Positions 1 to 39,863 of a DNA stretch of 39,863 nucleotides are shown piece after piece. The DNA lies in IMG/VR virus record IMGVR_UViG_2563366928_000005, positions 1 to 39,863 of that record, one strand, 5' to 3'. Within the stretch, counting starts at the first letter, position 1. Every line of letters begins with the position of its first letter. The notes beneath the pieces were generated by a model. That model had not been told where the DNA came from. It searched no databases and worked only from the letters and a program-made list of their open reading frames with translations. This DNA is from a virus (lineage: Duplodnaviria; Heunggongvirae; Uroviricota; Caudoviricetes). The translations under genes were made by a program, and so were the position numbers.

Positions 1-1131
1 TCAAATGACCAGTTTTTTCCATTCCTTACCGCGTGCGTCGTTGTAAATATCGGTCATTTTTTGATTCGAATGGCCTAGCAAAATTTTGGTATCAACCCCC
101 TGCTCTCTGAACAATCGCTCTGATAAAGATCTCTGCTCATGGAAAGAGGGAGGGGTGCCATTAGCACGCCAGTTGTAATCCACAGAATCCCGGGCTTTTT
201 TAAATGCAACGGTTAATGTTGCTGGCTTAACCATCCCGCCGCGCTTAGCTGTCCCTTTCGCGTGATGGTGGTGCAATAGCCACGGACTAAGAACGCAATC
301 GCGGCAGGATGACACCACATCATCCAGGGTGAGATTTAATTTATCGCAACGCAGAGCCAGAGGGATGGCAATCCGGGTTCCTGTTTTTTGCTGTTCGACA
401 TGAAGATAACCATCCCGGATATCCGAAAATTGCATTTTGCAAATATCTGAAAGGCGCTGGCCTGTCATCAGTGCCAGCAGCATACCGCGCTGTAAAAAGT
501 AACCATCCTTTTCCGCTGCGTTATAAATCATCATCCACTCATCAAAAGTCAGTCGCTGTCTTGATATCCGCACCTGCGGTTTTTTTGCCGATTCTGCAGG
601 GTTAAAGCCTGGCGGGACATCGCCCGTTTGCTGAGCTTCCCGGAAAACATCGATCAGTACTTTCCTGAAAATTTGTCCCATTCTGTTATGTCCTCTGGCC
701 TTGTACTCTTCCAGTACTGATACCACATCTTTTACGGTTATGGCATCTAACGGTCTGGTGCCAAAACGTTCATCAAATACCCTGAGAGGAGCTGCTTTCT
801 GTTTCAGCGTGTTGAGTTTGATCTCGCCGTTTTCATATCTTTCCTGTTGAATTTTTCTGTAATTATTCAGAAAAATGGTAACGGTTGATGAACCGCCGGT
901 ATCACTAATAATTTTCTCCTGCAGACTGAGCATTTGTTCCATTTGCTGCCGGGCAAGACGGCTGTTCGCTTCTGCTGCAATAGTTTCTGCCAGTTTCTGG
1001 TCAATACTGCCGAGACCGTGATTTTTGCCTGTTATGGGATGCCTGTAACGCCAGTAAACTTTGTTATTTCTTTTGTCAAAATACGGAGATAATCCCGGAA
1101 CATCGGTTTTATATTTTCGCGGGCGCGCCAT
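1..1131 (-). CDS. int: Phage integrase, tyrosine recombinase
   Basis: 376 aa; C-terminal catalytic region with TGQRLSDI, LLGHSN and MTDIYND motifs typical of lambda-family integrases; overlaps xis by 23 nt. Confidence 0.9.
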   Translation of the reverse strand: MARPRKYKTDVPGLSPYFDKRNNKVYWRYRHPITGKNHGLGSIDQKLAETIAAEANSRLARQQMEQMLSLQEKIISDTGGSSTVTIFLNNYRKIQQERYENGEIKLNTLKQKAAPLRVFDERFGTRPLDAITVKDVVSVLEEYKARGHNRMGQIFRKVLIDVFREAQQTGDVPPGFNPAESAKKPQVRISRQRLTFDEWMMIYNAAEKDGYFLQRGMLLALMTGQRLSDICKMQFSDIRDGYLHVEQQKTGTRIAIPLALRCDKLNLTLDDVVSSCRDCVLSPWLLHHHHAKGTAKRGGMVKPATLTVAFKKARDSVDYNWRANGTPPSFHEQRSLSERLFREQGVDTKILLGHSNQKMTDIYNDARGKEWKKLVI

Positions 1132-1357
1132 CTTCCAGTATCCTCTTCAAAGCAGGGTGATCTGTGGCGATCACCTCCGGCTTGTTTACCATTCCGACAA
1201 AGCGAGCTTGCGGATCCACTCGCCAGCGTCTTCCAACTTTTTTGGGGAGAGGAAATATCATTCCGGCTTTAGCGTATTTACTTAACGTACTCGGAGTAGG
1301 GACCGGTTCACTGAATTCCTCTTTTGCCCACTCAGTGAGCAGAATAAGTCTTGCCAT
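1109..1357 (-). CDS. xis: Excisionase
   Basis: 82 aa, directly upstream of and overlapping int; N-terminal LTEWAK...FPLPKKVGRRW resembles lambda Xis winged-helix region. Confidence 0.7.
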   Translation of the reverse strand: MARLILLTEWAKEEFSEPVPTPSTLSKYAKAGMIFPLPKKVGRRWRVDPQARFVGMVNKPEVIATDHPALKRILEDGAPAKI

Positions 1358-1421
1358 GGGCGTCGTTCGCTAATCATGGTCGCCGCCACTATAGCTGGTG
1401 GGCAACGACCGGGGTTGAACA

Positions 1422-2114
1422 TTAAAAATCAGCCTGACTCGGGATCAGTTTTTGCCAGATAACTGAAACGTATTTTGCCTGGTAACGGGCGTCATCAAGT
1501 GCATTATGGCGCTCACCTTCGAATGGAATAGCCGTTCTGGCATCGAAGTCTATGGCTTTCCCCAGCTCAACGATTGTGCGTACATCGCGATCGTTGTAGT
1601 AACGCCACGGGCAGGGGATCCCCTGCCGTTCGTATGAACGGCGCAAAATCGTGTTGTCGAAGTTGGCTCCATTTCCCCAAACCTGAACAAAAAATTCACC
1701 GGAGTTTTCGTCGATAAATTCCCGCAATTGTAACAGTGCATCATCTAACGGGATTTCATCGGTCATAATGGCAGATTGCGCTTCGCGTGATTGCTTAAGC
1801 CACCATTTAATGGTGTCCCGATCAATGACTCCGCCAGCAGTTTCCAGATCGATAGTCTTACTAAATTCCGGTCCCATATCTCCGGTTTGCGGATCGAAAA
1901 ATATTGCACCTATTGAGATGATCGGGGCATCAGGATTTTTTCCCATGGTTTCAAGGTCGATCATTAGATGGTCACACGTCCTGCTGGTGGATGTGATTTC
2001 GTGATGACCGTTCACCTTAATTGAGCGATCTGCCGTCTCGCCAGTTTCATTATCGCTATCGTGATGCTGATTGCCGCCAGTGTTCTCCTTGTGTGGATGT
2101 TCAGCGCCTTCCAT
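1422..2114 (-). CDS. DEDDh-type 3'-5' exonuclease (DnaQ-like fold)
   Basis: Exo I motif MIDLETMG and C-terminal H-x4-D motif [10 protein letters not shown] in the translation. Start uncertain: ATG at 2114 has a GGAGG RBS but overlaps the upstream gene by about 100 nt; alternative ATG at 1964. Confidence 0.7.
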
Positions 2115-3808
2115 TTCCTCCGGATCATCTTCCTGAACTTCAACCTGATACTCTTCATCGAATGTTTCCTGGTATGTTGCGCCACTGGTTCAGGCTGTTT
2201 CGTTCCTGGCTCGTTTTGTAACGCATTTGGGCTGTTTTGTTCCGCTTTTTGGTAGTTCCGTTCCGATTCATGCTGGTTCTGGTTCACAGAATCGCGGGTC
2301 TGGATCCCCTTAACCCATTTCGGATCATTCGGGTCACTAATCCCTTCAACAAATTCACCACGTGATGCAGCAAGCAACTTATCGGCGTCAGGCTGGCTGA
2401 TATTGGCTGCCTGCATAATTTTGTTTACTTCGTCAGCGGTAACTTTTATCGGCTCTGGTTGTTCTGAATCTTCAGCGGTATCTACATTTTGCGGTAAGCC
2501 CGTGTATGTGCCATTTTTTCGGGCAAAATATTCTTCTTTTGTGATTTCAGTGGCGCCAGCAGCCAGTGCCTTATCCAGACCAGAAAGTTTGTTTGCGCGA
2601 CCGCATTTTTCTCCGTCCTTATCTGCGAAGAGGAAATAGAACGGCCCCTCACGCTCTACAGATGGTTCAGCTTCCGGCGCGGTTTCATTTTTTGGGATAT
2701 CAGATACCTCAGTTTCCACTGCATCAGTTTGTGTTTCTGATGACTGGAGAACATCAACAGTGCCCAGGTCTGTTTCTTCATTCTCAAACACGCCCTTTGT
2801 CGTCAGGTATTCGCAGATATATTTGTTCAGTGCTATGGGATCTTTGTGAATGTCGATCGGACGCTCACGGACAAGGCCAAAAATAGTTTGGCGGTCGTAG
2901 CGAAGGGCATCAGGCTGTTTGCGCATTGATGCCGAGATACGCTTCCAGTCTTCGCGGTCGTTGTCGATAACTTCATTTTTTGCCCAGCGATGGATGCTGC
3001 CGTCAATGTTTCCGGCATCCACATCACCAGGCCAGAGAGCGTAGGCCAGTTCGTCATCCAGTGTTTTCCATGTCTGCTTGTATTCGCGATGAATGGCAGC
3101 AATGACCGGGCTGATTTTTCCTGTTGAATTTTCAGTGTACTGTTGATTGGCTCTGGCGCGGGCGAGATCAACAACAGACGTGTATTTTCCGGTTTCCTTG
3201 CGTTCACCTTCGCGACGTTTTTTCCAGATGCGCATCTCTGCCTGAATTTCGGGCCATTTAGCACCAGGAATACATTTATGCTTAACCCACCCAATGGCGT
3301 GCAACTTAAGCTCCGGATACATGGCGTTAACTTCTGGCATTTTCATCAACGCTTCAACGATATGTCCGTCGAATGTTGCCATGTCTTCCTGCAACAATTC
3401 CTGTGCGCTAATAACCATATCAACGGTGATGTTTTCACATGTGTCGAACTTAACCATGACAGCGTTCTGTACTTCAGGGGCCAGCTTGTCAAAAGTGACG
3501 TTCATCGGATCGGATTCAGTCTCAACCGGGACAAAGGAAGCAGACTCCTCATCCCAGCGGTTTTCCTGCATATATTCAGCATCCCAGGAATCGAGGGCAG
3601 GGCGGGGTATGCCGGGTTTATCCTCACAGACAATAAATTTATAAGCGCAGTCCTGAGCTGCAGGGAATTGCTCCAGAAATTGCCAATGAAATTTTGCGCG
3701 TGCGCGACGCTCATCACCAGCTTCAATGGCAGTGGCCACCGCAACAGCGCTATCTTCTTTTATGGCCTGTTCATCAGGAATAGCAGCGCAAATAAAGACC
3801 TTACTCAT
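2012..3808 (-). CDS. Large acidic early-region protein, unknown function
   Basis: 598-aa uninterrupted ORF in the early-left operon; no motif I recognise; low-complexity C-terminal tail overlaps the exonuclease ORF. Confidence 0.5.
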
Positions 3809-3903
3809 TTTGTTTTAACCTCATTACAGATTTCAGGGTGAACGAATCCCTGCCATTGCTGGCATTTTTAATCCGTTGGTATGGTGTTAATATGGCTGGA
3901 GGG

Positions 3904-4092
3904 TTATCCAGCCGGTGTTTCGTTATTCAGGTACAGCGATACTTTTTTTAGCGGGAGGCATTCACCAGAAATTTTTTGCTCGTCTCTTGCCTGGAGGCAG
4001 GATTCTTTACTTGCATAAATTCCGGTAATCACATTCTGTGATTCACCCGTTATAAGAAAAACCGTCATCATCAGTGCAAATGCTGAAGTCAT
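3904..4092 (-). CDS. Small protein with hydrophobic N-terminus (kil-position gene)
   Basis: 62 aa; N-terminal hydrophobic stretch FALMMTVFLIT then polar tail with two Cys; position corresponds to kil genes of lambda/Rac. Confidence 0.3.
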   Translation of the reverse strand: MTSAFALMMTVFLITGESQNVITGIYASKESCLQARDEQKISGECLPLKKVSLYLNNETPAG

Positions 4093-4277
4093 TAACGTTC
4101 TCCGAAAATACCAAGTTCAAGAAGAGCAATTCGGGAAAGTATGGAATTATCATTGAGCAGATAAGGCTCATATTTCCTCATATTAATGGCATCTTCAGTA
4201 AACTCCCGGTTACTGAGCAGAACACCAATATCAAAACAACCTTCAGACGTATTAACGTTTGGTAATAACGTTTCCAT
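4092..4277 (-). CDS. Small hypothetical protein
   Basis: 61-aa ORF whose stop abuts the start of the next small ORF (coupling at 4092). Confidence 0.3.
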   Translation of the reverse strand: METLLPNVNTSEGCFDIGVLLSNREFTEDAINMRKYEPYLLNDNSILSRIALLELGIFGER

Positions 4278-4848
4278 TATCGCGTCCTCAACAATGAATT
4301 TTGTGATGCAGTGCCTGGTGCCTCCAGGTGACGTTAACCAGTTAACAATTAACGCCGGGTTAGTTGATGCTCGTTACGCCCGTAAAATACCGCCTTACTG
4401 CTTTAACTGTTCCGCGTGCGCATAGCCGCATTCACCGCATCACAAAATTCACTTTAAAAAGGGCGGCAGAGCAGTCACGGAGTAAAACTGATACCGCCAA
4501 ATGTCACCAGAAAATTGATAACAGAGGGCGTTGTAGCGGGGTTGTCACTTAAGCGTATGGTCAACCTGACAACCCGGTGCATTTTCTGGAGCAATGGAGG
4601 AAACCCCAGCCATACTTACCGCCGCGCCATTTCGCGGAGTGCCACAACCGGAAGCGCACGGTCGAACTAAATTTAACGACACCGTACAGAGAGACCAATT
4701 TCGCCGTGCGCTTTCGCGTTATGCCCTGACTTTTCAGGGACATATCCTTTCAGTAAGCTGTCAGTGCCGGATGCTCACCCGTGTCCGGCGCACGCACTCC
4801 ACCTGACCCGTGGAGAACTCCTTAATTACCAACCCTCAGGAGGGTGAA

Positions 4849-5127
4849 ATGGATAAAAAGCAAATTGAGGCCCTGCAATCTATTATTGAAGAACAAGATG
4901 AAGCTATCAGGATTCTTTCATATCGCACTGATATGATACTAAATATGCTTTCTGCATTAACGGCTGCGCTTGGTGGTACAAAAACAAACGTATACCGCGA
5001 AGTTGTTATTCAACAGATAGATAAATTTGAAAAAACCATACCAGGTATTAATGCTCATCTTGCAGAACAAGAGAAAGACCATGCTCTTATGGCAATTTCT
5101 TCAGTAGCTCTCCCGAAAGTTGAGTAG
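4849..5127 (+). CDS. Hypothetical protein (AT-rich island, convergent with minus-strand operon)
   Basis: ATG at 4849 preceded by AGGAGGG RBS; 92 aa predicted helical; AT-rich codon usage; 3' end overlaps the convergent minus-strand ORF by 41 bp. Confidence 0.45.
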   Translation: MDKKQIEALQSIIEEQDEAIRILSYRTDMILNMLSALTAALGGTKTNVYREVVIQQIDKFEKTIPGINAHLAEQEKDHALMAISSVALPKVE

Positions 5128-5500
5128 TTTTAATTGTTGTTTTGAAATAATCACTGCTTTCACATTTGAGTGATTTCATGGCAATCCAAATGCGGGCCTC
5201 TGTGCCTGCATTTGGTTCCAGTTGCTGTAGACGTTTTGCGTCTTCCAAAAGTAAGGCGATAATGTGTTTCAGCTTCTCATCATTTGCTTGATTCTTGTTT
5301 TCAGGCGAATTCTGTCCGCCGAATAGGCGCTTCTCTTCATACAGACCTATAAAGGCACGACGCACGTTACCGGATATAGTATCGATGGTTTCCTTTTCTA
5401 CGGTACTCAGGTCAAGAGTCGCCAGTTGAGAGCGAACCACATTCGATGCCATTTCCTGGAATGGTACTGGTAAATCTTTAAATTCCATCGTCAACCTCAT
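5087..5500 (-). CDS. Hypothetical protein (second gene of repressor-linked operon)
   Basis: ATG at 5500 overlaps the upstream stop (ATGA); a second ATG at 5488 has a GAGG RBS; about 133-137 aa, no recognised motif. Confidence 0.45.
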   Translation of the reverse strand: MRLTMEFKDLPVPFQEMASNVVRSQLATLDLSTVEKETIDTISGNVRRAFIGLYEEKRLFGGQNSPENKNQANDEKLKHIIALLLEDAKRLQQLEPNAGTEARIWIAMKSLKCESSDYFKTTIKTTQLSGELLKKLP

Positions 5501-5733
5501 CAGTCAGTGTTTCTGGTTAACCAGCGACGCGCGCCAGCTTCAGTTTTAAACGTTTTGCTTCTGGTATACGTCATCGCGGTGAACGTACCGTCCTGGTTGG
5601 GGAACACGCCACATACCAGAGATTCGCTGTTGCCAAGATCGATAGTATCCATGCTGACCTCATTTCCCCTTAACGCCGGGGTAGCGGAACAAAAACCTGC
5701 TGCATAGTTATTAAAGTTGAACCCTGCCGTCAT
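5500..5733 (-). CDS. Hypothetical protein (first gene downstream of repressor)
   Basis: 77-aa ORF following operator-like palindromes at 5838..5875; no Arg-rich motif. Confidence 0.4.
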   Translation of the reverse strand: MTAGFNFNNYAAGFCSATPALRGNEVSMDTIDLGNSESLVCGVFPNQDGTFTAMTYTRSKTFKTEAGARRWLTRNTD

Positions 5734-5837
5734 GTTCTTACGCCTCGGGCTGGCTACTTAACCCCTGACCACTGCCTGGTAACTCGAAGTATTGCCCTGC
5801 ATTCTGTGGGGCGGGGTGGGTTGGTATGAAAAGAAGG

Positions 5838-5875
5838 ATACCCATAGGTATTTAAAAAGTAAATACCCATGGGTA
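5838..5875. promoter_or_regulatory. Operator-like palindromes (candidate leftward early promoter/operator)
   Basis: ATACCCATAGGTAT (5838..5851) and perfect palindrome TACCCATGGGTA (5864..5875); share the ACC..TGGGTA core with sites in the repressor/cro intergenic region. Confidence 0.5.
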
Positions 5876-5917
5876 AATGTTTGCGGTGTCTTAACTGGTG
5901 ACTAGTTGTTTGGTGAG

Positions 5918-6337
5918 CTATGATGCGTTTTGTGCTTTCTTTTTACGGATTTCTTCGTAGATCATATTGTAATACTGTTTTTTCTCTTCAAGAGTTTTTA
6001 ATAATTTATCCGCTTCACTTTCTGGCAGTTCGTCTAAGAGATCTAAAAAAATACGTTGTCGTGGCGTTAGAACCCTTGTTTCATAACTGGAGGCTGTGTT
6101 CGTTGATGATGAAACGATACCATCCATCCATCCCCGGGGTAACCCAAAGGACTCTTCGATAATCTCCACCATATCATCAGCGATCCGTTTTTTTCCCTTT
6201 TTCCCCTCTGGGTACAACATTCTTGATACATAAGAAGGCTCGCGCCCGATCTTTCTGGCCACGTTAACCGCTTTACCATCGCATTTCTCATCACGAATTT
6301 TGATGAGTTGCTGTCGTCTAAATTCATATTTGTCCAT
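5918..6337 (-). CDS. Prophage repressor, XRE/CI-type helix-turn-helix
   Basis: 139 aa; HTH segment KAVNVARKIGREPSYVSRML; divergent from a Cro-like gene across an operator-bearing intergenic region. Confidence 0.7.
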   Translation of the reverse strand: MDKYEFRRQQLIKIRDEKCDGKAVNVARKIGREPSYVSRMLYPEGKKGKKRIADDMVEIIEESFGLPRGWMDGIVSSSTNTASSYETRVLTPRQRIFLDLLDELPESEADKLLKTLEEKKQYYNMIYEEIRKKKAQNAS

Positions 6338-6374
6338 AGGTAAATAATAGATGCGATTACCGCAAGGTAAACAA

Positions 6375-6410
6375 CCTGTGGGTATTGACTTTTGTTTACC
6401 TGTGGGTATT
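6375..6410. promoter_or_regulatory. Operator repeats in the repressor/cro divergent promoter region
   Basis: Two direct copies of ACCTGTGGGTATT (6375..6387, 6398..6410); candidate -35 TTGACT at 6384..6389 reading toward the cro-like gene. Confidence 0.55.
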
Positions 6411-6437
6411 CTTTGCTGTGTTTACTAAGGAGTAGCT

Positions 6438-6719
6438 ATGGAAGAATTAAGAATATTTCTCAATTCTCTTTCGTCAGATGAACAGCGTATGTTTGCATGC
6501 GAGTGTGGTACCAGCATCGGTTATCTAAGAAAGGCATTGAGTAAAGGTCAAGTGTTAGGGGCATCGTTATGTGTCCTTATTGAGCGAGCCAGTAATGGTG
6601 AAGTTACACGTCAGCAACTAAGGCCTTTTGATTGGATGAATATTTGGCCCGAGCTGGAAGATACCAAAACGTTAACACAACCACTTTCTAGGAGCTTGAT
6701 TCATGAAAATCAAGCATGA
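6438..6719 (+). CDS. Cro-like / YdaS-like HTH regulator
   Basis: 93 aa, first gene of the rightward operon divergent from the repressor; HTH-like CGTSIGYLRKALS. Confidence 0.6.
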   Translation: MEELRIFLNSLSSDEQRMFACECGTSIGYLRKALSKGQVLGASLCVLIERASNGEVTRQQLRPFDWMNIWPELEDTKTLTQPLSRSLIHENQA

Positions 6720-7128
6720 ACACATCCGCATGGCGATGAATGCCTGGGCGCGTCCTGATGGCGAAAAAGTTCCAGCAGCTGGAATAACCCAGGCTTATTT
6801 TGAGTTGGGTATGACGTTCCCGGAACTGTATGACGACAGCCATCCGGAAGCCCTGGCTCGCAATACCCAGAAAATTTTCCGCTGGGTAGAGAAAGACACC
6901 CCTGATGCTGTTAAAAAAATGCAGGCTCTGTTACCGGCGATCGAAAAGGCGATGCCGCCTTTGCTGGTGGCCCGTATGCGCAGCCACAGTTCTGAATATT
7001 ACCGTGAGATCGTCGAACGGAGGGATCGGCTGGTGAAGGATGTCGATGATTTTGTTGCGTCAGCGGTTGTTTTGTATGACCAGATGAATCGCGGCGGCCC
7101 GGCAGGGAATGCTGTGGTGATGCACTAA
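6703..7128 (+). CDS. CII-like / YdaT-like regulator
   Basis: 141 aa immediately after the Cro-like gene; size and order match the ydaS-ydaT pair of Rac-type prophages; assignment by position. Confidence 0.45.
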   Translation: MKIKHEHIRMAMNAWARPDGEKVPAAGITQAYFELGMTFPELYDDSHPEALARNTQKIFRWVEKDTPDAVKKMQALLPAIEKAMPPLLVARMRSHSSEYYREIVERRDRLVKDVDDFVASAVVLYDQMNRGGPAGNAVVMH

Positions 7129-7135
7129 AAGCACG

Positions 7136-8113
7136 GTGTTCGGGGGTTTTATGAGCAGCAAGCTTCATGGTCTTGTCTGGGAAGGGTGCGCCTTCACCGG
7201 CATGATCTTATCCAGGGTGGCGGTTATGGCCCGTCTTGCAGACTACAGCAATGACGAGGGCGTGTCATGGCCTGCCATTGAAACTATCCGGCGTCAGATC
7301 GGTGCAAGAAGTGAATCCACAGTGAAATCGGCTATTGCAGAACTGGCGAAAGAGGGCTGGCTGACGAAGGAAGAGCGTAAGATCGGTGGGCGTAATGTAA
7401 GCAATATCTATCGGCTTAATGTGGAAAAACTCGAAGCAGCTGCGGCGGCGGCGCGTGAGTCATATAAACCGAAAAGAAAAATTAGCCCGGCAAAAAATGA
7501 CCCGTTAACAGTTGACCCGTCAAATATTGACCCCTCAACGGTTGACCCGTCAAATTTTGATGGATCAACTGTTGATAAAAAACTGCCGATTAGGGGGGCG
7601 ATGATTGACCCCGATCCGTCAGTATTAAAACCTGATCCGTCAGATAAAAGATCTTCTTGTCCGGACGCTTCGCAACCGGACCCGCAGACGGCTGAACAGG
7701 ATTTTTTAACCCGACACCCTGACGCGGTTGTGTTCAGTGCGAAAAAACGCCAGTGGGGAAGTCAGGAAGATTTGGTGTGCGCACAGTGGATCTGGGGACG
7801 AATCGTGAGTCTTTACGAGCAGGCGGCCAGCTATGATGGCGAGATCACTAGACCGAAAGAACCCAACTGGACAGCATGGGCCAATGACGTTCGCACAATG
7901 CGGATGCTGGATGGCAGAACTCACAGACAAATTTGTGAAATGTTTGGGCGTCTCCAGCGGGATTCGTTCTGGGTAAAAAACATCATGAGTCCGGCAAAAC
8001 TCCGGGAAAAATGGGATGAACTGGTTATCCGCCTGGGGCGTTCGCCTGCGCAGCGTTGCGTGAATCACATTTCTGAACCGGACACTGAAATACCGCCGGG
8101 ATTCAGGGGGTGA
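7136..8113 (+). CDS. Replication initiator, lambda O-like (winged-helix N-terminus, iteron-containing)
   Basis: 325 aa; gene contains 15-bp periodic direct repeats (7498..7572) encoding a repeated DPxxVDPSN peptide, as lambda O contains ori. Confidence 0.7.
   Translation: MFGGFMSSKLHGLVWEGCAFTGMILSRVAVMARLADYSNDEGVSWPAIETIRRQIGARSESTVKSAIAELAKEGWLTKEERKIGGRNVSNIYRLNVEKLEAAAAAARESYKPKRKISPAKNDPLTVDPSNIDPSTVDPSNFDGSTVDKKLPIRGAMIDPDPSVLKPDPSDKRSSCPDASQPDPQTAEQDFLTRHPDAVVFSAKKRQWGSQEDLVCAQWIWGRIVSLYEQAASYDGEITRPKEPNWTAWANDVRTMRMLDGRTHRQICEMFGRLQRDSFWVKNIMSPAKLREKWDELVIRLGRSPAQRCVNHISEPDTEIPPGFRG
7498..7572. repeat. Iterons of a putative phage replication origin inside the O-like gene
   Basis: Four to five tandem 15-bp units, consensus TGACCCGTCAAnnnT, followed by GATCCGTCAG repeats and an AT-rich stretch (to about 7650). 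Confidence 0.65.
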
Positions 8114-8119
8114 CGTGTC

Positions 8120-8866
8120 ATGAAAAACATTGCGGCAGTTGGGGTTCTTGAACGTATTCGCAGACTTGCACCACAGGGGTCGGTTCCACCGTACCGGACG
8201 GTGGAGGAGTGGCGGGAATGGCAACTTGCTGAAGGACGAAAACGCAGCGAGGAGATTAACCGCCAGAATCGCCAGTTGCGGGTGGAAAAAATCCTGAATC
8301 GTTCGGGCATCCAGCCTCTGCACAGCAAATGCTCGTTTGCAAATTATCAGGTGCAGAACGACGGGCAAAAATACGCGCTGAGCCAGGCCAAATCCATAGC
8401 TGACGAACTGATGACCGGGTGCACGAATTTTGTGTTCAGCGGTAAAACCGGCACCGGGAAAAATCACCTTGCAGCGGCGATGGGCAACCGGCTGATGGTG
8501 AAGGGGCGCAGCGTGATTATCGTCACCGTGTCTGACGTCATGAGCGTGTTGCATGACAGCTACGACAACGGCAAATCCGGGGAAAAATTTTTACAGGAGC
8601 TTTGCGGGGTTGATTTGCTGGTCCTGGATGAAATAGGCGTTCAGCGGGAGACGAAAAACGAGCAGGTGGTATTGCACCAGATAATTGATCGCCGGACAGC
8701 ATCACTGTGCAGTGTCGGGATGTTAACAAACCTGAATCATGCCGCAATGAGTACGCTTCTTGGTGAGAGGATTATGGACCGCATGACCATGAACGGTGGT
8801 CGATGGGTGACGTTTAACTGGGATAGCTGGCGTCCAAATGTCAGCAATATGAGGGTTGTGAAGTAA
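8120..8866 (+). CDS. DnaC-like helicase loader (AAA+ ATPase)
   Basis: Walker A GKTGTGKNHLA and Walker B LLVLDEIG in the translation; directly follows the initiator. Confidence 0.85.
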   Translation: MKNIAAVGVLERIRRLAPQGSVPPYRTVEEWREWQLAEGRKRSEEINRQNRQLRVEKILNRSGIQPLHSKCSFANYQVQNDGQKYALSQAKSIADELMTGCTNFVFSGKTGTGKNHLAAAMGNRLMVKGRSVIIVTVSDVMSVLHDSYDNGKSGEKFLQELCGVDLLVLDEIGVQRETKNEQVVLHQIIDRRTASLCSVGMLTNLNHAAMSTLLGERIMDRMTMNGGRWVTFNWDSWRPNVSNMRVVK

Positions 8867-8887
8867 TTTTGTCCGGAGGAAATTTTA

Positions 8888-9658
8888 ATGGAAACCGTAT
8901 CTGACGCACTGAAAGCACTGAAAAAAGCCTCTTCACATGTGGTGGCAGCTCGCCTTGGAATCAGTCGTGAAGAGGCTGTCAACGAGCTGTGGGAACTCAA
9001 AAGAAAAGGCGTCGTTGATAAAACTGGTCACACCTGGTTTCTGGCTGGCGAAGGTGAATCCCGGGTAACCGAAGAGCGGCCAGTAAAATCTGAAGCACAG
9101 GATATGCTGACCGGGGAGGTCGAACAAAAAGTTACCGCAGACATGATGATTGAGTTTATCGGTCAGGATGGGGCTAAAACGTGTGAGGAACTGGCGGGTA
9201 AGTTCGGTGTCAGTACTCGCAAGGTTGCTTCCACGCTGGCGGTGGTAACCGCAACGGGGCGGCTGGCACGCGTTAATCAGAACGGTAAATTTCGTTACTG
9301 CATGCCGGGCGATAATTTACCAGCAGAGCCGAAAGCCGCGCTGGTAACGGAAAGTGATGGTAAGGCCTTTCCTCAGCCAGCAGGTGCTGCGTTACCAGTC
9401 CGGGAAGCCGCAACACAGGAAGAAATTAAAACAGAAACTGTGGCGGACATTGTGCAGCCGTTGCCATCGTTTACCGAAACGCAAGCAGATGAGCTGATTT
9501 TTCCGTCCCTTCGCAGGGCAAACCTGGCGCTGCGCAGGGCGAAAAGTGATGTTCAGAAGTGGGAGCGAGTCTGCGCCGCGCTGCGGGAGCTGAACAAGCA
9601 CCGGGATATTGTTCGACAGATTACTGATTCTTCCCGCCGTGTTGTATCGGAAAAGTGA
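8888..9658 (+). CDS. Hypothetical protein
   Basis: 256-aa ORF with RBS; no recognised motif. Confidence 0.5.
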   Translation: METVSDALKALKKASSHVVAARLGISREEAVNELWELKRKGVVDKTGHTWFLAGEGESRVTEERPVKSEAQDMLTGEVEQKVTADMMIEFIGQDGAKTCEELAGKFGVSTRKVASTLAVVTATGRLARVNQNGKFRYCMPGDNLPAEPKAALVTESDGKAFPQPAGAALPVREAATQEEIKTETVADIVQPLPSFTETQADELIFPSLRRANLALRRAKSDVQKWERVCAALRELNKHRDIVRQITDSSRRVVSEK

Positions 9659-9673
9659 TTGCCGGAGGCGCTT

Positions 9674-10099
9674 ATGGCAAAAGTATTTACACAAGAAGAG
9701 CGGGAAAAAATTAAAGGGCAGGTTGTTGAACTTGTACGTCTGAGCGGTCGCGAGACGTTGCGGCAACTGGAAGCCAGGACAGGTGCGACAAGATATCTGA
9801 TGAGTGTTCTCGCCAGAGAGCTGGTTGCCAGTGGCGATGTATACAACTCTGGTTACGGGTTATTCCCGTCTGAACAGGCGCGTAAGGACTGGCAAAATGC
9901 TCGCAAAAAACTCTCAAGGGCAAAGGTGAAGAAACCTGCAGTGGTTGATCCGGACCTTATCTGGTCGTTACCAGACGGCGAAATACGCCGCTACGACAGG
10001 CGCCTGAATATAATCTGTCGCGAGTGCCGGAAGAGCGAAGCTATGCAGCGTGTACTGGCATTTTATCAAGGAAATGTTAGGTATTTTAGACGTTACTAG
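9674..10099 (+). CDS. Hypothetical protein
   Basis: ATG at 9674 with GGAGG RBS (track ORF starts at TTG 9659); about 141 aa, basic, no recognised motif. Confidence 0.45.
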   Translation: MAKVFTQEEREKIKGQVVELVRLSGRETLRQLEARTGATRYLMSVLARELVASGDVYNSGYGLFPSEQARKDWQNARKKLSRAKVKKPAVVDPDLIWSLPDGEIRRYDRRLNIICRECRKSEAMQRVLAFYQGNVRYFRRY

Positions 10100-10252
10100 A
10101 TTAAAGAGCATTAGTTCAGATGTGAATTGACATTTTCATGGCGCAGGGTAGAGCCAGCGTGGTTGTCCGCTTTGCGTCAAAACCAGATATTACCAGATTT
10201 AGACATATATTCCCGATAGACCTGCTCTGATGCTACACTCTGTGCTATTTTC

Positions 10253-10939
10253 ATGACCCCAATAAAAATATTTATGACTATTGCTGATTTCAAACGGCCT
10301 AAATTGGAGCTCCCAAACGGGGCAAACAAACTACTACTGCACTCTTGCTGTGCTCCATGTTCCGGTGAAGTGATGGAGGCGCTTCAGGCCTCGGGAATCG
10401 ACTACACCATCTTTTTCTACAACCCGAACATTCATCCTCAGAAAGAGTATTTAATTCGTAAGGATGAAAATATTCGCTTTGCTGAACAACACGGCGTGCC
10501 GTTTATCGATGCTGATTACGACACCGACAACTGGTTTGAACGTGCCAAAGGAATGGAATGGGAGCCTGAGAGGGGGATCCGTTGTACCATGTGTTTTGAC
10601 ATGCGTTTTGAGCGGACAGCGTTGTACGCTGCTGAAAATGGTTTCAGTGTGATCAGCAGTTCACTGGGCATTTCACGCTGGAAAAATATGCAGCAGGTTA
10701 ACGAGTGTGGGCGGCGAGCTGTTGCGCATTATCCGGGTATGGTGTACTGGGATTATAACTGGCGCAAGCAGGGCGGCTCGTCCCGTATGATTGAAATCAG
10801 CAAGCGCGAAAAATTCTATCAGCAGGAATATTGTGGCTGTGTGTATTCTCTGCGCGATACCAATCTACACCGCAAATCTCAGGGACGCCCTCTTATCAAA
10901 ATTGGCCAACTCCACTACGGAAAAGAAGAGAAGGAGTGA
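10253..10939 (+). CDS. queH: Epoxyqueuosine reductase QueH-like (DUF208)
   Basis: Translation carries [28 protein letters not shown] and YCGCVYS, matching the conserved Cys-rich signature of QueH as I recall it. Confidence 0.75.
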
Positions 10940-11176
10940 TTTTATGGATCACCTTTCTGATTGATTTCATATTGGCGAGGTGACGTGAGTTAAGTAGAAT
11001 GGCTGCGGGTGCTTGAGGCTATCTGTCTCAGGCATGAACACTGAAAGGCAGATAGAGAAAAGCCCCAGTTAACATTTCGCGTCCTGCAAGACGCTTAACA
11101 TTAATCTGAGGCCCAATCTATGTCTCACAAATGTAGGTTAGCCTCTTACGTGCCGAAAGGCAAGGGGAAGCAGGCT

Positions 11177-11332
11177 ATGAAGCAGCAAAAGGCGATGTTA
11201 ATCGCCCTGATCGTCATCTGTTTAACCGTCATAGTGACGGCACTGGTAACGAGGAAAGACCTCTGCGAGGTACGACTCCGAACCGGCCAGACGGAGGTCG
11301 CTGTCTTCACAGCTTACGAACCTGAGGAGTAA
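11177..11332 (+). CDS. hok: Hok/Gef-family type I toxin
   Basis: MKQQKAMLIALIVICLTVIVTALVTRKDLCEVRLRTGQTEVAVFTAYEPEE is nearly identical to HokD/RelF as I recall it; followed by a strong terminator. Confidence 0.85.
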   Translation: MKQQKAMLIALIVICLTVIVTALVTRKDLCEVRLRTGQTEVAVFTAYEPEE

Positions 11333-11400
11333 GAGACCTGGCGGGGGAGAAATCCCTCGCCACCTCTGATGTGTCAGGCATCCTCAACGCACCCGCACTT

Positions 11401-11430
11401 AACCCGCTTCGGCGGGTTTTGTTTTTTTCT
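11401..11430 (+). terminator. Rho-independent terminator after hok
   Basis: AACCCGC-TTCG-GCGGGTT perfect 7-bp stem followed by a T-rich run. Confidence 0.7.
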
Positions 11431-11499
11431 GGCATTCTGGTTTACAATTCGCACGTCAGCCTGAACACCTGACACCTGCTGCGCCAGCAGAGAAAACAG

Positions 11500-11772
11500 A
11501 TGGCGCACAAAACCAAATTTCACAATTCTGATACCGACCTTGCCATCCGGCATGGGCGGCGTTCACACGCATTTAAAACCGACTGGTACCAACACCCACC
11601 ATGTACTGAAGAACAGGCCGAATGGCTAATTCATAACTACCGCAGACGCGGATACGAGATTAAGAAAGCCCTCAGCCTCGATTATCGTCACTGGATAATC
11701 TCCGTCAGGCTTCCTTACTCTGAACGCCCACCGCGTCCGTCCCGCACATTCCAGCAACGCATCTGGAGGTAA
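11500..11772 (+). CDS. Hypothetical protein
   Basis: 90-aa ORF directly upstream of and abutting the DUF968 gene. Confidence 0.35.
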   Translation: MAHKTKFHNSDTDLAIRHGRRSHAFKTDWYQHPPCTEEQAEWLIHNYRRRGYEIKKALSLDYRHWIISVRLPYSERPPRPSRTFQQRIWR

Positions 11773-11773
11773 C

Positions 11774-12829
11774 GTGCGGGTATTACTTCGACCTGTTCTG
11801 GTACCGGAACTCGGGCTGGTGATCGTTAAGCCGGGCCGTGAATCCATGCCGGTATTCCACAATACCCGGGTACTGGTGGAGCCGGAACCGAAAAGCATGC
11901 GTAATCTGCCGTCCGGGGTCGTTCCTGCCGTTCGCCAGCCGCTGGCGGAGGATAAATCATTACTGCCATTTTTCAGCGACGAACGAGTGATTCGTGCTGC
12001 TGGTGGCGCTGGCGCATTGTCTGACTGGTTACTGCGCCATGTTAAATCCTGCCAGTGGCCACACGGCGATTATCACCACAGTGAAACCGTCATTCACCGT
12101 TATGGTACCGGCGCAATGGTGTTGTGCTGGCACTGCGACAACCAGCTGCGCGACCAGACCTCCGAATCACTCGGGCAACTTGCTCACCAAAACCTGTCTG
12201 CATGGATGATTGACGTCATACGCCATGCAATGAATGGCTCGCAGGAACGGGAATTATCGCTGGCTGAATTATCCTGGTGGGCGGTCCGCAATCAGGTGGC
12301 GGACGCGCTACCGGAAGCGGTATTACGTCGTTCGCTGGGGTTGCGTGCGGAAAAAATCCGCTCAATGTACCGTGAAAGCGACATCGTACCGGGAGAGCAG
12401 ACCGCCACCAGCATACTGAAGCAGCGCACAAAAAATCTTGCGCCGCTGCCTCACGCCCACCAGCAAAACCCGCCACAGGAAAAGACGGTGGTCAGCATTG
12501 CCGTTGATCCGGAGTCACCGGCTCAGTATCTCCAGCGCCAGAAATCACAACGGGAAGAGATGCCTGTATACACGCGTTGGGTAAAAACGCAGAAATGCAT
12601 GACGTGTGGCAATCAGGCAGATGATCCGCATCACATCATTGGTCATGGACTGGGAGGGATGGGAACAAAGGCTGATGATTTGTTTGTTATTCCGCTGTGC
12701 CGTAAATGCCATAGCGAACTACACGCCGGGGTAAAAGATTTTGAAGAAAAACACGGCAGCCAGCTGTTGTTGCTGATTCGTTTTTTAATGCACGCGAGAA
12801 ATTCGGGTGTTCTGAAGTGGAAAGCATAA
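11774..12829 (+). CDS. DUF968-like protein with C-terminal HNH-type motif
   Basis: 351 aa; C-terminal CGNQADDPHHIIGHG...CRKCHSELH resembles an HNH nuclease motif; size and position recall YdfU-like prophage proteins. Confidence 0.55.
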   Translation: MRVLLRPVLVPELGLVIVKPGRESMPVFHNTRVLVEPEPKSMRNLPSGVVPAVRQPLAEDKSLLPFFSDERVIRAAGGAGALSDWLLRHVKSCQWPHGDYHHSETVIHRYGTGAMVLCWHCDNQLRDQTSESLGQLAHQNLSAWMIDVIRHAMNGSQERELSLAELSWWAVRNQVADALPEAVLRRSLGLRAEKIRSMYRESDIVPGEQTATSILKQRTKNLAPLPHAHQQNPPQEKTVVSIAVDPESPAQYLQRQKSQREEMPVYTRWVKTQKCMTCGNQADDPHHIIGHGLGGMGTKADDLFVIPLCRKCHSELHAGVKDFEEKHGSQLLLLIRFLMHARNSGVLKWKA

Positions 12830-13195
12830 ATGACTGAACGCATAGAATTTGTTTTGCCTTACCCGCCAACGGTGAACACTTACTGGCGACGTCGTGGCAG
12901 CACATATTTTGTATCAAAAGTCGGTGAGCGTTATCGCCGTGATGTGGCGCTTATTGTTCGCCAGCAGCAACTGAAATTAAACCTGTCCGGAAGGCCGGCA
13001 ATAGAAATTATTGCAGAGCCACCGGATAAGCGCCGTCGTGACCTGGACAATATCCTGAAGGCACCACTGGATGTACTGACGCATGCGGGGCTGCTCATAG
13101 ACGACGAGCAGTTTGATGAAATTAATATTGTGCGCGGTCAGCTTGTTCCTGGTGGGCGGTTGGGGATAAAAATCACAGAACTGGAGTACGCATGA
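12830..13195 (+). CDS. rusA: Holliday junction resolvase RusA
   Basis: 121 aa; DKRRRDLDNILKAPLDVLTHAGLLIDDEQ and GGRLGIKITELE closely parallel RusA. Confidence 0.85.
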   Translation: MTERIEFVLPYPPTVNTYWRRRGSTYFVSKVGERYRRDVALIVRQQQLKLNLSGRPAIEIIAEPPDKRRRDLDNILKAPLDVLTHAGLLIDDEQFDEINIVRGQLVPGGRLGIKITELEYA

Positions 13196-13881
13196 ATAAC
13201 CAGTATTTACAGTTTGTTCGTGAGCAACTCATGATTGCCACCGCCGATTTGAGTGGATCAACAAAAGGGCAGCTTGAGGCCTGGCAGGAGAATGCCATGT
13301 TTGATACAGGGCGTTACAGGCGTAAAAAAATCCGGTACCGCGATGAAGTGACTGGAAAAATGATAACGCGGGATAATCCACCAATCCCGGGAAAGCAATC
13401 GCTGGCGAAGGGGGTGTCAATTCCTCTCGTCAGTCCGGTTGAGTTTTCGACATCATCGTGGCGGCGGGCTGTTCTGTCTCTTGAAGAACATCATAAAGCC
13501 TGGTTGTTGTGGTGTTACAGCGGGAGTATTTGTTGGGAATATCAGATCGCGATAACGCAGTGGGTGTGGAATGAATTTAAAACCCGGTACGGCACCAGAA
13601 AAATTGCAGGGAAAACGCAGGAGCGCGTGAAGAAGTTGATCTGGCTGGCGGCACAGGATGTCAGAGGATGGATTACCGGGTGTGAGGTCTACCAGAGACA
13701 GGAGCTTGCCAGACTGTGTGGAGTTAAGCCTGATAACTGGAGCCATAATTATGCGAACTACTGGCGTGAGATGTGCGATATTTTTAAGAGTCTCGATAGA
13801 GAATCTGTGATTTGCACCGTGAAAATAAGAGCGCAACAAAAAGCGACTTTTTCACGACGAGATATTGCAAAAGTCAATTAA
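13192..13881 (+). CDS. Putative late antiterminator, Q-like (by position)
   Basis: 229 aa, overlaps the rusA stop (ATGA), last gene before a terminator; no lambda-Q zinc-finger motif seen. Confidence 0.4.
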   Translation: MNNQYLQFVREQLMIATADLSGSTKGQLEAWQENAMFDTGRYRRKKIRYRDEVTGKMITRDNPPIPGKQSLAKGVSIPLVSPVEFSTSSWRRAVLSLEEHHKAWLLWCYSGSICWEYQIAITQWVWNEFKTRYGTRKIAGKTQERVKKLIWLAAQDVRGWITGCEVYQRQELARLCGVKPDNWSHNYANYWREMCDIFKSLDRESVICTVKIRAQQKATFSRRDIAKVN

Positions 13882-13942
13882 ATAGCGTACGTTTCGTATA
13901 AATCTGATATTTTGCCGATTTTGTACGCGATGGCAAAGTAAG

Positions 13943-13973
13943 AAAAAAAACTGCCGTCAGGCGGTTTTTTTTT
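13943..13973. terminator. Rho-independent terminator, bidirectional in appearance
   Basis: A8 run, CTGCC-GTCA-GGCGG hairpin, T9 run. Confidence 0.6.
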
Positions 13974-14095
13974 ATGCCCAAAATCGCGTCAGTACAGTAA
14001 ACACGCTGGTGGTTGCGAATACGGGTCTTTCAGCTTGCTGGCTTTTTCGACAAGAGTTATTGGTATGTCACGTTAACCGGAAAAAGGAAAAAGAC

Positions 14096-14293
14096 ATGCT
14101 AAAACAGCAGGATATGACAGAAACCGCCAGAGTGGTGTTTAATGAATTAAGCGTTACCGAACCGGCGACAGTCGGGGAGATAGCGCAGAATACTTACCTT
14201 TCACGCGAACGCTGCCAGTTAATACTGACCCAGCTGGTTATGGCGGGTCTGGCAGACTATCAGTTCGGTTGTTACAGACGCCTTCAGTCCTGA
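14096..14293 (+). CDS. Small hypothetical protein, possible DNA-binding
   Basis: ATG at 14096 after AAGGAAAAAG; 65 aa; stop lies inside the terminator hairpin. Confidence 0.35.
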   Translation: MLKQQDMTETARVVFNELSVTEPATVGEIAQNTYLSRERCQLILTQLVMAGLADYQFGCYRRLQS

Positions 14294-14308
14294 AGGCTTT
14301 TTTATTTG
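14278..14308 (+). terminator. Rho-independent terminator
   Basis: GCCTTC-AGTCCT-GAAGGC hairpin followed by TTTTTTATTT. Confidence 0.55.
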
Positions 14309-14443
14309 TGGTAAATGGGCGGCTGGTGGGTGTTAGGGGCACCCACCAGCCATCTGCTCATGCGTTGGGTTCACAAGCAAACCTCAGGCCCACTGCTTTG
14401 CGCAAAAGCAGAATGAGCCTATCAGAGACAGGCTTAATGATCC

Positions 14444-15493
14444 ATGCTTAATACTGTAAAAATATCCAGTTGTGAGTTAATCAACGCCGACTGCCTGGAA
14501 TTTATCCGGTCGTTACCCGAAAATTCTGTTGACCTGATAGTCACGGACCCGCCGTACTTTAAAGTGAAGCCTGAGGGCTGGGATAACCAGTGGAAGGGCG
14601 ACGATGATTACCTGAAGTGGCTGGACCAGTGTCTGGCGCAGTTCTGGCGGGTGCTGAAACCTGTCGGAAGTCTTTACCTGTTCTGTGGTCATCGCCTGGC
14701 ATCTGATATCGAAATCATGATGCGTGAACGCTTCAGTGTGCTGAACCATATTATCTGGGCGAAGCCGTCCGGACGCTGGAACGGATGCAACAAGGAAAGC
14801 CTGCGGGCGTATTTCCCCGCCACAGAGCGCATTCTGTTCGCGGAACATTATCAGGGGCCGTATCGTCCGAAAGATGCCGGGTATGCGGCGAAGGGCAGTG
14901 CACTGAAACAGCATGTGATGGCCCCGCTGATTTCTTACTTTCGTGATGCGCGCGCTGCCCTGGGGATAACGGCAAAACAGATTGCAGATGCCACAGGAAA
15001 GAAAAACATGGTGTCGCACTGGTTCAGTGCCAGTCAGTGGCAGCTACCGAACGAAAGCGATTATCTGAAATTACAGTCGCTGTTTGCCCGGGTGGCAGAA
15101 GAGAAACATCAGCGCGGTGAACTGGAAAAGCCCCACCACCAGCTGGTGGATACGTATACGTCACTGAACCGGCAGTATGTGGAGCTGCAGAGTGAATATA
15201 AGCATCTGCGGCGGTATTTTGGTGTGACGGCGCAGGTGCCGTACACGGATGTGTGGACACATAAACCGGTGCAGTTCTATCCCGGGAAACATCCGTGCGA
15301 AAAACCGGCAGAAATGCTGCAGCAGATAATCAGCGCAAGCAGTCGTCCGGGTGACCTGGTTGCAGATTTTTTTATGGGCTCAGGTTCAACGGTAAAAGCG
15401 GCACTGGCGCTTGGGCGTCGTGCGATTGGCGTTGAACTGGAGACCGGACGTTTTGAGCAGACAGTCAGGGAAGTTCAGGATTTAATCGTTTGA
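14444..15493 (+). CDS. DNA methyltransferase, beta-class amino-MTase (N6-adenine or N4-cytosine)
   Basis: DPPY motif (LIVTDPPYF) near the N-terminus and FxGxG SAM-binding motif (DFFMGSGST) near the C-terminus; no adjacent endonuclease. Confidence 0.85.
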   Translation: MLNTVKISSCELINADCLEFIRSLPENSVDLIVTDPPYFKVKPEGWDNQWKGDDDYLKWLDQCLAQFWRVLKPVGSLYLFCGHRLASDIEIMMRERFSVLNHIIWAKPSGRWNGCNKESLRAYFPATERILFAEHYQGPYRPKDAGYAAKGSALKQHVMAPLISYFRDARAALGITAKQIADATGKKNMVSHWFSASQWQLPNESDYLKLQSLFARVAEEKHQRGELEKPHHQLVDTYTSLNRQYVELQSEYKHLRRYFGVTAQVPYTDVWTHKPVQFYPGKHPCEKPAEMLQQIISASSRPGDLVADFFMGSGSTVKAALALGRRAIGVELETGRFEQTVREVQDLIV

Positions 15494-15543
15494 AACGGAT
15501 GAGATTGCAGAATTAATTACGCACCATTATTATTCTGCTCCCG

Positions 15544-15618
15544 GCCCTTTAGCTCAGTGGTGAGAGCGAGCGACTCATAATCGCCAGGTCGCTGGTTCAA
15601 ATCCAGCAAGGGCCACCA
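15544..15618 (+). tRNA. tRNA with CAT anticodon, most similar to tRNA-Ile2 (lysidine type); Met not excluded
   Basis: Cloverleaf folded by hand: acceptor GGCCCTT/AAGGGCC, D-arm, anticodon loop CTCATAA, T-arm GCTGG-TTCAAAT-CCAGC, encoded CCA. Confidence 0.85.
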
Positions 15619-15625
15619 TCACATA

Positions 15626-15702
15626 CCGCCATTAGCTCATCAGGAAAGAGCGCCAGCTTTCGAAGCTGGTTGCGCGGAGTTCGGGTCCCCGAAGGCGGTC
15701 CA
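15626..15702 (+). tRNA. tRNA-Arg-like (anticodon TCG), imperfect stems; possibly degenerate
   Basis: Acceptor CCGCCAT/AAGGCGG has one A-A mismatch; anticodon stem CCAGC/GCTGG, loop TTTCGAA; T-stem has one mismatch and atypical loop TTCGGGT; CCA encoded. Confidence 0.5.
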
Positions 15703-15715
15703 TTATCTGTATCCT

Positions 15716-15792
15716 GCGTTGTTAGCTCAGCCGGACAGAGCAATTGCCTTCTAAGCAATCGGTCACTGGTTCGAATCCAGTACAACGCGCCA
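15716..15792 (+). tRNA. tRNA-Arg (anticodon TCT)
   Basis: Acceptor GCGTTGT/ACAACGC, anticodon stem-loop ATTGC-CTTCTAA-GCAAT, T-arm ACTGG-TTCGAAT-CCAGT, encoded CCA. Confidence 0.9.
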
Positions 15793-15835
15793 CACTTATT
15801 TTCCCTGGCTCGCTTTTGCGGGCTTTTTTTAAATG

Positions 15836-16052
15836 TCTCACAATTCAGGCGGTTGACTGTTGTCTGGTTTGCGGGGAGTTTGTTAAAAGAAACTGGCATG
15901 GTGAATCCCCCTGTGCGGAGGGGCAATCAGCGAGTAGGTATATGGGATAATCGCGGATTCAGGTGCTGGTACTGAATTCACCGGGAGGCACCCGGCACCA
16001 TGCAATGGCACATAGCGCCACTCTCCAGCCCCTCTCCGGAGGGGCTTTTCTG
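15836..16052 (+). repeat. Promoter/terminator-like module, copy 1
   Basis: Blocks shared with copy 2: CTCACAATTCAG + TTGACT (15853..15858), TTTGTTAAAA, GCATGGTGAATCCCCCTG-GCGGAGGGGC hairpin, CACCGGGAGGCACCCGGCACCATG, terminator-like CCCCTCTCCGGAGGGGCTTTT (16029..16049). Confidence 0.6.
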
Positions 16053-16240
16053 TGCCGGATACATCACAGTTTCTGGAACCTTAGGTACTACAGTATCAGT
16101 CAGGGTGCTATATTTTCAGATGTGATGAAAGCCTGTCAGCAGGCAGGGCGTATCGGAAATGACCCAGTAGAGAAAACGTTGACTCAGATACCGGTGCTGA
16201 GTTACCGGGAAACCGGCATCACATGACCGCTATCCTTCCA

Positions 16241-16267
16241 GGCCCATCCGCTCCGGTGGGCCTTTTT
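16241..16267 (+). terminator. Rho-independent terminator after two short ORFs
   Basis: GGCCCA-10 nt loop-TGGGCC followed by TTTTT. Confidence 0.55.
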
Positions 16268-16304
16268 ACTGCAGAAAACAGGTTCCCCGTTAAATGCTAT
16301 GTTG

Positions 16305-16540
16305 CTCACAATTCAGTAAGTTGACAGTTGCCTGTCAGACTGGGCATTTGTTAAAAAAATTTCGCATGGTGAATCCCCCTGAGCGGAGGGGCGACTGGTG
16401 ACGGTATAATCTCTGATTATCAAAACGAGAATGACGCGGGTTTAGTGGCACCGGGCTGAACTCACCGGGAGGCACCCGGCACCATGTGCATGATGATACA
16501 GATACGCGGCTTTAGCCCCTCTCCGGAGGGGCTTTCTTAT
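16305..16540 (+). repeat. Promoter/terminator-like module, copy 2
   Basis: Same five blocks as copy 1; consensus TTGACA at 16321..16326 and TATAAT at 16405..16410 (too far apart to pair); terminator-like hairpin at 16516..16538. Confidence 0.6.
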
Positions 16541-16766
16541 GGACAAAAAAAGCCCGCGCTGGGAGACGCGGGCGGCAAGGAATAAACAATAAAACGTGAA
16601 GTAATATTTCAGCTGGCGAATAATACCCCATAGTAATCACTCTGCGCAACTGCGCGGTCTTTTTCGAATTGCGGGCTGTAGTCTCCCTTCTGCCATTGTC
16701 CTGTAACTTCCGGACTTCAGCCTGCTCCTTATCTGACTCACAACATTATCCCGCCCGGGAGGATTC

Positions 16767-18620
16767 ATGGCATTTAAACACTATGACGTGGTCAGGGCGG
16801 CATCGCCGTCAGACCTTGCGAAACGACTGACACAAAAACTGAAGGAGGGCTGGCAGCCGTTTGGTAGTCCGGTGGCCATAACCCCTTATACCCTGATGCA
16901 GGCGATTGCAGCAGAAGGTGATGTGGTCGTCAGTGGTGCAACTGAGCCGGAGTGGTACTACGTCATCGTACTGGCCGGGCAGTCCAATGCCATGGCTTAC
17001 GGTGAAGGGCTTCCGCTTCCGGATTCATACGATGCGCCCCATCCGCGCATTAAGCAACTGGCCCGTCGTAACACAGTGACTCCCGGTGGTGAAGTATGCG
17101 TATTTAACGACATCATTCCTGCTGACCATTGTCTGCATGATGTTCAGGATATGAGTACGATTAACCATCCCCGGGCTGACCTGAGCAAAGGGCAGTACGG
17201 CTGTGTCGGACAGGGCTTACATATTGCCAAAAAACTGCTTCCGTATATCCCTAATAATGCGGGGATCCTGCTGGTACCATGCTGTCGTGGTGGTTCGGCA
17301 TTCACCCAGGGCACGGAGGGGACATTCAGCGAGTCCACGGGAGCCAGTCAGGATTCGGCTCGCTGGGGAGTGGGTAAGCCGTTATATCAGGATCTGCTTT
17401 TCCGCACGAAGGCAGCATTGCAGAAAAACCCGAAAAACGTTTTGCTGGCGATATGCTGGATGCAGGGGGAATTCGATATGACGAATGCCAGTTACGCCCA
17501 GCAGCCAGCAGCATTTCTTGCAATGGTACAGCAGTTCCGTGCTGACCTTGCCGGGCTGGCGGCGCAGTGTCACGGTGGAAGTCCGGCATCAGTCCCCTGG
17601 ATTTGTGGCGACACGACATACGCGTGGAAACAAGAACACGGTACGCAATATGAAGTGGTATATGGTGCATATAAAGGTAAAGAATCCCAGCAGATTTATT
17701 TTGTTCCCTTTATGACCGATGGTAGCGGAGTTAATACACCGACAAACAACCCGTCAGAAGATCCTGATATTGCCGGGTCTGGTTATTACGGTTCGGCATC
17801 CCGAACGAACAAAAACTGGGTATCATCAAATCGCCCGACGCATTTCAGCTCATGGGCGCGTCGTGGCATTATTCCCGATCGTATGGCAACTGCTATTCTG
17901 AACGTAGCCGGTCGCACCTTAGCCTTCATTAGTGGTAAGGCACCGGAAATCAAACCCTCGCCCGGCGGCGACACGCCATCGGGGCCGTCTGAAGATGCAT
18001 CCATACGCACAATCTCCCTGTTGCCGACAGCCGGAGACGCTGCTGCGCAGGGCTGGAGCATTAAGAATGGCGGAATTCAGTTGTCAGATGGTGTATTTAA
18101 GATCACCAAGCAGAGCAATAAAGCCTGGTCCCTGACGCGCCCGGTGGATGACGCAGTCTCCCTGCTGACACGGGGTGGCAGACTGAGCTGTAAGTTTCGA
18201 CTGTCAGGCGCACTGACCAACAACCAGTTCGGTCTGGGAATTTATCTGTATACCGATGTAGCGTTACCTGACGTCGTGGCGATGACCGGGACTGGTAACC
18301 CGTTCCTGATGTCGTTCTTCACCCAGACCACAGACGGCAAACTGAATCTGATGCATCACAAGAAAGCAGGAAACACAAAGTTGGGCGAGTTCGGGAATTA
18401 CAGTAACGACTGGCAGACGCTGGAGCTGGTGTTCACCGCCGGCAGTGCCACGGTTACTCCGAAACTGAATGGAGTGGCTGGCCCGGCATTCCAGGTCATA
18501 AAAGACAGTCTGACACTGGGGCTGAATGCGCTGACGCTGACGGATATTACCAAAAATGCAGCGTATGGCGTTGAGATAGAAAGTCTGGTGCTGGAGATAA
18601 ATGCACCGGCATCATCATAA
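16767..18620 (+). CDS. NanS-p-like sialate O-acetylesterase (N-terminal DUF1737-like region plus SASA/DUF303 domain)
   Basis: 617 aa; GQSN block (IVLAGQSNAMAYGEG) typical of SASA esterases; GGGAGGA RBS; sits where Stx phages carry nanS-p. Confidence 0.75.
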   Translation: MAFKHYDVVRAASPSDLAKRLTQKLKEGWQPFGSPVAITPYTLMQAIAAEGDVVVSGATEPEWYYVIVLAGQSNAMAYGEGLPLPDSYDAPHPRIKQLARRNTVTPGGEVCVFNDIIPADHCLHDVQDMSTINHPRADLSKGQYGCVGQGLHIAKKLLPYIPNNAGILLVPCCRGGSAFTQGTEGTFSESTGASQDSARWGVGKPLYQDLLFRTKAALQKNPKNVLLAICWMQGEFDMTNASYAQQPAAFLAMVQQFRADLAGLAAQCHGGSPASVPWICGDTTYAWKQEHGTQYEVVYGAYKGKESQQIYFVPFMTDGSGVNTPTNNPSEDPDIAGSGYYGSASRTNKNWVSSNRPTHFSSWARRGIIPDRMATAILNVAGRTLAFISGKAPEIKPSPGGDTPSGPSEDASIRTISLLPTAGDAAAQGWSIKNGGIQLSDGVFKITKQSNKAWSLTRPVDDAVSLLTRGGRLSCKFRLSGALTNNQFGLGIYLYTDVALPDVVAMTGTGNPFLMSFFTQTTDGKLNLMHHKKAGNTKLGEFGNYSNDWQTLELVFTAGSATVTPKLNGVAGPAFQVIKDSLTLGLNALTLTDITKNAAYGVEIESLVLEINAPASS

Positions 18621-18705
18621 AAAGTGAGCCAGCCAAATGGAAGGTATCGTTAAACTCACCGGTAGTGTCAGTGGGTCGTCTGAGATGCCTGCATGAGTTA
18701 TCAGA

Positions 18706-18736
18706 GCCATCAGTACTTAACTGGTGGCTTTTTTTA
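18706..18736 (+). terminator. Putative rho-independent terminator between esterase and holin
   Basis: GCCATCAG-TACTTAA-CTGGTGGC (one mismatch) followed by TTTTTTT. Confidence 0.45.
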
Positions 18737-18770
18737 TTGTTGTCAGCTTCCGGATAACGGGAGACGGGGT

Positions 18771-18986
18771 ATGTACCAGATGGAAAAAATCACAACAGGT
18801 GTGTCATACACCACGTCAGCGGTGGGAACGGGCTACTGGTTCCTGCAGTTGCTGGACAGGGTTTCCCCGTCTCAGTGGGCGGCAATAGGCGTGCTGGGGA
18901 GTCTGCTGTTTGGGCTGCTGACATATCTGACTAACCTGTATTTCAAAATCAGAGAGGACCGTCGTAAGGCGGCGCGGGGAGAGTAA
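18771..18986 (+). CDS. S: Pinholin, phage 21 S-type, with dual-start motif
   Basis: MYQMEKI dual start then [51 protein letters not shown], matching S21 as I recall it; GGGAGACGGGG RBS. Confidence 0.85.
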
Positions 18987-18990
18987 AGCG

Positions 18991-19881
18991 ATGAAGAAAA
19001 AATACGAACTGGTTGTTAAAGGGATAAATAATTACCCGGATAAGATTACTGTTACTGTGGCACTGGAAGTTGGTGGGTATCCGTCACTGTTGTTGCCAGA
19101 TGTGGCGATTAGTCTTGACCGTACTGAAGGTGCCACGCTGGAGTTTTACGAAGCTGAGGCGAAAAAGCAGGCGAAGCAGTTTTTCATGGATGTTGCTGCC
19201 GGGTTATGTGAAGGGGATGAGCAGTCGCCGGAAAAGCGCCCCGTAATTTTAGAGGCGCAGGATGTGTTGATAACCTACAAAGGAAAGCTACCGGGAAGAA
19301 TTACTTGTTCTCTGAAGATGCCGCCGTCAACACTGCGGTCAGAAAAAGATGATGTTGAATCACGTATTGAAAAACTGGAGAGCTACGTCGTTGAGCTGAA
19401 TAAGAAATGGTCGATATTGGTGCCTTCTGACGATGAAAAGCAGTTTGCTGCGTTTGACGATTATTGTCGGAAAGTGATGAGCAGAAATCTCGCAGAGTGT
19501 TTCAGTATTCATAATGATAATTTCAGTGAGCTGGAATGGGAGTGTAACCGGCCATCCTTTGTTGTATCCGGTGATGCTGGGAAAATAACCATCTCAGAAA
19601 ATGGGAAAGTAACACCTCCATCGCACCAGCACAGTGAGGAGCTCATTGAATTTGCCATTGATTACCTGAAGAACAATAAAAAGCAGGGGCTGATGAAGCG
19701 CGTTGGCCGTTGCATGGGATATCTTCAGGTAGCCGCTGAGATTGAAGCGCTGGCCAGTGGTGCTGATAAGGATGCAATTGTGCGGGAGGCTCTTCTTCGT
19801 GATTTTAATACTCCACCCTTTAAAAAAGTGCCGGCTTACTGGCTTCATCCGGGGCTGACTTATCTTAAAGTGCGTATTTAG
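18991..19881 (+). CDS. Hypothetical protein inserted between holin and endolysin
   Basis: 296 aa, no transmembrane segment or recognised motif; GGGGAGAG RBS; 4-nt gap from the holin stop. Confidence 0.6.
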   Translation: MKKKYELVVKGINNYPDKITVTVALEVGGYPSLLLPDVAISLDRTEGATLEFYEAEAKKQAKQFFMDVAAGLCEGDEQSPEKRPVILEAQDVLITYKGKLPGRITCSLKMPPSTLRSEKDDVESRIEKLESYVVELNKKWSILVPSDDEKQFAAFDDYCRKVMSRNLAECFSIHNDNFSELEWECNRPSFVVSGDAGKITISENGKVTPPSHQHSEELIEFAIDYLKNNKKQGLMKRVGRCMGYLQVAAEIEALASGADKDAIVREALLRDFNTPPFKKVPAYWLHPGLTYLKVRI

Positions 19882-19917
19882 TGGGCCAGGGACAGCGGCT
19901 GAATATTTAATATATCC

Positions 19918-20451
19918 ATGAACACCAAAATCAAATACGGCCTGTCGGCTGCCGTTCTGGCGCTGATTGCCGCTGGTGCGCCTGCGCCTGACATTCTCGA
20001 CCAGTTTCTGGATGAAAAGGAAGGTAACCACACCACGGCATACCGTGATGGTGCGGGTATCTGGACCATCTGCCGCGGTGCCATCCTGGTGGATGGCAAA
20101 CCTGTCGTTCCGGGCATGAAGTTGTCGAAGGAAAAATGCGACCGGGTTAACGCCATTGAGCGTGATAAGGCGCTGGCATGGGTGGAGAAAAACATCAGAG
20201 TGCCATTGAGTGAACCCCAGAAAGCGGGGATCGCGTCATTCTGTCCGTACAACATTGGTCCCGGTAAGTGTTTCCCGTCGACGTTTTATAAACGAATTAA
20301 TGCAGGTGATCGCAGGGGAGCGTGTGAGGCGATTCGCTGGTGGATTAAGGACGGTGGCAGAGACTGCCGTATTCGTTCAAACAACTGCTACGGTCAGGTA
20401 TCCCGTCGTGACCAGGAGAGCGCGCTGGCGTGCTGGGGTATCGACAGATAA
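19918..20451 (+). CDS. R: SAR endolysin (GH24 lysozyme with N-terminal signal-anchor-release domain)
   Basis: N-terminal Gly/Ala-rich weak TM segment YGLSAAVLALIAAGAPAP followed by E...D...T catalytic pattern (EGNHTTAYRDGAGIWTICRG). Confidence 0.9.
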   Translation: MNTKIKYGLSAAVLALIAAGAPAPDILDQFLDEKEGNHTTAYRDGAGIWTICRGAILVDGKPVVPGMKLSKEKCDRVNAIERDKALAWVEKNIRVPLSEPQKAGIASFCPYNIGPGKCFPSTFYKRINAGDRRGACEAIRWWIKDGGRDCRIRSNNCYGQVSRRDQESALACWGIDR

Positions 20452-20545
20452 GCAGAATATTTTGCTGAAAAATAAGGTATGGCCACGCGGGCGGATAACA
20501 CGAAATCCTGCGAACTGGCGAAACGTAAGTGAATAAAAGTAAAAA

Positions 20546-20580
20546 CCCCGTTTGTTGGCACCAAGCGGGGTTTTGTGTTT
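20546..20580 (+). terminator. Putative terminator between endolysin and spanin genes
   Basis: CCCCGTTTG-TTGGCAC-CAAGCGGGG hairpin followed by TTTTGTGTTT. Confidence 0.5.
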
Positions 20581-20610
20581 CCTGACTCCGGAAAAGTCAA
20601 AGGAGAAAGT

Positions 20611-20748
20611 GTGTTTGATTTTAGCAAACTGATTCGGGAGATTCGAGTGATGGCTGAAAAATTATCCACCTGGAAGTTCATTCTTATCTGGCTGGTGTTT
20701 GTGATTATGGCCTCCGGTTATTTCATCGGTCAGATACGCTGGTGGTGA
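20611..20748 (+). CDS. Small single-pass membrane peptide coupled to Rz
   Basis: GTG start 5 nt after AAAGGAGAAAG; 45 aa with hydrophobic core [18 protein letters not shown]; stop 1 nt before the Rz ATG; not in the ORF track. Confidence 0.35.
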
Positions 20749-20749
20749 A

Positions 20750-21217
20750 ATGAACCGCGTACTGTGCGTGGTCATCATTGCCCTGCTGGTGGCCTGTGGT
20801 GCGCTTAGTCTGGGGCTGAATCATTACCGTGATAACGCCATTACCTACAAAGCCCAGCGCGACAAAAATGTCAGAGAACTGAAGCTGGCGAACGCGGCAA
20901 TTACTGACATGCAGATGCGTCAGCGTGATGTTGCTGCGCTCGATGCAAAATACACGAAGGAGTTAGCTGATGCGAAAGCTGAAAATGAAACTCTTCGCGC
21001 TGACGTTGCCGCTGGTCGTAAGCGCCTGCGTATCAACGCCACCTGTCCAGGTCCCGTGCGTGAAGCCACCGGCACCGCCCGCGTGGATAATGCAACCGGC
21101 CCCCAACTGGCAGACACCGTTACACGGGATTATTTCACCCTCAGAGAGCGGCTGATGACGATGCAGAAGCAACTGGAAGGGGCGCAGGAATATATCCGTA
21201 CTCAGTGCCTGAAATAA
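20750..21217 (+). CDS. Rz: i-spanin Rz
   Basis: 155 aa; DNA and protein closely match lambda Rz as I recall it ([17 protein letters not shown]...). Confidence 0.9.
20970..21155 (+). CDS. Rz1: o-spanin Rz1 (embedded in Rz, +1 frame)
   Basis: 61 aa, lipoprotein signal with lipobox LVVSAC and Pro-rich mature region, fully nested in Rz. Confidence 0.8.
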
Positions 21218-21567
21218 GTTTTGTTGATGCGCCGTATCGTCGCTGTATTCCCTCATTAACAGAGACCGCAGCCCGACAGGGAGACTCCTCTGCGCGAGTG
21301 TGCGGGGATAATCAAAAACGATACACACCGGGGTTTACCGCGTTAACGGAGCGCGGCGTTGTCCCCTCATAGTCGCCTGTCCGGTGCGATGGTGGAAGAA
21401 ACCGGATGTTTATCACTATTAATTGATGACACAGAAATGGATTCATTGAATTTCAGCACGTTTTTGTATTCGTGTTATTGAACATCTGTTTATTTTACTT
21501 TTAACATATTGATAATAAAAAGAGCTGTAAATCTTTAGATGAGTCGATTTTGTCCGGGGAAGTTCAA

Positions 21568-21708
21568 ATGGATTTTATGCTGACGGTTTCTGGTGTGGTT
21601 ATCCTGTCCATTGCTTATACTGCAGATAAATATGGCTGCCATTTGTTATCACGTATTGGCGCTTATTGTTCGTTGATGCTGATTTTCTCGTCGCTTTTTT
21701 TTGAGTAA
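21568..21708 (+). CDS. Possible small hydrophobic peptide
   Basis: 46-aa ORF found by hand (MDFMLTVSGVVILSIAYTADKYGCHLLSRIGAYCSLMLIFSSLFFE) in an AT-rich region; weak RBS. Confidence 0.2.
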   Translation: MDFMLTVSGVVILSIAYTADKYGCHLLSRIGAYCSLMLIFSSLFFE

Positions 21709-21840
21709 GTTATATTAATTATAACAAATAATTTTCTGTGTTATTTTTTCAGGCTATCCCGTCAGAGGGGAAGCCTGTACTGCCGGGGAGCGAATGGAAA
21801 ACTGATGTGTCCGGTAACTGCGTGTTCTGTGAACACCATG

Positions 21841-22026
21841 TTACTTAATTATGTAATTCATACCCGAACTCTCTGTTGACAGCCTTCTTCTGCAGGCTTC
21901 AATAACCCACGCTGAAAAATTTCCTGAACCTTTCAGATCAAGAGCGATGTTAATTTGTTCAATCATCTGGTTTGGAAATCGGATGTTGCGGGTTGTTGTT
22001 CTGCGGGTTCTGTTCTTTGATGACAT
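21841..22026 (-). CDS. Possible ribbon-helix-helix DNA-binding protein
   Basis: 61 aa; basic N-terminus then strand-helix-helix pattern (IRFP, MIEQINIALD, FSAWVIEACRRRL). Confidence 0.4.
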   Translation of the reverse strand: MSSKNRTRRTTTRNIRFPNQMIEQINIALDLKGSGNFSAWVIEACRRRLSTESSGMNYIIK

Positions 22027-22233
22027 AATGTTTCCCCATATTCAGTGTTGCTGATTTGTATTATCTGAAGTTGCTTTTACGTTAATTTGATGCAGATCAA
22101 TTAATACGATACCTGCGTCATAATTGATTATTTCTCGTGGTTTGATGGCGTACACACATGTTGTGATAAACCTTATATAGATGATAATCATTATCATTTT
22201 CGTGGGTCCTTTCCGGCGATCCGACCGGTTACG

Positions 22234-22245
22234 GGGCGGCGACCT
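22234..22245. other. cos site (cosN cohesive-end sequence), lambda type
   Basis: GGGCGGCGACCT followed by CGCGGATTTTCACTATTTATGAAAATTTTCCGG, nearly identical to the lambda left end as I recall it; about 190 bp upstream of the Nu1-like gene. Confidence 0.85.
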
Positions 22246-22429
22246 CGCGGATTTTCACTATTTATGAAAATTTTCCGGGAACCATGTCCGGTTTCTCTTC
22301 AAGTTAACTATATGAAAAATAAAAAAAGAGGTCTTCTGTGAACCGGACATGCACAAAAAATAGACACTAAAACCGGACATGACCGGTTTTGTTGTGATTG
22401 TGAGGTGAGAGTTTTTTGCGAGGTGAGGA

Positions 22430-22939
22430 GTGGCTACGCAGACTGAAGTTGCCAGGCATTTAAGTCTGACCGATCGCCAGCTTCGCAGATTGCAGAAATT
22501 GCCGGGTGCCCCGATATCGAATAAGCGAGGGCAACTGGATCTGGATGCCTGGCGCGATTTTTACATATCGTATCTGAGAAGAAGTAAAAACGATGTGCCT
22601 GATGGCGATAGCGAAGACGACTATGAGGAGAAATTGCTTATTGCCAGATGGGAACTGACAGCAGAACAGGCTGTTACACAGCAGTTAAAAAATGAGGTGT
22701 CAAAAGGAAAACTTATTGACACCGGGTTCTGTATTTTTGCCCTCAGCAAGCTGGCAATGGCGTTATCCAGTACGCTTGATTCCATCCCTTTATCCATGCA
22801 GCGACAGTTTCCTGATTTAACACCGCGCCATCTTGACCATCTGAAAACCCTTATTGCAAAGGGCGCAAATCAGTGTGCGCGGGCGGGGGATAAATTACCG
22901 GATTTACTCGATGAATATATCAGAGCAACAACTGAATAA
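22430..22939 (+). CDS. nu1: Terminase small subunit, Nu1-like
   Basis: GTG start after AGGTGAGGAG; C-terminal half parallels lambda Nu1; overlaps the large subunit start as in lambda. Confidence 0.8.
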   Translation: MATQTEVARHLSLTDRQLRRLQKLPGAPISNKRGQLDLDAWRDFYISYLRRSKNDVPDGDSEDDYEEKLLIARWELTAEQAVTQQLKNEVSKGKLIDTGFCIFALSKLAMALSSTLDSIPLSMQRQFPDLTPRHLDHLKTLIAKGANQCARAGDKLPDLLDEYIRATTE

Positions 22940-24839
22940 TATGATGAGTGCTGTCACAACAGCATTACAGCCCCTGATAAGGGCATTGCCGGTGACGCCA
23001 GTTGAATGGGCTGATCAAAATTATTATCTGCCTAAAGAATCTTCATATGGTGAGGGAGAATGGAAAACGCTGCCGTTCCAGATCGCCATCATGAACAGCA
23101 TGGGGAATGATCAGATCCGGACTGTTAATCTGATTAAATCTGCCCGTGTTGGCTATACAAAGATGTTGCTGGGAGTCGCCGGGTATTTTATTGAGCATAA
23201 ATCCCGAAACAGTCTGCTTTTTCAGCCCACGGATTCTGCCGCTGAAGATTTTATGAAGTCTCACGTGGAGGCGACGATTCGCGATGTTCCCTGCCTGAAA
23301 AAACTTTCTCCCTGGCTGGGACGTAAACATCGTGATAATACCATCACGCTGAAACGCTTTTCATCGGGTGTGGGCTTCTGGTGCCTGGGCGGCGCTGCCG
23401 CCAAAAACTACCGTGAAAAATCCGTGGACGTGGTCTGCTATGACGAACTTTCCTCGTTCGAGCCGGATGTCGAAAAAGAGGGCTCGCCAACCCTGCTGGG
23501 GGATAAGCGTATTGAGGGCTCGGTATGGCCAAAATCCATTCGCGGCTCGACGCCTAAAATAAAAGGCTCCTGCCAGATCGAAAAAGCGGCCAACGAGTCG
23601 GCGCATTTCATGCGTTTTTATGTGCCCTGCCCGCACTGTGGGGAGGCGCAGTATCTGAAATTTGGCGATGAGTCCACGCCTTTTGGCCTTAAATGGGAGA
23701 AGGACAGCCCCGAAAGCGTTTTCTACCTCTGTGAACATCATGGCTGCGTGATCCATCAGTCTGAGCTTGACCAGAGCAACGGGCGGTGGATCTGTGAAAA
23801 CACGGGGATGTGGACCCGCGACGGTCTGACGTTTTTCAGCGCCGCGGATAATGAAATTCCGCCGCCGCGCTCCATCACATTCCATATCTGGACGGCGTAC
23901 AGTCCGTTCACCACCTGGGTACAGATTGTCTATGACTGGCTGGATGCACTGAAAGATCCCAACGGCCTGAAAACCTTTGTGAACACCACGCTGGGCGAGA
24001 CCTGGGAAGAGGCCGTGGGCGAAAAACTCGATCACCAGGTACTGATGGATAAGGTCGTGCATTACACGGCGGCGGTGCCTGCCCGGGTGGTTTATCTGAC
24101 GGCGGGCATTGACTCGCAGCGAAACCGTTTTGAGATGTATGTCTGGGGATGGGCACCGGGAGAGGAAGCTTTTCTGGTGGATAAAATCATCATTATGGGG
24201 CGTCCTGATGAGGAAGAGACGCTGTTACGTGTGGATGCGGCGATCAACAAAAAATACCGCCATGCGGATGGCACCGAAATGACCATTTCCCGTGTCTGCT
24301 GGGACACCGGGGGGATCGATGGCGAAATTGTCTATCAGAGGTCAAAAAAACACGGTGTTTTCCGGGTGCTGCCGGTAAAAGGTGCATCTGTTTATGGCAA
24401 GCCGGTGATCACCATGCCAAAAACCCGCAATCAGCGGGGCGTGTATCTGTGCGAAGTGGGGACGGACACCGCAAAAGAAATTCTCTATGCCCGTATGAAA
24501 GCCGATCCCACGCCTGCGGATGAAGCCACGTCGTATGCCATCCGTTTTCCTGATGATCCGGAGATTTTTTCGCAGACAGAGGCGCAGCAACTGGTGGCGG
24601 AAGAGCTTGTGGAGAAGTGGGAAAAAGGAAAGATGCGTCTGCTGTGGGATAACAAAAAGCGGCGTAACGAAGCGCTGGACTGCCTGGTGTATGCCTACGC
24701 GGCATTACGTGTGTCCGTGCAACGCTGGCAGCTTGATCTGGCTGTACTGGCAAAATCCCGGGAAGAAGAGACGACCCGGCCAACCCTTAAAGAACTGGCA
24801 GCGAAGCTGTCCGGAGGAGTGAATGGTTACAGTCGCTGA
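22911..24839 (+). CDS. A: Terminase large subunit, gpA-like
   Basis: From MNISEQQLNN; long stretches match lambda gpA as I recall it (VEWADQNYYLPKES, KSIRGSTPK, FHIWTAYSPFTTWVQIV). Confidence 0.95.
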   Translation: MNISEQQLNNMMSAVTTALQPLIRALPVTPVEWADQNYYLPKESSYGEGEWKTLPFQIAIMNSMGNDQIRTVNLIKSARVGYTKMLLGVAGYFIEHKSRNSLLFQPTDSAAEDFMKSHVEATIRDVPCLKKLSPWLGRKHRDNTITLKRFSSGVGFWCLGGAAAKNYREKSVDVVCYDELSSFEPDVEKEGSPTLLGDKRIEGSVWPKSIRGSTPKIKGSCQIEKAANESAHFMRFYVPCPHCGEAQYLKFGDESTPFGLKWEKDSPESVFYLCEHHGCVIHQSELDQSNGRWICENTGMWTRDGLTFFSAADNEIPPPRSITFHIWTAYSPFTTWVQIVYDWLDALKDPNGLKTFVNTTLGETWEEAVGEKLDHQVLMDKVVHYTAAVPARVVYLTAGIDSQRNRFEMYVWGWAPGEEAFLVDKIIIMGRPDEEETLLRVDAAINKKYRHADGTEMTISRVCWDTGGIDGEIVYQRSKKHGVFRVLPVKGASVYGKPVITMPKTRNQRGVYLCEVGTDTAKEILYARMKADPTPADEATSYAIRFPDDPEIFSQTEAQQLVAEELVEKWEKGKMRLLWDNKKRRNEALDCLVYAYAALRVSVQRWQLDLAVLAKSREEETTRPTLKELAAKLSGGVNGYSR

Positions 24840-25029
24840 ACTGCAGGCGCTGCGTCAGGCGCGCCTTGATTTATTAACCGGTAAACGGGTGGTGTCTGTC
24901 CAGAAAGATGGTCGCAGAATTGAATATACGGCAGCTTCTCTGGATGAGCTTAACCGGGCGATCAATGATGCGGAGTCGGTACTGGGGACAACCCGCCGTC
25001 GCCGTCGTCCGCTGGGAGTGAGGTTATGA
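24823..25029 (+). CDS. W: Head-tail joining protein, gpW-like
   Basis: 68 aa; LTGKRVVSVQKDGRRIEYTAASL resembles lambda gpW. Confidence 0.85.
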   Translation: MVTVAELQALRQARLDLLTGKRVVSVQKDGRRIEYTAASLDELNRAINDAESVLGTTRRRRRPLGVRL

Positions 25030-26618
25030 AACGAACGCCTGTCCTGATTGATGTGAACGGCGTTCCGCTTCGGGAGAGCCTCAGCTACAACGGTGGCGGT
25101 GCAGGATTTGGCGGGCAAATGGCAGAGTGGTTGCCACCCTCGCAGAGTGCCGATGCGGCCCTGCTGCCCGCGTTGCGTCTGGGGAATGCCCGTGCAGATG
25201 ATCTGGTGCGCAATAACGGAATAGCGGCCAATGCGGTGGCCCTGCATAAGGATCACATTGTCGGGCATATGTTTCTGATCAGCTACCGTCCGAACTGGCG
25301 CTGGCTGGGGATGCGGGAGACCGCGGCAAAAAGTTTTGTCGATGAGGTGGAGGCGGCCTGGTCAGAATACGCAGAAGGGATGTTTGGTGAGATCGACGTG
25401 GAAGGGAAACGCACGTTTACGGAATTTATCCGTGAAGGTGTGGGCGTTCATGCGTTTAACGGCGAAATCTTTGTGCAGCCGGTCTGGGATACGGAGAGCA
25501 CGCAACTGTTTCGTACGCGTTTTAAAGCCGTGAGTCCGAAACGGGTGGACACGCCAGGACACGGTATCGGGAACCGTTTTCTGCGGGCCGGTGTGGAGGT
25601 TGATCGATATGGCCGTGCCGTTGCGTACCATATCTGTGAGGATGATTTTCCTCGCTCCGGGAGTGGACGATGGGAACGGATCCCGCGTGAACTTCCCACC
25701 GGGCGTCCGGCCATGCTGCATATTTTCGAGCCGGTGGAGGACGGGCAGACCCGTGGAGCCAATCAGTTTTACAGCGTTATGGAACGGCTGAAGATGCTGG
25801 ATTCCCTGCAGGCAACACAGCTTCAGTCGGCCATAGTGAAGGCGATGTATGCAGCGACGATTGAAAGTGACCTTGATACCGAAAAGGCCTTTGAATATAT
25901 CGCCGGTGCGCCGCAGGGGCAGAAGGATAATCCGCTTATTAATATTCTGGATAAGTTCTCCACCTGGTATGACACGAATAGCGTGGCGCTGGGCGGTGTC
26001 AAAATTCCGCACCTTTTCCCCGGTGATGATCTGAAACTTCAGACCGCGCAGGATTCAGACAATGGATTTTCGGCGCTTGAACAGGCGCTGCTGCGGTATA
26101 TCGCCGCCGGTCTTGGCGTTTCCTACGAACAGTTGTCCCGTGATTACTCGAAGGTCAGTTATTCAAGTGCCCGCGCATCCGCCAATGAGTCGTGGCGCTA
26201 TTTTATGGGGCGGCGAAAATTTATTGCGTCCCGACTGGCCACGCAGATGTTTTCCTGCTGGCTGGAAGAGGCACTTCTTCGGGGGATTATTCGTCCGCCA
26301 CGGGCACGTTTTGATTTTTATCAGGCGCGATCAGCCTGGTCACGGGCTGAGTGGATTGGAGCCGGAAGAATGGCCATTGACGGGCTCAAGGAGGTTCAGG
26401 AATCAGTGATGCGCATTGAGGCCGGACTGAGCACGTATGAGAAAGAGCTGGCGCTGATGGGCGAGGATTATCAGGACATTTTCCGCCAGCAGGTCAGGGA
26501 ATCTGCAGAGCGGGAAAAAGCCGGACTCTCACGTCCGGTGTGGATAGCGCAGGCGTATCAGCAGCAGATAGCGGAGAGTCGCAGGCCGGAAGAGGAGACA
26601 ACACCACGTGAGACGTAA
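25026..26618 (+). CDS. B: Portal protein, gpB-like
   Basis: 530 aa in the lambda B position between W and C. Confidence 0.9.
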   Translation: MKRTPVLIDVNGVPLRESLSYNGGGAGFGGQMAEWLPPSQSADAALLPALRLGNARADDLVRNNGIAANAVALHKDHIVGHMFLISYRPNWRWLGMRETAAKSFVDEVEAAWSEYAEGMFGEIDVEGKRTFTEFIREGVGVHAFNGEIFVQPVWDTESTQLFRTRFKAVSPKRVDTPGHGIGNRFLRAGVEVDRYGRAVAYHICEDDFPRSGSGRWERIPRELPTGRPAMLHIFEPVEDGQTRGANQFYSVMERLKMLDSLQATQLQSAIVKAMYAATIESDLDTEKAFEYIAGAPQGQKDNPLINILDKFSTWYDTNSVALGGVKIPHLFPGDDLKLQTAQDSDNGFSALEQALLRYIAAGLGVSYEQLSRDYSKVSYSSARASANESWRYFMGRRKFIASRLATQMFSCWLEEALLRGIIRPPRARFDFYQARSAWSRAEWIGAGRMAIDGLKEVQESVMRIEAGLSTYEKELALMGEDYQDIFRQQVRESAEREKAGLSRPVWIAQAYQQQIAESRRPEEETTPRET

Positions 26619-28113
26619 TCTTTCACACATTATTGCAGCAGCATTCAATGAACCGCTGCTTCTGGAGCCCGCCTATGCGCGGGTTTTCTTTTGCGCGCTC
26701 GGGCGCGAGATGGGGGCAGCAAGTCTTTCGGTACCGCAACAGCAGGTACAGCTTGATGCTCCCGGGATGCTGGCTGAAACGGACGAGTACATGGCCGGAG
26801 GTAAACGACCGGCCCGTGTTTACCGGGTGGTGAACGGTATTGCGGTACTGCCGGTGACCGGCACGCTGGTGCACCGGCTGGGGGGGATGCGGCCATTTTC
26901 CGGAATGACTGGCTATGACGGCATTGTCGCCTGTCTTCAGCAGGCAATGGCAGATAGCCAGGTGCGGGGCATACTGCTGGACATTGACAGTCCGGGCGGG
27001 CAGGCCGCCGGCGCGTTTGACTGCGCTGACATGATTTACCGCCTCCGGCAGCAGAAGCCGGTCTGGGCACTGTGTAATGACACGGCCTGTTCTGCAGCCA
27101 TGCTGCTGGCGTCGGCCTGCTCCCGACGGCTGGTTACCCAGACATCCCGTATCGGCTCCATTGGCGTGATGATGAGCCATGTCAGCTATGCCGGTCATCT
27201 GGCGCAGGCCGGTGTGGATATCACGCTGATTTACTCAGGGGCGCACAAGGTGGATGGCAATCAGTTTGAAGCGTTGCCGGAAGAGATTCGCCAGGACATG
27301 CAGCAGCGGATTGATGCGGCGCGCCGGATGTTTGCCGAAAAAGTGGCGATGTATACCGGTCTGTCTGTTGATGCCGTCACGGGAACAGAGGCCGCCGTTT
27401 TTGAAGGTCAGTCCGGCATTGAGGCCGGGCTGGCGGATGAATTAATCAATGCGTCGGATGCCATCAGCGTGATGGCTGCGGCGCTGAACACACATGATAC
27501 AGGAGGCACTATGCCGCAATTAACTGCAACGGAAGCCGCCGTGCAGGAGAACCAGCGAGTGATGGGGATCCTGACGTGTCAGGAAGCGAAAGGACGTGAA
27601 CACCTTGCCACGATGCTGGCAGGACAACAGGGCATGAGCGTTGAACAGGCCCGGGCGATTCTGACCGCGGCAGCACCACAGCAGCCGGTGGCATCCACGC
27701 AGAGTGAAGCCGATCGCATTATGGCGTGTGAAGAGGCTAAAGGTCGTGAACAACTGGCGGCAACGCTGGCGGCGATGCCGGAGATGACGGTGGAAAAAGC
27801 CCGCCCGATCCTTGCGGCTGCACCACTGGCGGATGCCGGACCCTCACTCCGTGATCAGATTATGGCTCTGGATGAGGCAAAAGGGGCTGAGGCGCAGGCT
27901 GAAAAACTGGCGGCGTTTCCCGGAATGACGGTGGAGGCTGCCCGCGACATTCTGTCCTCATCGCCGGATAAAGCAGAACCGGTCTCTGCATCCACAACCG
28001 CCCTGTTTGAACATTTCATGGCGAATCATTCACCGGCAGCGGTGCGGGGTGGCGTGTCACAGACGTCAGCAGACGGTGATGCGGACGTGAAAATGCTCAT
28101 GGCCATGCCATGA
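26608..28113 (+). CDS. C: Prohead protease / minor capsid protein, gpC-like, with C-terminal scaffold-like repeats
   Basis: 501 aa; N-terminal ClpP/S49-like protease region; C-terminal three tandem roughly 50-aa repeats (EAKGRE...MTVE.AR.IL). Confidence 0.85.
   Translation: MRRNLSHIIAAAFNEPLLLEPAYARVFFCALGREMGAASLSVPQQQVQLDAPGMLAETDEYMAGGKRPARVYRVVNGIAVLPVTGTLVHRLGGMRPFSGMTGYDGIVACLQQAMADSQVRGILLDIDSPGGQAAGAFDCADMIYRLRQQKPVWALCNDTACSAAMLLASACSRRLVTQTSRIGSIGVMMSHVSYAGHLAQAGVDITLIYSGAHKVDGNQFEALPEEIRQDMQQRIDAARRMFAEKVAMYTGLSVDAVTGTEAAVFEGQSGIEAGLADELINASDAISVMAAALNTHDTGGTMPQLTATEAAVQENQRVMGILTCQEAKGREHLATMLAGQQGMSVEQARAILTAAAPQQPVASTQSEADRIMACEEAKGREQLAATLAAMPEMTVEKARPILAAAPLADAGPSLRDQIMALDEAKGAEAQAEKLAAFPGMTVEAARDILSSSPDKAEPVSASTTALFEHFMANHSPAAVRGGVSQTSADGDADVKMLMAMP
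27511..28113 (+). CDS. nu3: Nested in-frame scaffold protein, Nu3-like (internal start within C)
   Basis: In-frame ATG at 27511 preceded by ACAGGAGG RBS, located where lambda Nu3 initiates inside C. Confidence 0.45.
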   Translation: MPQLTATEAAVQENQRVMGILTCQEAKGREHLATMLAGQQGMSVEQARAILTAAAPQQPVASTQSEADRIMACEEAKGREQLAATLAAMPEMTVEKARPILAAAPLADAGPSLRDQIMALDEAKGAEAQAEKLAAFPGMTVEAARDILSSSPDKAEPVSASTTALFEHFMANHSPAAVRGGVSQTSADGDADVKMLMAMP

Positions 28114-28149
28114 AGTCAGTGCTGACCATCAATATGAGGTTTTTACAAT

Positions 28150-28497
28150 ATGGTAACGAAAACCATCACTGAACAGCGTGCGGAAGTACGTATTTTTGCC
28201 GGTAATGATCCGGCTCACACCGCCACAGGCAGCAGCGGGATTTCCTCGGCAACACCGGCACTGACACCCCTGATGCTGGATGGGGCCACCGGGAAACTGG
28301 TGGTCTGGGACGGACAGAAAGCCGGTAGTGCGGTTGGCATACTGGTACTGCCGCTTGAAGGCACAGAGGCGGTGCTGACGTATTACAAGTCGGGGACCTT
28401 TGCGACGGAGGCAATCCGCTGGCCTGAAAGTGTGGATGAACACAAAAAGGCCAACGCCTTTACCGGCAGTGCCCTGAGTCACGCGGCGCTGCCGTAA
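28150..28497 (+). CDS. D: Head decoration protein, gpD-like
   Basis: 115 aa; NDPAHTATG, TPLMLD, VVWDGQ and YYKSGTF parallel lambda gpD. Confidence 0.9.
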   Translation: MVTKTITEQRAEVRIFAGNDPAHTATGSSGISSATPALTPLMLDGATGKLVVWDGQKAGSAVGILVLPLEGTEAVLTYYKSGTFATEAIRWPESVDEHKKANAFTGSALSHAALP

Positions 28498-28554
28498 CAC
28501 GTTATCAGGCCACCGCGTTGGCCTGACTGATTTCTTAATAAAAGGAACTGATTT

Positions 28555-29583
28555 ATGGGATTGTTTACGACCCGCCAGTTACTCGGTTATACCGAACAAA
28601 AAGTGAAATTCCGTGCGCTGTTTCTGGAGCTGTTTTTCCGCCGCACGGTGAATTTCCACACCGAAGAGGTGATGCTGGACAAAATTACCGGAAAAACGCC
28701 GGTGGCGGCCTATGTCTCCCCGATCGTTGAAGGAAAAGTGCTTCGCCATCGCGGTGGTGAAACCCGCGTGTTACGTCCGGGCTACGTCAAGCCCAAACAC
28801 GAATTTAATTACCAGCAGGCGGTTGAGCGCCTTCCTGGTGAAGATCCGGCTCAGCTGAACGACCCGGCCTACCGTCGTCTGCGTATCATTACCGATAACC
28901 TCAAACAGGAAGAGCACGCCATTGTCCAGGTGGAAGAAATGCAGGCGGTGAATGCCGTGCTGTATGGCAAATACACCATGGAAGGGGATCAGTTTGATAC
29001 TGTCGAGGTGGATTTCGGGCGCTCTGAAGGAAATAACATTGAGCAGGCTGACGGTAAAAAATGGTCTGAGCAGGACCGTGATACGTTTGATCCGACGCAT
29101 GATATTGACCTCTACTGCGATCAGGCCAGCGGCCTTGTGAATATCGCCATTATGGACGGTACGGTCTGGCGTCTGCTGAATGGCTTTAAGCTGTTCCGCG
29201 AAAAACTGGATACCCGTCGCGGCTCAAATTCACAACTCGAAACGGCAGTGAAAGACCTGGGGGCGGTGGTGTCCTTCAAGGGGTATTACGGCGATCTGGC
29301 CATTGTGGTGGCGAAAACGTCTTATGTGGCAGAGGACGGTACCGAAAAACGTTATCTGCCGGAGGGCACACTGGTCCTGGGGAATACGGCAGCAGAGGGC
29401 ATTCGTTGCTATGGTGCCATTCAGGATGCGCAGGCGTTGTCCGAAGGTGTGGTGGCCTCTTCCCGTTATCCGAAACACTGGCTGACTGTGGGCGATCCGG
29501 CCCGTGAATTCACCATGACGCAGTCCGCACCGCTGATGGTGCTGCCGGATCCGGATGAGTTTGTGGTGGTACAGGTGAAATAA
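28555..29583 (+). CDS. E: Major capsid protein, gpE-like
   Basis: 342 aa; matches lambda gpE along its length as I recall it (YVSPIV, PGYVKPKHE, TGDPAREFTM QSAPLM). Confidence 0.95.
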   Translation: MGLFTTRQLLGYTEQKVKFRALFLELFFRRTVNFHTEEVMLDKITGKTPVAAYVSPIVEGKVLRHRGGETRVLRPGYVKPKHEFNYQQAVERLPGEDPAQLNDPAYRRLRIITDNLKQEEHAIVQVEEMQAVNAVLYGKYTMEGDQFDTVEVDFGRSEGNNIEQADGKKWSEQDRDTFDPTHDIDLYCDQASGLVNIAIMDGTVWRLLNGFKLFREKLDTRRGSNSQLETAVKDLGAVVSFKGYYGDLAIVVAKTSYVAEDGTEKRYLPEGTLVLGNTAAEGIRCYGAIQDAQALSEGVVASSRYPKHWLTVGDPAREFTMTQSAPLMVLPDPDEFVVVQVK

Positions 29584-29591
29584 TCCGTGAG

Positions 29592-29620
29592 CGGGGGCGA
29601 AATGCCCCCGTGTCTTTTTT
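29592..29620 (+). terminator. Intrinsic terminator-like hairpin immediately after the major capsid gene
   Basis: CGGGGGC-GAAAT-GCCCCCG 7-bp stem followed by TGTCTTTTTT. Confidence 0.5.
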
Positions 29621-29634
29621 CACAGGAGGCTGAG

Positions 29635-30018
29635 ATGGCAACAAAAGAAGAAAATCTGAATCGTCTTCGTCAACTGGCTGGCCTGCTGGGGCGCGAGGCG
29701 GATATGTCGGGGAGTGCTGCGGATATTGCTCAACGTGTGTCTGAGTGGGAAGAGGAGCTTGCTGTTTCCCCGGAGGGCATTATGCACTCTGATGAGAGCG
29801 GGGCTGATCAAAATCACACAGACGATGGTGAGCAGTTGCACAACACTGATGCTACGGATGATGTTAAAGCGGTCCGTGTGCGGAAATGCCTGCATGTGAT
29901 GGGGTATTGCCCGGAGACAGGCCGTCCCGTTGAACTGACGTACCGGGGCATGCGTGTTATGGTGCCATCACCACTGGCGACAGCCATGATACAGCACGGA
30001 ACGGCTGAGCATGCGTGA
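29635..30018 (+). CDS. FI: DNA packaging protein FI-like
   Basis: ATG at 29635 after AGGAGG RBS; 127 aa acidic protein in the lambda FI position. Confidence 0.7.
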   Translation: MATKEENLNRLRQLAGLLGREADMSGSAADIAQRVSEWEEELAVSPEGIMHSDESGADQNHTDDGEQLHNTDATDDVKAVRVRKCLHVMGYCPETGRPVELTYRGMRVMVPSPLATAMIQHGTAEHA

Positions 30019-30364
30019 TTTTCAGAATGCCTTTGATGCTGCCCTTGCCGGGGTGGACAGCACGATTGTTGAAGTGATGGGGCTCTGTGCGCAGTTCACC
30101 TCGGGAGCACAGCGTGGAAGCGAAGTTCAGGGGGTTTTTGACGATCCGGAGTCGCTGGGTTTTGCCGGTGGCGGGGGCCGTATTGAAGGAAGCAGCCCGT
30201 CATTATTTGTGCGGACGGATACGGTGCGTGCCGTGCGGCGTGGTGACACGCTGACCATTAACGGCGAGATGTTCTGGGTGGATCGTGTTTCTCCGGATGA
30301 CGGGGGCAGCTGTTATCTCTGGCTCAACCGTGGGCAACCACCCGCTGTTAACCGGCGACGATAA
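30011..30364 (+). CDS. FII: Head-tail connector protein, gpFII-like
   Basis: 117 aa; EGSSPSLFVRTD and WVDRVSPDDGGSC match lambda FII. Confidence 0.9.
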   Translation: MRDFQNAFDAALAGVDSTIVEVMGLCAQFTSGAQRGSEVQGVFDDPESLGFAGGGGRIEGSSPSLFVRTDTVRAVRRGDTLTINGEMFWVDRVSPDDGGSCYLWLNRGQPPAVNRRR

Positions 30365-30379
30365 ACGCAGGGTGAAATT

Positions 30380-30913
30380 ATGGCGATAAAAGGGCTTGAT
30401 CAGGCGATTGATAATCTGAGCCGGGTTCGTAAAAACGCCATTCCGGCGGCTTCAGCAATGACGATTAACCGCGTGGCCACAACGGCGATTAATCAGTCTT
30501 CATCACAGGTTGCCCGGGAGACAAAGGTACGCCGGAAACTGGTAAAGGAACGGTCCAGACTGAAACGGGCGACGGTCAGAAATCCGAATGCCAGAATTAT
30601 CGTTAACCGCGGTGATCTTCCAGTGATTAAGCTGGGGATCAGGATGCTGGGCCGTCGTCCGGACAGCATACTTAAAGCCGGTCAGCATCGGTATCAGCGG
30701 GCATTCATTCAGCGATTAAAAAACGGTCGCTGGCATGTCATGCAGCGTGTGGCCGGGAAAAACCGTTACCCTATTGATGTGGTGAAAATCCCGATGGCGG
30801 CCCCACTGAAACAGGCGTTTGATGAGAATGTTGACCGTATCCGGTGTGAACGCCTGCCCGGAGAACTGGCATCCGCGCTGAAACAACAACTGAGGATTGC
30901 GATAAAACGATGA
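30380..30913 (+). CDS. Z: Tail completion protein, gpZ-like
   Basis: 177 aa in the lambda Z position between FII and U. Confidence 0.75.
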   Translation: MAIKGLDQAIDNLSRVRKNAIPAASAMTINRVATTAINQSSSQVARETKVRRKLVKERSRLKRATVRNPNARIIVNRGDLPVIKLGIRMLGRRPDSILKAGQHRYQRAFIQRLKNGRWHVMQRVAGKNRYPIDVVKIPMAAPLKQAFDENVDRIRCERLPGELASALKQQLRIAIKR

Positions 30914-31305
30914 AACACACTGACATTCGTGCCGCAGTGCTGGATGCACTCGAGCAGCATGAACACGGGGCGACGCTGTTTGATGGTCGCCCCGTTGTTT
31001 TTGACGAAGAGGATTTTCCTGCGATCGCGGTTTATCTGACGGATGCAGAGTATACCGGTGAAGAGCTGGATGCAGATACCTGGCGGGCCACGCTGCATAT
31101 TGAGGTGTTTTTACCGGCACAGGTACCGGATTCAGAGCTTGATCAGTGGATGGAAAGCCGGATTTACCCGGCGATGACTGCGATCCCGGCACTGGCAGGA
31201 CTGATTACCACGATGGTTACGCAGGGCTATGAGTATCGTCGTGATGACGATATGGCGTTATGGAGCTCTGCGGATCTGACTTATTCCATTACATACGAGA
31301 TGTGA
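30910..31305 (+). CDS. U: Tail terminator protein, gpU-like
   Basis: 131 aa; near-colinear with lambda gpU ([43 protein letters not shown]). Confidence 0.9.
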
Positions 31306-31312
31306 GGACGAT

Positions 31313-32059
31313 ATGGCAACACCAAATCCCCTGGAGCCGGTAAAAGGTGCCGGTACCACTCTGTGGGTTTACAACGGCAAGGCTGATGCTTATGCAAACC
31401 CGTTGTCAGACGATGACTGGCAGCGACTGGCTAAGGTGAAGGATCTGACGCCGGGCGAGATGACGGCTGAACCCTACGATGATAACTACCTGGATGATGA
31501 AGACGCGGACTGGACCGCGACCGGGCAGGGACAGAAATCTGCAGGTGATACCAGTTTTACGCTGGCCTGGAAACCGGGAGAGGAAGGTCAGAAAGGGCTT
31601 ATAGGCTGGTTTGAAAGCGGCGATGTCCGGGCCTATAAAATCCGTTTTCCGAATGGCACGGTGGATGTGTTTCGTGGCTGGGTCAGCAGTATCGGTAAGG
31701 CCGTGACGGCGAAAGAAGTGATCACCCGCACGGTGAAAGTCACTAACGTGGGTAAACCTTCTGTAGCGGAAGAACGCAGCAAAATTACGCCGGTCACTGC
31801 GATTAAGGTAACGCCGACAGGTACGGTTGAAAAAGGGAAAACAACCACCCTGACCGTTACTGTGGAACCGGAAAATGCAACGGATAAGACATTCAGGGCG
31901 ATTTCCGCCGATCCATCAAAAGCCACCATTAGCGTGAAAGATATGACGATTACTGTGACGGGGGTTAAGGATGGAAAAGTCAGCATCCCTGTGATTTCCG
32001 GTAATGGTCAGTTTGCTGCGGTGGCTGAAATTACCGTTAATAATGTGCCGGGTGGCTAA
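31313..32059 (+). CDS. V: Major tail tube protein, gpV-like
   Basis: 248 aa in the lambda V position; C-terminal region repetitive, T/V-rich. Confidence 0.85.
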
Positions 32060-32077
32060 AGAGCTGAGAGATAAGCG

Positions 32078-32509
32078 ATGTTCCTGAAAACAGAACAATT
32101 TGAATATAACGGTGTATCCGTCACGCTTTCTGAGCTGTCTGCGCTGCAGCGTATTGAGCATCTTGCCCTCCTGAAACGGCGGGCAGAAGAGGCTGAAGCC
32201 AGCGGCAACCTGCAGGTGAGTGTGGAAGATCTTGTCAGAACCGGCGCGTTTCTGGTGGCGATGTCCCTGTGGCATAACCATCCACAGAAAACGCAGTCAC
32301 CGTCAATGAATGAGGCCGTGATGAAGATAGAGCAGGAAGTGCTCACCACCTGGCCTGCCGATGCCATTGCCCGGGCGGAAGACGTGGTGTTGTGCCTGTC
32401 CGGGATGATCGAAGCTGTTCGTCCGGATACTGATATTACTGAAGTGGCGAAAAATAACACGCTGACTGATGATGATTTTTCTGCGGGAAAGTCTTCGACG
32501 GCGAGCTGA
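32078..32509 (+). CDS. G: Tail assembly chaperone, gpG-like
   Basis: 143 aa, ends shortly after the slippery heptamer. Confidence 0.8.
   Translation: MFLKTEQFEYNGVSVTLSELSALQRIEHLALLKRRAEEAEASGNLQVSVEDLVRTGAFLVAMSLWHNHPQKTQSPSMNEAVMKIEQEVLTTWPADAIARAEDVVLCLSGMIEAVRPDTDITEVAKNNTLTDDDFSAGKSSTAS
32485..32491 (+). promoter_or_regulatory. Programmed -1 ribosomal frameshift site (G-T)
   Basis: Slippery heptamer G GGA AAG in the G reading frame; the -1 frame continues into the T ORF (…GKVFDGELNFALRLAREMGRPDW…). Confidence 0.8.
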
Positions 32510-32949
32510 ACTTTGCCCTCAGACTGGCGCGTGAGATGGGGAGACCCGACTGGCGCGCCATGCTTGCCGGGATGACATCCACCGAATATGCCGACTGGCA
32601 CCGTTTTTACCGCACGCATTATTTTCAGGATACCCAGCTGGATATGCATTTTTCCGGGCTGACGTACGCTGTACTCAGCCTGTTTTTTTGCGATCCGGAT
32701 ATGCATCCCTCTGATTTCAGTCTGCTTGTCCCCCGGCATGAGGAAGAGCAGGTGGAGAGGCCGGATGAGGACAAAATGCTGATGCAGAAAGCGGCAGGAC
32801 TTGCCGGAGGCGTCCGGTTCGGTGGGGACGGAGGGCGCGATATTTTATCGTCTGCGGATGTGGCGGATGTCATGGTGGATGATGCCGCATTAATGATGGC
32901 TTCAGCGGGGATTCCGGGAGGTGTGAGATATGTCCCAGCCGGTTGGTGA
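32491..32949 (+). CDS. T: Tail assembly protein T-like, expressed as G-T fusion by -1 frameshift
   Basis: Open -1 frame from the slippery site to 32949, overlapping the H start; no independent RBS. Confidence 0.75.
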   Translation, partial: VFDGELNFALRLAREMGRPDWRAMLAGMTSTEYADWHRFYRTHYFQDTQLDMHFSGLTYAVLSLFFCDPDMHPSDFSLLVPRHEEEQVERPDEDKMLMQKAAGLAGGVRFGGDGGRDILSSADVADVMVDDAALMMASAGIPGGVRYVPAGW

Positions 32950-35485
32950 TCTTGTTATTGACCTTAGTCTGGATGCTGTCCGTTTCGATGAGCAGATGAG
33001 CCGGGTAAGGCGTCATTTTTCAGGTCTGGATACCGACGCCAGAAAAACCGCCAGTGCTGTTGAACAGGGCCTGAGCCGCCAGGCGCTGGCTGCACAAAAA
33101 GCAGGGATTTCCGTCGGGCAGTATAAAGCGGCCATGCGAACCCTGCCCGCACAGTTTACGGATATCGCCACGCAGCTTGCCGGTGGTCAGAATCCCTGGC
33201 TGATCCTGCTGCAACAGGGCGGTCAGGTGAAGGACTCCTTCGGCGGGATGATCCCCATGTTCAGGGGGCTTGCCGGTGCGATCACCCTGCCGATGGTCGG
33301 GGTCACCTCGCTGGCGGTGGCGACAGGTGCGCTGGTGTACGCCTGGTACCAGGGAGATTCCACGCTTTCAGCGTTTAATAAAACCCTGGTTCTTTCCGGT
33401 AATCAGTCCGGACTGACTGCCGATCGCATGCTGACGCTCTCCAGAGCCGGACAGGCCGCAGGGCTGACGTTTAACCAGGCGAGTGAGTCACTGGCAGCCA
33501 TGGTGAATGCCGGTGTGCGTGGTGGTGAACAGTTTGATGCCATCAACCAGAGTGTCGCGCGTTTTGCTTCTGCATCCGGTGTGGAGGTGGACAAGGTTGC
33601 AGAGGCTTTCGGAAAACTGACCACTGACCCGACGTCGGGGCTGATTGCGATGGCGAAGCAGTTCCATAACGTGACGGCGGAGCAGATTGCGTATGTTGCT
33701 CAGTTGCAGCGTTCCGGCGATGAAACCGGGGCATTGCAGGCGGCGAACGAGGCCGCAACGAAAGGGTTTGATGACCAGACCCGCCGCCTGAAAGAGAACA
33801 TGGGCACGCTGGAGACCTGGGCAGACAGGACAGCGCGGGCATTCAAATCCATGTGGGATGCGGTGCTGGATATTGGTCGTCCTGATACCGCTCAGGAGAT
33901 GCTGATTAAGGCAGAGGCTGCGTTTAAGAAAGCAGACGACATCTGGAATCTGCGCAAGGATGATTATTTTGTTAACGATGAAGCGCGGGCGCGTTACTGG
34001 GATGATCGTGAAAAGGCCCGTCTTGCGCTTGAAGCCGCCCGAAAGAAGGCTGAGCAGCAGACTCAACAGGACAAAAATGCGCAGCAGCAGAGCGATACCG
34101 AAGCGTCACGGCTGAAATATACCGAAGAGGCGCAGAAGGCTTACGAACGGCTGCAGACGCCGCTGGAGAAATATACCGCCCGTCAGGAAGAACTGAACAA
34201 GGCACTGAAAGACGGGAAAATCCTGCAGGCGGATTACAACACGCTGATGGCGGCGGCGAAAAAGGATTATGAGTCGACGCAGAAAAAGCCGTCCGGCGTG
34301 AAGGTGTCTGCGGGCGATCGTCAGGAAGACAGTGCTCATGCTGCCCTGCTGACGCTTCAGGCAGAACTCCGGACGCTGGAGAAGCATGCCGGAGCGAATG
34401 AGAAAATCAGCCAGCAGCGCCGGGATTTGTGGAAGGCGGAGAGTCAGTTCGCGGTACTGGAGGAGGCGGCGCAACGTCGCCAGCTGTCTGCACAGGAGAA
34501 ATCCCTGCTGGCGCATAAAGATGAGACGCTGGAGTACAAACGCCAGCTGGCTGCACTTGGCGACAAGGTTACGTATCAGGAGCGCCTGAATGCGCTGGCG
34601 CAGCAGGCGGATAAATTCGCACAGCAGCAACGGGCAAAACGGGCCGCCATTGATGCGAAAAGCCGGGGGCTGACTGACCGGCAGGCAGAACGGGAAGCCA
34701 CGGAACAGCGCCTGAAGGAACAGTATGGCGATAATCCGCTGGCGCTGAATAACGTCATGTCAGAGCAGAAAAAGACCTGGGCGGCTGAAGACCTGCTTCG
34801 CGGGAACTGGATGGCAGGCCTCAGGTCCGGCTGGAGTGAGTGGGAAGAGAGTGCCACGGACAGTATGTCGCAGGTAAAAAGTGCTGCCACGCAGACCTTT
34901 GATGGTATTGCACAGAATATGGCGGCGATGCTGACCGGCAGTGAGCAGAACTGGCGCAGCTTCACCCGCTCCGTGCTGTCCATGATGACAGAAATTCTGC
35001 TTAAGCAGGCAATGGTGGGGATTGTCGGGAGTATCGGCAGCGCTATTGGCGGGGCTGTTGGTGGTGGCGCATCCGCGTCAGGCGGTACAGCCATTCAGGC
35101 AGCTGCGGCGAAATTCCATTTTGCGACCGGAGGATTTACGGGAACCGGCGGCAAATATGAGCCAGCGGGGATTGTCCACCGCGGGGAGTTTGTCTTCACG
35201 AAGGAGGCAACCAGCCGGATTGGTGTCGGGAACCTGTACCGCCTGATGCGGGGCTATGCGGAAGGGGGGTATGTGGGTGCTGCCGGAAGTCCGGCGCAGA
35301 TGCGGCGGGCCGAAGGCATTAATTTTAATCAGAACAATCACGTGGTGATTCAGAACGACGGTATCAACGGACAGGCCGGGCCGCAGCTGATGAAAGCGGT
35401 GTATGAGATGGCCCGTAAAGGTGCGCAGGATGAGCTCCGGCTGCAGTTGCGTGATGGCGGTCTGTTATCGGGGAGCGGGCGATGA
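32930..35485 (+). CDS. H: Tail tape measure protein, gpH-like
   Basis: 851 aa, long Ala/Gln-rich helical protein in the lambda H position. Confidence 0.9.
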   Translation: MSQPVGDLVIDLSLDAVRFDEQMSRVRRHFSGLDTDARKTASAVEQGLSRQALAAQKAGISVGQYKAAMRTLPAQFTDIATQLAGGQNPWLILLQQGGQVKDSFGGMIPMFRGLAGAITLPMVGVTSLAVATGALVYAWYQGDSTLSAFNKTLVLSGNQSGLTADRMLTLSRAGQAAGLTFNQASESLAAMVNAGVRGGEQFDAINQSVARFASASGVEVDKVAEAFGKLTTDPTSGLIAMAKQFHNVTAEQIAYVAQLQRSGDETGALQAANEAATKGFDDQTRRLKENMGTLETWADRTARAFKSMWDAVLDIGRPDTAQEMLIKAEAAFKKADDIWNLRKDDYFVNDEARARYWDDREKARLALEAARKKAEQQTQQDKNAQQQSDTEASRLKYTEEAQKAYERLQTPLEKYTARQEELNKALKDGKILQADYNTLMAAAKKDYESTQKKPSGVKVSAGDRQEDSAHAALLTLQAELRTLEKHAGANEKISQQRRDLWKAESQFAVLEEAAQRRQLSAQEKSLLAHKDETLEYKRQLAALGDKVTYQERLNALAQQADKFAQQQRAKRAAIDAKSRGLTDRQAEREATEQRLKEQYGDNPLALNNVMSEQKKTWAAEDLLRGNWMAGLRSGWSEWEESATDSMSQVKSAATQTFDGIAQNMAAMLTGSEQNWRSFTRSVLSMMTEILLKQAMVGIVGSIGSAIGGAVGGGASASGGTAIQAAAAKFHFATGGFTGTGGKYEPAGIVHRGEFVFTKEATSRIGVGNLYRLMRGYAEGGYVGAAGSPAQMRRAEGINFNQNNHVVIQNDGINGQAGPQLMKAVYEMARKGAQDELRLQLRDGGLLSGSGR

Positions 35486-35811
35486 AAACATTTCGCTGGA
35501 AAGTGAAGCCGGATATGGAGGTGAACTCGCAGCCATCGGTGCGTGAAGTGCGTTTTGGTGACGGGTACTCACAGCGTATGGCGGCAGGGCTGAATGCTGA
35601 CCTGAAAACATACAGGGTGACGCTTTCCGTGACCCGGGAGGAGGCCCGGCATCTGGAAGCGTTCCTGGCAGAGCACGGTGGCTGGAAGGCATTTTTGTGG
35701 AAGCCACCCTATGCATACCGGCAGATAAAGGTGACCTGTACCGGGTGGTCTGCGCGGGTCGGGATGTTGCGCGTTGAGTTCAGCGCGGAGTTTAAGCAGG
35801 TGGTGAACTGA
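35482..35811 (+). CDS. M: Minor tail protein, gpM-like
   Basis: 109 aa, same length and position as lambda gpM. Confidence 0.85.
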   Translation: MKTFRWKVKPDMEVNSQPSVREVRFGDGYSQRMAAGLNADLKTYRVTLSVTREEARHLEAFLAEHGGWKAFLWKPPYAYRQIKVTCTGWSARVGMLRVEFSAEFKQVVN

Positions 35812-36509
35812 TGCAGGATATTCACGAAGAAAGTCTGAACGAGTCGGTTAAGTCAGAGCAGTCACCGCGGGTGGTACTCTGGGAAATCGACCTGACGGTG
35901 CAGGGCGGTGAGCGGTATTTTTTCTGCAATGAGCTGAATGAAAAAGGGGAGCCGGTGACCTGGCAGGGGCGTGAATATCAGGCGTACCCGATTGAGGGGA
36001 GTGGCTTTGAGATGAACGGGAAGGGCAGCAGTGCCAGACCATCGCTGACGGTGTCCAATCTGTTTGGCCTTGTCACCGGGATGGCGGAGGACCTGCAGAG
36101 TCTGGTGGGAGCCACGGTGGTCCGCCGCCGGGTGTATGCCCGTTTTCTGGATGCGGTGAATTTCGTTGCGGGCAATCCGGAGGCGGACCCGGAGCAGGAG
36201 CTGAGTGACCGCTGGGTGGTGGAGCAGATGTCGCAGCTGACAGCCATGACGGCCTCGTTTGTGCTGGCCACACCGACCGAGACGGACGGGGCGCTGTTTC
36301 CCGGTCGTATCATGCTGGCGAACACCTGTATGTGGACCTACCGCTCTGATGAGTGTGGTTACACGGGCGGGGCTGTGGCGGATGAGTTCGATAAACCCAC
36401 CACGGATATCCGTAAGGACAGATGCAGCAAGTGCATGCGCGGGTGTGAACTGCGCAGGAATGTCGGCAATTTTGGCGGTTTCCTTTCCATTAATAAACTT
36501 TCGCAGTAA
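35811..36509 (+). CDS. L: Minor tail protein, gpL-like
   Basis: 232 aa, same length and position as lambda gpL; Cys cluster near the C-terminus. Confidence 0.85.
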   Translation: MQDIHEESLNESVKSEQSPRVVLWEIDLTVQGGERYFFCNELNEKGEPVTWQGREYQAYPIEGSGFEMNGKGSSARPSLTVSNLFGLVTGMAEDLQSLVGATVVRRRVYARFLDAVNFVAGNPEADPEQELSDRWVVEQMSQLTAMTASFVLATPTETDGALFPGRIMLANTCMWTYRSDECGYTGGAVADEFDKPTTDIRKDRCSKCMRGCELRRNVGNFGGFLSINKLSQ

Positions 36510-36519
36510 ATCCCGGTTT

Positions 36520-37263
36520 ATGACACAGACTGAATCAGCGATTCTGGCGCATGCCCGGCGGTGTGCGCCTGCGGAGTCGTGCGGCTTCGTGATAAGCACG
36601 CCGGAGGGGGAGCGGTATATCCCTTGTGTGAATATTTCCGCGGAGCCGGAGGCGTATTTTCGTATCGCACCGGAAGACTGGCTGCGGGCAGAGATGCAGG
36701 GGGAGATTGTGGCACTGGTCCACAGTCATCCCGGTGGGCTGCCCTGGCTGAGCGAGGCTGACCGGCGGCTGCAGATAAAAAGCGCACTGCCCTGGTGGCT
36801 GGTCTGCCGGGGTGACATTCACAAATTCCGCTGCGTGCCGCACCTGACGGGACGGCGCTTTGAGCACGGGGTGACGGACTGTTACACCCTGTTCCGGGAT
36901 GCATACCATCTGGCGGGGACTGAAATGCCGGATTTTCATCGCGAGGATGACTGGTGGCGCAACGGTCAGAACCTTTACCTGGACAATATGGCGGTCACCG
37001 GCTTTTACCGGGTGCCCCTGTCCTCTGCACAGGCGGGCGATATTCTGCTGTGCTGCTTTGGTGCTTCGGTACCGAACCATGCCGCCATTTACTGCGGCAA
37101 CGGTGAGCTGCTTCACCATATTCCTGAACAACTGAGTAAACGGGAGAGGTATTCCGAAAAATGGCAACGACGAACGCATTCTGTCTGGCGTCACCGCCAC
37201 TGGCACACATCTGCCTTCACGGGGATTTACAACGATTTGGCCGCCGCCTCAGCCTGTATGTGA
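36520..37263 (+). CDS. K: Tail assembly protein, gpK-like
   Basis: ATG at 36520 (track ORF begins upstream inside L); HSHP motif of MPN/JAB type and a Cys/His region typical of NlpC/P60. Confidence 0.8.
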   Translation: MTQTESAILAHARRCAPAESCGFVISTPEGERYIPCVNISAEPEAYFRIAPEDWLRAEMQGEIVALVHSHPGGLPWLSEADRRLQIKSALPWWLVCRGDIHKFRCVPHLTGRRFEHGVTDCYTLFRDAYHLAGTEMPDFHREDDWWRNGQNLYLDNMAVTGFYRVPLSSAQAGDILLCCFGASVPNHAAIYCGNGELLHHIPEQLSKRERYSEKWQRRTHSVWRHRHWHTSAFTGIYNDLAAASACM

Positions 37264-37841
37264 ACACGGCAGCGGAAGCCATTCGCGCCCTGTCGATGCA
37301 GATGCCGGGCTTTCGCCTTCAGATGAACGAAGGCTGGTACCAGATACGTATTGCCGGTGAAGACACGGCACCGGAGGCGGTGTACGCCCGTCTTCACGAA
37401 CAGCTGGGTGAGGGAACGGTCATCCATATTGTGCCGCGACTGGCCGGGGCCGGAAAGGGTGGACTGCAGATTGTGCTGGGGGCGGCAGCCATCGTGGGCT
37501 CTTTCTTCACTGCCGGGGCATCAATGGCGTTATGGGGTTCAGCCCTGGCAGCCGGTGGTTTTTCTGCCACCACGATGCTGTTTTCACTGGGTGCCAGCAT
37601 GATACTGGGCGGAGTGGCCCAGATGCTGGCCCCGAAGGCAAAAACACCGGATTACCGCGCAACGGATAACGGCAGACAGAACACGTACTTTTCCTCGCTG
37701 GATAACATGATTGCCCAGGGGAACCCGATGCCGGTGCCTTACGGGGAAATGCTGGTTGGCTCCCGCCGTATATCCCAGGACATCAGCACCCGTGATGAAG
37801 GCGGGGGCGGAAAGGTCGTGGTTATCGGGCGGCAGGGGTAA
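37161..37841 (+). CDS. I: Tail assembly protein, gpI-like
   Basis: 226 aa; N-terminus resembles lambda gpI; overlaps K as in lambda. Confidence 0.8.
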   Translation: MATTNAFCLASPPLAHICLHGDLQRFGRRLSLYVNTAAEAIRALSMQMPGFRLQMNEGWYQIRIAGEDTAPEAVYARLHEQLGEGTVIHIVPRLAGAGKGGLQIVLGAAAIVGSFFTAGASMALWGSALAAGGFSATTMLFSLGASMILGGVAQMLAPKAKTPDYRATDNGRQNTYFSSLDNMIAQGNPMPVPYGEMLVGSRRISQDISTRDEGGGGKVVVIGRQG

Positions 37842-38087
37842 AAAGAATAAAAAAATCCCGCAGTGATCGCGGAGCTGCGGGGACAGACAAAGATTAGAGT
37901 TAAGGAGTTGTTTTTGTTACTCGGGCAAAAAACACTAACGCAGCGAAATTATACGCGCCACAGTCAGTTTGTGAAAATGTGAAGATATTCAGAATTTTTA
38001 TTCAGTCATGATACAGGCATCCTCCGGGGTGCCTGTTGTTTTTTGGGCATAAACAGATTCAGACATCAGACAGGAGAGGGGGATCGA

Positions 38088-39863
38088 GTGGGTAAAGGTG
38101 GCGGTAAGGCGCACACACCGCGCGAGGCGAAGGATAATCTCAAATCCACGCAGATGATGAGTGTGATTGATGCGATTGGTGAGGGACCGATAGAAGGCCC
38201 GGTGAAGGGACTGCAGAGTATCCTGGTGAACAAAACCCCGCTGACGGACACGGACGGTAATCCCGTGATACACGGTGTGACCGCGGTCTGGCGTGCCGGG
38301 GAGCAGGAGCAGACACCACCGGAAGGCTTTGAGTCCTCCGGAGCTGAAACCGGACTGGGCGTGGAAGTGACGAAGGCAAAACCGGTGACGCGCACCATTA
38401 CGTCCGCGAACATTGACCGCCTGCGGGTTACCTTCGGAGTGCAGTCACTGGTGCAGACCACGTCAAAGGGCGACCGTAATCCTTCCTCTGTCCGGATTCT
38501 GATTCAGTTACAGCGTAATGGCCGCTGGGTGACGGAAAAGGATGTCACCATTAACGGCAAGACCACCTCGCAGTTCCTGGCCTCGGTGATTCTGGATAAT
38601 CTGCCTCCCCGGCCCTTTAACATCCGGATGGTCAGGGAGACGGCGGACAGCACCACGGACCAGCTGCAGAATAAGACGCTGTGGTCGTCATACACCGAAA
38701 TCATCGATGTGAAACAGTGCTACCCGAACACGGCCATTGTGGGGCTGCAGGTGGATGCGGAGCAGTTCGGCGGCCAGCAGATGACGGTGAACTACCATAT
38801 CCGCGGTCGCATCATCCAGGTGCCGTCAAACTATGACCCGGAAAAACGCACGTACAGTGGTATCTGGGACGGCAGTCTGAAACCGGCATACAGCAACAAC
38901 CCGGCCTGGTGTCTGTGGGACATGCTGACTCACCCGCGCTACGGCATGGGAAAACGTCTGGGGGCGGCGGATGTGGACAAGTGGGCGCTGTATGCCATCG
39001 GGCAGTACTGCGACCAGACGGTCCCGGATGGTTTCGGGGGGACCGAGCCGCGGATGACCTTTAATGCGTACCTGGCACAACAGCGTAAGGCGTGGGACGT
39101 TCTCAGTGATTTCTGCTCTGCGATGCGCTGTATGCCGGTATGGAACGGTCAGACGCTGACGTTCGTTCAGGACCGCCCGTCGGATGTGGTGTGGCCGTAC
39201 ACCAACAGCGATGTGGTGGTGGATGATAACGGCGTGGGATTCCGCTACAGCTTCAGTGCCCTGAAGGACCGGCACACGGCAGTGGAGGTGAATTACACCG
39301 ACCCGCAGAACGGCTGGCAGACCTCCACGGAACTGGTGGAAGACCCGGAAGCCATACTGCGCTACGGACGCAACCTGCTGAAGATGGACGCGTTCGGCTG
39401 TACCAGCCGCGGTCAGGCCCACCGTGCCGGGCTGTGGGTGATAAAGACCGAACTGCTGGAAACGCAGACGGTGGATTTCACGCTCGGGTCTCAGGGGCTG
39501 CGGCACACACCCGGTGACATCATTGAAATCTGTGATAACGACTATGCCGGGACCATGACCGGCGGACGTGTCCTGTCCATCGATGCCGCCAGCCGTACCC
39601 TGACGCTGGACCGGGAGGTGACACTGCCGGAGACCGGCACGGCCACTGTTAATCTGATTAACGGCAGCGGTAAGCCGGCGAGCGTGGCCATCACCGCACA
39701 CCCCGCGCCTGACCGGATACAGGTCAGCACCCTGCCGGATGGTGTGGAGACATACGGGGTGTGGGGACTCTCCCTGCCGTCACTGCGTCGTCGCCTGTTC
39801 CGCTGTGTCTCCATCCGGGAAAACACGGACGGCACGTTCGCCATCACGGCGGTGCAGCACGTA
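38088..39863 (+). CDS. J: Central tail fibre / host specificity protein, gpJ-like (3' truncated by window end)
   Basis: GTG start; hand translation VGKGGGKAHTPREAKDNLKSTQ… matches lambda J over the whole 592 codons; absent from the ORF track only because it has no stop in the window. Confidence 0.95.
   Translation, partial: MGKGGGKAHTPREAKDNLKSTQMMSVIDAIGEGPIEGPVKGLQSILVNKTPLTDTDGNPVIHGVTAVWRAGEQEQTPPEGFESSGAETGLGVEVTKAKPVTRTITSANIDRLRVTFGVQSLVQTTSKGDRNPSSVRILIQLQRNGRWVTEKDVTINGKTTSQFLASVILDNLPPRPFNIRMVRETADSTTDQLQNKTLWSSYTEIIDVKQCYPNTAIVGLQVDAEQFGGQQMTVNYHIRGRIIQVPSNYDPEKRTYSGIWDGSLKPAYSNNPAWCLWDMLTHPRYGMGKRLGAADVDKWALYAIGQYCDQTVPDGFGGTEPRMTFNAYLAQQRKAWDVLSDFCSAMRCMPVWNGQTLTFVQDRPSDVVWPYTNSDVVVDDNGVGFRYSFSALKDRHTAVEVNYTDPQNGWQTSTELVEDPEAILRYGRNLLKMDAFGCTSRGQAHRAGLWVIKTELLETQTVDFTLGSQGLRHTPGDIIEICDNDYAGTMTGGRVLSIDAASRTLTLDREVTLPETGTATVNLINGSGKPASVAITAHPAPDRIQVSTLPDGVETYGVWGLSLPSLRRRLFRCVSIRENTDGTFAITAVQHV

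What the first reader, a model, noticed from the sequence alone, without database searches (positions are those of the whole stretch)
4849..5733. AT-rich island beside the repressor: two coupled unknown genes plus a convergent 3'-overlapping gene (sieB/rex position)
Downstream of the repressor on the minus strand are a 77-aa ORF (5500..5733) and a roughly 133-aa ORF (5087..5488/5500). Stop and start overlap (ATGA at 5498..5502) and a GAGG RBS precedes the ATG at 5488, so they look translationally coupled. A third ORF (4849..5127, plus strand, AGGAGG RBS) converges on them and overlaps the 3' end by 41 bp. The block is visibly AT-rich compared with the flanking phage genes, which suggests acquired cargo. 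None of the three proteins has a motif I recognise. Lambda and Rac carry superinfection-exclusion genes (rexAB, sieB) at this position, so this is the best candidate for an undescribed exclusion or defence module.
Basis: partly seen in the sequence, partly recalled or inferred. Interest (0 to 1): 0.62.

Follow-up and report, generated by a model that had tools for sequence, protein, structure and literature searches.

The report
Swappable small gene at prophage sieB slot
The region is the start of the early-left (dicBF) operon of an E. coli Qin/Rac-type prophage: an ordinary YdfA-family gene, a mosaic early gene, and a real but uncharacterised 92-aa gene facing them in the same place and orientation as the exclusion gene sieB in lambda and Rac, at a slot where related prophages carry at least 11 alternative small genes.

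Summary
The ORFs are real, but they are not one module and not in the rex position. Repressor operators and a terminator-like hairpin (5839-5875) separate the repressor gene from these genes, which open the PL/dicBF operon: ydfA -> 133-aa gene -> DicF -> dicB.

- **The 77-aa ORF** is an over-extended YdfA/YdaF (DUF1391) gene. The true CDS is 5500-5652 (50 aa).
- **The 133-aa gene (5087-5488)** is a mosaic. Its N-module is widespread in E. coli. Its C-module carries a near-invariant ~33-aa motif found across Enterobacterales and in an Aeromonas phage.
- **The 92-aa plus-strand gene (4849-5127)** is under purifying selection (dN/dS 0.08-0.25). It is predicted to be a soluble, acidic three-helix protein, with no family, fold or defence-database match.
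- **Its position** matches sieB in lambda and Rac: convergent on the first PL gene(s). It starts from a conserved leader with a weak promoter, two hairpins and an anti-SD/SD pairing.
- **The slot is polymorphic.** In 46 of 116 related IMG/VR loci the same leader drives one of 11 unrelated small genes.

The low-GC cargo is only 4849-5329. A defence or exclusion role is plausible from position but untested. The two cassette genes also occur apart.

The parts
5918..6337 (-). Prophage repressor gene (139 aa). Context, not part of the cassette.
   Evidence: phrog_5736 'transcriptional regulator', E 6e-70. Weak DicA C-terminal match. Flanked by operator repeats.
5839..5875 (.). OL: two operator palindromes (TACCCATAGGTA / TACCCATGGGTA). 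Together they also form a terminator-like hairpin followed by a T-run, which would end the repressor transcript.
   Evidence: TACCCAYRGGT gives 6 matches, all at 5839-5875 and 6374-6408, against 1.46 expected; 0 of 100 shuffles reach 6. Terminator-like site on the minus strand at 5875->5839.
5835..5863 (-). Putative PL promoter (-35 TTTACT 5863-5858, 17-nt spacer, -10 TATCCT 5840-5835), overlapped by the operators.
   Evidence: Read from the sequence. At 8/12 it is below the scan threshold. Inference only.
5653..5733 (-).
   Evidence: No third-position bias (4/5/7 variable sites), and the frame is broken in 14 of 24 distinct homologues. PGAP starts the gene at 5652.
5500..5652 (-). ydfA/ydaF-family gene (DUF1391, 50 aa), the first gene of the PL/dicBF operon.
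   Evidence: Pfam PF07151, 93.4 bits against a cut-off of 27.3. 88% identical to K-12 YdfA and 84% to YdaF. Third-position bias 6/9/22.
5495..5498 (-). GAGG Shine-Dalgarno of the 133-aa gene, 6 nt before ATG 5488 and directly after the ydfA stop codon (5500-5502).
   Evidence: Sequence.
5087..5488 (-). 133-aa mosaic early gene (WP_001339605). It comprises an N-module (residues 1-54, 5327-5488), a predicted-disordered linker, and a C-module.
   Evidence: PGAP CDS. phrog_1363, with separate PHROG hits for the two halves. Recombination joints at about 5329/5338 and 5488-5520. The C-module exists as a stand-alone 66-71-aa gene in E. coli and Salmonella. AF2 pLDDT 52, with residues 49-70 and 113-133 below 50.
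5177..5275 (-). Near-invariant core motif (residues 72-104, LKHIIALLLEDAKRLQQLEPNAGTEARIWIA...).
   Evidence: 15 invariant and 11 nearly invariant columns in 35 sequences. 416 clusters across Escherichia, Salmonella, Cronobacter, Serratia, Citrobacter and Sodalis. Also in Cronobacter phage phiES15 gp010 and Aeromonas phage pAEv1818 gp20. dN/dS 0.09-0.34 where dS is computable.
4849..5127 (+). 92-aa gene (WP_000358769), convergent on the PL operon. Predicted to be a soluble, acidic three-helix protein.
   Evidence: PGAP CDS. dN/dS 0.08-0.25 against Salmonella-type homologues. 22 clusters among 5.8e9 proteins and 15 representatives among 1.84e9. AF2 helices 3-41, 46-63 and 69-85, pLDDT 71. pI 5.1 and no TM segment. 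No Pfam, NCBIfam, PADLOC or PDB match.
5087..5127 (.). 41-bp dual-coding 3' overlap of the two convergent genes.
   Evidence: Same 41-bp overlap in L004, L010 and L015. dS is lower here (0.34-0.50) than in the non-overlapping part (0.75-1.02).
4731..4759 (+). Putative promoter of the 92-aa gene: -35 TTTTCA 4731-4736, 17-nt spacer, -10 TAAGCT 4754-4759 (TAAACT in most related loci).
   Evidence: Read from the sequence. A -10-like box lies a few nt before hairpin 1 in loci whose upstream DNA is otherwise unrelated (L015 TGTTATTAT, L010 TAAAAT, L016 GATAAT, L008 TATTAA). Not found by the consensus scan. Inference.
4766..4843 (+). Conserved leader ('platform') of the plus-strand gene: hairpin 1 at 4766-4789, hairpin 2 at 4797-4815, anti-SD CTCCT at 4818-4822 pairing with SD AGGAG(G) at 4838-4843.
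   Evidence: The hairpin-1 pattern retrieved 120 IMG/VR loci. RNAalifold gives hairpin 1 plus an anti-SD:SD helix with one compensatory pair (AU 14 / UA 9). Hairpin 2 keeps its stem with three different sequences. Plus-strand RNA folds at z -2.41, minus-strand at -0.96. No Rfam family.
4461..4512 (-). DicF sRNA, downstream in the same PL operon. Context.
   Evidence: Rfam RF00039, 77 bits against a gathering score of 48.
4092..4277 (-). dicB, a cell-division inhibitor. It is the one gene of this operon with a published phage-protection effect. Context.
   Evidence: Pfam DicB, 122.9 bits. PGAP annotation. PMC6832061 for the phenotype.

Best explanation
The window is a Qin/Rac-type (PPompW-type) lambdoid prophage of E. 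coli integrated next to ompW. The finding covers the promoter-proximal end of its early-left (PL, 'dicBF') operon plus one separately transcribed gene that faces it.

**Shown**
- Repressor-bound operators lie at 5839-5875 and precede, on the minus strand, ydfA (50 aa, DUF1391), the 133-aa gene, the DicF precursor, dicB, ydfD, exonuclease, xis and int.
- The 133-aa gene is a recombinational mosaic. It joins a common N-module to a C-module with a near-invariant ~33-aa motif.
- The 92-aa plus-strand gene is a genuine, selected protein gene.
- That gene sits in the same position and orientation as sieB in lambda and Rac.
- The slot is polymorphic. Behind one conserved leader, related prophages carry any of at least 11 unrelated small genes (57-101 aa) or none. 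Each abuts or overlaps the 3' end of a matching minus-strand gene.

**Inferred**
- The 92-aa gene has its own weak sigma-70 promoter, and its mRNA begins with a 5' stabilising hairpin.
- Its ribosome-binding site can be masked by an upstream anti-SD.
- It is therefore made in the lysogen while PL is repressed, like sieB and other morons.
- On induction, PL transcription runs antisense through it and should shut it down.

**Most likely role**
It is probably a small prophage accessory protein that acts by binding another protein in phage-phage or phage-host conflict (an exclusion-type function). It would not act through a SieB-like membrane mechanism. The 133-aa protein and YdfA are early lytic proteins of unknown host-directed function.
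For: **Genome context**
- 100% identity to E. coli chromosomes next to ompW, with annotated int, xis, exonuclease, DUF1482, dicB, DUF1391 and YdaS/YdaT-like genes.
- DicF, 77 bits; DicB and DUF1391 Pfam hits.
- Operators only around the repressor gene; terminator-like hairpin after the repressor gene.

**Mosaic structure**
- Homology with Qin stops at 4834 and resumes at 5521. Homology with PPompW_EH2246 covers 4848..3801 and 5488..5338.
- Qin ydfB/ydfC are unrelated to the proteins here.
- The N-module is joined to many other C-termini.
- The core motif is near-invariant across genera.

**The 92-aa gene is real**
- dN/dS 0.08-0.25, PGAP CDS, strong SD.

**sieB equivalence**
- Rac, lambda.

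**Polymorphic slot**
- 46 of 116 IMG/VR loci carry a plus-strand ORF of at least 40 aa at the platform, in 11 families, with 3' overlaps of 0-71 nt in most.

**Leader**
-.

**Composition**
- Low GC for 4849-5329.

**Published precedent**
- SieB is prophage-expressed (PMC10883804).
Against: - There are no expression data. The proposed promoter is weak in this window (TAAGCT; 7/12 to consensus) and was not picked up by the scan.
- No terminator was found for the plus-strand gene.
- The leader is also kept in Qin-type loci that have no plus-strand gene. Its conservation could therefore serve the minus-strand DicF precursor instead.
- The anti-SD covariation rests on one pair that separates two lineages.
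- No homology, fold or defence-database support exists for any function.
- The protein has no membrane segment, unlike SieB.
- Co-variation of the plus-strand cargo with the minus-strand C-termini can be explained by physical linkage alone.
Confidence: 0.6

Rival explanations
1. The three ORFs form one acquired superinfection-exclusion or defence module that works as a unit beside the repressor, as rexAB does.
For: - Low GC for part of the block.
- Immunity-region location.
- No known function for two of the proteins.
- Products of the same operon can protect against phage (DicB; PMC6832061).
Against: - ydfA is a conserved core gene of Qin/Rac PL operons with normal GC.
- The genes lie beyond OL/PL, not in the repressor operon.
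- The 133-aa type occurs with a different plus-strand gene or none.
- The 92-aa type occurs with other partners or none.
- The whole cassette is in 124 of 5426 complete genomes, while its parts are far commoner.
- No PADLOC match.
Confidence: 0.07
2. A cognate effector/antidote pair, on the Sie/Esc or toxin-antitoxin logic. The lysogen-expressed 92-aa protein blocks phage development or is harmful. The variable C-terminal part of the PL-encoded 133-aa protein, made early after induction, neutralises it so that the prophage escapes its own block.
For: - Each plus-strand cargo family comes with its own minus-strand C-terminal variant, joined at overlapping 3' ends.
- The 41-bp overlap and the partner's C-terminal tail (…LSxELLKK…) travel with the 92-aa gene even into a P2-like context.
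- P22 SieB spares P22 itself (PMC10883804).
- The escape factor Esc and the antisense RNA at sieB are recalled from my own knowledge of Ranade & Poteete 1993, not checked here.
Against: - Physical linkage between conserved flanks explains the co-variation without any interaction.
- The core motif pairs with at least three different plus-strand cargos: the 92-aa gene, a 57-aa gene and a GhoS-like 94-aa gene.
- The 92-aa gene exists without this partner (L008).
- No interaction test was possible.
Confidence: 0.12
3. The plus-strand unit is mainly a cis-acting regulator. Convergent transcription and antisense RNA from the conserved leader damp leaky PL transcription towards the toxic dicF and dicB in the lysogen. 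The encoded proteins are secondary passengers or lysis-lysogeny regulators.
For: - The leader, with its -10-like box and hairpins, is kept even where no plus-strand gene follows (Qin type, about 45 loci).
- dicF and dicB are toxic when expressed (PMC5069750).
- The plus-strand RNA is better structured than shuffled controls.
Against: - The 92-aa reading frame is under clear purifying selection and has a strong SD.
- Eleven different intact cargo families argue for protein functions.
- The leader may be conserved for processing of the minus-strand DicF precursor.
Confidence: 0.15
4. The 92-aa ORF is a chance open frame antisense to the PL transcript and is not a gene.
For: - Very narrow family.
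- No match in 50,697 phage records.
- No domain hit.
Against: - dN/dS 0.08-0.25 with dS 0.67-1.02 over the non-overlapping part.
- Length, start and C-terminus are kept at 40-45% identity.
- AGGAGG SD.
- By contrast, the 41-aa antisense ORF inside it is what chance gives: 65% of synonymous permutations produce one at least as long.
Confidence: 0.03

Closest known systems
sieB of lambda, Rac and P22 (Pfam PF14163), a prophage-expressed abortive-type superinfection exclusion gene
   Same: Same place and orientation. It is a separately transcribed gene on the strand opposite PL, converging on the first PL gene(s) with abutting or overlapping 3' ends (lambda N/sieB; Rac ydaF/sieB). It is present in some relatives and absent in others.
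   Different: No sequence similarity: no Pfam SieB hit, whereas Rac and lambda SieB score 109 and 103 bits. It is half the size (92 against 162-184 aa). It is acidic and soluble, whereas Rac SieB is basic with a clearly membrane-like hydrophobic segment. It has a different leader. No phenotype is known.
Qin dicBF operon, ydfA-ydfB-ydfC-dicF-dicB-ydfD (E. coli K-12)
   Same: Same operon frame: repressor, operators, ydfA (88% identical), DicF, dicB, ydfD. The ydfC-dicF leader is 87% identical.
   Different: The ydfB-ydfC segment is replaced by the 133-aa gene plus the convergent 92-aa gene. The repressor type differs.
Phage morons and prophage hotspots of accessory or defence genes (for example HK97 gp15, and the P2/P4 hotspots of Rousset et al. 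2022, PMC9122126)
   Same: Low-GC, presence/absence-polymorphic cargo between conserved flanks in a prophage, probably expressed from the prophage.
   Different: The cargo here is single small ORFan proteins (57-101 aa) behind a shared leader. They face the early lytic operon and overlap its genes. None matches a known defence family.
Cronobacter phage phiES15 gp010 and Aeromonas phage pAEv1818 gp20 (hypothetical proteins)
   Same: They share the near-invariant core motif of the 133-aa protein's C-module and lie as the first gene after a DicA-like repressor. pAEv1818 also has a convergent, overlapping 93-aa gene.
   Different: They lack the N-module and have other C-terminal tails. The convergent gene of pAEv1818 is unrelated to the 92-aa protein.

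Membership tests
SieB (PF14163) | Sequence membership in the SieB family | tested here: not met
   The 92-aa protein has no Pfam family at E <= 0.1. Rac and lambda SieB score 109.4 and 103.5 bits. phmmer against lambda and Rac SieB gives 0 bits or less.
SieB (PF14163) | Membrane protein of about 160-190 aa | tested here: not met
   92 aa, with a maximum 19-residue hydropathy of 0.93, against 2.19 for Rac SieB. AF2 gives three amphipathic helices.
SieB (PF14163) | Gene on the strand opposite PL, converging on the first PL gene(s) | tested here: met
   Window 4849-5127 (+) against 5087-5488 (-). Same layout in lambda and Rac.
SieB (PF14163) | Expressed from the prophage, and aborts the lytic growth of superinfecting relatives | not testable with these tools
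   Needs RNA or protein data from a lysogen and phage challenge. The published behaviour of P22 SieB is in PMC10883804.
RexAB-type exclusion (lambda) | Genes co-transcribed with the repressor, lying between cI and OL | tested here: not met
   Operators and a terminator-like hairpin (5839-5875) lie between the repressor gene and these ORFs. In lambda, rexAB lie on the cI side of OL.
RexAB-type exclusion (lambda) | Homology to RexA or RexB | tested here: not met
   No Pfam, PADLOC or NCBIfam hit. phmmer against RexB gives 3.2 bits. RexA was not compared pairwise.
YdfA/YdaF (DUF1391, PF07151) | Pfam model above the gathering score | tested here: met
   93.4 bits against 27.3, residues 29-75 of the 77-aa ORF. 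88% and 84% identity to K-12 YdfA and YdaF.
YdfA/YdaF (DUF1391, PF07151) | A gene of about 50 aa in the promoter-proximal part of the PL operon of Qin/Rac-type prophages (first gene in Qin, second after ydaG in Rac) | tested here: met
   The N-terminal extension is shown to be non-coding.
Lambdoid N-type antiterminator | Homology to N or an arginine-rich N-terminus, as the first PL gene | tested here: not met
   hmmsearch and phmmer against lambda N give -1.8 and -1.4 bits. The 133-aa protein is near-neutral (pI 6.6) and YdfA has pI 6.1.
Type II toxin-antitoxin pair | Two co-directional, co-transcribed small genes that always occur together, at least one in a known TA family | tested here: not met
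   The genes are convergent. They occur apart. The only hit is a sub-threshold RelB-like match of 15.6 bits against a cut-off of 50.
Known anti-phage defence systems (PADLOC-DB 2.0) | Match to any defence-protein model | tested here: not met
   No hit for the 92-aa or the 77-aa protein. The 133-aa protein gives only an 11-bit HerA chance match. The alternative cargo genes of the slot are also negative.
Moron (independently expressed accessory gene inserted in a phage genome) | Present in some close relatives and absent in others, with deviant base composition | tested here: met
   Absent from Qin. The cassette is in 124 of 5426 complete genomes. GC is 0.373 for the gene against 0.523 for the window.
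Moron (independently expressed accessory gene inserted in a phage genome) | Own promoter and terminator | tested here: inconclusive
   A -10-like box lies at a conserved distance before hairpin 1 in unrelated upstream contexts. It is weak in this window and was not found by the scan. No terminator was found.

The most novel reading that the evidence does not exclude
Qin/Rac/PPompW-type prophages carry a conserved antisense 'expression platform' opposite PL, made of a promoter, a 5' hairpin and an anti-SD switch. This platform drives a polymorphic set of small ORFan proteins, of which the 92-aa protein is one. These would be exclusion or abortive-infection effectors made in the lysogen. Each would be matched by a variable C-terminal domain on the overlapping PL-encoded early protein, which acts as a cognate escape factor when the prophage itself is induced. 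That would make the slot a family of Sie/Esc-like effector-antidote pairs diversifying by cassette exchange.
Probability: 0.12. Interest if true: 0.75.

Novelty: new member of a known kind. Interest (0 to 1): 0.4.

Why it matters
If the 92-aa protein and its alternative slot-mates are prophage-expressed conflict proteins, this slot would be a compact, easily recognised hotspot for finding new small exclusion or host-modulating proteins. It would also offer a natural system for studying how convergent transcription from PL switches such genes off at induction. The near-invariant 33-aa motif of the early protein, kept from Escherichia to an Aeromonas phage, points to a conserved and still unknown host or phage target. 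As it stands, the finding mainly corrects the gene map of a common E. coli prophage region. It shows that the 'module' is three unrelated pieces.

Tried and rejected
**Searches that found nothing**
- Profile searches of the 92-aa and 133-aa proteins against Pfam, NCBIfam and PADLOC gave nothing significant. PHROGs gave only unknown-function families.
- PDB sequence profiles gave one weak LemA match (E 0.013) for the core motif and none for the 92-aa family.
- Foldseek of the 92-aa model against PDB and BFVD gave nothing better than E 0.6.
- The afdb50 library was not available.
- The 133-aa model was too poor (pLDDT 52) to justify a fold search.
- tblastn of the 92-aa protein against 50,697 phage records found no match.
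- Comparison with lambda N, Ral, SieB, CIII, Kil, Ea10, Gam, RexB and the Rac/Qin small proteins gave no similarity.
- Pfam on ten other minus-strand partner proteins of the slot gave only HTH domains in two that are repressor-like.

**Ideas rejected**
- K-12 YdfB/YdfC as split homologues of the 133-aa protein: unrelated.
- A 41-aa hydrophobic ORF antisense inside the 92-aa gene as a type I toxin: 65% of synonymous-codon permutations give an ORF at least as long.
- The 77-aa form of ydfA: rejected on codon-position and indel evidence.

**Could not be done**
- I looked for published K-12 transcription-start data for the leader, but the paper I wanted is not held.
- The literature on ydfABC, DUF1391 and PPompW gives no function for these genes.
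Full report
**What the window is.** Bases 4300-6400 are 100% identical to several E. coli chromosomes. In strain AR_0013 the region lies next to ompW inside an annotated prophage. Its genes, in order, are integrase, excisionase, exonuclease, DUF1482, dicB, three hypothetical genes, a DUF1391 gene, a YdaS-like regulator, a YdaT-like protein and replication genes. Rfam finds DicF at 4461-4512 on the minus strand (77 bits against a gathering score of 48). Pfam finds DicB at 4092-4277 and DUF1482 at 3904-4092. This is therefore a Qin/Rac-type ('PPompW'-type) lambdoid prophage, and the finding lies in its immunity region.

**Where the finding sits relative to the repressor.**
- The repressor gene is 5918-6337 (phrog_5736).
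- The motif TACCCAYRGGT occurs six times in 39.9 kb, all at 5839-5875 and 6374-6408. The chance expectation is 1.46, and 0 of 100 shuffles reach six. These are OL and OR.
- The two OL palindromes also form a terminator-like hairpin with a T-run directly after the repressor gene.
- The three ORFs are therefore not in the repressor operon, which is the rex position in lambda. They lie beyond OL, at the start of the early-left operon. That operon continues through DicF, dicB, ydfD, exonuclease, xis and int, as in the K-12 Qin dicBF operon (PMC5069750).

**The 77-aa ORF.**
- Pfam DUF1391 matches residues 29-75 (93.4 bits).
- K-12 YdfA and YdaF are 51 aa and are 88% and 84% identical to residues 28-76. 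PGAP annotates 50 aa.
- In 24 distinct homologous sequences, the first 27 codons show no third-position bias (4/5/7 variable sites) and are broken in 14. Codons 28-77 vary 6/9/22.
- The gene is therefore 5500-5652. Bases 5653-5733 are PL leader. This is an ordinary, widely conserved early gene of unknown function, with normal GC (0.503).

**The 133-aa gene.**
- ATG 5488 is preceded by GAGG at 5495-5498. The upstream ATG at 5500 shares one base with the ydfA stop codon (TGATG) but has no SD. PGAP and most database entries use the 133-aa form.
- The protein is a mosaic.
  - *N-module (residues 1-54):* found in many E. coli prophages fused to quite different C-termini of 50-160 residues. The N-module DNA was covered in 24 of 40 evenly spaced rows sampled from the 1,461 matching records, which suggests several hundred complete genomes carry it. 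The whole cassette 4835-5520 is in only 124 of 5426.
  - *C-module (residues about 66-133):* exists as a stand-alone 66-71-aa gene in E. coli and Salmonella.
  - *Core motif:* the first ~33 residues of the C-module (LKHIIALLLEDAKRLQQLEPNAGTEARIWIA) are almost invariant in 416 clusters, from Escherichia, Salmonella, Cronobacter, Serratia, Citrobacter and Sodalis. They also occur in Cronobacter phage phiES15 gp010 and Aeromonas phage pAEv1818 gp20, where the gene is the first one after a DicA-like repressor. The tails after the motif are hypervariable.
- dN/dS for this part is 0.09-0.34 where dS is computable.
- No family, solved structure or defence model matches. The AF2 model is poor: pLDDT 52, four helices, with a disordered linker and tail.

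**The 92-aa gene.**
- It has an AGGAGG SD 5 nt before the ATG and is annotated by PGAP.
- Against Salmonella-type homologues (71-73% identity) its non-overlapping part has dN/dS 0.08-0.23 with dS 0.75-1.02. It is a real gene.
- The family is very small: 22 clusters in 5.8 billion proteins and 15 representatives in 1.84 billion. These include 40-45%-identical proteins of 90-92 aa. None is found in 50,697 phage records.
- AF2 predicts three helices (pLDDT 71). The protein is acidic (pI 5.1) and has no membrane segment.
- Foldseek against PDB and BFVD gives only generic helical matches (E > 0.6).

**Position and orientation equal sieB.**
- In Rac, sieB is on the strand opposite ydaF and overlaps its 3' end by 4 bp.
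- In lambda, sieB is on the strand opposite N and abuts its 3' end.
- It is not a SieB protein. Rac and lambda SieB hit PF14163 at 109 and 103 bits, whereas the 92-aa protein hits nothing. It is also half the size and soluble.

**A polymorphic slot behind a shared leader.**
- Homology with Qin ends at 4834 and resumes at 5521. Homology with PPompW_EH2246 ends exactly at 4848, the base before the ATG. There, an unrelated 77-aa gene starts at the same place.
- The ~85 nt before the ATG contain two hairpins (4766-4789 and 4797-4815) and a CTCCT box complementary to the SD.
- Of the 116 loci with enough downstream DNA, 46 carry a plus-strand ORF of at least 40 aa starting at this platform. These fall into 11 unrelated families of 57-101 aa. 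Most abut or overlap the 3' end of the minus-strand gene by 0-71 nt.
- About 45 loci are Qin-type, with ydfC-ydfB-ydfA and no plus-strand gene.
- The 92-aa family makes up 4 of the 116 loci. A 91-aa family may be a distant relative (hhalign E 3e-4, probability 39%).
- None of the cargo proteins has a Pfam or PADLOC match, except a borderline GhoS hit for a 94-aa family (21.2 bits against a cut-off of 21). That family also occupies the equivalent place in Aeromonas phage pAEv1818.

**Evidence that the leader works on the plus strand.**
- *RNA structure:* RNAalifold on 23 distinct leaders recovers hairpin 1 and an anti-SD:SD helix with one compensatory pair (AU in 14, UA in 9). Hairpin 2 keeps a stem with three different sequences.
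- *Folding energy:* the plus-strand RNA folds better than shuffled controls (z -2.41), while the minus-strand RNA does not (z -0.96).
- *Promoter:* a -10-like hexamer lies a few nt before hairpin 1 in loci whose upstream DNA is otherwise unrelated (L015, L010, L008, L016-type). This would put hairpin 1 at the very 5' end of the mRNA.
- *Weaknesses:*
  - In this window the box is weak (TAAGCT; -35 TTTTCA).
  - The consensus scan found no promoter or terminator for this gene.
  - The leader is also kept in Qin-type loci, where it is part of the DicF precursor.
  - Independent expression is therefore an inference.

**Are the two cassette genes a functional pair?**
- *For pairing:* the 41-bp overlap and the partner's C-terminal tail travel with the 92-aa gene. 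This holds even in a P2-like Cox/C context, where the partner is a 214-aa HTH protein.
- *Against pairing:*
  - The 133-aa type occurs with a different 57-aa plus-strand gene, which is interrupted in L014.
  - The core motif pairs with at least three cargo families.
  - In Salmonella locus L008 the 92-aa gene has a changed C-terminus and no such partner.
  - Linkage between conserved flanks is enough to explain the co-variation.
- A Sie/Esc-like effector-antidote relation is not excluded, but it has no direct support.

**Composition.** The segment 4849-5329 has GC 0.391, in the lowest 1% of 481-nt windows (mean 0.522, sd 0.052). The 92-aa gene alone is 0.373. The repressor, cro and dicB genes are similarly low, so the 'island' is the cassette and not the whole 885 bp.

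**Verdict.** It is wrong about the rex position and about a three-gene module. Function remains unknown. The best-supported reading is that the 92-aa gene is a prophage-expressed accessory protein at a hypervariable, sieB-equivalent slot. The other two genes are early lytic genes. The operon already contains one gene with a published phage-protection effect, dicB (PMC6832061), about 600 bp to the left.

Noticed in passing
window 4797-4815; loci L017/L040 versus L048/L073: Hairpin 2 of the leader occurs in variants that are exact reverse complements of each other (ACCACACG-TGACAG-CGTGTTGGT versus ACAACACG-CTGTCA-CGTGTGGT). It looks as if the small palindromic segment had been flipped, for example by template switching at a quasi-palindrome.
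   Followed up: partly
window 1422-3808: The exonuclease gene is split into two overlapping ORFs (1422-2114 and 2012-3808). Relative to AR_0013, the window lacks 85 nt flanked by a 7-nt repeat (junction about 2175-2181). This shifts the frame of the 823-aa gene that PGAP annotates there.
   Followed up: partly
window 4245-4463 (-): A sub-threshold Rfam match to the Salmonella sRNA STnc100 (31 bits against a gathering score of 47, E 3e-4) covers the DicF-dicB spacer. It is probably the same prophage leader region under another name.
   Followed up: no
window 21300-22400: This is the second very low-GC stretch of the window, between the spanin gene (20750-21217) and a likely small-terminase gene (22430-22939). 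It holds a 61-aa minus-strand ORF (21841-22026) that looks like a small DNA-binding protein. It may be another cargo slot.
   Followed up: no
window 4957-5082 (-): A 41-aa hydrophobic ORF lies antisense inside the 92-aa gene and stays open in all homologues. 65% of synonymous-codon permutations of the 92-aa gene give an ORF at least as long, so it is a by-product of the sense gene's composition.
   Followed up: yes
L012 (Aeromonas phage pAEv1818) 3495-4022; IMG/VR loci L058, L089, L092: A 93-94-aa family with a borderline GhoS (type V antitoxin endoribonuclease) Pfam hit occupies the same convergent slot. It sits opposite a core-motif gene in both E. coli prophages and an Aeromonas phage.
   Followed up: partly
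L003 (Rac) 5060-5172 and L136 (lambda) 1890-1983: Rac and lambda sieB share their own conserved upstream leader, with a repeated ACCCCTACAG box. It differs from the leader found here, which suggests each cargo type at this slot can bring its own expression signals.
   Followed up: no
L015 (Logan SRR5508307 contig) 1-2157: A 45%-identical homologue of the 92-aa gene, with the same leader and the same 41-bp overlap, sits beside a P2-like Cox/C/integrase region. The cassette therefore moves between lambdoid and P2-like immunity regions.
   Followed up: partly

What the first reader, a model, noticed from the sequence alone, without database searches (positions are those of the whole stretch)
5838..6410. 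Shared operator motif on both sides of the repressor gene
The ACC..TGGGTA motif occurs twice as direct repeats between the repressor and Cro-like genes (6375..6387, 6398..6410) and twice as palindromes just beyond the repressor stop (5838..5851, 5864..5875), upstream of the unknown 77-aa/133-aa operon. This suggests the repressor controls a second promoter driving that operon, like a leftward early promoter with the unknown genes in place of N.
Basis: seen in the sequence. Interest (0 to 1): 0.4.

Follow-up and report, generated by a model that had tools for sequence, protein, structure and literature searches.

The report
Prophage repressor operators flanking its gene
The repeated motif is real: it is the 12-bp binding site (TACC-N4-GGTA) of this E. 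coli prophage's repressor, present three times at the repressor/cro switch and twice over a leftward promoter for a DicF/DicB cell-division-inhibitor operon, which is the ordinary lambda-type OR/OL layout.

Summary
The motif is a 12-bp palindrome, TACC-N4-GGTA. It has four exact copies in 39.9 kb against 0.24 expected, plus one copy with one mismatch, and all five lie around the repressor gene. Two lie 43 nt past the repressor stop (OL2 5864-5875, OL1 5839-5850).

In 25 loci, counting the window, that encode the same DNA-binding domain, a pair 24-26 bp apart lies downstream of the repressor. The first site abuts a TTGACA-like -35. The second supplies the TA of a TAtnnT -10. In the viable phage mEp043 the same pair precedes nutL and gene N.

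The "unknown" operon is a Qin-type dicBF operon: ydfA, a 137-aa ORF, DicF RNA, DicB and DUF1482. The repressor is a chimera of an mEp043-type DNA-binding domain and a DicA-type C-terminal tail, with no S24 peptidase domain.

The OL pair also folds into a 16-bp hairpin with a U-rich tail. Terminator features are not conserved in relatives.

Verdict: an ordinary lambdoid OL/PL, a new member of a known kind, of low-to-moderate interest. No binding or transcription was measured.

The parts
5839..5850 (.). OL1 operator, TACCCATAGGTA. It overlaps the spacer and the first two bases of the -10 of the leftward promoter.
   Evidence: Exact motif. It is the second member of the pair conserved in 25 loci.
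5864..5875 (.). OL2 operator, TACCCATGGGTA, a perfect palindrome. It abuts the -35 of the leftward promoter.
   Evidence: Exact motif. Spacing to OL1 is 25 bp, as in relatives.
5835..5863 (-). Predicted leftward promoter (PL, the dicBp analogue). -35 TTTACT at 5863..5858, 17-nt spacer, -10 TATCCT at 5840..5835, predicted start near 5827-5828.
   Evidence: Read from the sequence. Only 8 of 12 consensus matches, so the scanner did not list it. The same layout holds in 25 loci, with column counts T24 T21 G16 A21 C14 for the -35 and T24 A23 T17.. T24 for the -10. It mirrors PR.
5839..5875 (-). 16-bp hairpin in the repressor-sense RNA, formed by OL2, the spacer and OL1, followed by UCCUUCUUUUC. A possible secondary terminator for the repressor transcript.
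   Evidence: Terminator-like hit. Hairpin of about -21 kcal/mol (-21.4 folded alone); the 111-nt context folds to -23.4 kcal/mol, z = -4.9. Neither the strength nor the U-tract is conserved in relatives.
5918..6337 (-). Repressor gene, 139 aa: an XRE-type HTH domain (residues 1-75), a disordered linker, and a DicA-like helical C-terminal tail. No S24 peptidase domain.
   Evidence: phrog_5736 transcriptional regulator, 6e-70. The N-terminal domain is 65-82% identical to S24-type prophage repressors. The C-terminus is 33% identical to DicA residues 84-129, E 2e-7. AlphaFold2 model pLDDT 88; fold matches to XRE-type HTH proteins and to the SPC32H Rep repressor.
6358..6369 (.). OR3 operator, TACCGCAAGGTA. 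It overlaps the -35 and spacer of the repressor's own promoter.
   Evidence: Exact motif. Conserved at -33/-32 from the repressor ATG in relatives, with a variable centre.
6373..6384 (.). OR2 operator, AACCTGTGGGTA (one mismatch). It lies between the -35 elements of PR and PRM.
   Evidence: Conserved at -48/-47, and the imperfect half-site (GGTT) recurs in most relatives.
6397..6408 (.). OR1 operator, TACCTGTGGGTA. It overlaps the spacer and -10 of PR.
   Evidence: Exact motif. Conserved at -73/-71.
6385..6412 (+). Predicted PR: TTGACT, 16-nt spacer, TATTCT. It drives the cro-like and ydaT genes.
   Evidence: Promoter scan, 9 of 12.
6344..6371 (-). Predicted PRM: TTTACC, 16-nt spacer, TATTAT. 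The -10 ends 6 nt before the repressor ATG and there is no Shine-Dalgarno sequence, so the mRNA is probably leaderless.
   Evidence: Promoter scan. A -10-like hexamer ends 6-7 nt before the ATG in the eight relatives read by eye; this was not scored across all loci. Leaderless cI and paaR2 are precedents (PMC8630535).
6438..6719 (+). Cro-like regulator, 93 aa.
   Evidence: phrog_35 and a weak YdaS Pfam hit. Homologues at 43-73% identity sit divergently next to the repressor in 19 related loci.
6703..7128 (+). YdaT, a CII-like regulator. It lies outside the immunity cassette and is shared with other immunity types.
   Evidence: Pfam YdaT, phrog_163, mosaic pattern.
5500..5652 (-). ydfA-like gene (DUF1391), the first gene of the leftward operon. 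The 77-aa ORF that runs up to 5733 is probably over-extended.
   Evidence: Pfam DUF1391, 93 bits, on residues 29-75. RefSeq places the start at 5652. The K-12 ydfA start aligns there, preceded by a GAGG.
5087..5500 (-). 137-aa ORF of unknown function, the second gene of the operon.
   Evidence: phrog_1363. RefSeq calls it hypothetical.
4461..4512 (-). DicF small RNA.
   Evidence: Rfam RF00039, 77 bits against a gathering score of 48.
4092..4277 (-). dicB, the cell-division inhibitor gene.
   Evidence: RefSeq annotation of the 99.9%-identical locus.

Best explanation
The window is an E. coli lambdoid prophage, and 5827-6720 is its immunity cassette.

The 139-aa repressor probably acts as a dimer. 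It has an XRE-type helix-turn-helix domain and recognises the 12-bp palindrome TACC-N4-GGTA (14 bp with the flanks, TTACC..GGTAA).

At the right-hand switch:
- OR1 and OR2 cover the -10 and flank the -35 of PR, so bound repressor shuts off the cro-like and ydaT genes.
- OR2 is centred about 41 bp upstream of the repressor's own start, where it could activate PRM.
- OR3 overlaps the PRM -35, where it could autorepress.
- The repressor mRNA is probably leaderless.

Just past the repressor stop, OL2 abuts the -35 (TTTACT) and OL1 overlaps the spacer and -10 (TATCCT) of a leftward promoter. That promoter starts near 5827 and transcribes ydfA, the 137-aa ORF, DicF, DicB and DUF1482. Repressor bound at the two sites, 25 bp apart (OR1-OR2 are 24 bp apart), excludes RNA polymerase. 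This keeps the toxic division-inhibitor operon silent in the lysogen.

The Cro-like protein, which is inherited together with the operators, probably uses the same sites.

The repressor has a DicA-type tail instead of an S24 peptidase domain. Derepression is therefore expected to need an antirepressor or a stochastic switch rather than RecA-stimulated self-cleavage.

What is shown: the motif, its enrichment, its positions, and conservation of the operator-promoter architecture. What is inferred: binding, repression, cooperativity, transcription start sites, and the induction route.
For: - Enrichment. There are 4 exact sites against 0.24 expected, all within 570 bp around the repressor gene. 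Across 27 loci (163.9 kb) there are 91 exact sites against 2.5 expected, and 88 of them lie in the OR or OL positions.
- OR positions. Sites lie at fixed distances from the repressor ATG (-73, -48, -33) across Enterobacterales, Aeromonas and a few Betaproteobacteria.
- OL/PL architecture. It is conserved in 25 loci, with -35 and -10 consensus columns and a 17-18-nt spacer in 24 of the 25.
- mEp043. Its OL pair lies between a terminator and nutL/gene N.
- Specificity. Three loci whose repressors are only 30-38% identical have no sites. The residues of the putative recognition helix (S35, Y36, R39, M40) are invariant in the alignment.
- PL and PR are mirror images of one another.
- The mosaic junction with three other immunity types falls at about 5826.
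- Close relatives (L036-L038) keep TACC and GGTA while the centres and flanks change.
- The operon's identity rests.
- Experimental precedents with the same layout are Qin DicA/dicBp (PMC10448788) and CP-933P PaaR2/PL933P (PMC8630535).
Against: - No binding, footprint, transcription-start or reporter data exist for this repressor family. I found no paper on its operators.
- The window's PL hexamers are weak (TTTACT and TATCCT, 8 of 12), and the generic promoter scan did not report them.
- Only two OL sites are present, against three in lambda, Qin and CP-933P.
- The same 37 bp also looks like a terminator, so part of its conservation in close relatives could serve RNA structure.
- Three of the related loci (L003, L025, L041) show no clear OL pair in the DNA fetched.
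Confidence: 0.87

Rival explanations
1. The two downstream palindromes act mainly as an intrinsic terminator. In the repressor-sense RNA they form a 16-bp hairpin followed by UCCUUCUUUUC, which would end the repressor (PRM) transcript and keep it from reading into the toxic dicBF-type operon. In the weaker form of this idea, they are both operators and a terminator.
For: - The terminator scan reports 5875..5839 on the minus strand, with 16 pairs and a T-rich tail.
- The hairpin is worth about -21 kcal/mol (-21.4 folded alone). Its 111-nt context folds to -23.4 kcal/mol, z = -4.9, and only 1 of 200 shuffles folds as well.
- It begins only 43 nt after the repressor stop, and the gap holds no other terminator. 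mEp043, by contrast, has a separate GC-rich terminator before its OL.
- Close relatives L036-L038 keep the two centres complementary, including one compensatory change.
Against: - The motif is shared with the OR sites, and in relatives the pair lies 43 to 1837 nt from the repressor stop. That fits a promoter-operator, not a terminator.
- Hairpin energy in relatives is only -5 to -16 kcal/mol.
- The U-tract is absent in L036 and weak in L037/L038.
- The stem has only 5 G-C pairs and the tail is interrupted by C.
- Because the centres follow a YRYR pattern, two sites pair fully about one time in three by chance (my calculation, based).
Confidence: 0.15
2. The downstream sites are auxiliary operators only. 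They help repression at OR by DNA looping over about 530 bp, or block read-through as a protein roadblock. On this view no promoter lies over them, and the ydfA-DicF-DicB operon is transcribed from somewhere else.
For: - The window's PL hexamers are weak and the promoter scan missed them.
- Looping between OL and OR is established for lambda (cited in PMC8630535).
Against: - -35 and -10 hexamers at fixed register to the two sites are conserved in 25 loci.
- In mEp043 no other promoter candidate lies between the pair and nutL/N.
- The module mirrors PR.
- The analogous promoters dicBp and PL933P are experimentally active and repressed (PMC10448788, PMC8630535).
Confidence: 0.06
3. The repeats are a chance occurrence, or a relic of a duplication with no function.
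For: None beyond the small size of the motif (8 specified bases).
Against: - 4 sites against 0.24 expected, with 0 of 100 shuffles reaching 4.
- 88 of 91 exact sites in 27 loci fall in the same two places.
- TACC and GGTA are kept while centres and flanks diverge.
Confidence: 0.01

Closest known systems
Qin cryptic prophage of E. coli K-12: DicA / DicC / dicBp controlling ydfABC-dicF-dicB-ydfDE (PMC10448788)
   Same: - The gene order is the same: short repressor, then a repressor-controlled promoter right after its stop, then ydfA ... DicF ... DicB ... a small lysis-type gene.
- The repressor is about 135-139 aa, has no S24 domain, and has a homologous C-terminal helical tail (33% over 46 aa, E 2e-7; NCBIfam DicA model hit below its cut-off).
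- The operators flank the -35 and overlap the -10.
- The ydfA leader and start codon are shared.
   Different: - The DNA-binding domain shows no detectable similarity, and the operator sequence differs: TACC-N4-GGTA here, TGTTAG...CTAACA-type repeats in Qin.
- There are two OL sites here; three are reported for Qin.
- The Cro-like protein is not DicC (tblastn E 0.21).
- No homologue of the Rem antirepressor is in the window.
- ydfB and ydfC are replaced by a 137-aa ORF.
- This prophage carries a nearly full lambdoid gene set, with some disrupted genes: the recE-like deletion in the window, and pseudogenes and IS/intron insertions in the AR_0013 copy.
Bacteriophage lambda OL/PL - cI - OR/PRM/PR - cro
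   Same: - Divergent repressor and cro genes with three operators between them.
- The same operator is repeated at an outward-facing leftward early promoter.
- OR2 lies about 41 bp upstream of the repressor's start.
- The repressor mRNA is probably leaderless.
- Adjacent sites are 24-25 bp apart.
   Different: - The operator is 12-14 bp rather than 17 bp.
- There are two OL sites rather than three.
- OR2-OR3 spacing is 15 bp.
- There are no rexAB genes, so OL and OR are only about 530 bp apart.
- No N gene or nutL follows PL in the window.
- The repressor lacks the S24 self-cleavage domain.
Phage mEp043 cI (S24-type) and its many prophage relatives
   Same: - The N-terminal DNA-binding domain is the same (65% over 86 aa; 65-82% in other relatives).
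- The operator motif and the OR spacing (-72, -47, -32) are the same, and there is an OL pair 25 bp apart.
- The Cro-like protein is homologous in 19 of the genome loci L002-L030; mEp043's own Cro was not compared.
   Different: - mEp043 cI is 228 aa and has a Peptidase_S24 domain, so it is presumably SOS-cleavable.
- Its PL drives nutL and N.
- A separate terminator precedes its OL.
CP-933P prophage: PaaR2 / YdaS / YdaT with PL933P (PMC8630535)
   Same: - The repressor is non-canonical, the partners are YdaS-like and YdaT, and the repressor mRNA is leaderless.
- A second promoter, PL, carries OL operators and was shown by reporter assays to be repressed by both the repressor and the Cro analogue.
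   Different: - The repressor family and the operators differ (18-bp palindromes there).
- In CP-933P the repressor is co-transcribed with a toxin-antitoxin pair.
- Its OL has three sites.

Membership tests
Lambdoid immunity region (OL/PL - repressor - OR - cro) | Divergent repressor and cro-type genes, separated by an intergenic region with multiple copies of one operator that overlap two face-to-face promoters | tested here: met
   Three TACC-N4-GGTA sites lie in the 100-bp gap. PR and PRM were found by the scan. The layout is conserved in relatives.
Lambdoid immunity region (OL/PL - repressor - OR - cro) | The same operator is repeated at a second, leftward early promoter on the far side of the repressor gene | tested here: met
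   OL1 and OL2 lie at 5839-5875, in register with -35 and -10 hexamers. The same pair precedes nutL/N in mEp043.
Lambdoid immunity region (OL/PL - repressor - OR - cro) | The repressor physically binds these operators and represses both promoters | not testable with these tools
   Needs EMSA or footprinting and reporter fusions. The only support is co-variation of the DNA-binding domain with the motif.
Lambdoid immunity region (OL/PL - repressor - OR - cro) | The repressor carries a C-terminal S24 (LexA-like) self-cleavage domain | tested here: not met
   No Pfam hit even at E <= 10. The C-terminus is DicA-like. S24 is present in mEp043 cI.
Lambdoid immunity region (OL/PL - repressor - OR - cro) | An N antiterminator gene and nutL follow PL | tested here: not met
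   The first genes after PL are DUF1391/ydfA and a 137-aa ORF with no N-like match. I saw no boxB-like element in the leader, by eye only.
Qin-type DicA/dicBp control of a dicBF operon | The downstream operon contains ydfA, DicF RNA and dicB | tested here: met
   DUF1391, 93 bits. DicF, 77 bits against a gathering score of 48. dicB and DUF1482 are annotated in the 99.9%-identical RefSeq locus.
Qin-type DicA/dicBp control of a dicBF operon | The repressor is DicA (NCBIfam NF007257, full length) | tested here: not met
   Only residues 86-136 match, at 24.5 bits against a cut-off of 101. BLASTP aligns only the C-terminal 46 residues.
Qin-type DicA/dicBp control of a dicBF operon | A DicC-type Cro and a Rem antirepressor are present | tested here: not met
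   tblastn of DicC and Rem against the window gives E = 0.21 and >= 0.37.
mEp043-type repressor DNA-binding domain family (no Pfam model) | N-terminal domain of about 75 aa, MDKYE..REPSYVSRMLY..KRIADDM..LPRGWMD, with invariant residues in the putative recognition helix | tested here: met
   65-82% identity to S24-type relatives. Invariant S35, Y36, R39, M40. XRE-type HTH fold.
Rho-independent (intrinsic) terminator | A stable stem-loop followed directly by a U-tract, at the 3' end of a gene | tested here: inconclusive
   A 16-bp stem with 5 G-C pairs, about -21 kcal/mol, with the tail UCCUUCUUUUC, 43 nt after the stop. The U-tract and stem strength are not conserved.

The most novel reading that the evidence does not exclude
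The 37 bp at 5839-5875 may be dual-coded. As DNA it would be the OL1/OL2 operator pair of PL. As RNA, in the repressor transcript, it would be an intrinsic terminator that insulates the toxic DicF/DicB operon from read-through from the repressor's promoter.

This short-tailed lineage has lost the separate terminator that mEp043 keeps. The centres of the two operators stay complementary in the closest relatives. A related, less exotic reading is that this DicA-tailed, S24-less repressor shares operator specificity with SOS-cleavable mEp043-type repressors. It could then give SOS-proof immunity against such phages.
Probability: 0.15. Interest if true: 0.45.

Novelty: new member of a known kind. 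Interest (0 to 1): 0.25.

Why it matters
The analysis gives a precise, testable operator map for a prophage immunity type found in about 820 of 5,426 complete E. coli genomes. The map covers consensus, positions, promoters and probable transcription starts.

More broadly, it covers a family of repressor DNA-binding domains that has no Pfam model and that I did not find studied. The family reaches from Enterobacterales to Aeromonas and some Betaproteobacteria.

It also shows that a DicF/DicB cell-division-inhibitor operon can sit under a repressor of a different specificity from DicA. That repressor is built by joining an mEp043-type DNA-binding domain to a DicA-type tail. This matters for predicting cross-immunity and the conditions under which DicB and DicF are expressed.

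Conceptually it is the textbook lambda arrangement, so it answers no open question.

Tried and rejected
- Generic promoter scan. It found PR and PRM but not PL, which scores 8 of 12. I kept PL because of family-wide conservation.
- Sequence search of the repressor against PDB. There were no meaningful hits; the best E-value was 0.078, to Z-alpha domains.
- Pfam on the repressor and on its N-terminal domain, at E <= 10. Nothing was found.
- DNA search of the phage collection with 5000-7200. Only the mosaic flanks matched (ydfA leader, ydaT), never the repressor or the operators. A protein-mode search was needed to find mEp043.
- Search for a Rem-type antirepressor, DicA or DicC in the window. 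Only the DicA C-terminal tail matched. The RefSeq annotation of the near-identical prophage lists no antirepressor.
- Literature. Papers that mention mEp043 do not treat its operators, judging by titles and abstracts only.
- Terminator-only explanation. Rejected as the main function because the pair's distance from the repressor stop varies from 43 to 1837 nt and the U-tract is not conserved.
- Hairpin complementarity as evidence of selection on RNA. Judged inconclusive, because YRYR centres pair by chance about one time in three.
- One-mismatch motif copies elsewhere in the window. Their number is within chance.
Full report
**1. What is in the sequence**

The window is an E. coli lambdoid prophage. 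It is 99.9% identical to a prophage next to ompW in strain AR_0013.

The genes around the finding are these:
- A 139-aa repressor gene at 5918-6337 on the minus strand.
- A divergent 93-aa Cro-like gene at 6438-6719.
- A YdaT/CII-like gene at 6703-7128.
- Downstream of the repressor on the minus strand, a DUF1391/ydfA-like gene and a 137-aa ORF.

ACCNNTGGGTA matches at four places, giving 5 matches against 0.21 expected.

The better description is a 12-bp palindrome, TACC-N4-GGTA. It has exactly four perfect copies in the 39,863-bp window: 5839-5850, 5864-5875, 6358-6369 and 6397-6408. Only 0.24 are expected, and none of 100 shuffles reached four. A one-mismatch copy lies at 6373-6384.

There are two more sites 43 nt past the repressor stop.

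**2. Promoters**

The scan finds two promoters:
- PR on the plus strand: TTGACT at 6385, a 16-nt spacer, then TATTCT ending at 6412.
- PRM on the minus strand: TTTACC at 6371, a 16-nt spacer, then TATTAT ending at 6344.

OR1 overlaps the PR spacer and -10. OR2 lies just upstream of the PR -35 and about 41 bp upstream of the repressor ATG. OR3 overlaps the PRM -35.

The PRM -10 ends 6 nt before the ATG and there is no Shine-Dalgarno sequence. The repressor mRNA is therefore probably leaderless. This is inferred, with lambda cI and paaR2 as precedents (PMC8630535).

On the minus strand past the repressor stop the sequence reads TACCCATGGGTA|TTTACT|TTTTAAA|TACCTATGGGTA|TCCT. That is OL2, then a -35, then a 17-nt spacer that contains OL1, then a -10 (TATCCT) whose first two bases are the last two of OL1.

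With 8 of 12 consensus matches this promoter falls below the scanner's threshold. It is nevertheless the mirror image of the PR module, as inverted repeats I1 and I2 show.

**3. Comparative test**

The repressor's N-terminal 75 residues are 65-82% identical to the N-termini of many 220-242-aa LexA-family (S24) prophage repressors. I fetched 29 genome loci.

*Right-hand switch.*
- Most of the 26 loci whose DNA-binding domain is at least 49% identical carry TACC-N4-GGTA sites, exact or with one mismatch, at -73, -48 and -33 from the repressor ATG.
- A Klebsiella group lacks OR2, and L025 and L027 depart from this pattern.
- The window's sites are at -71, -47 and -32.

*Leftward promoter.*
- In 25 loci, counting the window, a pair 24-26 bp apart lies 43 to 1837 nt downstream of the repressor stop.
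- The hexamer after the first site has column counts T24 T21 G16 A21 C14.
- The hexamer that begins with the last TA of the second site has T24 A23 T17 . . T24.
- The spacer is 17-18 nt in 24 of the 25, and 16 nt in L020.

*Enrichment.* Across 27 loci (163.9 kb) there are 91 exact sites against 2.5 expected, and 88 of them lie in these two places.

*Specificity.* The three loci with only 30-38% identity have no sites. The residues of the putative recognition helix (S35, Y36, R39, M40) are invariant.

*Cro.* A homologous Cro-like gene sits divergently in 19 loci.

*Site centres.* The centres follow YRYR at OR1, OR2 and both OL sites but vary at OR3. This would suit a weaker autoregulatory site, though that is inference.

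**4. A viable phage with the same operators**

Phage mEp043 has a 228-aa S24-type cI with this DNA-binding domain.
- Its OR sites are at -72, -47 and -32.
- Its OL pair (L035 4596 and 4621) follows a separate GC-rich terminator.
- The pair precedes TAGACA...TATATT, a boxA/boxB nutL and gene N.

That is a PL by position.

Yersinia locus L040 likewise has the pair upstream of an ORF with a faint N_peptide Pfam hit.

Close relatives of the short repressor are L036 (Salmonella) and L037/L038 (E. coli, 92%). They keep TACC and GGTA while the centres and flanks differ.

**5. Cassette boundaries**

Prophages with LexA-like, RacR or other HTH repressors share near-identical DNA with the window from ydfA up to about 5826. 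They diverge completely from there until about 6700.

The junction coincides with the predicted +1 of PL. OL/PL therefore belongs to the immunity cassette, together with the repressor, OR and cro. The other types appear, by eye only, to carry their own repeats at the same place.

**6. What the promoter drives**

The operon is not unknown. It holds these genes:
- ydfA-like (DUF1391). The true start is probably 5652, as in K-12, which makes it 50 aa rather than 77.
- The 137-aa ORF.
- DicF RNA at 4461-4512 (Rfam, 77 bits).
- dicB at 4092-4277.
- A DUF1482 gene.

This is the Qin dicBF operon type. Its promoter, dicBp, lies right after dicA and is repressed by DicA through operators. Deleting dicA raised expression 22-fold, and DicA is relieved by the antirepressor Rem (PMC10448788). 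CP-933P shows the same logic experimentally, with PaaR2/YdaS and PL933P (PMC8630535).

**7. The repressor**

The AlphaFold2 model has a mean pLDDT of 88. It shows a helical HTH domain (residues 1-75), a disordered linker (77-86) and a helical hairpin (92-138).

Fold matches are XRE-type regulators, at 2-3 Å over about 70 residues. The whole chain matches the antirepressor-controlled Rep of Salmonella phage SPC32H only weakly (E 7e-4).

The C-terminal 46 residues are 33% identical to those of DicA (E 2e-7; NCBIfam DicA model hit below its cut-off). There is no S24 domain.

The protein is therefore a chimera of an mEp043-type DNA-binding domain and a DicA-type tail. Induction by RecA-stimulated cleavage is unlikely. 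No Rem homologue is in the window, so the induction route is open.

**8. The terminator rival**

OL2, the spacer and OL1 fold in the repressor-sense RNA into a 16-bp hairpin followed by UCCUUCUUUUC. Folded alone it is worth -21.4 kcal/mol. Its 111-nt context folds to -23.4 kcal/mol, with z = -4.9. The 43-nt gap after the stop holds no other terminator.

Against a conserved terminator role:
- Relatives have weaker hairpins (-5 to -16 kcal/mol).
- The distance from the stop varies widely.
- The U-tract is missing in L036 and weak in L037.
- YRYR centres pair by chance about one time in three.

I keep a lineage-specific dual role as a minor possibility, at about 0.15.

**9. Verdict**

The feature is an ordinary lambdoid OL/PL for a previously uncharacterised operator type. 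It is a new member of a known kind. Binding, repression and transcription starts remain to be shown experimentally.

Noticed in passing
window 4461-4512 (-), 4092-4277 (-), 3904-4092 (-): DicF small RNA (Rfam, 77 bits), dicB and a DUF1482 gene lie downstream of the 'unknown' genes. The leftward operon is therefore a Qin-type dicBF cell-division-inhibitor operon.
   Followed up: yes
window 5918-6337 (-): The repressor is a domain chimera. Its N-terminal DNA-binding domain is shared with S24-type cI repressors such as mEp043's and has no Pfam model. Its C-terminal 46 residues are homologous to the DicA tail. RefSeq annotates the protein only as 'hypothetical protein'.
   Followed up: yes
window 5652-5826 (-): The roughly 175-nt leader between the predicted PL start and the ydfA ATG is almost invariant among prophages of four different immunity types (alignment A2). 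The junction with divergent sequence falls at the predicted +1. Why the leader is so conserved was not examined; possibilities include RNA structure, processing, or the small upstream ORF of the 77-aa reading frame.
   Followed up: partly
window 4810-5127 (+): A 105-aa ORF (phrog_18692; RefSeq hypothetical, 4849-5127) lies antisense within the leftward operon. Its 3' end overlaps the end of the 137-aa ORF (5087-5127), so the two are convergently transcribed.
   Followed up: no
window ~2175-2181: Relative to strain AR_0013, the window has a deletion of about 85 bp inside the recE-like exonuclease gene. It splits the gene into ORFs 2012-3808 and 1422-2114, so it is probably a pseudogene here.
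   Followed up: partly
window 11007-11182, 15543-15789, 15867-16057, 16335-16544 (+): Rfam finds a sok antitoxin RNA (next to hokD in the RefSeq copy), three tRNA genes and two copies of the sRNA STnc100 in the late-regulatory region.
   Followed up: no
window 35716-35727 and 35739-35750: Two one-mismatch copies of the operator pattern lie 23 bp apart in the tail-gene region. The total count of one-mismatch copies outside the immunity region is within chance.
   Followed up: no
L005, L007, L009-L011 (Klebsiella loci): A Klebsiella subgroup with the same DNA-binding domain lacks OR2 and the homologous Cro-like gene. It has a different intergenic layout, with OR1 at -73 and, in L009-L011 only, OR3 at -33. 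It still keeps the OL pair.
   Followed up: no

What the first reader, a model, noticed from the sequence alone, without database searches (positions are those of the whole stretch)
10253..10939. Prophage-encoded QueH-like epoxyqueuosine reductase in the nin region
The 228-aa product shows the Cys-rich motifs I associate with QueH/DUF208 ([32 protein letters not shown]), the cobalamin-independent enzyme for the last step of queuosine-tRNA synthesis. Enterobacterial hosts normally use B12-dependent QueG, so a phage-borne QueH would be an unusual auxiliary tRNA-modification gene. It sits 4.6 kb from a phage tRNA cluster, in the same prophage as an orphan DNA methyltransferase. No other queuosine or 7-deazaguanine pathway genes are present in this window.
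Basis: partly seen in the sequence, partly recalled or inferred. Interest (0 to 1): 0.6.

Follow-up and report, generated by a model that had tools for sequence, protein, structure and literature searches.

The report
Prophage-borne QueH tRNA queuosine reductase
A lambda-like prophage of E. coli carries an intact, well-conserved copy of QueH, the vitamin-B12-independent enzyme for the last step of queuosine tRNA modification, next to the host's own B12-dependent QueG; databases already name the gene, but why phages and plasmids carry it has not been studied.

Summary
Window 10253..10939 (+) is an intact ORF with a full-length match to Pfam PF02677 QueH (E 1.1e-65). It keeps every invariant residue of the family, and its best structural match is T. 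maritima QueH. The real start is probably ATG 10274 (221 aa).

It is not rare. 995 of 5426 complete E. coli genomes carry it, always in addition to queG (5426/5426), and RefSeq already names it QueH. It also occurs in the isolated phage HannyBb, in 188 IMG/VR stretches and on 305 plasmids.

The closest relatives (80-92% identity) are chromosomal QueH genes of other Enterobacterales. Prophage alleles show dN/dS of 0.05-0.09 with dS up to 0.44, so the protein is kept functional.

The gene moves as a tight cassette: a conserved extended -10-like element (TGCTACACT, 10231..10239), a short leader and the ORF, with no terminator of its own.

The most likely role is a B12-independent backup for converting epoxyqueuosine to queuosine in the lysogen. 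Activity and expression are untested.

The nearby phage tRNAs are not queuosine substrates, and the methyltransferase has no visible connection. I found no paper on phage-borne or plasmid-borne QueH. Interest is moderate: a new genetic context for a known enzyme.

The parts
10274..10939 (+). queH coding sequence from the probable true start (221 aa plus stop). The longest ORF starts at 10253 (228 aa).
   Evidence: ORF found. Pfam PF02677 at E 1.1e-65. RefSeq start and product name. Homologue N-termini align to 10274. dN/dS 0.046-0.094 among five prophage alleles.
10231..10239 (+). Conserved extended -10-like promoter element TGcTACACT (hexamer TACACT at 10234..10239). The expected transcript start is near 10247. 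A weak -35 candidate, TTCCCG, lies at 10210..10215.
   Evidence: Single exact match in the window. The same or a one-mismatch motif lies at the same distance from the ORF in phage, Klebsiella IncF plasmid, Enterobacter, Kluyvera, Scandinavium and Erwinia copies whose DNA further upstream is unrelated. At most 1 mismatch in 14 of 85 loci against about 1.5 expected from shuffles, with positions clustered at -94..-101. Function as a promoter is inferred, not shown. The generic sigma-70 scan did not report it because it requires a -35 match.
10225..10943 (+). Minimal mobile cassette shared between different prophage backgrounds: -10 element, leader and ORF. There is no terminator of its own.
   Evidence: Homology with the Rac-like prophage of strain GPEC657 spans only 10225..10943. 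Homology with HannyBb and E. coli B spans 10158..10945, while the flanks differ. No terminator-like site was found between 10939 and 11400.
9659..10099 (+). Upstream neighbour: DUF977 (Ren-like) gene at the end of the replication module. It is the constant left neighbour of queH in all prophage contexts examined.
   Evidence: RefSeq annotation in five contexts and in phage HannyBb.
11007..11332 (+). Downstream neighbour: the hok/sok type I toxin-antitoxin module (hokD-like). It is not part of the queH cassette and is a variable right neighbour.
   Evidence: Rfam sok RF01794, 120.5 bits, at 11007..11182. hokD annotation. In other prophages the right neighbour is a DUF1971 gene or a KwaB-like gene pair.

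Best explanation
The gene encodes a genuine, functional QueH. QueH is an iron-sulfur enzyme that needs no cobalamin. It reduces the epoxide of epoxyqueuosine (oQ) at position 34 of tRNA-Asp, -Asn, -His and -Tyr to queuosine (Q).

A lambdoid phage lineage captured the gene from the chromosome of an Enterobacterales bacterium as a compact cassette: native extended -10 promoter, a leader of about 27 nt, and the ORF. The cassette sits in the accessory-gene slot between the replication module (DUF977) and the hok/nin/Q region.

In the lysogen it gives E. coli a second, B12-independent route for the last step of Q synthesis, alongside the cobalamin-dependent QueG. It therefore acts as a lysogenic-conversion ('moron') gene that completes Q modification when corrinoids are scarce. 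E. coli does not make B12 de novo.

Shown here: family membership, intact catalytic residues, purifying selection, cassette structure, conserved promoter-like element, co-occurrence with queG, and spread on prophages and plasmids.

Inferred: enzyme activity in E. coli, expression in the uninduced lysogen, and the fitness benefit under B12 limitation.

Sub-confidences: about 0.85 that it is an active oQ reductase; about 0.5 that it is expressed from its own promoter in the lysogen; about 0.45 that B12 independence is the selected benefit.
For: Family and residues:
- Pfam QueH at E 1.1e-65 over the full profile.
- phmmer to T. maritima QueH 7lc5 at E 7.8e-22.
- AlphaFold model (pLDDT 75, pTM 0.76) whose best PDB match is 7lc5 (E 5e-10, TM 0.72 normalised to the target), followed by PP-loop folds.
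- In 65 full-length representatives from 50%-identity clusters, C32, C33, C111, C114, C194, C196, N59, E65, Y66, R69, E106, R110, K144, Q191, G195 and S199 are invariant or missing only through a gap in one sequence. All are present in the window protein. Position 36 is Cys in 61 of 65, as here.

Origin:
- 80-92% amino-acid identity to chromosomal QueH of Scandinavium, Kluyvera, Enterobacter, Erwinia, Providencia and others.
- In Providencia it lies near tmcA-like and purC-like genes, and in Erwinia next to a purL-like gene. These neighbours are read from precomputed Pfam domains, and both are housekeeping neighbourhoods.

Selection:
- dN/dS of 0.046-0.094 with dS up to 0.44 among five prophage alleles.
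- 59 of 60 sampled E. coli copies are annotated as intact.

Cassette and promoter.

Host background:
- queG is in 5426 of 5426 E. coli genomes.
- QueG's step is cobalamin-dependent (PMC4646009 and its reference to Frey 1988).
- Most bacteria that use cobamides cannot make them (PMC11841063).

Precedent for QueG and QueH together, described as redundant and differently expressed: S. aureus (PMC13443448).

Recurrent carriage on mobile elements: 995 E. coli genomes, phage HannyBb, 188 IMG/VR stretches and 305 plasmids including conjugative IncF plasmids of Klebsiella.
Against: - No activity or expression data exist for this copy.
- No phenotype is known for loss of the oQ-to-Q step. Deleting queG did not change growth in one tested setting (PMC11841063), so a benefit is hard to argue from physiology.
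- The gene lies on the same strand as the early-right operon with no terminator before it. It could therefore be transcribed only on induction.
- The -10-like element has only a weak -35. It carries substitutions in two alleles: CACACT in WCHEC4533 and TACACA in GPEC657.
- NCBIfam has no model that hits it.
- The structure model is of moderate confidence only.
Confidence: 0.72

Rival explanations
1. Lytic-cycle helper. QueH is transcribed only as part of the delayed-early rightward operon after induction. It converts the host's oQ-tRNA pool to Q-tRNA to tune decoding of NAU/NAC codons in phage late genes. It would benefit the phage rather than the lysogen.
For: The gene has the same orientation as the replication and nin genes and lies between them and Q, with no terminator-like site upstream. 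It is carried by an isolated complete phage, HannyBb. Phages of this type also carry tRNA genes, which shows an investment in translation.
Against: NAY codon share and U/C choice in the phage genes look ordinary (NAU fraction 0.53 in early genes, 0.62 in late genes; comparison with typical E. coli usage is from my own knowledge). The gene stays intact in cryptic, non-inducible prophages such as the Qin-like element of E. coli B, and on conjugative plasmids that have no lytic cycle. It brings a conserved promoter-like element of its own. No difference in decoding between oQ and Q is known.
Confidence: 0.15
2. Redundant passenger. The enzyme may work, but with queG present it gives no benefit. 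It is common only because the prophage and plasmid backbones that carry it are successful.
For: queG is universal in E. coli. No phenotype is known for the oQ-to-Q step. 707 of 995 copies are at least 99% identical, consistent with recent clonal spread, for example in ST131 and O104:H4.
Against: Alleles that differ at up to 44% of synonymous sites keep dN/dS near 0.05, as expected of a gene under long-term constraint. The same cassette has been placed independently in different prophage types, on IncF plasmids, and in non-syntenic chromosomal sites of Enterobacter, Kluyvera and Scandinavium. Only 1 of 60 sampled copies is truncated.
Confidence: 0.1
3. A different target. The enzyme acts on something other than host tRNA oQ34. 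Candidates are a modified base in phage DNA, or tRNA changed so as to alter sensitivity to anticodon nucleases that cut Q-family tRNAs, which would be a counter-defence role.
For: The slot right of queH holds defence-type cargo in some prophages (KwaB-like genes, hok/sok). Other queuosine-pathway relatives have been recruited to phage DNA modification and to defence systems (PMC6884629; PMC13639016 abstract).
Against: At 80-92% identity to housekeeping QueH, with every invariant residue kept, there is no sign of a change of function. There is no DpdA/TGT gene or preQ0-synthesis gene in the prophage. There is no PADLOC hit. No oQ or Q is known in DNA (my own knowledge).
Confidence: 0.03

Closest known systems
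QueH (DUF208, PF02677) of Thermotoga maritima, PDB 7lc5/7lc7/9deu
   Same: Same family and fold. The CC..., C..C and CGC cysteine groups and the other invariant residues align.
   Different: Only about 31% identity. The window protein has Cys36 where T. maritima has Asp13, a residue the depositors mutated (D13N in 9dco, read from the aligned sequence). Cys is the majority state, 61 of 65 representatives. The window protein also has N- and C-terminal extensions of about 20 residues.
Chromosomal QueH of Enterobacterales (Erwinia, Providencia, Serratia, Photorhabdus, Enterobacter, Kluyvera, Scandinavium)
   Same: 80-92% amino-acid identity, the same length, and the same upstream -10-like element in many of them.
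   Different: In Erwinia and Providencia the gene sits in housekeeping neighbourhoods. Here it sits inside a lambdoid prophage of a species whose core genome uses QueG.
[quoted passage not shown]
   Same: It catalyses the same reaction on the same tRNAs (PMC4646009; PMC9508795).
   Different: An unrelated protein family and cofactor. QueG needs cobalamin and QueH does not. Both are present in the carrier strains.
Organisms with both QueG and QueH, e.g. Staphylococcus aureus
   Same: Two enzymes for one step, with different cofactors. The authors read this as adaptation to cofactor availability (PMC13443448).
   Different: In S. aureus both are described as genes of the organism itself. In E. 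coli the second enzyme arrives on prophages and plasmids.
Phage 7-deazaguanine gene clusters (DpdA with FolE/QueD/QueE/QueC) that modify phage DNA
   Same: They are phage-borne genes drawn from the queuosine and archaeosine pathways.
   Different: Those clusters make preQ0-type bases and insert them into DNA. That survey found no QueA, QueG or QueH in the viruses it analysed (PMC6884629). Here a lone tRNA-specific last-step enzyme is present, with no transglycosylase and no precursor-synthesis gene.

Membership tests
QueH / DUF208 (PF02677) epoxyqueuosine reductase | Significant full-length match to the family profile above the curated threshold | tested here: met
   E 1.1e-65, 221.5 bits against a cut-off of 23.5; profile positions 1-174 of 175.
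QueH / DUF208 (PF02677) epoxyqueuosine reductase | Conserved cysteine set (CCxPC/D near the N-terminus, CxxC in the middle, CGC near the C-terminus) and the other invariant residues | tested here: met
   C32, C33, C36, C111, C114, C194 and C196, plus N59, E65, Y66, R69, E106, R110, K144, Q191, G195 and S199 are all present. They are invariant or nearly so in 65 diverse representatives.
QueH / DUF208 (PF02677) epoxyqueuosine reductase | QueH fold (adenine-nucleotide alpha-hydrolase-like core) | tested here: met
   The best PDB match of the AlphaFold model (pLDDT 75) is T. maritima QueH (E 5e-10, TMt 0.72). The next matches are TtuA and LarE. The model is of moderate confidence.
QueH / DUF208 (PF02677) epoxyqueuosine reductase | Orthology with QueH of queuosine-making bacteria | tested here: met
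   80-92% identity to chromosomal QueH in many Enterobacterales and 75-80% in other Proteobacteria. Housekeeping neighbourhoods in Providencia and Erwinia.
QueH / DUF208 (PF02677) epoxyqueuosine reductase | Binds a [4Fe-4S] cluster plus an adjacent iron | not testable with these tools
   This needs purified protein with spectroscopy or a crystal structure. Only the ligand residues could be checked.
QueH / DUF208 (PF02677) epoxyqueuosine reductase | Converts oQ-tRNA to Q-tRNA in vivo or in vitro | not testable with these tools
   This needs complementation of delta-queG and LC-MS of tRNA nucleosides.
Prophage accessory ('moron', lysogenic-conversion) gene | Located in a phage genome but not needed for the phage life cycle, and present or absent among related phages | tested here: met
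   It lies in the prophage next to ompW, in phage HannyBb and in 188 IMG/VR stretches. It is absent from 82% of E. coli genomes, although 5376 of 5426 match some part of the first 25 kb of this window, which is nearly all prophage.
Prophage accessory ('moron', lysogenic-conversion) gene | Own promoter, independent of the phage early and late operons | tested here: inconclusive
   A conserved extended -10-like motif travels with the ORF across unrelated contexts. No transcript data are available, and the generic scan found no full sigma-70 promoter.
Prophage accessory ('moron', lysogenic-conversion) gene | Own terminator | tested here: not met
   The shared cassette ends 4-6 nt after the stop codon. 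The first terminator-like site is at 11401, after hok.
Phage 7-deazaguanine DNA-modification system | DpdA/TGT-type transglycosylase and preQ0-synthesis genes (FolE, QueD, QueE, QueC) in the phage | tested here: not met
   None is annotated in the RefSeq record that is 99.5-99.9% identical to the whole window.
Known anti-phage defence systems (PADLOC) | Match to a defence-system protein model | tested here: not met
   No PADLOC family matches QueH at E <= 0.001.

The most novel reading that the evidence does not exclude
QueH is a recurrent cargo of mobile elements in enteric bacteria that already have QueG. It is found on lambdoid prophages, on conjugative IncF plasmids, and in non-syntenic chromosomal sites. 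It travels with its own promoter and is under strong purifying selection. This would mean that finishing oQ to Q has a real fitness value when corrinoids are scarce, for example in gut competition for B12. Natural queH+ and queH- E. coli, such as strain B against K-12, would then be the first convenient handle on what the last step of queuosine synthesis is for.
Probability: 0.33. Interest if true: 0.55.

Novelty: new member of a known kind. Interest (0 to 1): 0.4.

Why it matters
The enzyme family and its reaction are known, and RefSeq already names this gene. What appears unreported is the context.

A 2019 survey of queuosine-pathway genes in viruses found no QueA, QueG or QueH (PMC6884629). 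Six of my eight full-text searches looked for phage-borne or plasmid-borne QueH and found no paper on it.

Here the gene is in 18% of complete E. coli genomes, including ST131, O104:H4, O157:H7 and E. coli B. It is also on hundreds of plasmids, and it is under strong constraint.

If it is active, it makes Q synthesis independent of vitamin B12 in those strains. That bears on three things:
- how tRNA modification responds to corrinoid supply in the gut;
- the unanswered question of whether oQ and Q differ functionally;
- lab practice, because B-derived strains would differ from K-12 in Q/oQ status in B12-free media.

Tried and rejected
- NCBIfam: no model hit, although RefSeq names the protein.
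- PADLOC: no defence-model hit for QueH or its close neighbours. The methyltransferase hit type II MTase models, and a DnaC-like ATPase gave weak hits.
- Generic promoter and terminator scan of 9600..11800: nothing on the + strand before the ORF and no terminator after it. The conserved -10 element only emerged from comparing contexts.
- Rfam at relaxed threshold on 9500..12000: no preQ1 or other riboswitch in the leader. It found only sok and a sub-threshold isrK-like hit.
- Codon usage of Q-decoded codons (His, Asn, Asp, Tyr) in phage genes: no unusual bias, so it does not support a translation-tuning role.
- Link between QueH and the phage tRNA cluster: rejected, because none of the three tRNAs has a GUN anticodon.
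- Link to DNA 7-deazaguanine modification: rejected for lack of any partner gene.
- The Asp13-to-Cys difference from the crystal structure as a sign of altered function: rejected, because Cys is the majority state in the family.
- Papers not held in the library: the QueH discovery paper (PMC5495094), the QueH structure paper (PMC8884141) and Frey 1988 (PMC211089). Statements about the metal site and about complementation rest on my own knowledge and on how other papers cite them.
- Several 'QueH' text hits were author names.

Full report
**1. The observation**

Window 10253..10939 (+) is an intact 228-codon ORF. It matches Pfam PF02677 (QueH) over the whole profile at E 1.1e-65, 221.5 bits against a cut-off of 23.5. 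It also matches the solved QueH of Thermotoga maritima, 7lc5, at E 7.8e-22.

PHROGs holds the same protein as phrog_3217, 'unknown function'. NCBIfam has no model for it. An AlphaFold model built on 30 homologues (pLDDT 75, pTM 0.76) finds T. maritima QueH as its best PDB match (E 5e-10, TM 0.72 normalised to the target). PP-loop enzymes such as TtuA and LarE follow.

**2. Start codon and catalytic residues**

RefSeq starts the gene at ATG 10274, giving 221 aa. The N-termini of chromosomal homologues align to that start. The seven extra residues from 10253 are therefore probably not translated.

I aligned 65 full-length representatives taken from a search of 1.8 billion sequences, each representing a cluster at 50% identity. 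Six cysteines (32, 33, 111, 114, 194, 196 in 228-aa numbering) and N59, E65, Y66, R69, E106, R110, K144, Q191, G195 and S199 are invariant or missing only through a gap in one sequence. All are present here.

Position 36 is Cys here and Asp13 in the crystal structure. The depositors mutated that residue (D13N in 9dco, C9S in 9d86; 9d86 is named as the C9S mutant). Cys is the state in 61 of 65 representatives. This is the mainstream form of the enzyme, not a divergent one.

**3. Where it sits**

The window is a lambdoid prophage inserted next to ompW. It is 99.5-99.9% identical over nearly its whole length to one in E. coli AF14.

The gene order is: integrase, excisionase, exonuclease, dicB, repressor and Cro-like genes, ydaT, an O-like gene, a DnaC-like gene, DUF1627, DUF977, queH, hok/sok, DUF968, rusA, Q, a DNA methyltransferase, three tRNAs, lysis genes, and head and tail genes.

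No other queuosine or 7-deazaguanine gene is annotated. The three tRNAs have anticodons CAU, UCG and UCU. None is a queuosine substrate, since queuosine is made in tRNAs with GUN anticodons (PMC5372724 abstract). The same goes for the methyltransferase.

**4. How common it is**

The gene is in 995 of 5426 complete E. coli genomes. It is mostly single-copy and chromosomal, and RefSeq names it 'epoxyqueuosine reductase QueH'. In a sample of 60 taken evenly down the ranking, 59 are full-length. Carriers include ST131, O104:H4, O157:H7, O111, APEC O18 and E. coli B.

It is also in the isolated phage HannyBb, at the same position and annotated as hypothetical, and in 188 IMG/VR stretches. Its 90%-identity cluster has 2308 member sequences, including copies from Shigella, Enterobacter and Klebsiella.

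The host gene queG is present in all 5426 genomes. Every carrier therefore has both enzymes.

**5. Origin**

The nearest relatives outside the prophage cluster are QueH genes of other Enterobacterales:
- Scandinavium 92%, Kluyvera 91%, Enterobacter 88-90%, Symbiopectobacterium 87%;
- Erwinia, Pantoea, Dickeya, Serratia, Photorhabdus and Providencia at 79-86%;
- still 75-80% in Pseudomonas, Stenotrophomonas and Sphingomonas.

In Providencia the gene lies near tmcA-like and purC-like genes. In Erwinia it lies between a purL-like gene and a two-component sensor kinase. These neighbours are read from precomputed Pfam domains, and both are housekeeping neighbourhoods.

In Scandinavium, Kluyvera and four Enterobacter species the flanks share no similarity with one another and carry no lambdoid modules. 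In these QueG-type Enterobacteriaceae the gene therefore looks like an accessory gene at variable sites.

**6. It is also on plasmids**

A tblastn search of PLSDB finds QueH on 305 plasmid records: Klebsiella 99, Escherichia 68, Bacillus 48, Ligilactobacillus 32 and Acinetobacter 23. Of these, 136 are predicted conjugative.

On a K. pneumoniae IncF plasmid it lies 1.2 kb from repA, among cargo genes, at 92% identity. On another it sits between IS elements.

In deposited phage genomes the yield is thin beyond HannyBb. There are two very large 'Acinetobacter phage' records, about 18 unannotated faecal contigs at 32-52% identity, and a few Staphylococcus and Listeria records that may include host DNA.

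**7. Selection**

Five prophage alleles were compared: the window, HannyBb, E. coli B, GPEC657 and WCHEC4533. They differ at up to 44% of synonymous sites, yet dN/dS is 0.046-0.094. The protein has been kept under constraint for a long time while resident in phages. This argues against a decaying passenger.

**8. The cassette and its likely promoter**

Comparing prophages with different neighbours shows how little DNA moves with the gene. The shared block is 10225..10943 in a Rac-like prophage and 10158..10945 in HannyBb and E. coli B.

The left neighbour is always DUF977. The right neighbour varies: hok/sok, a DUF1971 gene, or a KwaB-like pair. There is no terminator before 11401.

Aligning the upstream DNA of phage, plasmid and chromosomal copies shows one conserved island in otherwise unrelated sequence. 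It reads TGCTACACT, or TGCTACAAT in some copies, and lies about 35 nt before ATG 10274. This is the pattern of an extended -10 promoter element (TGnTAnnnT).

Across 85 loci the motif occurs with at most one mismatch in 14, against about 1.5 expected from shuffled upstream regions. Matches with up to two mismatches cluster at -94..-101 from the LLLH codon. In the window it lies at 10231..10239.

I infer that the gene brought its native promoter along and can be expressed in the lysogen. This is an inference. The element has only a weak -35, two alleles carry a substitution in the hexamer, and I have no transcript data.

**9. Most likely function**

QueG's step requires cobalamin (PMC4646009, citing Frey 1988). 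Most bacteria that use cobamides cannot make them (PMC11841063). That E. coli does not synthesise B12 de novo is established knowledge. QueH does the same reaction with iron only (PMC9508795; PMC13443448).

The simplest reading is a B12-independent backup that completes oQ to Q in tRNA-Asp, -Asn, -His and -Tyr of the lysogen. S. aureus offers a precedent: QueG and QueH coexist there and are expressed differently, which the authors relate to cofactor supply.

The weak point is that no phenotype is known for the oQ-to-Q step. Deleting queG did not change growth in the one setting I found.

**10. Rivals**

- A purely lytic-cycle role cannot be excluded, because the gene is co-oriented with the early-right operon. 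Three things argue against it: ordinary NAY codon usage in phage genes, retention in a cryptic prophage of E. coli B, and carriage on plasmids.
- A neutral passenger is unlikely given the dN/dS values and the repeated independent placements.
- A new target, in DNA or in counter-defence, has no support. There is no partner gene, no PADLOC hit, and near-identity to housekeeping enzymes.

**11. Novelty**

The enzyme, its reaction and this gene's name are already known. Carriage by mobile elements appears unreported. A 2019 survey stated that no QueA, QueG or QueH homologues were found in the viruses it analysed (PMC6884629). My searches for QueH or DUF208 together with prophage, phage, plasmid, auxiliary metabolic genes or the RefSeq accessions found nothing relevant. 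I rate it a new member of a known kind, in a new genetic context, with moderate interest.

Noticed in passing
PLSDB hits; L173 (NZ_CP040995.1) 8001-8669; L174 (NZ_CP089512.1) 4946-5614: QueH is on 305 plasmid records (Klebsiella 99, Escherichia 68, Bacillus 48, Ligilactobacillus 32, Acinetobacter 23; 136 predicted conjugative). Examples are IncF plasmids of K. pneumoniae, where it lies near repA or between IS elements at 92% identity to the prophage copy.
   Followed up: partly
L089 (E. coli B-ZidR, NZ_CP117469.1) 5022-5687: E. coli B carries an intact queH allele (93.9% nt identity) in a Qin-like cryptic prophage (dicB, dicC, hokD, rem). B-derived lab strains may therefore differ from K-12 in Q/oQ status when grown without B12. 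QueG has been expressed in BL21(DE3) for biochemistry.
   Followed up: partly
window 11007-11332: A hok/sok type I toxin-antitoxin module lies directly downstream of queH (Rfam sok, 120.5 bits; hokD-like ORF at 11120..11332). A sub-threshold isrK-like match sits at 11341..11422, overlapping the only terminator-like hairpin at 11401..11418.
   Followed up: no
window 15543-15618: ARAGORN calls the first phage tRNA 'Met (CAT)', but RefSeq annotates the same gene as tRNA-Ile. That would fit an ileZ-type tRNA whose CAU anticodon is read as Ile after lysidine modification. The trio is then Ile/Arg/Arg.
   Followed up: no
window 1422-3808 (- strand): The prophage exonuclease gene is split into two overlapping ORFs (230 and 598 aa), where related prophages have one 2472-nt gene. 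RefSeq flags it as frameshifted in the nearest genome. The prophage may be starting to decay.
   Followed up: no
L091 (WCHEC4533) 5896-7535; L090 (GPEC657) 6290-6628: The slot to the right of queH is a variable cargo site. One prophage has a pair of genes that includes a KwaB-like (Kiwa defence) protein, another has a DUF1971 gene, and here it is hok/sok.
   Followed up: no
window 19327-19907: About 580 bp between the holin region and the lysozyme gene do not align to the otherwise 99.5-99.9% identical prophage of strain AF14. This is a small replaced segment in the lysis region.
   Followed up: no
L097 (Enterobacter sp. ECC-175) 2677-5669: In this Enterobacter chromosome queH lies about 1 kb downstream of a gene I took from its N-terminal sequence to be icd, with an mnmA-like gene nearby. 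No annotation or domain search was run on these. icd is a known integration site for mobile elements in E. coli (my own knowledge), so queH may sit in an island here.
   Followed up: no
window 8120-8866: The DnaC-like ATP-binding replication protein gives weak PADLOC hits (DrmD at 6.9e-09, Avs2, AbiO). These most likely reflect shared ATPase motifs rather than a defence role.
   Followed up: no

Follow-up and report, generated by a model that had tools for sequence, protein, structure and literature searches.

Tandem copies of a known prophage small RNA gene family in the toxin-less Shiga-toxin slot of a lambdoid prophage

We analysed a 39,863-nucleotide stretch of viral DNA (Caudoviricetes; IMG/VR record IMGVR_UViG_2563366928_000005), referred to here as the window. 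In it, three tRNAs (15543-15792) are followed by an array of small RNA (sRNA) units and then by a gene for a SASA/NanS-type esterase, nanS-p (16767-18620). A plus-strand terminator-like hairpin with a T-run (15807-15830) closes the tRNA cluster and forms the left border of the array. The array lies between the Q/PR' region, with Q at 13192-13881, and the lysis genes of a lambdoid prophage; in CE10, which has an identical locus, a holin and a lysozyme are found downstream. As the preliminary description of this DNA had noticed, the slot between the tRNAs and the esterase corresponds by position to the stx "moron" site and has no toxin gene. In Stx2 phages, stx2AB sits between the equivalent tRNAs and one single module of the type described below.

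The slot holds two direct repeats of about 220 bp, at 15837-16057 and 16305-16544, with conserved blocks and diverged sequence between them. A repeat search returned an 88-nt repeat (15837-15924 and 16305-16392, 80% identity), a 31-nt repeat (15972-16002 and 16456-16486, 97% identity) and a 22-nt repeat (16027-16048 and 16514-16535, 100% identity), and all five of the ordered blocks described earlier are present in the sequence, in the same order. Between the two copies, which are the first and third units of the array, identity reaches 97% in the 5' helix and hairpin 1, 79% in hairpins 3 and 4 together with the 3' helix, and 96% in the terminator, compared with 11% in one variable region (V1) and 15% in another (V2). 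The earlier impression that the blocks are conserved and the spacers diverged is thus borne out (79-97% versus 11-15%), and the repetition and block conservation far exceed chance. The blocks are also kept in related phages, a point on which the preliminary description had made its proposal depend. Of 5426 complete E. coli genomes, 2870 have the module and 353 the full array; strains with this array include E. coli CE10, APEC O18 and ATCC 11775. Its wider taxonomic breadth is only sketched, resting on one scan of genome contigs with a 14-base pattern; most matches were chance matches in high-GC genomes, six came from Enterobacterales, and five of these six were confirmed as family members (in Pluralibacter, Kosakonia, Citrobacter, E. 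albertii and E. coli).

Two readings of the modules had been put forward, namely duplicated late-promoter, Q-utilisation and terminator (PR'/qut/tR') units, or a pair of small RNA genes. Each module does combine a terminator with hexamers that resemble promoters and a hairpin transcribed early on, and the modules lie within the late operon, all of which would suit the first reading. However, the Q gene (PF06323) is already directly followed by a PR'-type region of its own (13882-13975, with a terminator at 13953-13965), where PR' and its promoter-proximal terminator are expected, and the modules lie 2 kb further on, a methylase gene and the three tRNAs occupying the interval between Q's terminator region and their start at 15829. 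Moreover, the Q type beside the modules varies: it is PF06323 here, a 144-aa protein in Sp5, and further Q or antitermination proteins in E2348/69. Modules also turn up at sites remote from Q, downstream of stx2B, and they match a curated sRNA family. We therefore consider it very improbable that the modules are late-promoter units. The second reading is borne out, as both modules are STnc100 and the first closely resembles EcOnc05, a published Hfq-bound sRNA.

The covariance search that had been suggested as a check gave matches to Rfam RF02076 (STnc100) far above its gathering score of 47 bits for both modules (E-values of 4.5e-30 and 1.5e-37). The RNA body of unit 1 (15896-16056, plus strand) scores 136.3 bits with Rfam and 171.2 bits with R1, a family model built here; that of unit 3 (16364-16544, plus strand) scores 165.4 and 167.9 bits, respectively. 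Minimum-free-energy folds (ViennaRNA) give one architecture common to all three plus-strand units, in which a long-range closing helix around several hairpins is followed by a single-stranded linker and a Rho-independent terminator. In unit 1, the fold pairs 15896-15903 with 15995-16002; the 5' strand of this closing helix is followed by hairpin 1, V1 and hairpins 3 and 4, then by V2 (16003-16026), which is C/U-rich (ACUCUCCAG), and by the terminator (16027-16046) with its U-tract. The terminator of unit 3 lies at 16514-16533. Across the family, a near-invariant core (its helices, the junction GGUGAAU and the hairpin CCGGG-AGGCA-CCCGG) is combined with two hypervariable cassettes, V1 within the core and V2 directly 5' of the terminator. 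Conservation per column is about 92-99% in the core and about 55% in V1 and V2.

Support for this fold comes from 68 distinct family sequences, with base pairing in 98% of cells and double changes at 30 of 37 pairs, counted on an alignment that was itself fitted to the model. None of 500 shuffles reached the observed level, and slid controls were 35-47% paired. The stems hardly vary within STnc100 proper, so the covariation derives from divergent subtypes. At least six variants of the closing helix are clearly compensating, and hairpin 3 is highly variable yet still paired. Folding-energy z-scores are only -1.7 to -2.4 and reverse complements score alike; single-sequence folding energy is therefore non-discriminating, and it is the covariation that discriminates. 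We also noted, reading off the alignment, that a GGA at the stem/loop boundary of hairpin 4 is kept in all four subtypes.

Upstream of unit 1 (15829-15895) and unit 3 (16290-16363), both on the plus strand, hexamers can be read in the sequence at a spacing that is fixed across the family, and the spacer sequence is variable (58 and 37 distinct upstream regions). In unit 1, a -10-like TTAAAT (15829-15834), a conserved TCACAATTCAG block (15838-15848) and TTGACT (15853-15858) precede a -35-like TTGTCT (15860-15865), a 17-nt spacer and TTAAAA (15883-15888). In unit 3, the same series reads TTAAAT (16290-16295), TCACAATTCAG (16306-16316), TTGACA (16321-16326), -35-like TTGCCT (16328-16333), a 17-nt spacer and TTAAAA (16351-16356). 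In Salmonella LT2, STnc100 promoter regions are bound by RpoD in ChIP-exo (PMC10794520). A start at GCAUGG fits the PasD2 RNA-seq end and EcOnc06 (177 nt), and EcOnc05 (~222 nt) and EcOnc27 (~235/247 nt) would suit one in the TCACAATTCAG block, about 60 nt further upstream. Because the published EcOnc05 and EcOnc27 northern sizes are ~60 nt longer, we rejected GCAUGG as the start for all units and give units 1 and 3 two candidate 5' ends, about 15840 or 15896 for unit 1 and about 16308 or 16364 for unit 3. The TCACAATT block was considered as a CRP site and dismissed, as it contains a half-site only.

An overlooked and divergent third member of the family fills the stretch between the two copies, where the preliminary description had seen two coupled ORFs and a terminator. 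This unit 2 (16120-16272, plus strand), recognised from its R1 match, the shared fold and compensatory changes, scores 30.1 bits with the Rfam STnc100 model (E = 1.7e-4), below the gathering score, and 44.3 bits with R1, at E-values from 2e-10 (316 kb searched) to 5.8e-10 (923 kb searched); with filters off over 271 nt, R1 gives 44.2 bits and E = 1.8e-13. Every family helix is retained through compensatory changes despite the altered sequence, with a closing helix UGUGAUG/CAUCACA, hairpins GCCUG/CAGGC, GACUCAG/CUGAGUU and CCGG-GAAA-CCGG, a C/U-rich V2 (AUCCUUCCAG) and a terminator followed by U5. The terminator had been placed at 16241-16267, and our terminator scan finds it at 16240-16263. 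Plain MAFFT misaligned this unit, and a model-guided alignment was used instead. An extended -10-like element, TGcTATATT (16106-16114, plus strand), is conserved in a 91%-identical variant of unit 2 while the sequence upstream diverges. The middle subtype is present in 673 of 5426 complete E. coli genomes (12%), is unannotated in RefSeq and falls below the Rfam threshold. Assignment of unit 2 to PasD, PasA or PasC was rejected, since blastn gave no sequence match to them and only the fold is common.

The two short plus-strand ORFs at 16000-16125 and 16125-16226 exist as described and share a TGATG stop/start overlap, the second being nested in the frame of a longer ORF (15963-16226), and these features are what a pair of small proteins would have in its favour. 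Their coding status did not stand. A Pfam search with both ORFs gave no match, neither ATG is preceded by a visible Shine-Dalgarno sequence, and neither ORF is called by PGAP or annotated in RefSeq. Across the family, the equivalents of the first ORF specify 44 different products of 2-49 aa with unrelated C-termini, and its ATG is part of the conserved closing helix. Two variants of the second ORF differ, on reading the alignment, by five replacement changes, which fall mostly in hairpin 1 and leave the stem paired, and indels among family members are not multiples of three. It is thus hardly credible that these ORFs encode proteins; from its sequence, the region reads as a third sRNA unit with substitutions that compensate in RNA stems, and we judge the short ORFs to be spurious.

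On the opposite strand, a convergent sRNA gene of the EcOnc08/21/42 type occupies about 16545-16727, as indicated by homology and by a terminator and promoter scan. Its terminator lies at 16573-16552 with U7, its putative seed, CCUUGCC, at 16580-16574, and a promoter-like site at 16773-16745; its 5' end was placed by homology from an EPEC annotation. The corresponding EPEC PP6 sequence (NC_011601, 1444797-1444978, minus strand) is similar over 235 nt, at roughly 95% identity by eye, and belongs to an sRNA that RIL-seq found bound to Hfq and whose targets have the motif GGCAAGG in common. A short form of about 68 nt, from a TTGCGC-18-TATTAT promoter, was dropped in favour of the ~182-nt EPEC annotation and the ~271-nt EHEC northern band. 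Unit 3 and the minus-strand gene converge tail to tail with their ends 5 nt apart, a "dyad" layout also seen in Sp5, where STnc100 and AsxR converge, as well as in Sp4, Sp17 and EPEC PP6. Such pairs of converging sRNA genes have been described previously from the moron site of lambdoid prophages (Tree et al. 2014, PMC4104026; PMC7873438). As in the AsxR/EcOnc27 and AgvB/EcOnc06 dyads, the pair in the window lies between PR' and the lysis genes; its minus-strand member, however, differs from the AsxR/AgvB-type anti-sRNA in being of the EcOnc08/21/42 type, longer (about 180-270 nt) and equipped with a putative CCUUGCC seed. Searches of 15790-16790 for AsxR and AgvB (RF02703 and RF02702) gave no match at E up to 5, and the AsxR model scores 88 bits in Sp5 in the equivalent search.

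The locus is real and largely already described, being composed of copies of a known prophage sRNA gene (STnc100/EcOnc27/EcOnc05). Unit 1 and its upstream flank are identical but for a few bases to EcOnc05 of E. coli O157 Sakai prophage Sp4, a northern-confirmed, Hfq-bound sRNA (Tree et al. 2014, PMC4104026), whose published northern probe matches 15925-15959 of the window with zero mismatches. From the tRNA end to the terminator, the only differences between Sp4 and the window are two additional bases in the T-run that precedes the module and two substitutions right behind the terminator stem. The order of tRNAs, unit, convergent EcOnc08 and nanS-p in Sp4 is that of the window, the difference being that Sp4 has one unit and that units 2 and 3 are inserted in the window between that unit and the convergent partner. 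The published probe for EcOnc06 (Sakai Sp17) matches the window with one mismatch. Units 1 and 3 are full-length matches to STnc100 (RF02076), that is, EcOnc27/sRNA103 of E. coli O157 Stx2 phages, and in a blastn comparison with a Stx2a phage locus, unit 3 has ~85% identity with the copy that follows stx2B there. The window shares with EcOnc27/sRNA103 the fold, the terminator, the position before nanS-p and the convergent partner, and differs from it in having no stx, three tandem units rather than one, and other V2 cassettes. EcOnc05, EcOnc06 and EcOnc27 have Hfq-CRAC peaks and northern bands of ~222, 177 and 235/247 nt, and the 247-nt form of EcOnc27 is destabilised without Hfq (PMC4104026, Table S2). 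PasD1 and PasD2 of EPEC E2348/69 (Pearl Mizrahi 2021) have a fold in common with the window units (34-36 bits with R1, 38-41 bits with Rfam STnc100); they are Hfq-dependent sRNAs by northern and RIL-seq (PMC8550237), their genes sit close to Q and the esterase in the late region, and their seed occupies the linker before the terminator, the RIL-seq chimeras and seed mapping to V2. They differ from the window units in hairpin 4, V1, V2 and the terminator, and their promoter, TTGACT-17-TTAAAA, is without the TCACAATTCAG block. The PasD seed UGUGAG is absent from V2 of all three window units, and by blastn these units fall to their own types, not to PasD. Common ancestry of PasD and STnc100 has already been proposed (Zhu, Shabalina and Storz 2026 preprint). 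What is new here is the three-unit array, the unannotated middle subtype and the occurrence of this family's core fold in the dicF-dicB spacer.

Taken together, we consider it likely that the locus comprises four autonomous sRNA genes in a lambdoid E. coli prophage, three units of the STnc100/EcOnc27 (sRNA103)/EcOnc05-06/PasD family placed head to tail and a convergent gene of the EcOnc08/21/42 type. Their products would most likely be Hfq-dependent sRNAs that act by base pairing, differ in their seeds and are made in the lysogen. There, each unit would be transcribed from its own sigma-70 promoter and end at its own terminator; the 3' part of the RNA would bind Hfq, and V2 would pair with host or prophage mRNAs. 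Since V2 differs among the three units, the array would offer one scaffold with three different seeds. Once the prophage is induced, RNA polymerase modified by Q would read from PR' through the array to the lysis genes. For STnc100-type RNAs, the reports on targets amount to changes in fimZ and espA when such an RNA is overexpressed and to a match with stxB found in silico. Among the points against this explanation, units 1 and 3 end in U-tracts that are short and interrupted (UUUUCUG and UUUCUUAU), less than ideal for termination or for binding of Hfq, and the extreme sequence invariance of the core exceeds the needs of a passive scaffold.

The density of terminators in the region raises the possibility that the main role of the array is to shield nanS-p, holin and lysis genes in the lysogen with a series of intrinsic terminators, blocking transcription from the tRNA or moron promoters and being ignored by Q-modified polymerase after induction, with the RNAs as by-products. 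Between the tRNAs and the esterase, four plus-strand terminator-like hairpins (15807-15824, 16027-16046, 16240-16263 and 16514-16533) and a fifth (16642-16657) were found, a scan of 13800-16900 counted 13 terminator-like sites against 3.0 expected, and the array does lie between PR' and the lysis genes. Terminators, however, need neither a conserved, covarying 110-nt 5' domain nor conserved promoter hexamers, the hypervariable cassettes would go unexplained, and the homologs are abundant Hfq-bound RNAs. We regard this reading as improbable for the array as a whole. Since terminator and sRNA roles are compatible, a terminator stack is a possible side function of the sRNA genes and not an alternative identity.

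The invariance of the core could also mean that the core is itself functional, either by binding a protein (the Hfq rim, ProQ or CsrA) or through cis control of processing, stability or translation, in which case the array would amount to a sponge or decoy or to leader-like elements. The gap between a core conserved at about 92-99% per column and V1/V2 at about 55% points in this direction, as does the occurrence of the core apart from its terminator. Without the terminator, the core fold recurs on the minus strand of the window at 4286-4440, where it lies between DicF and the dicB start codon and scores 35.8 bits. K-12 Qin has it at the equivalent place, with 35.5 bits (E = 3.7e-10), and in a Citrobacter genome the core lies directly 5' of a putative GTG-start ORF spotted by eye. 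The GGA at the hairpin-4 boundary in the four subtypes offers a further lead. Against this, the Hfq-CRAC peak of EcOnc27 extends over the 3'-terminal 80 nt, comprising hairpin 4, V2 and the terminator, and that of EcOnc05 over most of the RNA (PMC4104026), and the PasD chimeras and the seed in V2 fit ordinary base-pairing sRNAs. We consider it unlikely that the core is the functional part and the RNA more than a seed carrier. We entertain somewhat more readily, though still only tentatively, the broader idea that the near-invariant core is a functional RNA domain in itself, widespread among enterobacterial prophages, which binds a protein or governs processing or stability and may serve as a carrier of seed cassettes or as a cis leader, as before dicB in Qin. 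If this idea were true, recombination could shuffle seed cassettes and stack arrays of three or four units, and a leader before dicB in K-12 Qin would have gone unannotated. The core in the K-12 dicF-dicB spacer provides a tractable system for studying the function of the invariant core.

Our preferred reading as sRNA genes implies that the toxin-less Shiga-toxin slot of lambdoid prophages can be packed with regulatory RNA genes, four of them in 0.9 kb, over which automated annotation lays spurious ORFs and pseudogenes. Because the slot carries sRNA genes where it carries no toxin, commensal, ExPEC and APEC strains would share the sRNA chassis of EHEC and EPEC, with other seed cassettes. The scaffold-plus-cassette organisation suggests a way for prophages to diversify the target ranges of their sRNAs by recombination.

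We find that the slot between three tRNA genes (15543-15792) and the esterase gene nanS-p (16767-18620; domains SASA, DUF1737 and DUF6645) is an array of prophage small RNA (sRNA) genes of a known family; the locus is real and well explained. In an Rfam scan of the whole window at curated thresholds, the STnc100 model (RF02076, gathering score 47) matched at 16335-16544 with 165.4 bits and at 15867-16057 with 136.3 bits. Both modules noted in the preliminary description thus score well over the gathering score, bearing out its second suggestion, that they are small RNA genes. The scan also placed DicF at 4461-4512 (-) and recovered the three tRNAs, and a sok RNA (hok/sok-type toxin-antitoxin) scored 120.5 bits at 11007-11182 (+) in the prophage early region. 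The tRNA gene at 15543-15618 (+) is tRNA-Met (CAT) by ARAGORN; the identical gene is tRNA-Ile (ileZ type, anticodon CAT) in RefSeq.

The modules themselves were correctly described: all five blocks are present in the order claimed, and a repeat search of the window recovered both copies through an 88-nt repeat with 80% identity (15837-15924 and 16305-16392), a 31-nt repeat with 97% identity (15972-16002 and 16456-16486) and an identical 22-nt terminator (16027-16048 and 16514-16535). Comparison of unit 1 with unit 3 agrees with conserved blocks separated by diverged sequence, with identities of 97% for the 5' helix and hairpin 1, 11% for V1, the variable stretch inside the core, 79% for hairpins 3 and 4 and the 3' helix strand, 15% for V2, the variable stretch just before the terminator, and 96% for the terminator. 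The position of the slot was likewise confirmed. Stx2a phages and Sakai prophage Sp5 have the gene order Q, tRNAs, stx2AB, one STnc100 unit and nanS-p; because stx2AB occupies the corresponding place there, the slot is by position a toxin "moron" site, filled here with RNA genes. Prophages of many strains, E. coli CE10 and APEC O18 among them, match the 971-bp interval with 100% identity; of 5426 complete E. coli genomes, 2870 contain at least part of it and 353 its full length.

The other suggestion, a duplicated late-promoter/antitermination/terminator unit, places in the slot what is expected elsewhere. PR' and its promoter-proximal terminator are expected directly after Q, whose gene lies at 13192-13881 (PF06323) and is followed at once by an AT-rich region and a hairpin with a T-run (13953-13965). 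The segment 13882-13975 (+) is likely the PR' region, with 13953-13965 as its terminator, and by analogy with StxS would yield a short terminated transcript. The modules start 2 kb beyond it, and STnc100 modules are found alongside unrelated Q types and downstream of stx2B, which led us to reject this reading.

The short coupled ORFs between the modules exist as overlapping frames and fail as genes. The ATG of 16000-16125 lies within the conserved CACCAUG helix strand, and across the family this frame encodes 44 distinct peptides, 2-49 aa long, with C-termini set by sequence beyond the terminator. The second, 16125-16226, falls within the middle unit; against a 91%-identical variant, all five changes counted are replacements, four of them in hairpin 1 with pairing kept. 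Neither ORF has a Pfam match, a Shine-Dalgarno sequence seen by inspection 5' of its ATG, or a place in the RefSeq annotation, which instead covers unit 1 with a fragment of a pseudogene on the minus strand, and indels between family members are not multiples of three. On these grounds the ORFs are chance frames, and small protein genes are ruled out as the identity of the locus. RefSeq places hypothetical-protein CDSs or pseudogenes opposite the sRNA genes in CE10 (L001, 4087-4212, -), E2348/69 (L004, 2801-3199, -) and Sakai (L249, 1180-1509, +); these annotations, lying over structured RNA, are probably artefacts.

Between the two modules lies a further unit. An E-value search of 15790-16790 gave a third STnc100 match at 16096-16269 (30.1 bits, E 1.7e-4), under the Rfam threshold. 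With R1, a family model that we built from 12 diverse units, each trimmed to begin at GCAUGG, this middle unit (16120-16272) scored 44.3 bits, with E-values of 2e-10 to 6e-10 over 0.3-0.9 Mb and 1.8e-13 with filters off and 271 nt searched. ViennaRNA folds gave all three units one architecture: a closing helix GCAUGGUG/CACCAUGC (UGUGAUG/CAUCACA in the middle unit), hairpin 1 CCCCC/GGGGG (GCCUG/CAGGC) followed by a variable stretch, hairpin 3 GGAUUCAG/CUGAAUUC (GACUCAG/CUGAGUU), hairpin 4 CCGGG-AGGCA-CCCGG (CCGG-GAAA-CCGG), and at the 3' end a single-stranded linker and then a terminator. Changes fall on both strands of the middle-unit stems, so that every helix is kept. Of the 5426 complete genomes, 673 carry the middle subtype, in two sequence variants and with nothing annotated beneath it in nearly all of the matches listed, and 5 sequenced phages have it too; in 11 of 11 loci examined it is preceded by a unit-1-type copy and followed by another unit.

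Covariation was assessed on reference loci and on 120 IMG/VR loci that contain a short sequence pattern of the family, from which model-guided alignment gave 110 matches and 68 distinct sequences. The alignment was fitted to the model; pairing holds in 98% of its cells, and 30 of its 37 pairs have changed on both sides. None of 500 shuffles reached the observed pairing values, and sliding the partner columns lowered pairing to 35-47%. Since stems barely vary within STnc100 proper, it is the divergent subtypes that supply the signal. In a curated set of 26 such members, the closing helix has at least six clearly compensating versions and hairpin 3 has many, with GGUGAAU and the hairpin-4 sequence almost fixed. 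In the family alignment, a GGA stands at the hairpin-4 stem/loop boundary in all four subtypes (CCGGGAGGCA, CCUGGAGGCA, CCGGGAAA and GCGGGAGGC) and could be a motif recognised by a protein such as CsrA.

Neither unit 1 nor unit 3 is new. Hfq-bound sRNAs occupy the same position in at least 8 Sakai prophages, as convergent pairs (Tree et al. 2014, PMC4104026), and STnc100 overlaps EcOnc27 (sRNA103), downstream of stx2B (PMC12711010). Northern sizes are ~222 nt for EcOnc05 (Sp4), ~177 nt for EcOnc06 (Sp17) and ~235/247 nt for EcOnc27, whose 247-nt form is destabilised without Hfq (Table S2, PMC4104026). Window positions 15925-15959 are the exact reverse complement of the EcOnc05 probe, and the EcOnc06 probe has one mismatch to the window. 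From the end of the last tRNA to the unit-1 terminator, Sp4 and the window are near-totally identical, differing solely by two extra bases in the pre-module T-run and two substitutions right after the terminator stem, and by this alignment unit 1 is essentially EcOnc05. The EPEC sRNAs PasD1 and PasD2 have structure, and probably ancestry, in common with STnc100 (Zhu, Shabalina and Storz, bioRxiv 2026), and their loci are weak STnc100 matches (41.4 and 37.7 bits).

In 58 distinct upstream regions, the spacing between a -35-like TTG(T/C)CT or TTGA(C/T)T and a TTAAAA stays at 17 nt, with free spacer sequence. GCAUGG starts 7-8 nt after the end of TTAAAA and coincides with the 5' end assigned to PasD2 from RNA-seq/RIL-seq (741157). 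In the middle unit the matching position is occupied by TGcTATATT, which the 91%-identical variant retains. ChIP-exo in Salmonella LT2 shows RpoD bound at STnc100 promoter regions (PMC10794520). Unit-1 and unit-3 types carry, ~60 nt further upstream and in several otherwise unrelated contexts, a conserved TTAAAT-N3-TCACAATTCAG block. EcOnc05 and EcOnc27, which have it, are ~60 nt longer than the GCAUGG start predicts, whereas EcOnc06, with a PasD-type promoter and no block, has its ~177-nt band against a predicted 163 nt. As northern sizes track the block, units 1 and 3 may start at ~15840 and ~16308, or use both starts.

A convergent partner abuts unit 3 on the minus strand, with a strong terminator (16573-16552) followed by U7. 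The 235 nt that separate unit 3 from the esterase start are closely similar to E2348/69 prophage PP6 (~95% identity by eye), where RIL-seq defined an Hfq-bound sRNA (NC_011601 1444797-1444978, -) that its authors equate with EHEC EcOnc08/21/42; its targets have the common motif GGCAAGG, the cfa 5' UTR alone giving 767 chimeras. The complement CCUUGCC, a putative seed, lies at 16580-16574, and by homology the transcript would span ~16545-16727. An AsxR or AgvB identity was rejected: neither Rfam model matches in 15790-16790, and the same search found the AsxR next to STnc100 in Sp5 at 88 bits. The likely promoter from a promoter scan (16773-16745, -) shares sequence with the region of the nanS-p start codon, so that transcription of the sRNA and of nanS-p may interfere with each other. 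The region also contains, upstream of nanS-p, a plus-strand hairpin with a T-run (CTGCGCAACTGCGCGG, 16642-16662) conserved in Sp5, Sp4, EPEC PP6 and one Stx2a phage.

The window has the frame of Sp4 (tRNAs, one EcOnc05 unit, convergent EcOnc08 and nanS-p) but adds the middle unit and unit 3. IMG/VR loci comprise single units, chimeras whose 5' part is of unit-1 type and whose 3' end is of PasD type, triple arrays of the present form or a variant form, and one four-copy tandem, the largest array seen (L009, IMG/VR contig 2861053794_000003, 2267-3350, -). V1 and V2 types combine differently among members, which, with the chimeras, suggests recombination inside the invariant blocks.

For the locus itself we have shown that the units belong to the family, have a conserved, covarying fold and each end in a terminator, that their variation follows a cassette pattern and that the layout is convergent. 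Near-identical or homologous RNAs are discrete transcripts that bind Hfq and depend on it for stability, and PasD base-pairs via the linker preceding its terminator; no direct target of any STnc100-type RNA is known in the literature. By extension, the three units would be expressed in the lysogen from their own promoters, as Hfq-dependent sRNAs that act in trans and differ in V2 seed, and the opposite strand would supply a fourth; V2 of units 1 and 2 is C/U-rich and anti-Shine-Dalgarno-like. After induction, Q-modified polymerase would read through the whole array. A role as a terminator stack is compatible with this sRNA picture but leaves the conserved 5' domain, promoters and cassettes unexplained.

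The stronger rival concerns the core, which is nearly invariant and may have a function of its own in protein binding, processing or leader control, as it is present without a terminator between DicF and the dicB ORF (4277-4092, -). There, window 4286-4440 (-) has a closing helix AUGCGGUG/CACUGCAU, a GGUGAAU junction and a hairpin CCUGG-AGGCA-CCAGG, and scores 35.8 bits with R1. Its K-12 Qin counterpart (NC_000913 ~1649455-1649600; L246 956-1101) scores 35.5 bits (E 3.7e-10), at a place where K-12 RefSeq shows no feature. E. albertii, Citrobacter, Kosakonia and Pluralibacter also have related cores, and E. albertii carries the dicF-dicB element itself. To an established sRNA family our findings make modest additions, namely the middle subtype, the array of three units and the presence of the core in the leader of dicB.

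Follow-up and report, generated by a model that had tools for sequence, protein, structure and literature searches.

The window, that is, the whole stretch of 39,863 nucleotides analysed here, carries on its plus strand a 617-aa open reading frame at 16767..18620, exactly where the original prediction had placed it. The frame begins with ATG, is preceded by a strong Shine-Dalgarno sequence (GGGAGGA) 6 nt upstream, and corresponds to RefSeq WP_000874516.1, "SASA family carbohydrate esterase". Judged from its sequence, it is an intact three-domain NanS-p-type sialate O-acetylesterase (gene nanS-p), with DUF1737, SGNH/SASA and DUF6645 in this order. The N-terminus lacks a hydrophobic stretch (the highest Kyte-Doolittle mean over 12 aa is 1.2), and no signal peptide was found by this measure of N-terminal hydrophobicity.

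The domain search that had been proposed as a check of the original prediction recovered DUF1737, SASA and DUF6645, and each of the three Pfam matches exceeds the curated cut-offs. The DUF1737 domain, which had been suspected in the N-terminal region, covers residues 3–50 (16773..16916, plus strand; PF08410, E 1.3e-15), and loop typing identifies it as the loop-A variant (...PVAITPYTLMQ...), which carries Tyr41. It is followed by an SGNH type II/SASA catalytic domain at residues 59–379 (16941..17903, plus strand), defined by homology to E. coli NanS (PDB 3PT5; 58% identity over 318 aa, E 4.5e-122). Within it, the Pfam SASA profile PF03629 matches residues 66–262 (E 1.4e-12), in support of the proposed GQSN signature of SASA/DUF303 esterases. 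The reference blocks of 3PT5 are GQSNA, RGGSAF, MQGEFD and R-x-SHFS (PMC10792757), and the catalytic residues of NanS are Ser19, His301 and Gln18 (PMC9063846). All four blocks are kept in the window protein, at 71–75 (GQSNA, with Gln72 and Ser73), 174–179 (RGGSAF), 232–237 (MQGEFD) and 356–361 (RPTHFS, with His359), so that it has both the Ser-His dyad and the Gln/Gly oxyanion hole; the codons of Ser73 and His359 lie at 16983–16985 and 17841–17843. These blocks are invariant across the four nanS-p alleles compared.

The C-terminal ~200 residues had been regarded as an uncharacterised extra domain, a view that does not hold. Residues 467–577 match Pfam DUF6645 (PF20350, E 2e-19), and residues 421–613 (18027..18605, plus strand) are homologous to the lectin-like jelly-roll domain crystallised from phi24B NanS-p (PDB 6YP6; 36% identity over 205 aa, E 4.3e-30), from which the fold is taken as known. 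On present literature, the NanS-p jelly-roll is proposed to be a putative carbohydrate-binding module (PMC8065619, PMC10462455).

nanS-p lies between an antiterminator gene and a holin gene on the same strand, the location expected of a NanS-p gene, and the order is Q, methylase, three tRNAs, STnc100 sRNAs, nanS-p, holin and endolysin. The lambda-family Q gene (13192..13881, plus strand; PF06323, E 1.4e-83) is followed by a candidate pR'/tR' unit (13898..13975, plus strand), which was read from the sequence together with a terminator scan and comprises a candidate late -10 element, TATAAA, at 13898–13903 and the first intrinsic terminator hairpin at 13951–13965 with its T-run; the consensus promoter scan gave no late-promoter call above threshold. 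An N6/N4 DNA methyltransferase gene (14444..15493, plus strand; PF01555, E 2.7e-44) is collinear with the methylase gene of the Stx2a phage Stx2_95. Three tRNA genes found by ARAGORN (15543..15792, plus strand) have the anticodons CAT, TCG (Arg) and TCT (Arg), the first being assigned to Met by ARAGORN and to Ile by RefSeq; in the alignment they are collinear with the trio 5' of stx2A in Stx2_95, and a terminator at 15807–15824 follows them. Terminator-like sites are enriched over 13000–19200 (19 observed against 5.6 ± 2.6 expected), and seven or eight such hairpins precede nanS-p. Downstream of the gene, a strong intrinsic terminator with a 12-bp stem and a T-run (18703..18731, plus strand) closes a structured intergenic element (fold z-score -2.8); the element, 18621–18740, gave no Rfam match.

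In the alignment with Stx2_95, stxAB fills exactly the interval 15836..16304 (plus strand), hereafter the stx slot. In the window this slot holds a full-length STnc100-type sRNA unit at 15867–16057, with its own terminator at 16027–16046, and a degenerate STnc100-like relic at 16096–16269, with a terminator at 16240–16263. A second full-length unit, at 16335..16544 (plus strand), is also conserved 5' of nanS-p in Stx2_95, in keeping with published work in which STnc100/PasD precedes the esterase gene (bioRxiv 10.64898/2026.05.13.724894). Against the RF02076 gathering score of 47 bits, the two full-length units pass with 136 and 165 bits, respectively, whereas the relic stays below threshold with 30 bits (E 9e-4). 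An 88-nt direct repeat occurs at 15837 and 16305. Searches with StxA and StxB (tblastn) and with stxAB DNA (blastn) returned chance-level matches only (E 0.4–10), none of them inside 15793–16766, and a leftover stx fragment in this interval was rejected as it is wholly accounted for by STnc100-type units. The stxA/stxB operon that defines an Stx-converting phage is thus not found between the tRNAs and nanS-p. The earlier statements that the tRNAs are present without toxin genes, and that in Stx phages the esterase gene lies 3' of stxAB (a few hundred bp after stxB in Stx2_95 and phi24B), are both borne out.

The host of nanS-p is a complete-looking lambda-type prophage without Shiga toxin genes. 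The lysis cassette (18771..21217, plus strand), identified through Pfam and the RefSeq annotation of a near-identical APEC O18 prophage, consists of a P21-type holin (18771–18986), a DUF1327 protein (18991–19881), a lysozyme or endolysin (19918–20451) and an Rz-type spanin (20750–21217), all on the plus strand. The packaging and head module (22430..29583, plus strand; PF05876/PF20454, PF05136, PF02924 and PF03864, with the ORF map) encodes TerS, a gpA-type TerL, a lambda-family portal, a protease, a gpD-like decoration protein (28150–28497, plus strand) and a gpE-type major capsid protein (28555–29583, plus strand). The description "Stx-phage-like" is therefore apt for the late regulatory segment but not for the head and tail genes, which are of lambda type rather than of phi24B/933W type.

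APEC O18 and other non-STEC genomes carry the region 15500–18700 with 100% identity, CE10 with 99.9% and 042 with 99.8%, and RefSeq annotates the APEC O18-type copies as SASA family esterase. At least 1000 contigs encode the identical 617-aa protein, and a related gene occurs in 44% of complete E. coli genomes. The closest relatives tied to tested strains, the tie being at strain level, lie in O157:H7 genomes (only ~86% DNA identity). Multiple NanS-p copies in non-Stx lambdoid prophages were seen in O157:H7 and O104:H4 genomes. Other genomes carry internal-deletion pseudogene copies on the same backbone, and these decayed copies show that prophage maintenance does not depend on nanS-p. The gene, its three domains and its position 3' of the stx slot have all been described in the literature, as have the STnc100/Pas-type sRNAs that flank it and the fact that it occurs, and is active, in non-Stx prophages. 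Since this is a known enzyme in a toxin-free lambda-like prophage that is unchanged in many E. coli strains, the finding is correct but ordinary.

What would such an enzyme do for the prophage and its host? NanS-p alleles of EDL933 and O104:H4, from Stx as well as non-Stx prophages, have esterase activity, support growth on Neu5,9Ac2 and remove O-acetyl groups from mucin glycans; NanS-p expression goes up on induction (PMC8065619, PMC10462455). From these other alleles, the window allele is predicted to act on Neu5,9Ac2 and mucin. We consider it highly probable, for the explanation as a whole, that the locus is a NanS-p gene of an stx-free lambda-type prophage whose product is expressed late under Q, released by lysis, and removes O-acetyl groups from sialic acids. 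By the example of published close relatives, nanS-p would be silent or weakly expressed in the lysogen; upon induction, Q-modified RNA polymerase would leave the late promoter, pass the terminators of the tRNA and STnc100 genes and reach nanS-p, and the protein would build up in the cytoplasm and exit at phage lysis, possibly with a part of it docked on capsids via DUF1737. Outside the cell, NanS-p would strip O-acetyl groups from mucin sialic acids while its C-terminal domain probably holds it on glycans, and the de-acetylated Neu5Ac could then be used by surviving sibling lysogens.

Several other readings of the gene have to be weighed against this one. That nanS-p is an inactive relic could be imagined from the internal-deletion pseudogenes on the same backbone in other genomes; the copy in the window, however, is uninterrupted and of full length, all its catalytic motifs are intact and the identical protein is widely recorded, so the pseudogene reading was rejected and we give it a very small probability. 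Could the esterase instead target O-acetylated glycans on the bacterial surface, for instance O-antigen or K1 polysialic acid, and aid phage adsorption or release rather than act on host mucins? Such a role has been raised as a possibility in a review (PMC8065619), and identical or near-identical copies do occur in K1-type extraintestinal strains, e.g. CE10 (O7:K1) and APEC O18. Yet the same allele is also found in many strains without K1, and the characterised NanS-p alleles work on free Neu5,9Ac2 and mucin O-glycans (PMC8065619), which makes the surface-glycan role quite improbable. The word "retained" in the original prediction implied a former Stx phage from which stxAB was deleted, leaving nanS-p as a relic of a toxigenic ancestor. 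It is true that the late region is collinear with Stx2a phages at ~90–93% identity, from 13947 through the methylase and tRNAs and again over 440 bp 5' of nanS-p, and repeated stx loss is one possibility that has been raised for chromosomal esterase loci (Pas-sRNA preprint, bioRxiv 10.64898/2026.05.13.724894). The loss of stx that the word implies is nevertheless unsupported. No stx remnant was found at the protein or DNA level, and the slot is filled by the full-length STnc100 unit with its terminator and by the degenerate unit, with no deletion scar. Its junctions fall at the tRNA terminator and where the STnc100 repeat unit starts, a pattern that speaks for cassette exchange, and in PPyecE_EH1910, another stx-negative prophage, the same slot holds a toxin-antitoxin pair and a TerB-like gene. 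Moreover, stx lies upstream in 0 of 59 loci of the loop A/S1/C1 allele class as against 22 of 42 loci of the S2 catalytic-domain class, and identity to the Stx-phage alleles reaches only 70% in the catalytic and 36% in the C-terminal domain. Descent from a toxigenic phage by loss of stx is therefore improbable, and the lack of stx is best understood as a different cargo in a variable cassette slot rather than as the decay of an Stx phage. Of modest value is the observation that this slot, with the tRNA terminator on one side and the STnc100 repeat on the other, acts as an exchangeable cassette.

The DUF1737 domain was compared with the head genes in an exploratory analysis of 49 dereplicated loci. 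Three loop types were found, each of which keeps a loop tyrosine (Tyr41 in the window), and loop type tracks head-module type: loop A occurs with lambda heads at 26 loci, with H3 heads at 8 and with H4 heads at 1, loop B with phi24B heads at 7 and with H3 heads at 1, and loop C with H4 heads at 6, these loci coming from two samples of redundant isolate prophages, both of them seeded. A strict pairing of each loop type with one terminase type, as in a first cross-tabulation (36:0, 0:7), was discarded when two more head types and two exceptions were found. Along the protein, the association with head type is highest at residues 16–54 (AMI 0.59–0.65) and is at most 0.31 across the catalytic and C-terminal domains, despite their being nearer to the head genes; the bootstrap difference in AMI is 0.28 (95% interval 0.15–0.41), in statistics that ignore kinship. 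At these 49 loci, no other part of the protein is as good a predictor of capsid-gene type as the variable DUF1737 loop.

This association fits the claim, made in a 2026 preprint, that DUF1737 docks on capsids. In that work, phi24B virions contain gp84 (NanS-p), whose residues 2–57 (DUF1737) form a hexamer that sits as a plug in the facet-centre hexons, anchored by Tyr42, and docking of this kind is reported for phi24B gp84 alone (bioRxiv 10.64898/2026.04.10.717836). One may then ask whether NanS-p primarily serves the phage, being displayed on hexons through DUF1737 so that virions would bind or cut O-acetylated sialo-mucus for receptor destruction or mucus adherence, with lysogen nutrition as a by-product. 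This role is compatible with the explanation preferred above, from which it differs chiefly in emphasis. The tracking of head type by loop type and the conserved loop tyrosine are in its favour; however, the docking evidence comes from a single preprint, not peer-reviewed, whose subject is a T=9 podovirus, and the head genes of the window phage are of lambda type (gpE/gpD). According to Caspar-Klug geometry, a T=7 capsid has no hexon on the icosahedral threefold axis. If the capsid of the window phage is T=7 like that of lambda, it would be devoid of the threefold-axis hexon, the sole site occupied in phi24B. A PDB search found no phi24B capsid chain. The window allele also has neither of the two SSP motifs proposed as autoprocessing sites in the linkers, loop A is found with three different capsid families, and the co-variation has its exceptions and sampling. 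A primary role in the virion is thus possible but unlikely. Somewhat more tentatively still, NanS-p could be a modular capsid-display enzyme, in which the DUF1737 loop is swapped or co-adapted to the capsid family while the esterase and lectin body recombines freely between these settings; loop A may then go with lambda gpE- and HK97-type heads, loop B with phi24B-type heads and loop C with ClpP-Phage_capsid_4-type heads. If so, the capsid to which the window enzyme docks would be a gpD-decorated one, presumably T=7, and, in the absence of the threefold-axis hexon of phi24B, binding site and copy number would have to differ. The link between loop type and capsid type is a cheap, testable lead on why phages carry NanS-p.

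Compared with NanS-p of 933W (z1466/L0105) and phi24B (vb_24B_21, i.e. gp84), the window protein has the same three-domain order and catalytic blocks, and its gene takes the same place between Q/tRNAs and holin with an STnc100-type sRNA directly 5'. The identity is 56% overall, being 65% in the N-terminal, 70% in the catalytic and 36% in the C-terminal domain. Because of this last low value against the crystallised domain, the C1-type lectin-like domain may differ from it in glycan specificity. Unlike 933W/phi24B NanS-p with its loop B, the window protein has a DUF1737 loop shorter by 3 residues and a first linker shorter by 14, and has no SSP motifs, which lie at residues 57 and 414 in phi24B. 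stxAB is upstream of the gene in 933W/phi24B and absent in the window, and the heads are of P22-portal/Phage_capsid_3 podovirus type and lambda type, respectively. A closer counterpart is yjhS of the non-Stx, stx-negative prophage PPyecE_EH1910, which belongs to the same loop A/S1/C1 class and likewise encodes 617 aa (86% protein identity), with a toxin-antitoxin pair and a TerB-like gene as upstream cargo in place of the tRNAs and extra STnc100 of the window. Influenza C/coronavirus HE and T4 Hoc, a comparison drawn in the phi24B preprint (bioRxiv 10.64898/2026.04.10.717836), are similar by analogy only, as virion-displayed enzymes or lectins that handle O-acetylated sialic acids or mucus. 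Chromosomal NanS (YjhS, PDB 3PT5) shares with the window protein the SGNH type II fold, a Ser-His dyad without Asp and the Gln/Gly oxyanion hole; it is, however, a single-domain member of the nan regulon, whereas DUF1737 and the jelly-roll are additional in the window protein, whose gene is predicted to be under phage late control.

The nanS-p ORF (16767..18620, + strand) encodes 617 residues from an ATG start, as the original prediction had it, with the Shine-Dalgarno sequence GGGAGGA located 6 nt upstream. The domain search proposed there as a check recovered SASA (residues 66–262, E 1.4e-12) and also DUF1737 (residues 3–50, E 1.3e-15) and DUF6645 (residues 467–577, E 2e-19), all exceeding the curated Pfam cut-offs. 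In a search of solved structures, residues 59–379 match E. coli NanS/YjhS (3PT5, E 4.5e-122; 58% identity over 318 residues) and residues 421–613 match 6YP6, a chain named NanS-p (E 4.3e-30). The latter homology, together with DUF6645, makes the description of the C-terminal region as an extra domain of unknown role outdated; in the Stx phage phi24B, the C-terminal domain of NanS-p has been crystallised as a lectin-like jelly-roll and proposed to bind carbohydrate (PMC8065619, PMC10462455). The full-length protein falls in phrog_143, a PHROGs family without annotation, and a search of NCBIfam returned no model for it.

In 3PT5, the active site is formed by the blocks GQSNA (nucleophile Ser19, oxyanion Gln18), RGGSAF, MQGEFD and R-x-SHFS (His301), and the usual Asp is missing from NanS (PMC10792757, PMC9063846). 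The window allele has GQSNA at 71–75, RGGSAF at 174–179, MQGEFD at 232–237 and RPTHFS at 356–361, and the key active-site residues are unchanged in all four aligned alleles. The interpretation as a NanS-p-type esterase is right in substance, with domains, catalytic blocks and late-region context all in agreement. No hydrophobic stretch was found at the N-terminus and hence no secretion signal, so the protein would have to leave the cell through lysis or with the virion. A 2026 preprint reports gp84 (NanS-p) in virions of phi24B, with hexamers of its DUF1737 (residues 2–57) anchored by Tyr42 in the facet-centre hexons of the T=9 capsid, and proposes cleavage of gp84 at SSP motifs (bioRxiv 10.64898/2026.04.10.717836).

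The window is a lambda-type prophage beginning at the integrase gene, and the APEC O18 prophage adjoining ompW is 97–99% identical to it across most of its length. Pfam identifies a lambda-family Q (13192–13881), an N6/N4 DNA methylase in the late region, a P21-type holin and a lysozyme with a DUF1327 protein between them, a gpA-type terminase with a lambda-family portal, and a gpD-like decoration protein with a gpE-type major capsid protein. The tRNA genes mentioned in the original prediction are present, three in number, at 15543–15792. Seven or eight terminator-like hairpins lie on the same strand between Q and nanS-p, and a count over the whole region gives 19 terminator-like sites where 5.6 ± 2.6 would be expected. 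This hairpin-rich interval fits a gene that would be read mainly by Q-modified polymerase; a candidate late promoter (TATAAA) is located at 13898 and a terminator at 13951–13975.

Directly 3′ of Q, Rfam places STnc370 on the minus strand at 13938–14014, below threshold (39 bits, gathering score 54, E 0.005); this match overlaps the terminator region of the candidate late promoter. The tRNA at 15543–15618 (anticodon CAT) is tRNA-Met according to ARAGORN and tRNA-Ile (AUA decoder) according to RefSeq and the phi24B record; with two tRNA-Arg (TCG, TCT) it makes the same trio as upstream of stx in the Stx2a phage Stx2_95, and phi24B has a related Ile-Arg-Ser trio at the corresponding position. A tRNA-modification enzyme, a QueH-type epoxyqueuosine reductase (10253–10939, annotation transferred from the near-identical APEC O18), is encoded in this phage, which itself has three tRNA genes. 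In the early region, Rfam also finds a DicF sRNA near dicB (4461–4512, minus strand, 77 bits) and a hok/sok-type antitoxin RNA (11007–11182, plus strand, 121 bits), adjoining hokD in the APEC O18 annotation.

Between holin and lysozyme, the 296-aa ORF at 18991–19881 is covered by DUF1327 over its first 100 residues only, the remaining ~200 having no Pfam match; this position is held by a short YdfR-family gene in APEC O18 and by a 329-aa hypothetical protein in Stx2_95. From the esterase stop to the holin start (18621–18740) lies a structured intergenic element (fold z-score −2.8) ending in a 12-bp-stem terminator. Rfam gave no match for this element, which occupies the position downstream of the esterase gene where PasA/PasC are placed (bioRxiv 10.64898/2026.05.13.724894). 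The portal gene (25026–26618) is an intact 530-aa ORF, unlike that of its close relative in APEC O18, which is annotated as frameshifted, so the window prophage may still be able to form particles.

In the alignment of the window with Stx2_95, collinearity sets in immediately behind Q and runs past the methylase and the three tRNAs up to the tRNA terminator. The two then part exactly at stx2AB and meet again at CACAATTCAG, some 460 bp ahead of nanS-p; the window's stx slot, the interval holding stxAB in Stx2 phages, spans 15836–16304 and opens with this motif, which forms a direct repeat of 88 nt (80% identity) at 15837 and 16305. The whole tRNA-to-nanS-p interval thus consists of serial STnc100-type units that each end in a terminator of their own, since Rfam (gathering score 47) matches two full-length STnc100 sRNAs (15867–16057, 136 bits; 16335–16544, 165 bits) and, below threshold, a third, degenerate copy (16096–16269, 30 bits). 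The first copy is closer to the single one of the stx-negative phage PPyecE_EH1910 than to its neighbour in the window, which suggests that the array was built by recombination rather than by recent tandem duplication. A 2026 preprint already locates STnc100/PasD on the upstream side of the esterase gene and reports stx next to fewer than 3% of the chromosomal PasA loci (bioRxiv 10.64898/2026.05.13.724894). PPyecE_EH1910 presents a third state of the slot, with a toxin-antitoxin pair and a TerB-like gene.

The claimed absence of toxin genes held, as StxA/StxB protein and stxAB DNA queries gave only chance-level matches in the window and none inside the slot. The loss of stx that the original prediction implied is unsupported: no remnant is present and the slot holds sRNA units. 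A set of 160 IMG/VR loci was collected with the window and phi24B alleles as seeds. In the window's own allele class (loop A, catalytic cluster S1, C-terminal cluster C1), stx lies upstream in 0 of the 59 loci whose upstream sequence extends for 2.5 kb or more, and alleles with the S2 catalytic body have it in 22 of 42. The missing stx remnant, the intact sRNA units and the junctions at repeat boundaries together favour a lineage whose slot would simply hold other cargo. An ancient loss is less likely.

The DUF1737 loop has three types (A, B and C) across window 16767–16930 and the collected prophage loci, each keeping a tyrosine. Four head-module types were defined by Pfam: lambda (gpA terminase, lambda-family portal, gpD, gpE), phi24B (P22-like portal, Phage_capsid_3), H3 (HK97-type protease-capsid fusion) and H4 (ClpP-Phage_capsid_4 fusion). 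Dereplication left 49 protein-plus-head combinations (A-lambda 26, A-H3 8, A-H4 1, B-24B 7, B-H3 1, C-H4 6), with two exceptions to the pairing and loop A found with three capsid families. Any of the loops A, B and C can precede one and the same S2/C2 enzyme body, and the head type goes with the loop. In a sliding-window scan, association with head type is highest at residues 16–54 (AMI 0.65 and 0.59), 0.40 in the linker and at most 0.31 across the catalytic and C-terminal domains. Bootstrapping puts the difference at 0.28 (95% interval 0.15–0.41), to be read with substantial caveats, the sample being two seeded sets of redundant isolate prophages and the statistics ignoring phylogeny. In this exploratory analysis, loop type is a better predictor of the downstream capsid-gene family than any other part of NanS-p. 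Simple linkage predicts the opposite gradient, because no other part of the gene lies as far from the head genes as the N-terminus. The association agrees with the proposed docking on capsids and would carry it over to other capsid families. A T=7 capsid has no hexon on the threefold axis. In phi24B, the hexon on that axis is the only docking site (bioRxiv 10.64898/2026.04.10.717836). Docking on a lambda-type capsid, if T=7, would thus need a different site, or may not occur.

Neither the nanS-p gene described here nor its context is new, and published work covers the original observation and most of its interpretation. Esterase activity has been established for NanS-p alleles of both Stx and non-Stx prophages in EDL933 and O104:H4; these alleles permit growth on Neu5,9Ac2 and remove O-acetyl groups from mucin glycans, and z1466 is one of the late genes with the strongest induction (PMC8065619, PMC10462455). 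Of 5426 complete E. coli genomes, 2393 match the gene query, 1392 of them near full length; 450 records are at least 99% identical, and some genomes have up to 13 copies. The exact protein is found on at least 1000 contigs under the name 'MULTISPECIES: SASA family carbohydrate esterase'. APEC O18 and other human isolates match window 15500–18700 with 100% identity, CE10 and 042 with 99.8–99.9%. Many genomes have the same methylase-tRNA-holin backbone with nanS-p cut down by an internal ~1.5-kb deletion; a ~347-bp pseudogene in E. coli SF-173 (locus L166, 2501–2847) retains the DUF1737 start and the 3′ end only.

The closest phage allele is that of PPyecE_EH1910, with 86% identity to the window protein. 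phi24B NanS-p has an overall identity of 56% to the window protein; by region, the figures are 65% for the 55 N-terminal residues, 70% for the catalytic domain and 36% for the C-terminal one. The window's DUF1737 loop, PVAITPYTLMQ, is three residues shorter than ALISTAGYGAEFIQ of phi24B with the tyrosine kept, the first linker is 14 residues shorter, and the window protein has neither of the two SSP motifs of phi24B NanS-p.

Follow-up and report, generated by a model that had tools for sequence, protein, structure and literature searches.

The 296-aa reading frame between the holin gene (S) and the endolysin gene (R) is almost certainly an intact, selected gene of the late operon, whose product belongs, as a long form, to the YdfR/DUF1327 family of accessory proteins from lambdoid phages of enterobacteria. 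With the same near-certainty, the YdfR/DUF1327 protein travels with the lysis cassette and is not one of its core components. That it is a late accessory protein acting on a host factor is the overall explanation that we favor, with about even confidence. The ORF was analyzed in its context of 39,863 nucleotides (hereafter the window, i.e., the whole stretch of phage DNA). Residues 1-100 matched the Pfam family DUF1327 (PF07041) over profile positions 1-88 of 93 with 146.4 bits at a cut-off of 25 (E 3e-43), and thus the statement of the earlier note that the protein has no recognizable motif has to be rejected. Moreover, residues 1-296 covered 296 of the 296 positions of the phrog_1085 profile (E 2.8e-188), and residues 1-74 shared 47% identity over 74 aa with YdfR of E. 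coli K-12 (E 1e-21). Close relatives are named 'YdfR family protein' in RefSeq records. The families matched, i.e., DUF1327 and phrog_1085, are of unknown function, and in this respect the earlier note, which had given the function as not known, was right. An NCBIfam scan of the ORF returned no family.

The gene and its neighbors are arranged as follows:

18771 to 18986, plus strand: class II (phage-21 S type) holin, 71 aa (Pfam PF04971, Phage_holin_2_1, E 9e-33)
18975 to 18982, plus strand: Shine-Dalgarno-like sequence GGGGAGAG within the last holin codons, read from the sequence
18991 to 19881 with the stop codon included, plus strand: long-form YdfR/DUF1327 family gene, ATG start, 296 aa, TAG stop (ORF list)
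19918 to 20451, plus strand: putative SAR-type endolysin (T4-lysozyme family), 177 aa (PF00959, Phage_lysozyme, E 1.3e-23)
20750 to 21217, plus strand: Rz i-spanin (PF03245, E 4.2e-51; phrog_13)
20970 to 21155: Rz1-like lipoprotein ORF embedded in Rz (ORF list)

The holin stop codon TAA (18984-18986) is followed by the four nucleotides AGCG and then by the ATG of the 296-aa ORF at 18991; the stop of the latter and the endolysin ATG at 19918 are 36 nt apart. As judged from its sequence, GGGGAGAG can be used as a ribosome-binding site for the ORF. The layout proposed earlier, i.e., a 296-aa ORF with a ribosome-binding site of its own that starts 4 nt past the holin stop and precedes the endolysin, is borne out by these coordinates. 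Pfam describes the holin as 'Bacteriophage P21 holin S', PHROG assigns it to phrog_9876 and phrog_20 ('holin'), and its sequence offers two candidate starts, Met1 and Met4 (MYQM dual-start motif). Direct reading of the endolysin sequence revealed a Gly/Ala-rich N-terminal segment and an E-8-D-5-T motif, and its SAR-like N-terminal segment predicts a SAR-type enzyme. The matches to PF04971, PF00959 and PF03245 characterize the surroundings as a putative phage-21-type pinholin/SAR-endolysin/spanin cassette. The 617-aa gene preceding the holin encodes a NanS-p-like esterase (DUF1737, SASA and DUF6645 in Pfam). A candidate gene on the opposite strand (19594-20031, 145 aa) was rejected, as it had neither a PHROG match nor any similarity to the antisense ORF annotated in L002.

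We found no sigma-70-like promoter site on the plus strand between 18600 and 19918, and the regional totals equaled the shuffled expectation. Within the ORF there are just two weak terminator-like matches with 3 G-C pairs each. Terminator-like hairpins lie before the holin (18703-18731) and after the endolysin (20542-20574). Q-modified transcription in lambdoid phages is established to read through terminator hairpins and would thus pass these two. As the ORF has no promoter of its own and only weak internal terminator-like matches, its co-expression with the lysis genes is likely, in line with what had been assumed. Packed into the late operon, with no promoter-like site from the holin to the endolysin, the ORF is, by its sequence, most likely transcribed late and together with S and R. 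An autonomous moron with an internal promoter or terminator was also considered and discarded on account of the missing promoter-like site in 18600-19918.

The protein can be divided into four parts:

18991 to 19212, plus strand: N-terminal DUF1327 domain, aa 1-74 (PF07041; AlphaFold2 pLDDT 70-91)
19213 to 19344, plus strand: linker, aa 75-118, predicted to be disordered (pLDDT 26-42)
19345 to 19545, plus strand: acidic helical segment, aa 119-185 (low-pLDDT helices 119-143 and 149-170)
19546 to 19878, plus strand: conserved C-terminal domain, aa 186-296 (alignment A3; AlphaFold2; dN/dS 0.16)

To model the whole protein by AlphaFold2 (AF2), an alignment of 23 sequences was used as input. In this model, the DUF1327 domain consists of three or four β-strands (three of them at 5-14, 18-27 and 38-43) and a long helix running from residue 50 to 76. 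It is followed by a disordered linker spanning approximately residues 73-120 and by two low-confidence helices within segment 119-170 (pLDDT about 39-58). This segment is acidic (pI 4.5) and heptad-like, and it probably forms a coiled coil, as judged from the model. It is also the most mosaic part of the family, being rich in indels between alleles (alignments A1 and A2). The C-terminal domain, modeled alone, is predicted to form a small three-stranded sheet with four helices (pLDDT 81, pTM 0.73). It is basic (pI 9.3) and carries the motif GRCMGxLQxAAEIE ... PPFK ... W..PG..YL. Among relatives at 32-43% identity, 18 columns are invariant (alignment A3), namely H213, I222, L225, G238, R239, L244, Q245, A247, A248, E249, I250, P275, K277, W283, P286, G287, Y290 and L291 in the numbering of the ORF. 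Judging from these alignments, conservation within the family is highest in the C-terminal domain.

A Pfam scan of the C-terminal domains of the ORF and nine diverse relatives gave no credible match. When the PDB was searched by sequence with profiles of the entire protein and of its C-terminal domain, all matches were at chance level (E >= 0.013), and in BFVD no match with E up to 0.001 was found by Foldseek. With a profile of the C-terminal domain as query, all entries retrieved came from Escherichia, Shigella and Salmonella and were named 'hypothetical protein', and informative domain fusions were absent among them. The homology search suggested at the outset placed the protein in DUF1327 and phrog_1085, against the claim of a motif-less protein, and structure prediction, also suggested there, led to no structural relative of the C-terminal domain; no relative in fold or sequence from Pfam, PDB, BFVD or PADLOC lends independent functional support. 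The assumption of a soluble protein holds: the highest Kyte-Doolittle mean over 19 residues is 1.16, compared to 1.70 for the holin, and no transmembrane segment was detected by this measure. A cytoplasmic location is therefore expected.

The slot between S and R is also occupied in the Qin cryptic prophage of E. coli K-12, where the gene order is essQ (holin), ydfR, rrrQ (lysozyme) and rzpQ. YdfR (b1555, P76160) has the homologous N-terminal domain and sits in the same slot behind the same 4-nt junction, while EssQ and RrrQ are 79% and 88% identical to the holin and lysozyme of the window. As order, junction and flanks are shared, we regard the cassette of the window as a homolog of the Qin cassette with a longer ydfR. 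However, the N-terminal domains of the two have diverged far more than the flanking genes, and YdfR of K-12, at 103 aa, lacks the linker, coiled coil and conserved C-terminal domain of the window ORF. The viable Stx1 phage H-19B (AF034975.3) carries a 114-aa ORF between S and R, which shares the linker and an N-terminal domain of 98.7% identity, but ends at the linker and thus lacks the coiled coil and the C-terminal domain. This ORF is unannotated in the record and occupies a 399-nt 'gap' separating the annotated S and R. The viable phage mEp460 has a DUF1327 gene of 104 aa in the slot, and the likewise viable Stx2a phage Stx2_95 a long form of 329 aa. The long forms in phrog_1085 and RefSeq (e.g., BCI50300.1 of Stx2_95 and orf5 of Stx2-converting phage 86) comprise 296-329 aa, are 81-94% identical to the window ORF and occupy the same slot. 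They differ from it by allelic changes only and, in some alleles, by a 33-aa insertion in the coiled coil. The holin/DUF1327/lysozyme context is common to L001, L002, L012, L015, K-12 Qin, H-19B and mEp460, and the 4-nt distance between the holin stop and the ATG recurs in K-12 Qin, H-19B, mEp460, Stx2_95, L002 and L012.

To assess how widespread this arrangement is, the ORF was searched by megablast in 5426 complete E. coli genomes. It had matches in 3148 of them, mostly over the first ~330 nt; at least 80% of the ORF was present in 496 genomes, and its last 342 nt, encoding the C-terminal domain, in 777. Among deposited phage genomes (tblastn), 434 records have this holin type, 100 the DUF1327 N-terminal domain and 5 the C-terminal domain. 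The uninterrupted S-R order, which the earlier note had described as the normal one, is hence the commoner state among sequenced phages. However, an occupied slot is routine, and the holin-YdfR-lysozyme order of K-12 Qin, H-19B, mEp460 and Stx2_95 contradicts the view of an unusual interruption. The same phage counts show that the 296-aa gene is not essential for lysis. Outside the Escherichia/Shigella/Salmonella group, the YdfR family is very narrow: 74 members were retrieved when 1.84 billion cluster representatives (50% identity) were scanned exhaustively with HMMER, and a scan with one genome per bacterial species found loci in Escherichia and Shigella only, a range that the profile search with the C-terminal domain extends to Salmonella. 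RefSeq often labels intact long forms as truncated pseudogenes, and the family is therefore under-counted. We rejected the label 'pseudogene, missing C-terminus' on near-identical copies, as their frames are uninterrupted; the three copies checked, i.e., those of the window, L001 and L015, all retain the full 296-aa frame.

What follows DUF1327 varies: in K-12 (103 aa) it is a short tail only, in H-19B (114 aa) only the linker, in the window ORF the coiled coil and C-terminal domain, and elsewhere one of at least two further, unrelated C-termini, as in P0057 (305 aa) and P0174 (206 aa). In Pfam, DUF1327 alone was matched when the alternative C-termini of P0057, P0174 and P0052 were considered. 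In other prophages, including one carrying stx, the two modules are split and swapped, so that the order reads holin, a 213-aa C-module protein, a 75-aa DUF1327 protein and lysozyme. Such Rosetta-stone-type evidence suggests that DUF1327 and the C-module work together. A recent accidental fusion was ruled out, since relatives at 30-33% identity (P0142, P0143, P0153, P0168 and P0178) have both domains in the same order. In distant relatives, Salmonella prophages and metagenomic contigs, the gene is found between Q and S, i.e., upstream of the holin, whose gene then overlaps directly with that of the lysozyme. Placement between S and R is thus a feature of the E. coli lineage, and closeness to the lysis cassette appears from these gene orders to be the older trait. 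The Q-to-Nu1 region of these phages holds many cargo genes.

Selection was assessed by Nei-Gojobori estimates of dN/dS. The C-terminal domain gave 0.16, the N-terminal domain 0.25-0.48 with synonymous sites near saturation, the full-length gene compared to close relatives 0.39-0.74 with few substitutions, and the flanking holin and endolysin 0.03-0.16. The raised values may be caused by recombination. Intact homologs in hundreds of genomes, the two-domain layout of the relatives and the dN/dS of the C-terminal domain show that this is a real gene and not a chance frame. They also bear on the idea of a functionless or decaying passenger, kept only by its position between two essential, tightly linked genes. 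Truncated and split forms are indeed many, from the 114-aa ORF of H-19B and the 103-aa YdfR of K-12 to numerous fragments of 60-200 aa, and the gene is dispensable in most phages. Yet, purifying selection on the C-terminal domain, its 18 invariant columns, the two-domain architecture kept at 30-33% identity and the intact frames in all copies checked make a mere passenger very unlikely.

With the gene established, we considered whether its product might act on its neighbors. A soluble cytoplasmic regulator of lysis timing could delay or sharpen triggering by binding to the precursor of the SAR endolysin or to the C-terminal, cytoplasmic tail of the pinholin. T4 RIII is a soluble cytoplasmic antiholin. 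The window ORF resembles it as a soluble phage protein that could in principle act on the cytoplasmic part of the holin, but it is non-homologous and shows no covariation with the holin, and most phages that have this holin type do without it. In favor of such a regulator, adjacency to the holin is kept in Escherichia, Shigella and Salmonella, either between S and R or just upstream of S, and the 4-nt junction with the ribosome-binding site inside S suggests expression coupled to that of the holin. Furthermore, the Keio deletion of ydfR appears in the CPRG envelope-leakiness hit lists of Paradis-Bleau et al. (2014); however, 'Empty' wells score alike there, and a polar effect, with read-through from the kan cassette into the SAR lysozyme gene rrrQ downstream, could also account for the phenotype. 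Overproduction of YdfR also left growth unaffected (PMC13232886).

An argument against a role on S or R comes from their alleles. In L002, the holin is 100% and the endolysin 96.6% identical to those of the window, and the N-terminal domain between them only 55%; in L003, the flanks are 98.6% and 98.3% identical, and the slot is rearranged, with a DUF1327 of 33% identity. As near-identical S and R flank such differing slot contents, a specific partnership with the holin or endolysin is disfavored. A physical partner would be expected to co-vary and none was seen, which is evidence, though not proof, that the target probably lies outside the lysis cassette. Moreover, the gene is absent from most sequenced phages with this holin type, and Pfam and PHROG returned families of unknown function only and none of lysis regulators, which, together with the missing transmembrane segment, gives no indication of an antiholin. 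The lysis-timing regulator put forward by the earlier note has thus gained no support, with the same holin and endolysin alleles flanking varied slots and distant relatives placed upstream of the holin, and we consider it unlikely.

A different view of the variable slot is that it holds diversifying cargo of a conflict, i.e., an anti-defence, superinfection-exclusion or other host-interaction protein whose variable N-terminal domain and C-termini track varying targets. The slot is strongly mosaic, with at least three unrelated C-modules behind DUF1327 (P0057, P0174 and the window ORF) and tail-less short forms. The N-terminal domain diverges far faster than the flanks, as is evident from the dN/dS estimates given above, the family is very narrow, and the Q-to-Nu1 region is rich in cargo. 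On the other hand, the high dN/dS values derive from few substitutions or saturated synonymous sites and may reflect recombination. None of the defence models in PADLOC-DB was matched by the ORF, P0142 or P0090 (E up to 1), and no anti-defence annotation was found among the Pfam, PDB and BFVD results. A late gene without its own promoter or terminator would be expressed after most defences have acted, and ydfR of K-12 is almost without reads in standard growth (PMC13232886). Judged on both sides, the anti-defence protein or moron put forward in the earlier note is neither supported nor refuted by these results, and conflict cargo seems improbable to us.

Returning to a YdfR-family protein that acts on a host factor, one candidate for this factor comes from work on the K-12 paralog. 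A two-hybrid screen that used RNase G as bait recovered codons 1-72 of ydfR three times (Gopel et al., RNA Biol 2026, PMC13232886). In two-hybrid assays, residues 1-72 of YdfR interacted with RNase G and with RNase E, the latter both in full length and as fragment 1-597; the full-length YdfR protein likewise interacted with Rne 1-597, and chromosomally encoded Rne1-598 co-purified with Strep-YdfR (PMC13232886). Abundant DNase-resistant nucleic acid also co-purified with Strep-YdfR, although the authors of that study were unable to rule out a contaminant as the carrier of the RNA (PMC13232886). Overproduction of YdfR altered few transcripts and was not toxic, and ydfR had almost zero RNA-seq reads in uninduced cells under standard growth (PMC13232886). 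In the literature searched, no function is assigned to DUF1327, which is named only in passing, and the Stx-phage genomics papers found do not discuss the S-R slot. RNase E binding is the only functional lead, coming from one study on a 47%-identical paralog that lacks the C-terminal domain. We infer from this paralog that the 296-aa protein would bind RNase E in the same way and that this would be of importance for the phage.

On this basis, we tentatively propose that DUF1327 docks onto a host factor, RNase E, so that late RNA decay is modulated; we regard this mechanism as possible rather than probable. The 296-aa ORF would share the Q-dependent late promoter with S and R, and its translation would use the ribosome-binding site inside the end of S. 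Its product would stay in the cytoplasm and act on a host factor and not on the holin or endolysin. DUF1327 would serve as the targeting module and bind the catalytic N-terminal half of RNase E (and RNase G), as in the K-12 paralog, and the YdfR-family protein may also bind RNA. Through the contact with RNase E, mRNA decay would be modulated late in infection, while the coiled coil and the C-terminal domain could form a swappable oligomerization or effector part. Against this mechanism, the association with the holin in gene order persists down to about 32-43% identity, which would suit a lysis-related role too.

T7 gp0.7 and phiKZ Dip are phage proteins that act on RNase E. According to Qi et al. 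2015, as cited in PMC13232886, T4 Srd likewise binds the N-terminal half of RNase E and stimulates decay of host mRNA. The likeness of the window ORF to these three, as a phage-encoded soluble protein that contacts RNase E, exists only if the binding seen for K-12 YdfR holds here. Unlike them, the ORF is late and not early; no similarity of its sequence or fold to anything annotated was detected. K-12 YdfR also differs from the RNase E-acting phage proteins in that its overproduction altered few transcripts (PMC13232886). A more far-reaching version of the docking idea, in which DUF1327 is the adaptor that docks to the catalytic half of RNase E, with the C-terminal domain as effector, and the whole is a late, modular modulator of RNase E that tunes lysis timing, appears rather unlikely. 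In this version, the modulator would tune how stable the long late transcript is, with the lysis mRNAs and, in Stx phages, the stx mRNAs as parts of it, and host-takeover modules of this kind would be housed in the S-R slot as a hypervariable locus.

The gene, its family and its position are already known from public databases (Pfam DUF1327, NCBI 'YdfR family', phrog_1085). Given that the gene has been catalogued and how common it is in E. coli, the finding itself does not amount to a discovery. Its relevance lies in a family that is matched in more than half of the complete E. coli genomes and adjoins the toxin-release genes in Stx phages such as H-19B. The long form adds a conserved C-terminal domain that is not described by Pfam and for which no structural relative was found. 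The RNase E binding lead turns this into a concrete and cheaply testable hypothesis. Should the gene influence lysis timing or the stability of late mRNA in Stx phages, it would also matter for when the toxin is released.

Database annotation of some long-form YdfR copies does not reflect their reading frames. At two loci with near-identical copies, L001 (9001-9336; NZ_OZ546925.1) and L015 (1952-2287; NZ_CP023820.1), RefSeq/PGAP assigns the label 'YdfR family protein, pseudogene, missing C-terminus', which spans just the first 336 nt of each 296-codon copy. Despite this label, both copies are intact and comprise uninterrupted 296-codon frames equivalent to window 18991-19881. Moreover, the C-terminal 342 nt lacked any annotated feature in 9 of 12 records sampled from the 777 complete E. 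coli genomes carrying this stretch. The pseudogene labelling of intact YdfR long forms looks like a systematic annotation artefact.

Other versions of the slot gene were found as well. In the classic Stx1 phage H-19B, the 399-nt 'gap' separating the annotated S and R genes is occupied by an unannotated 114-aa DUF1327 ORF (AF034975.3, ~16461-16808, i.e., L019 1798-2145), which appears to have arisen from the long form by deletion and terminates within the linker. In the rearranged prophage loci L003-L006 (4001-4897), the two modules are encoded by individual genes and their order is reversed, so that the slot reads holin, 213-aa C-module protein, 75-aa DUF1327 and lysozyme; in one of these prophages, it lies directly downstream of the stx genes. 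In the distant relatives (L010 4001-4591 and the upstream genes of L014 and L017), a DUF4406 (nucleoside deoxyribosyltransferase-like) gene is followed by a YdfR-like gene, and a holin/endolysin of a different type stands 3' of the latter. L010 also contains a second small ORF (4909-5184), whose sequence seems to resemble the DUF1327 strand-plus-helix pattern.

The following further features were assigned in the window.

Features of the window around the lysis cassette and in the early region
4461-4512, minus strand: DicF sRNA (Rfam match, 77 bits), prophage early region
11007-11182, plus strand: sok antitoxin RNA (Rfam match, 120 bits), prophage early region
15543-15792, plus strand: three tRNA genes (anticodons CAT, TCG and TCT), downstream of the Q region
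15867-16057 and 16335-16544, plus strand: two tandem copies of sRNA family STnc100 (Rfam RF02076, 136 and 165 bits)
20542-20574: 13-bp terminator-like hairpin, just 5' of the 57-aa ORF
20575-20748, plus strand: 57-aa ORF, C-terminal segment hydrophobic (phrog_6632 match at E 1.4e-29, function unknown)
21841-22026, minus strand: 61-aa ORF matching phrog_949

tRNA genes downstream of the Q region are typical for Stx-type lambdoid phages, and a related RefSeq record (L001) labels the CAT tRNA as tRNA-Ile. The STnc100 pair, whose repeat also duplicates a terminator-like hairpin (16027 and 16514), fills ~1 kb without ORFs from the tRNA trio to a NanS-p-like esterase, the position where Stx phages carry stx. 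The 61-aa ORF is flanked by Rz and the gene for the terminase small subunit, a site at which the related prophages L002 and L006 harbor YlcI/YnfO (DUF3950)-family genes.

Within the lysis cassette, the 57-aa ORF, placed between endolysin and Rz, is a further small cargo gene. The holin dual-start motif (window 18771-18782) reads MYQM vs MKSM in K-12 EssQ, and the longer holin product therefore lacks the additional lysine. The missing lysine may bear on whether the longer product acts as an antiholin. This is a very common allele, with ≥99% identity in 1406 records.
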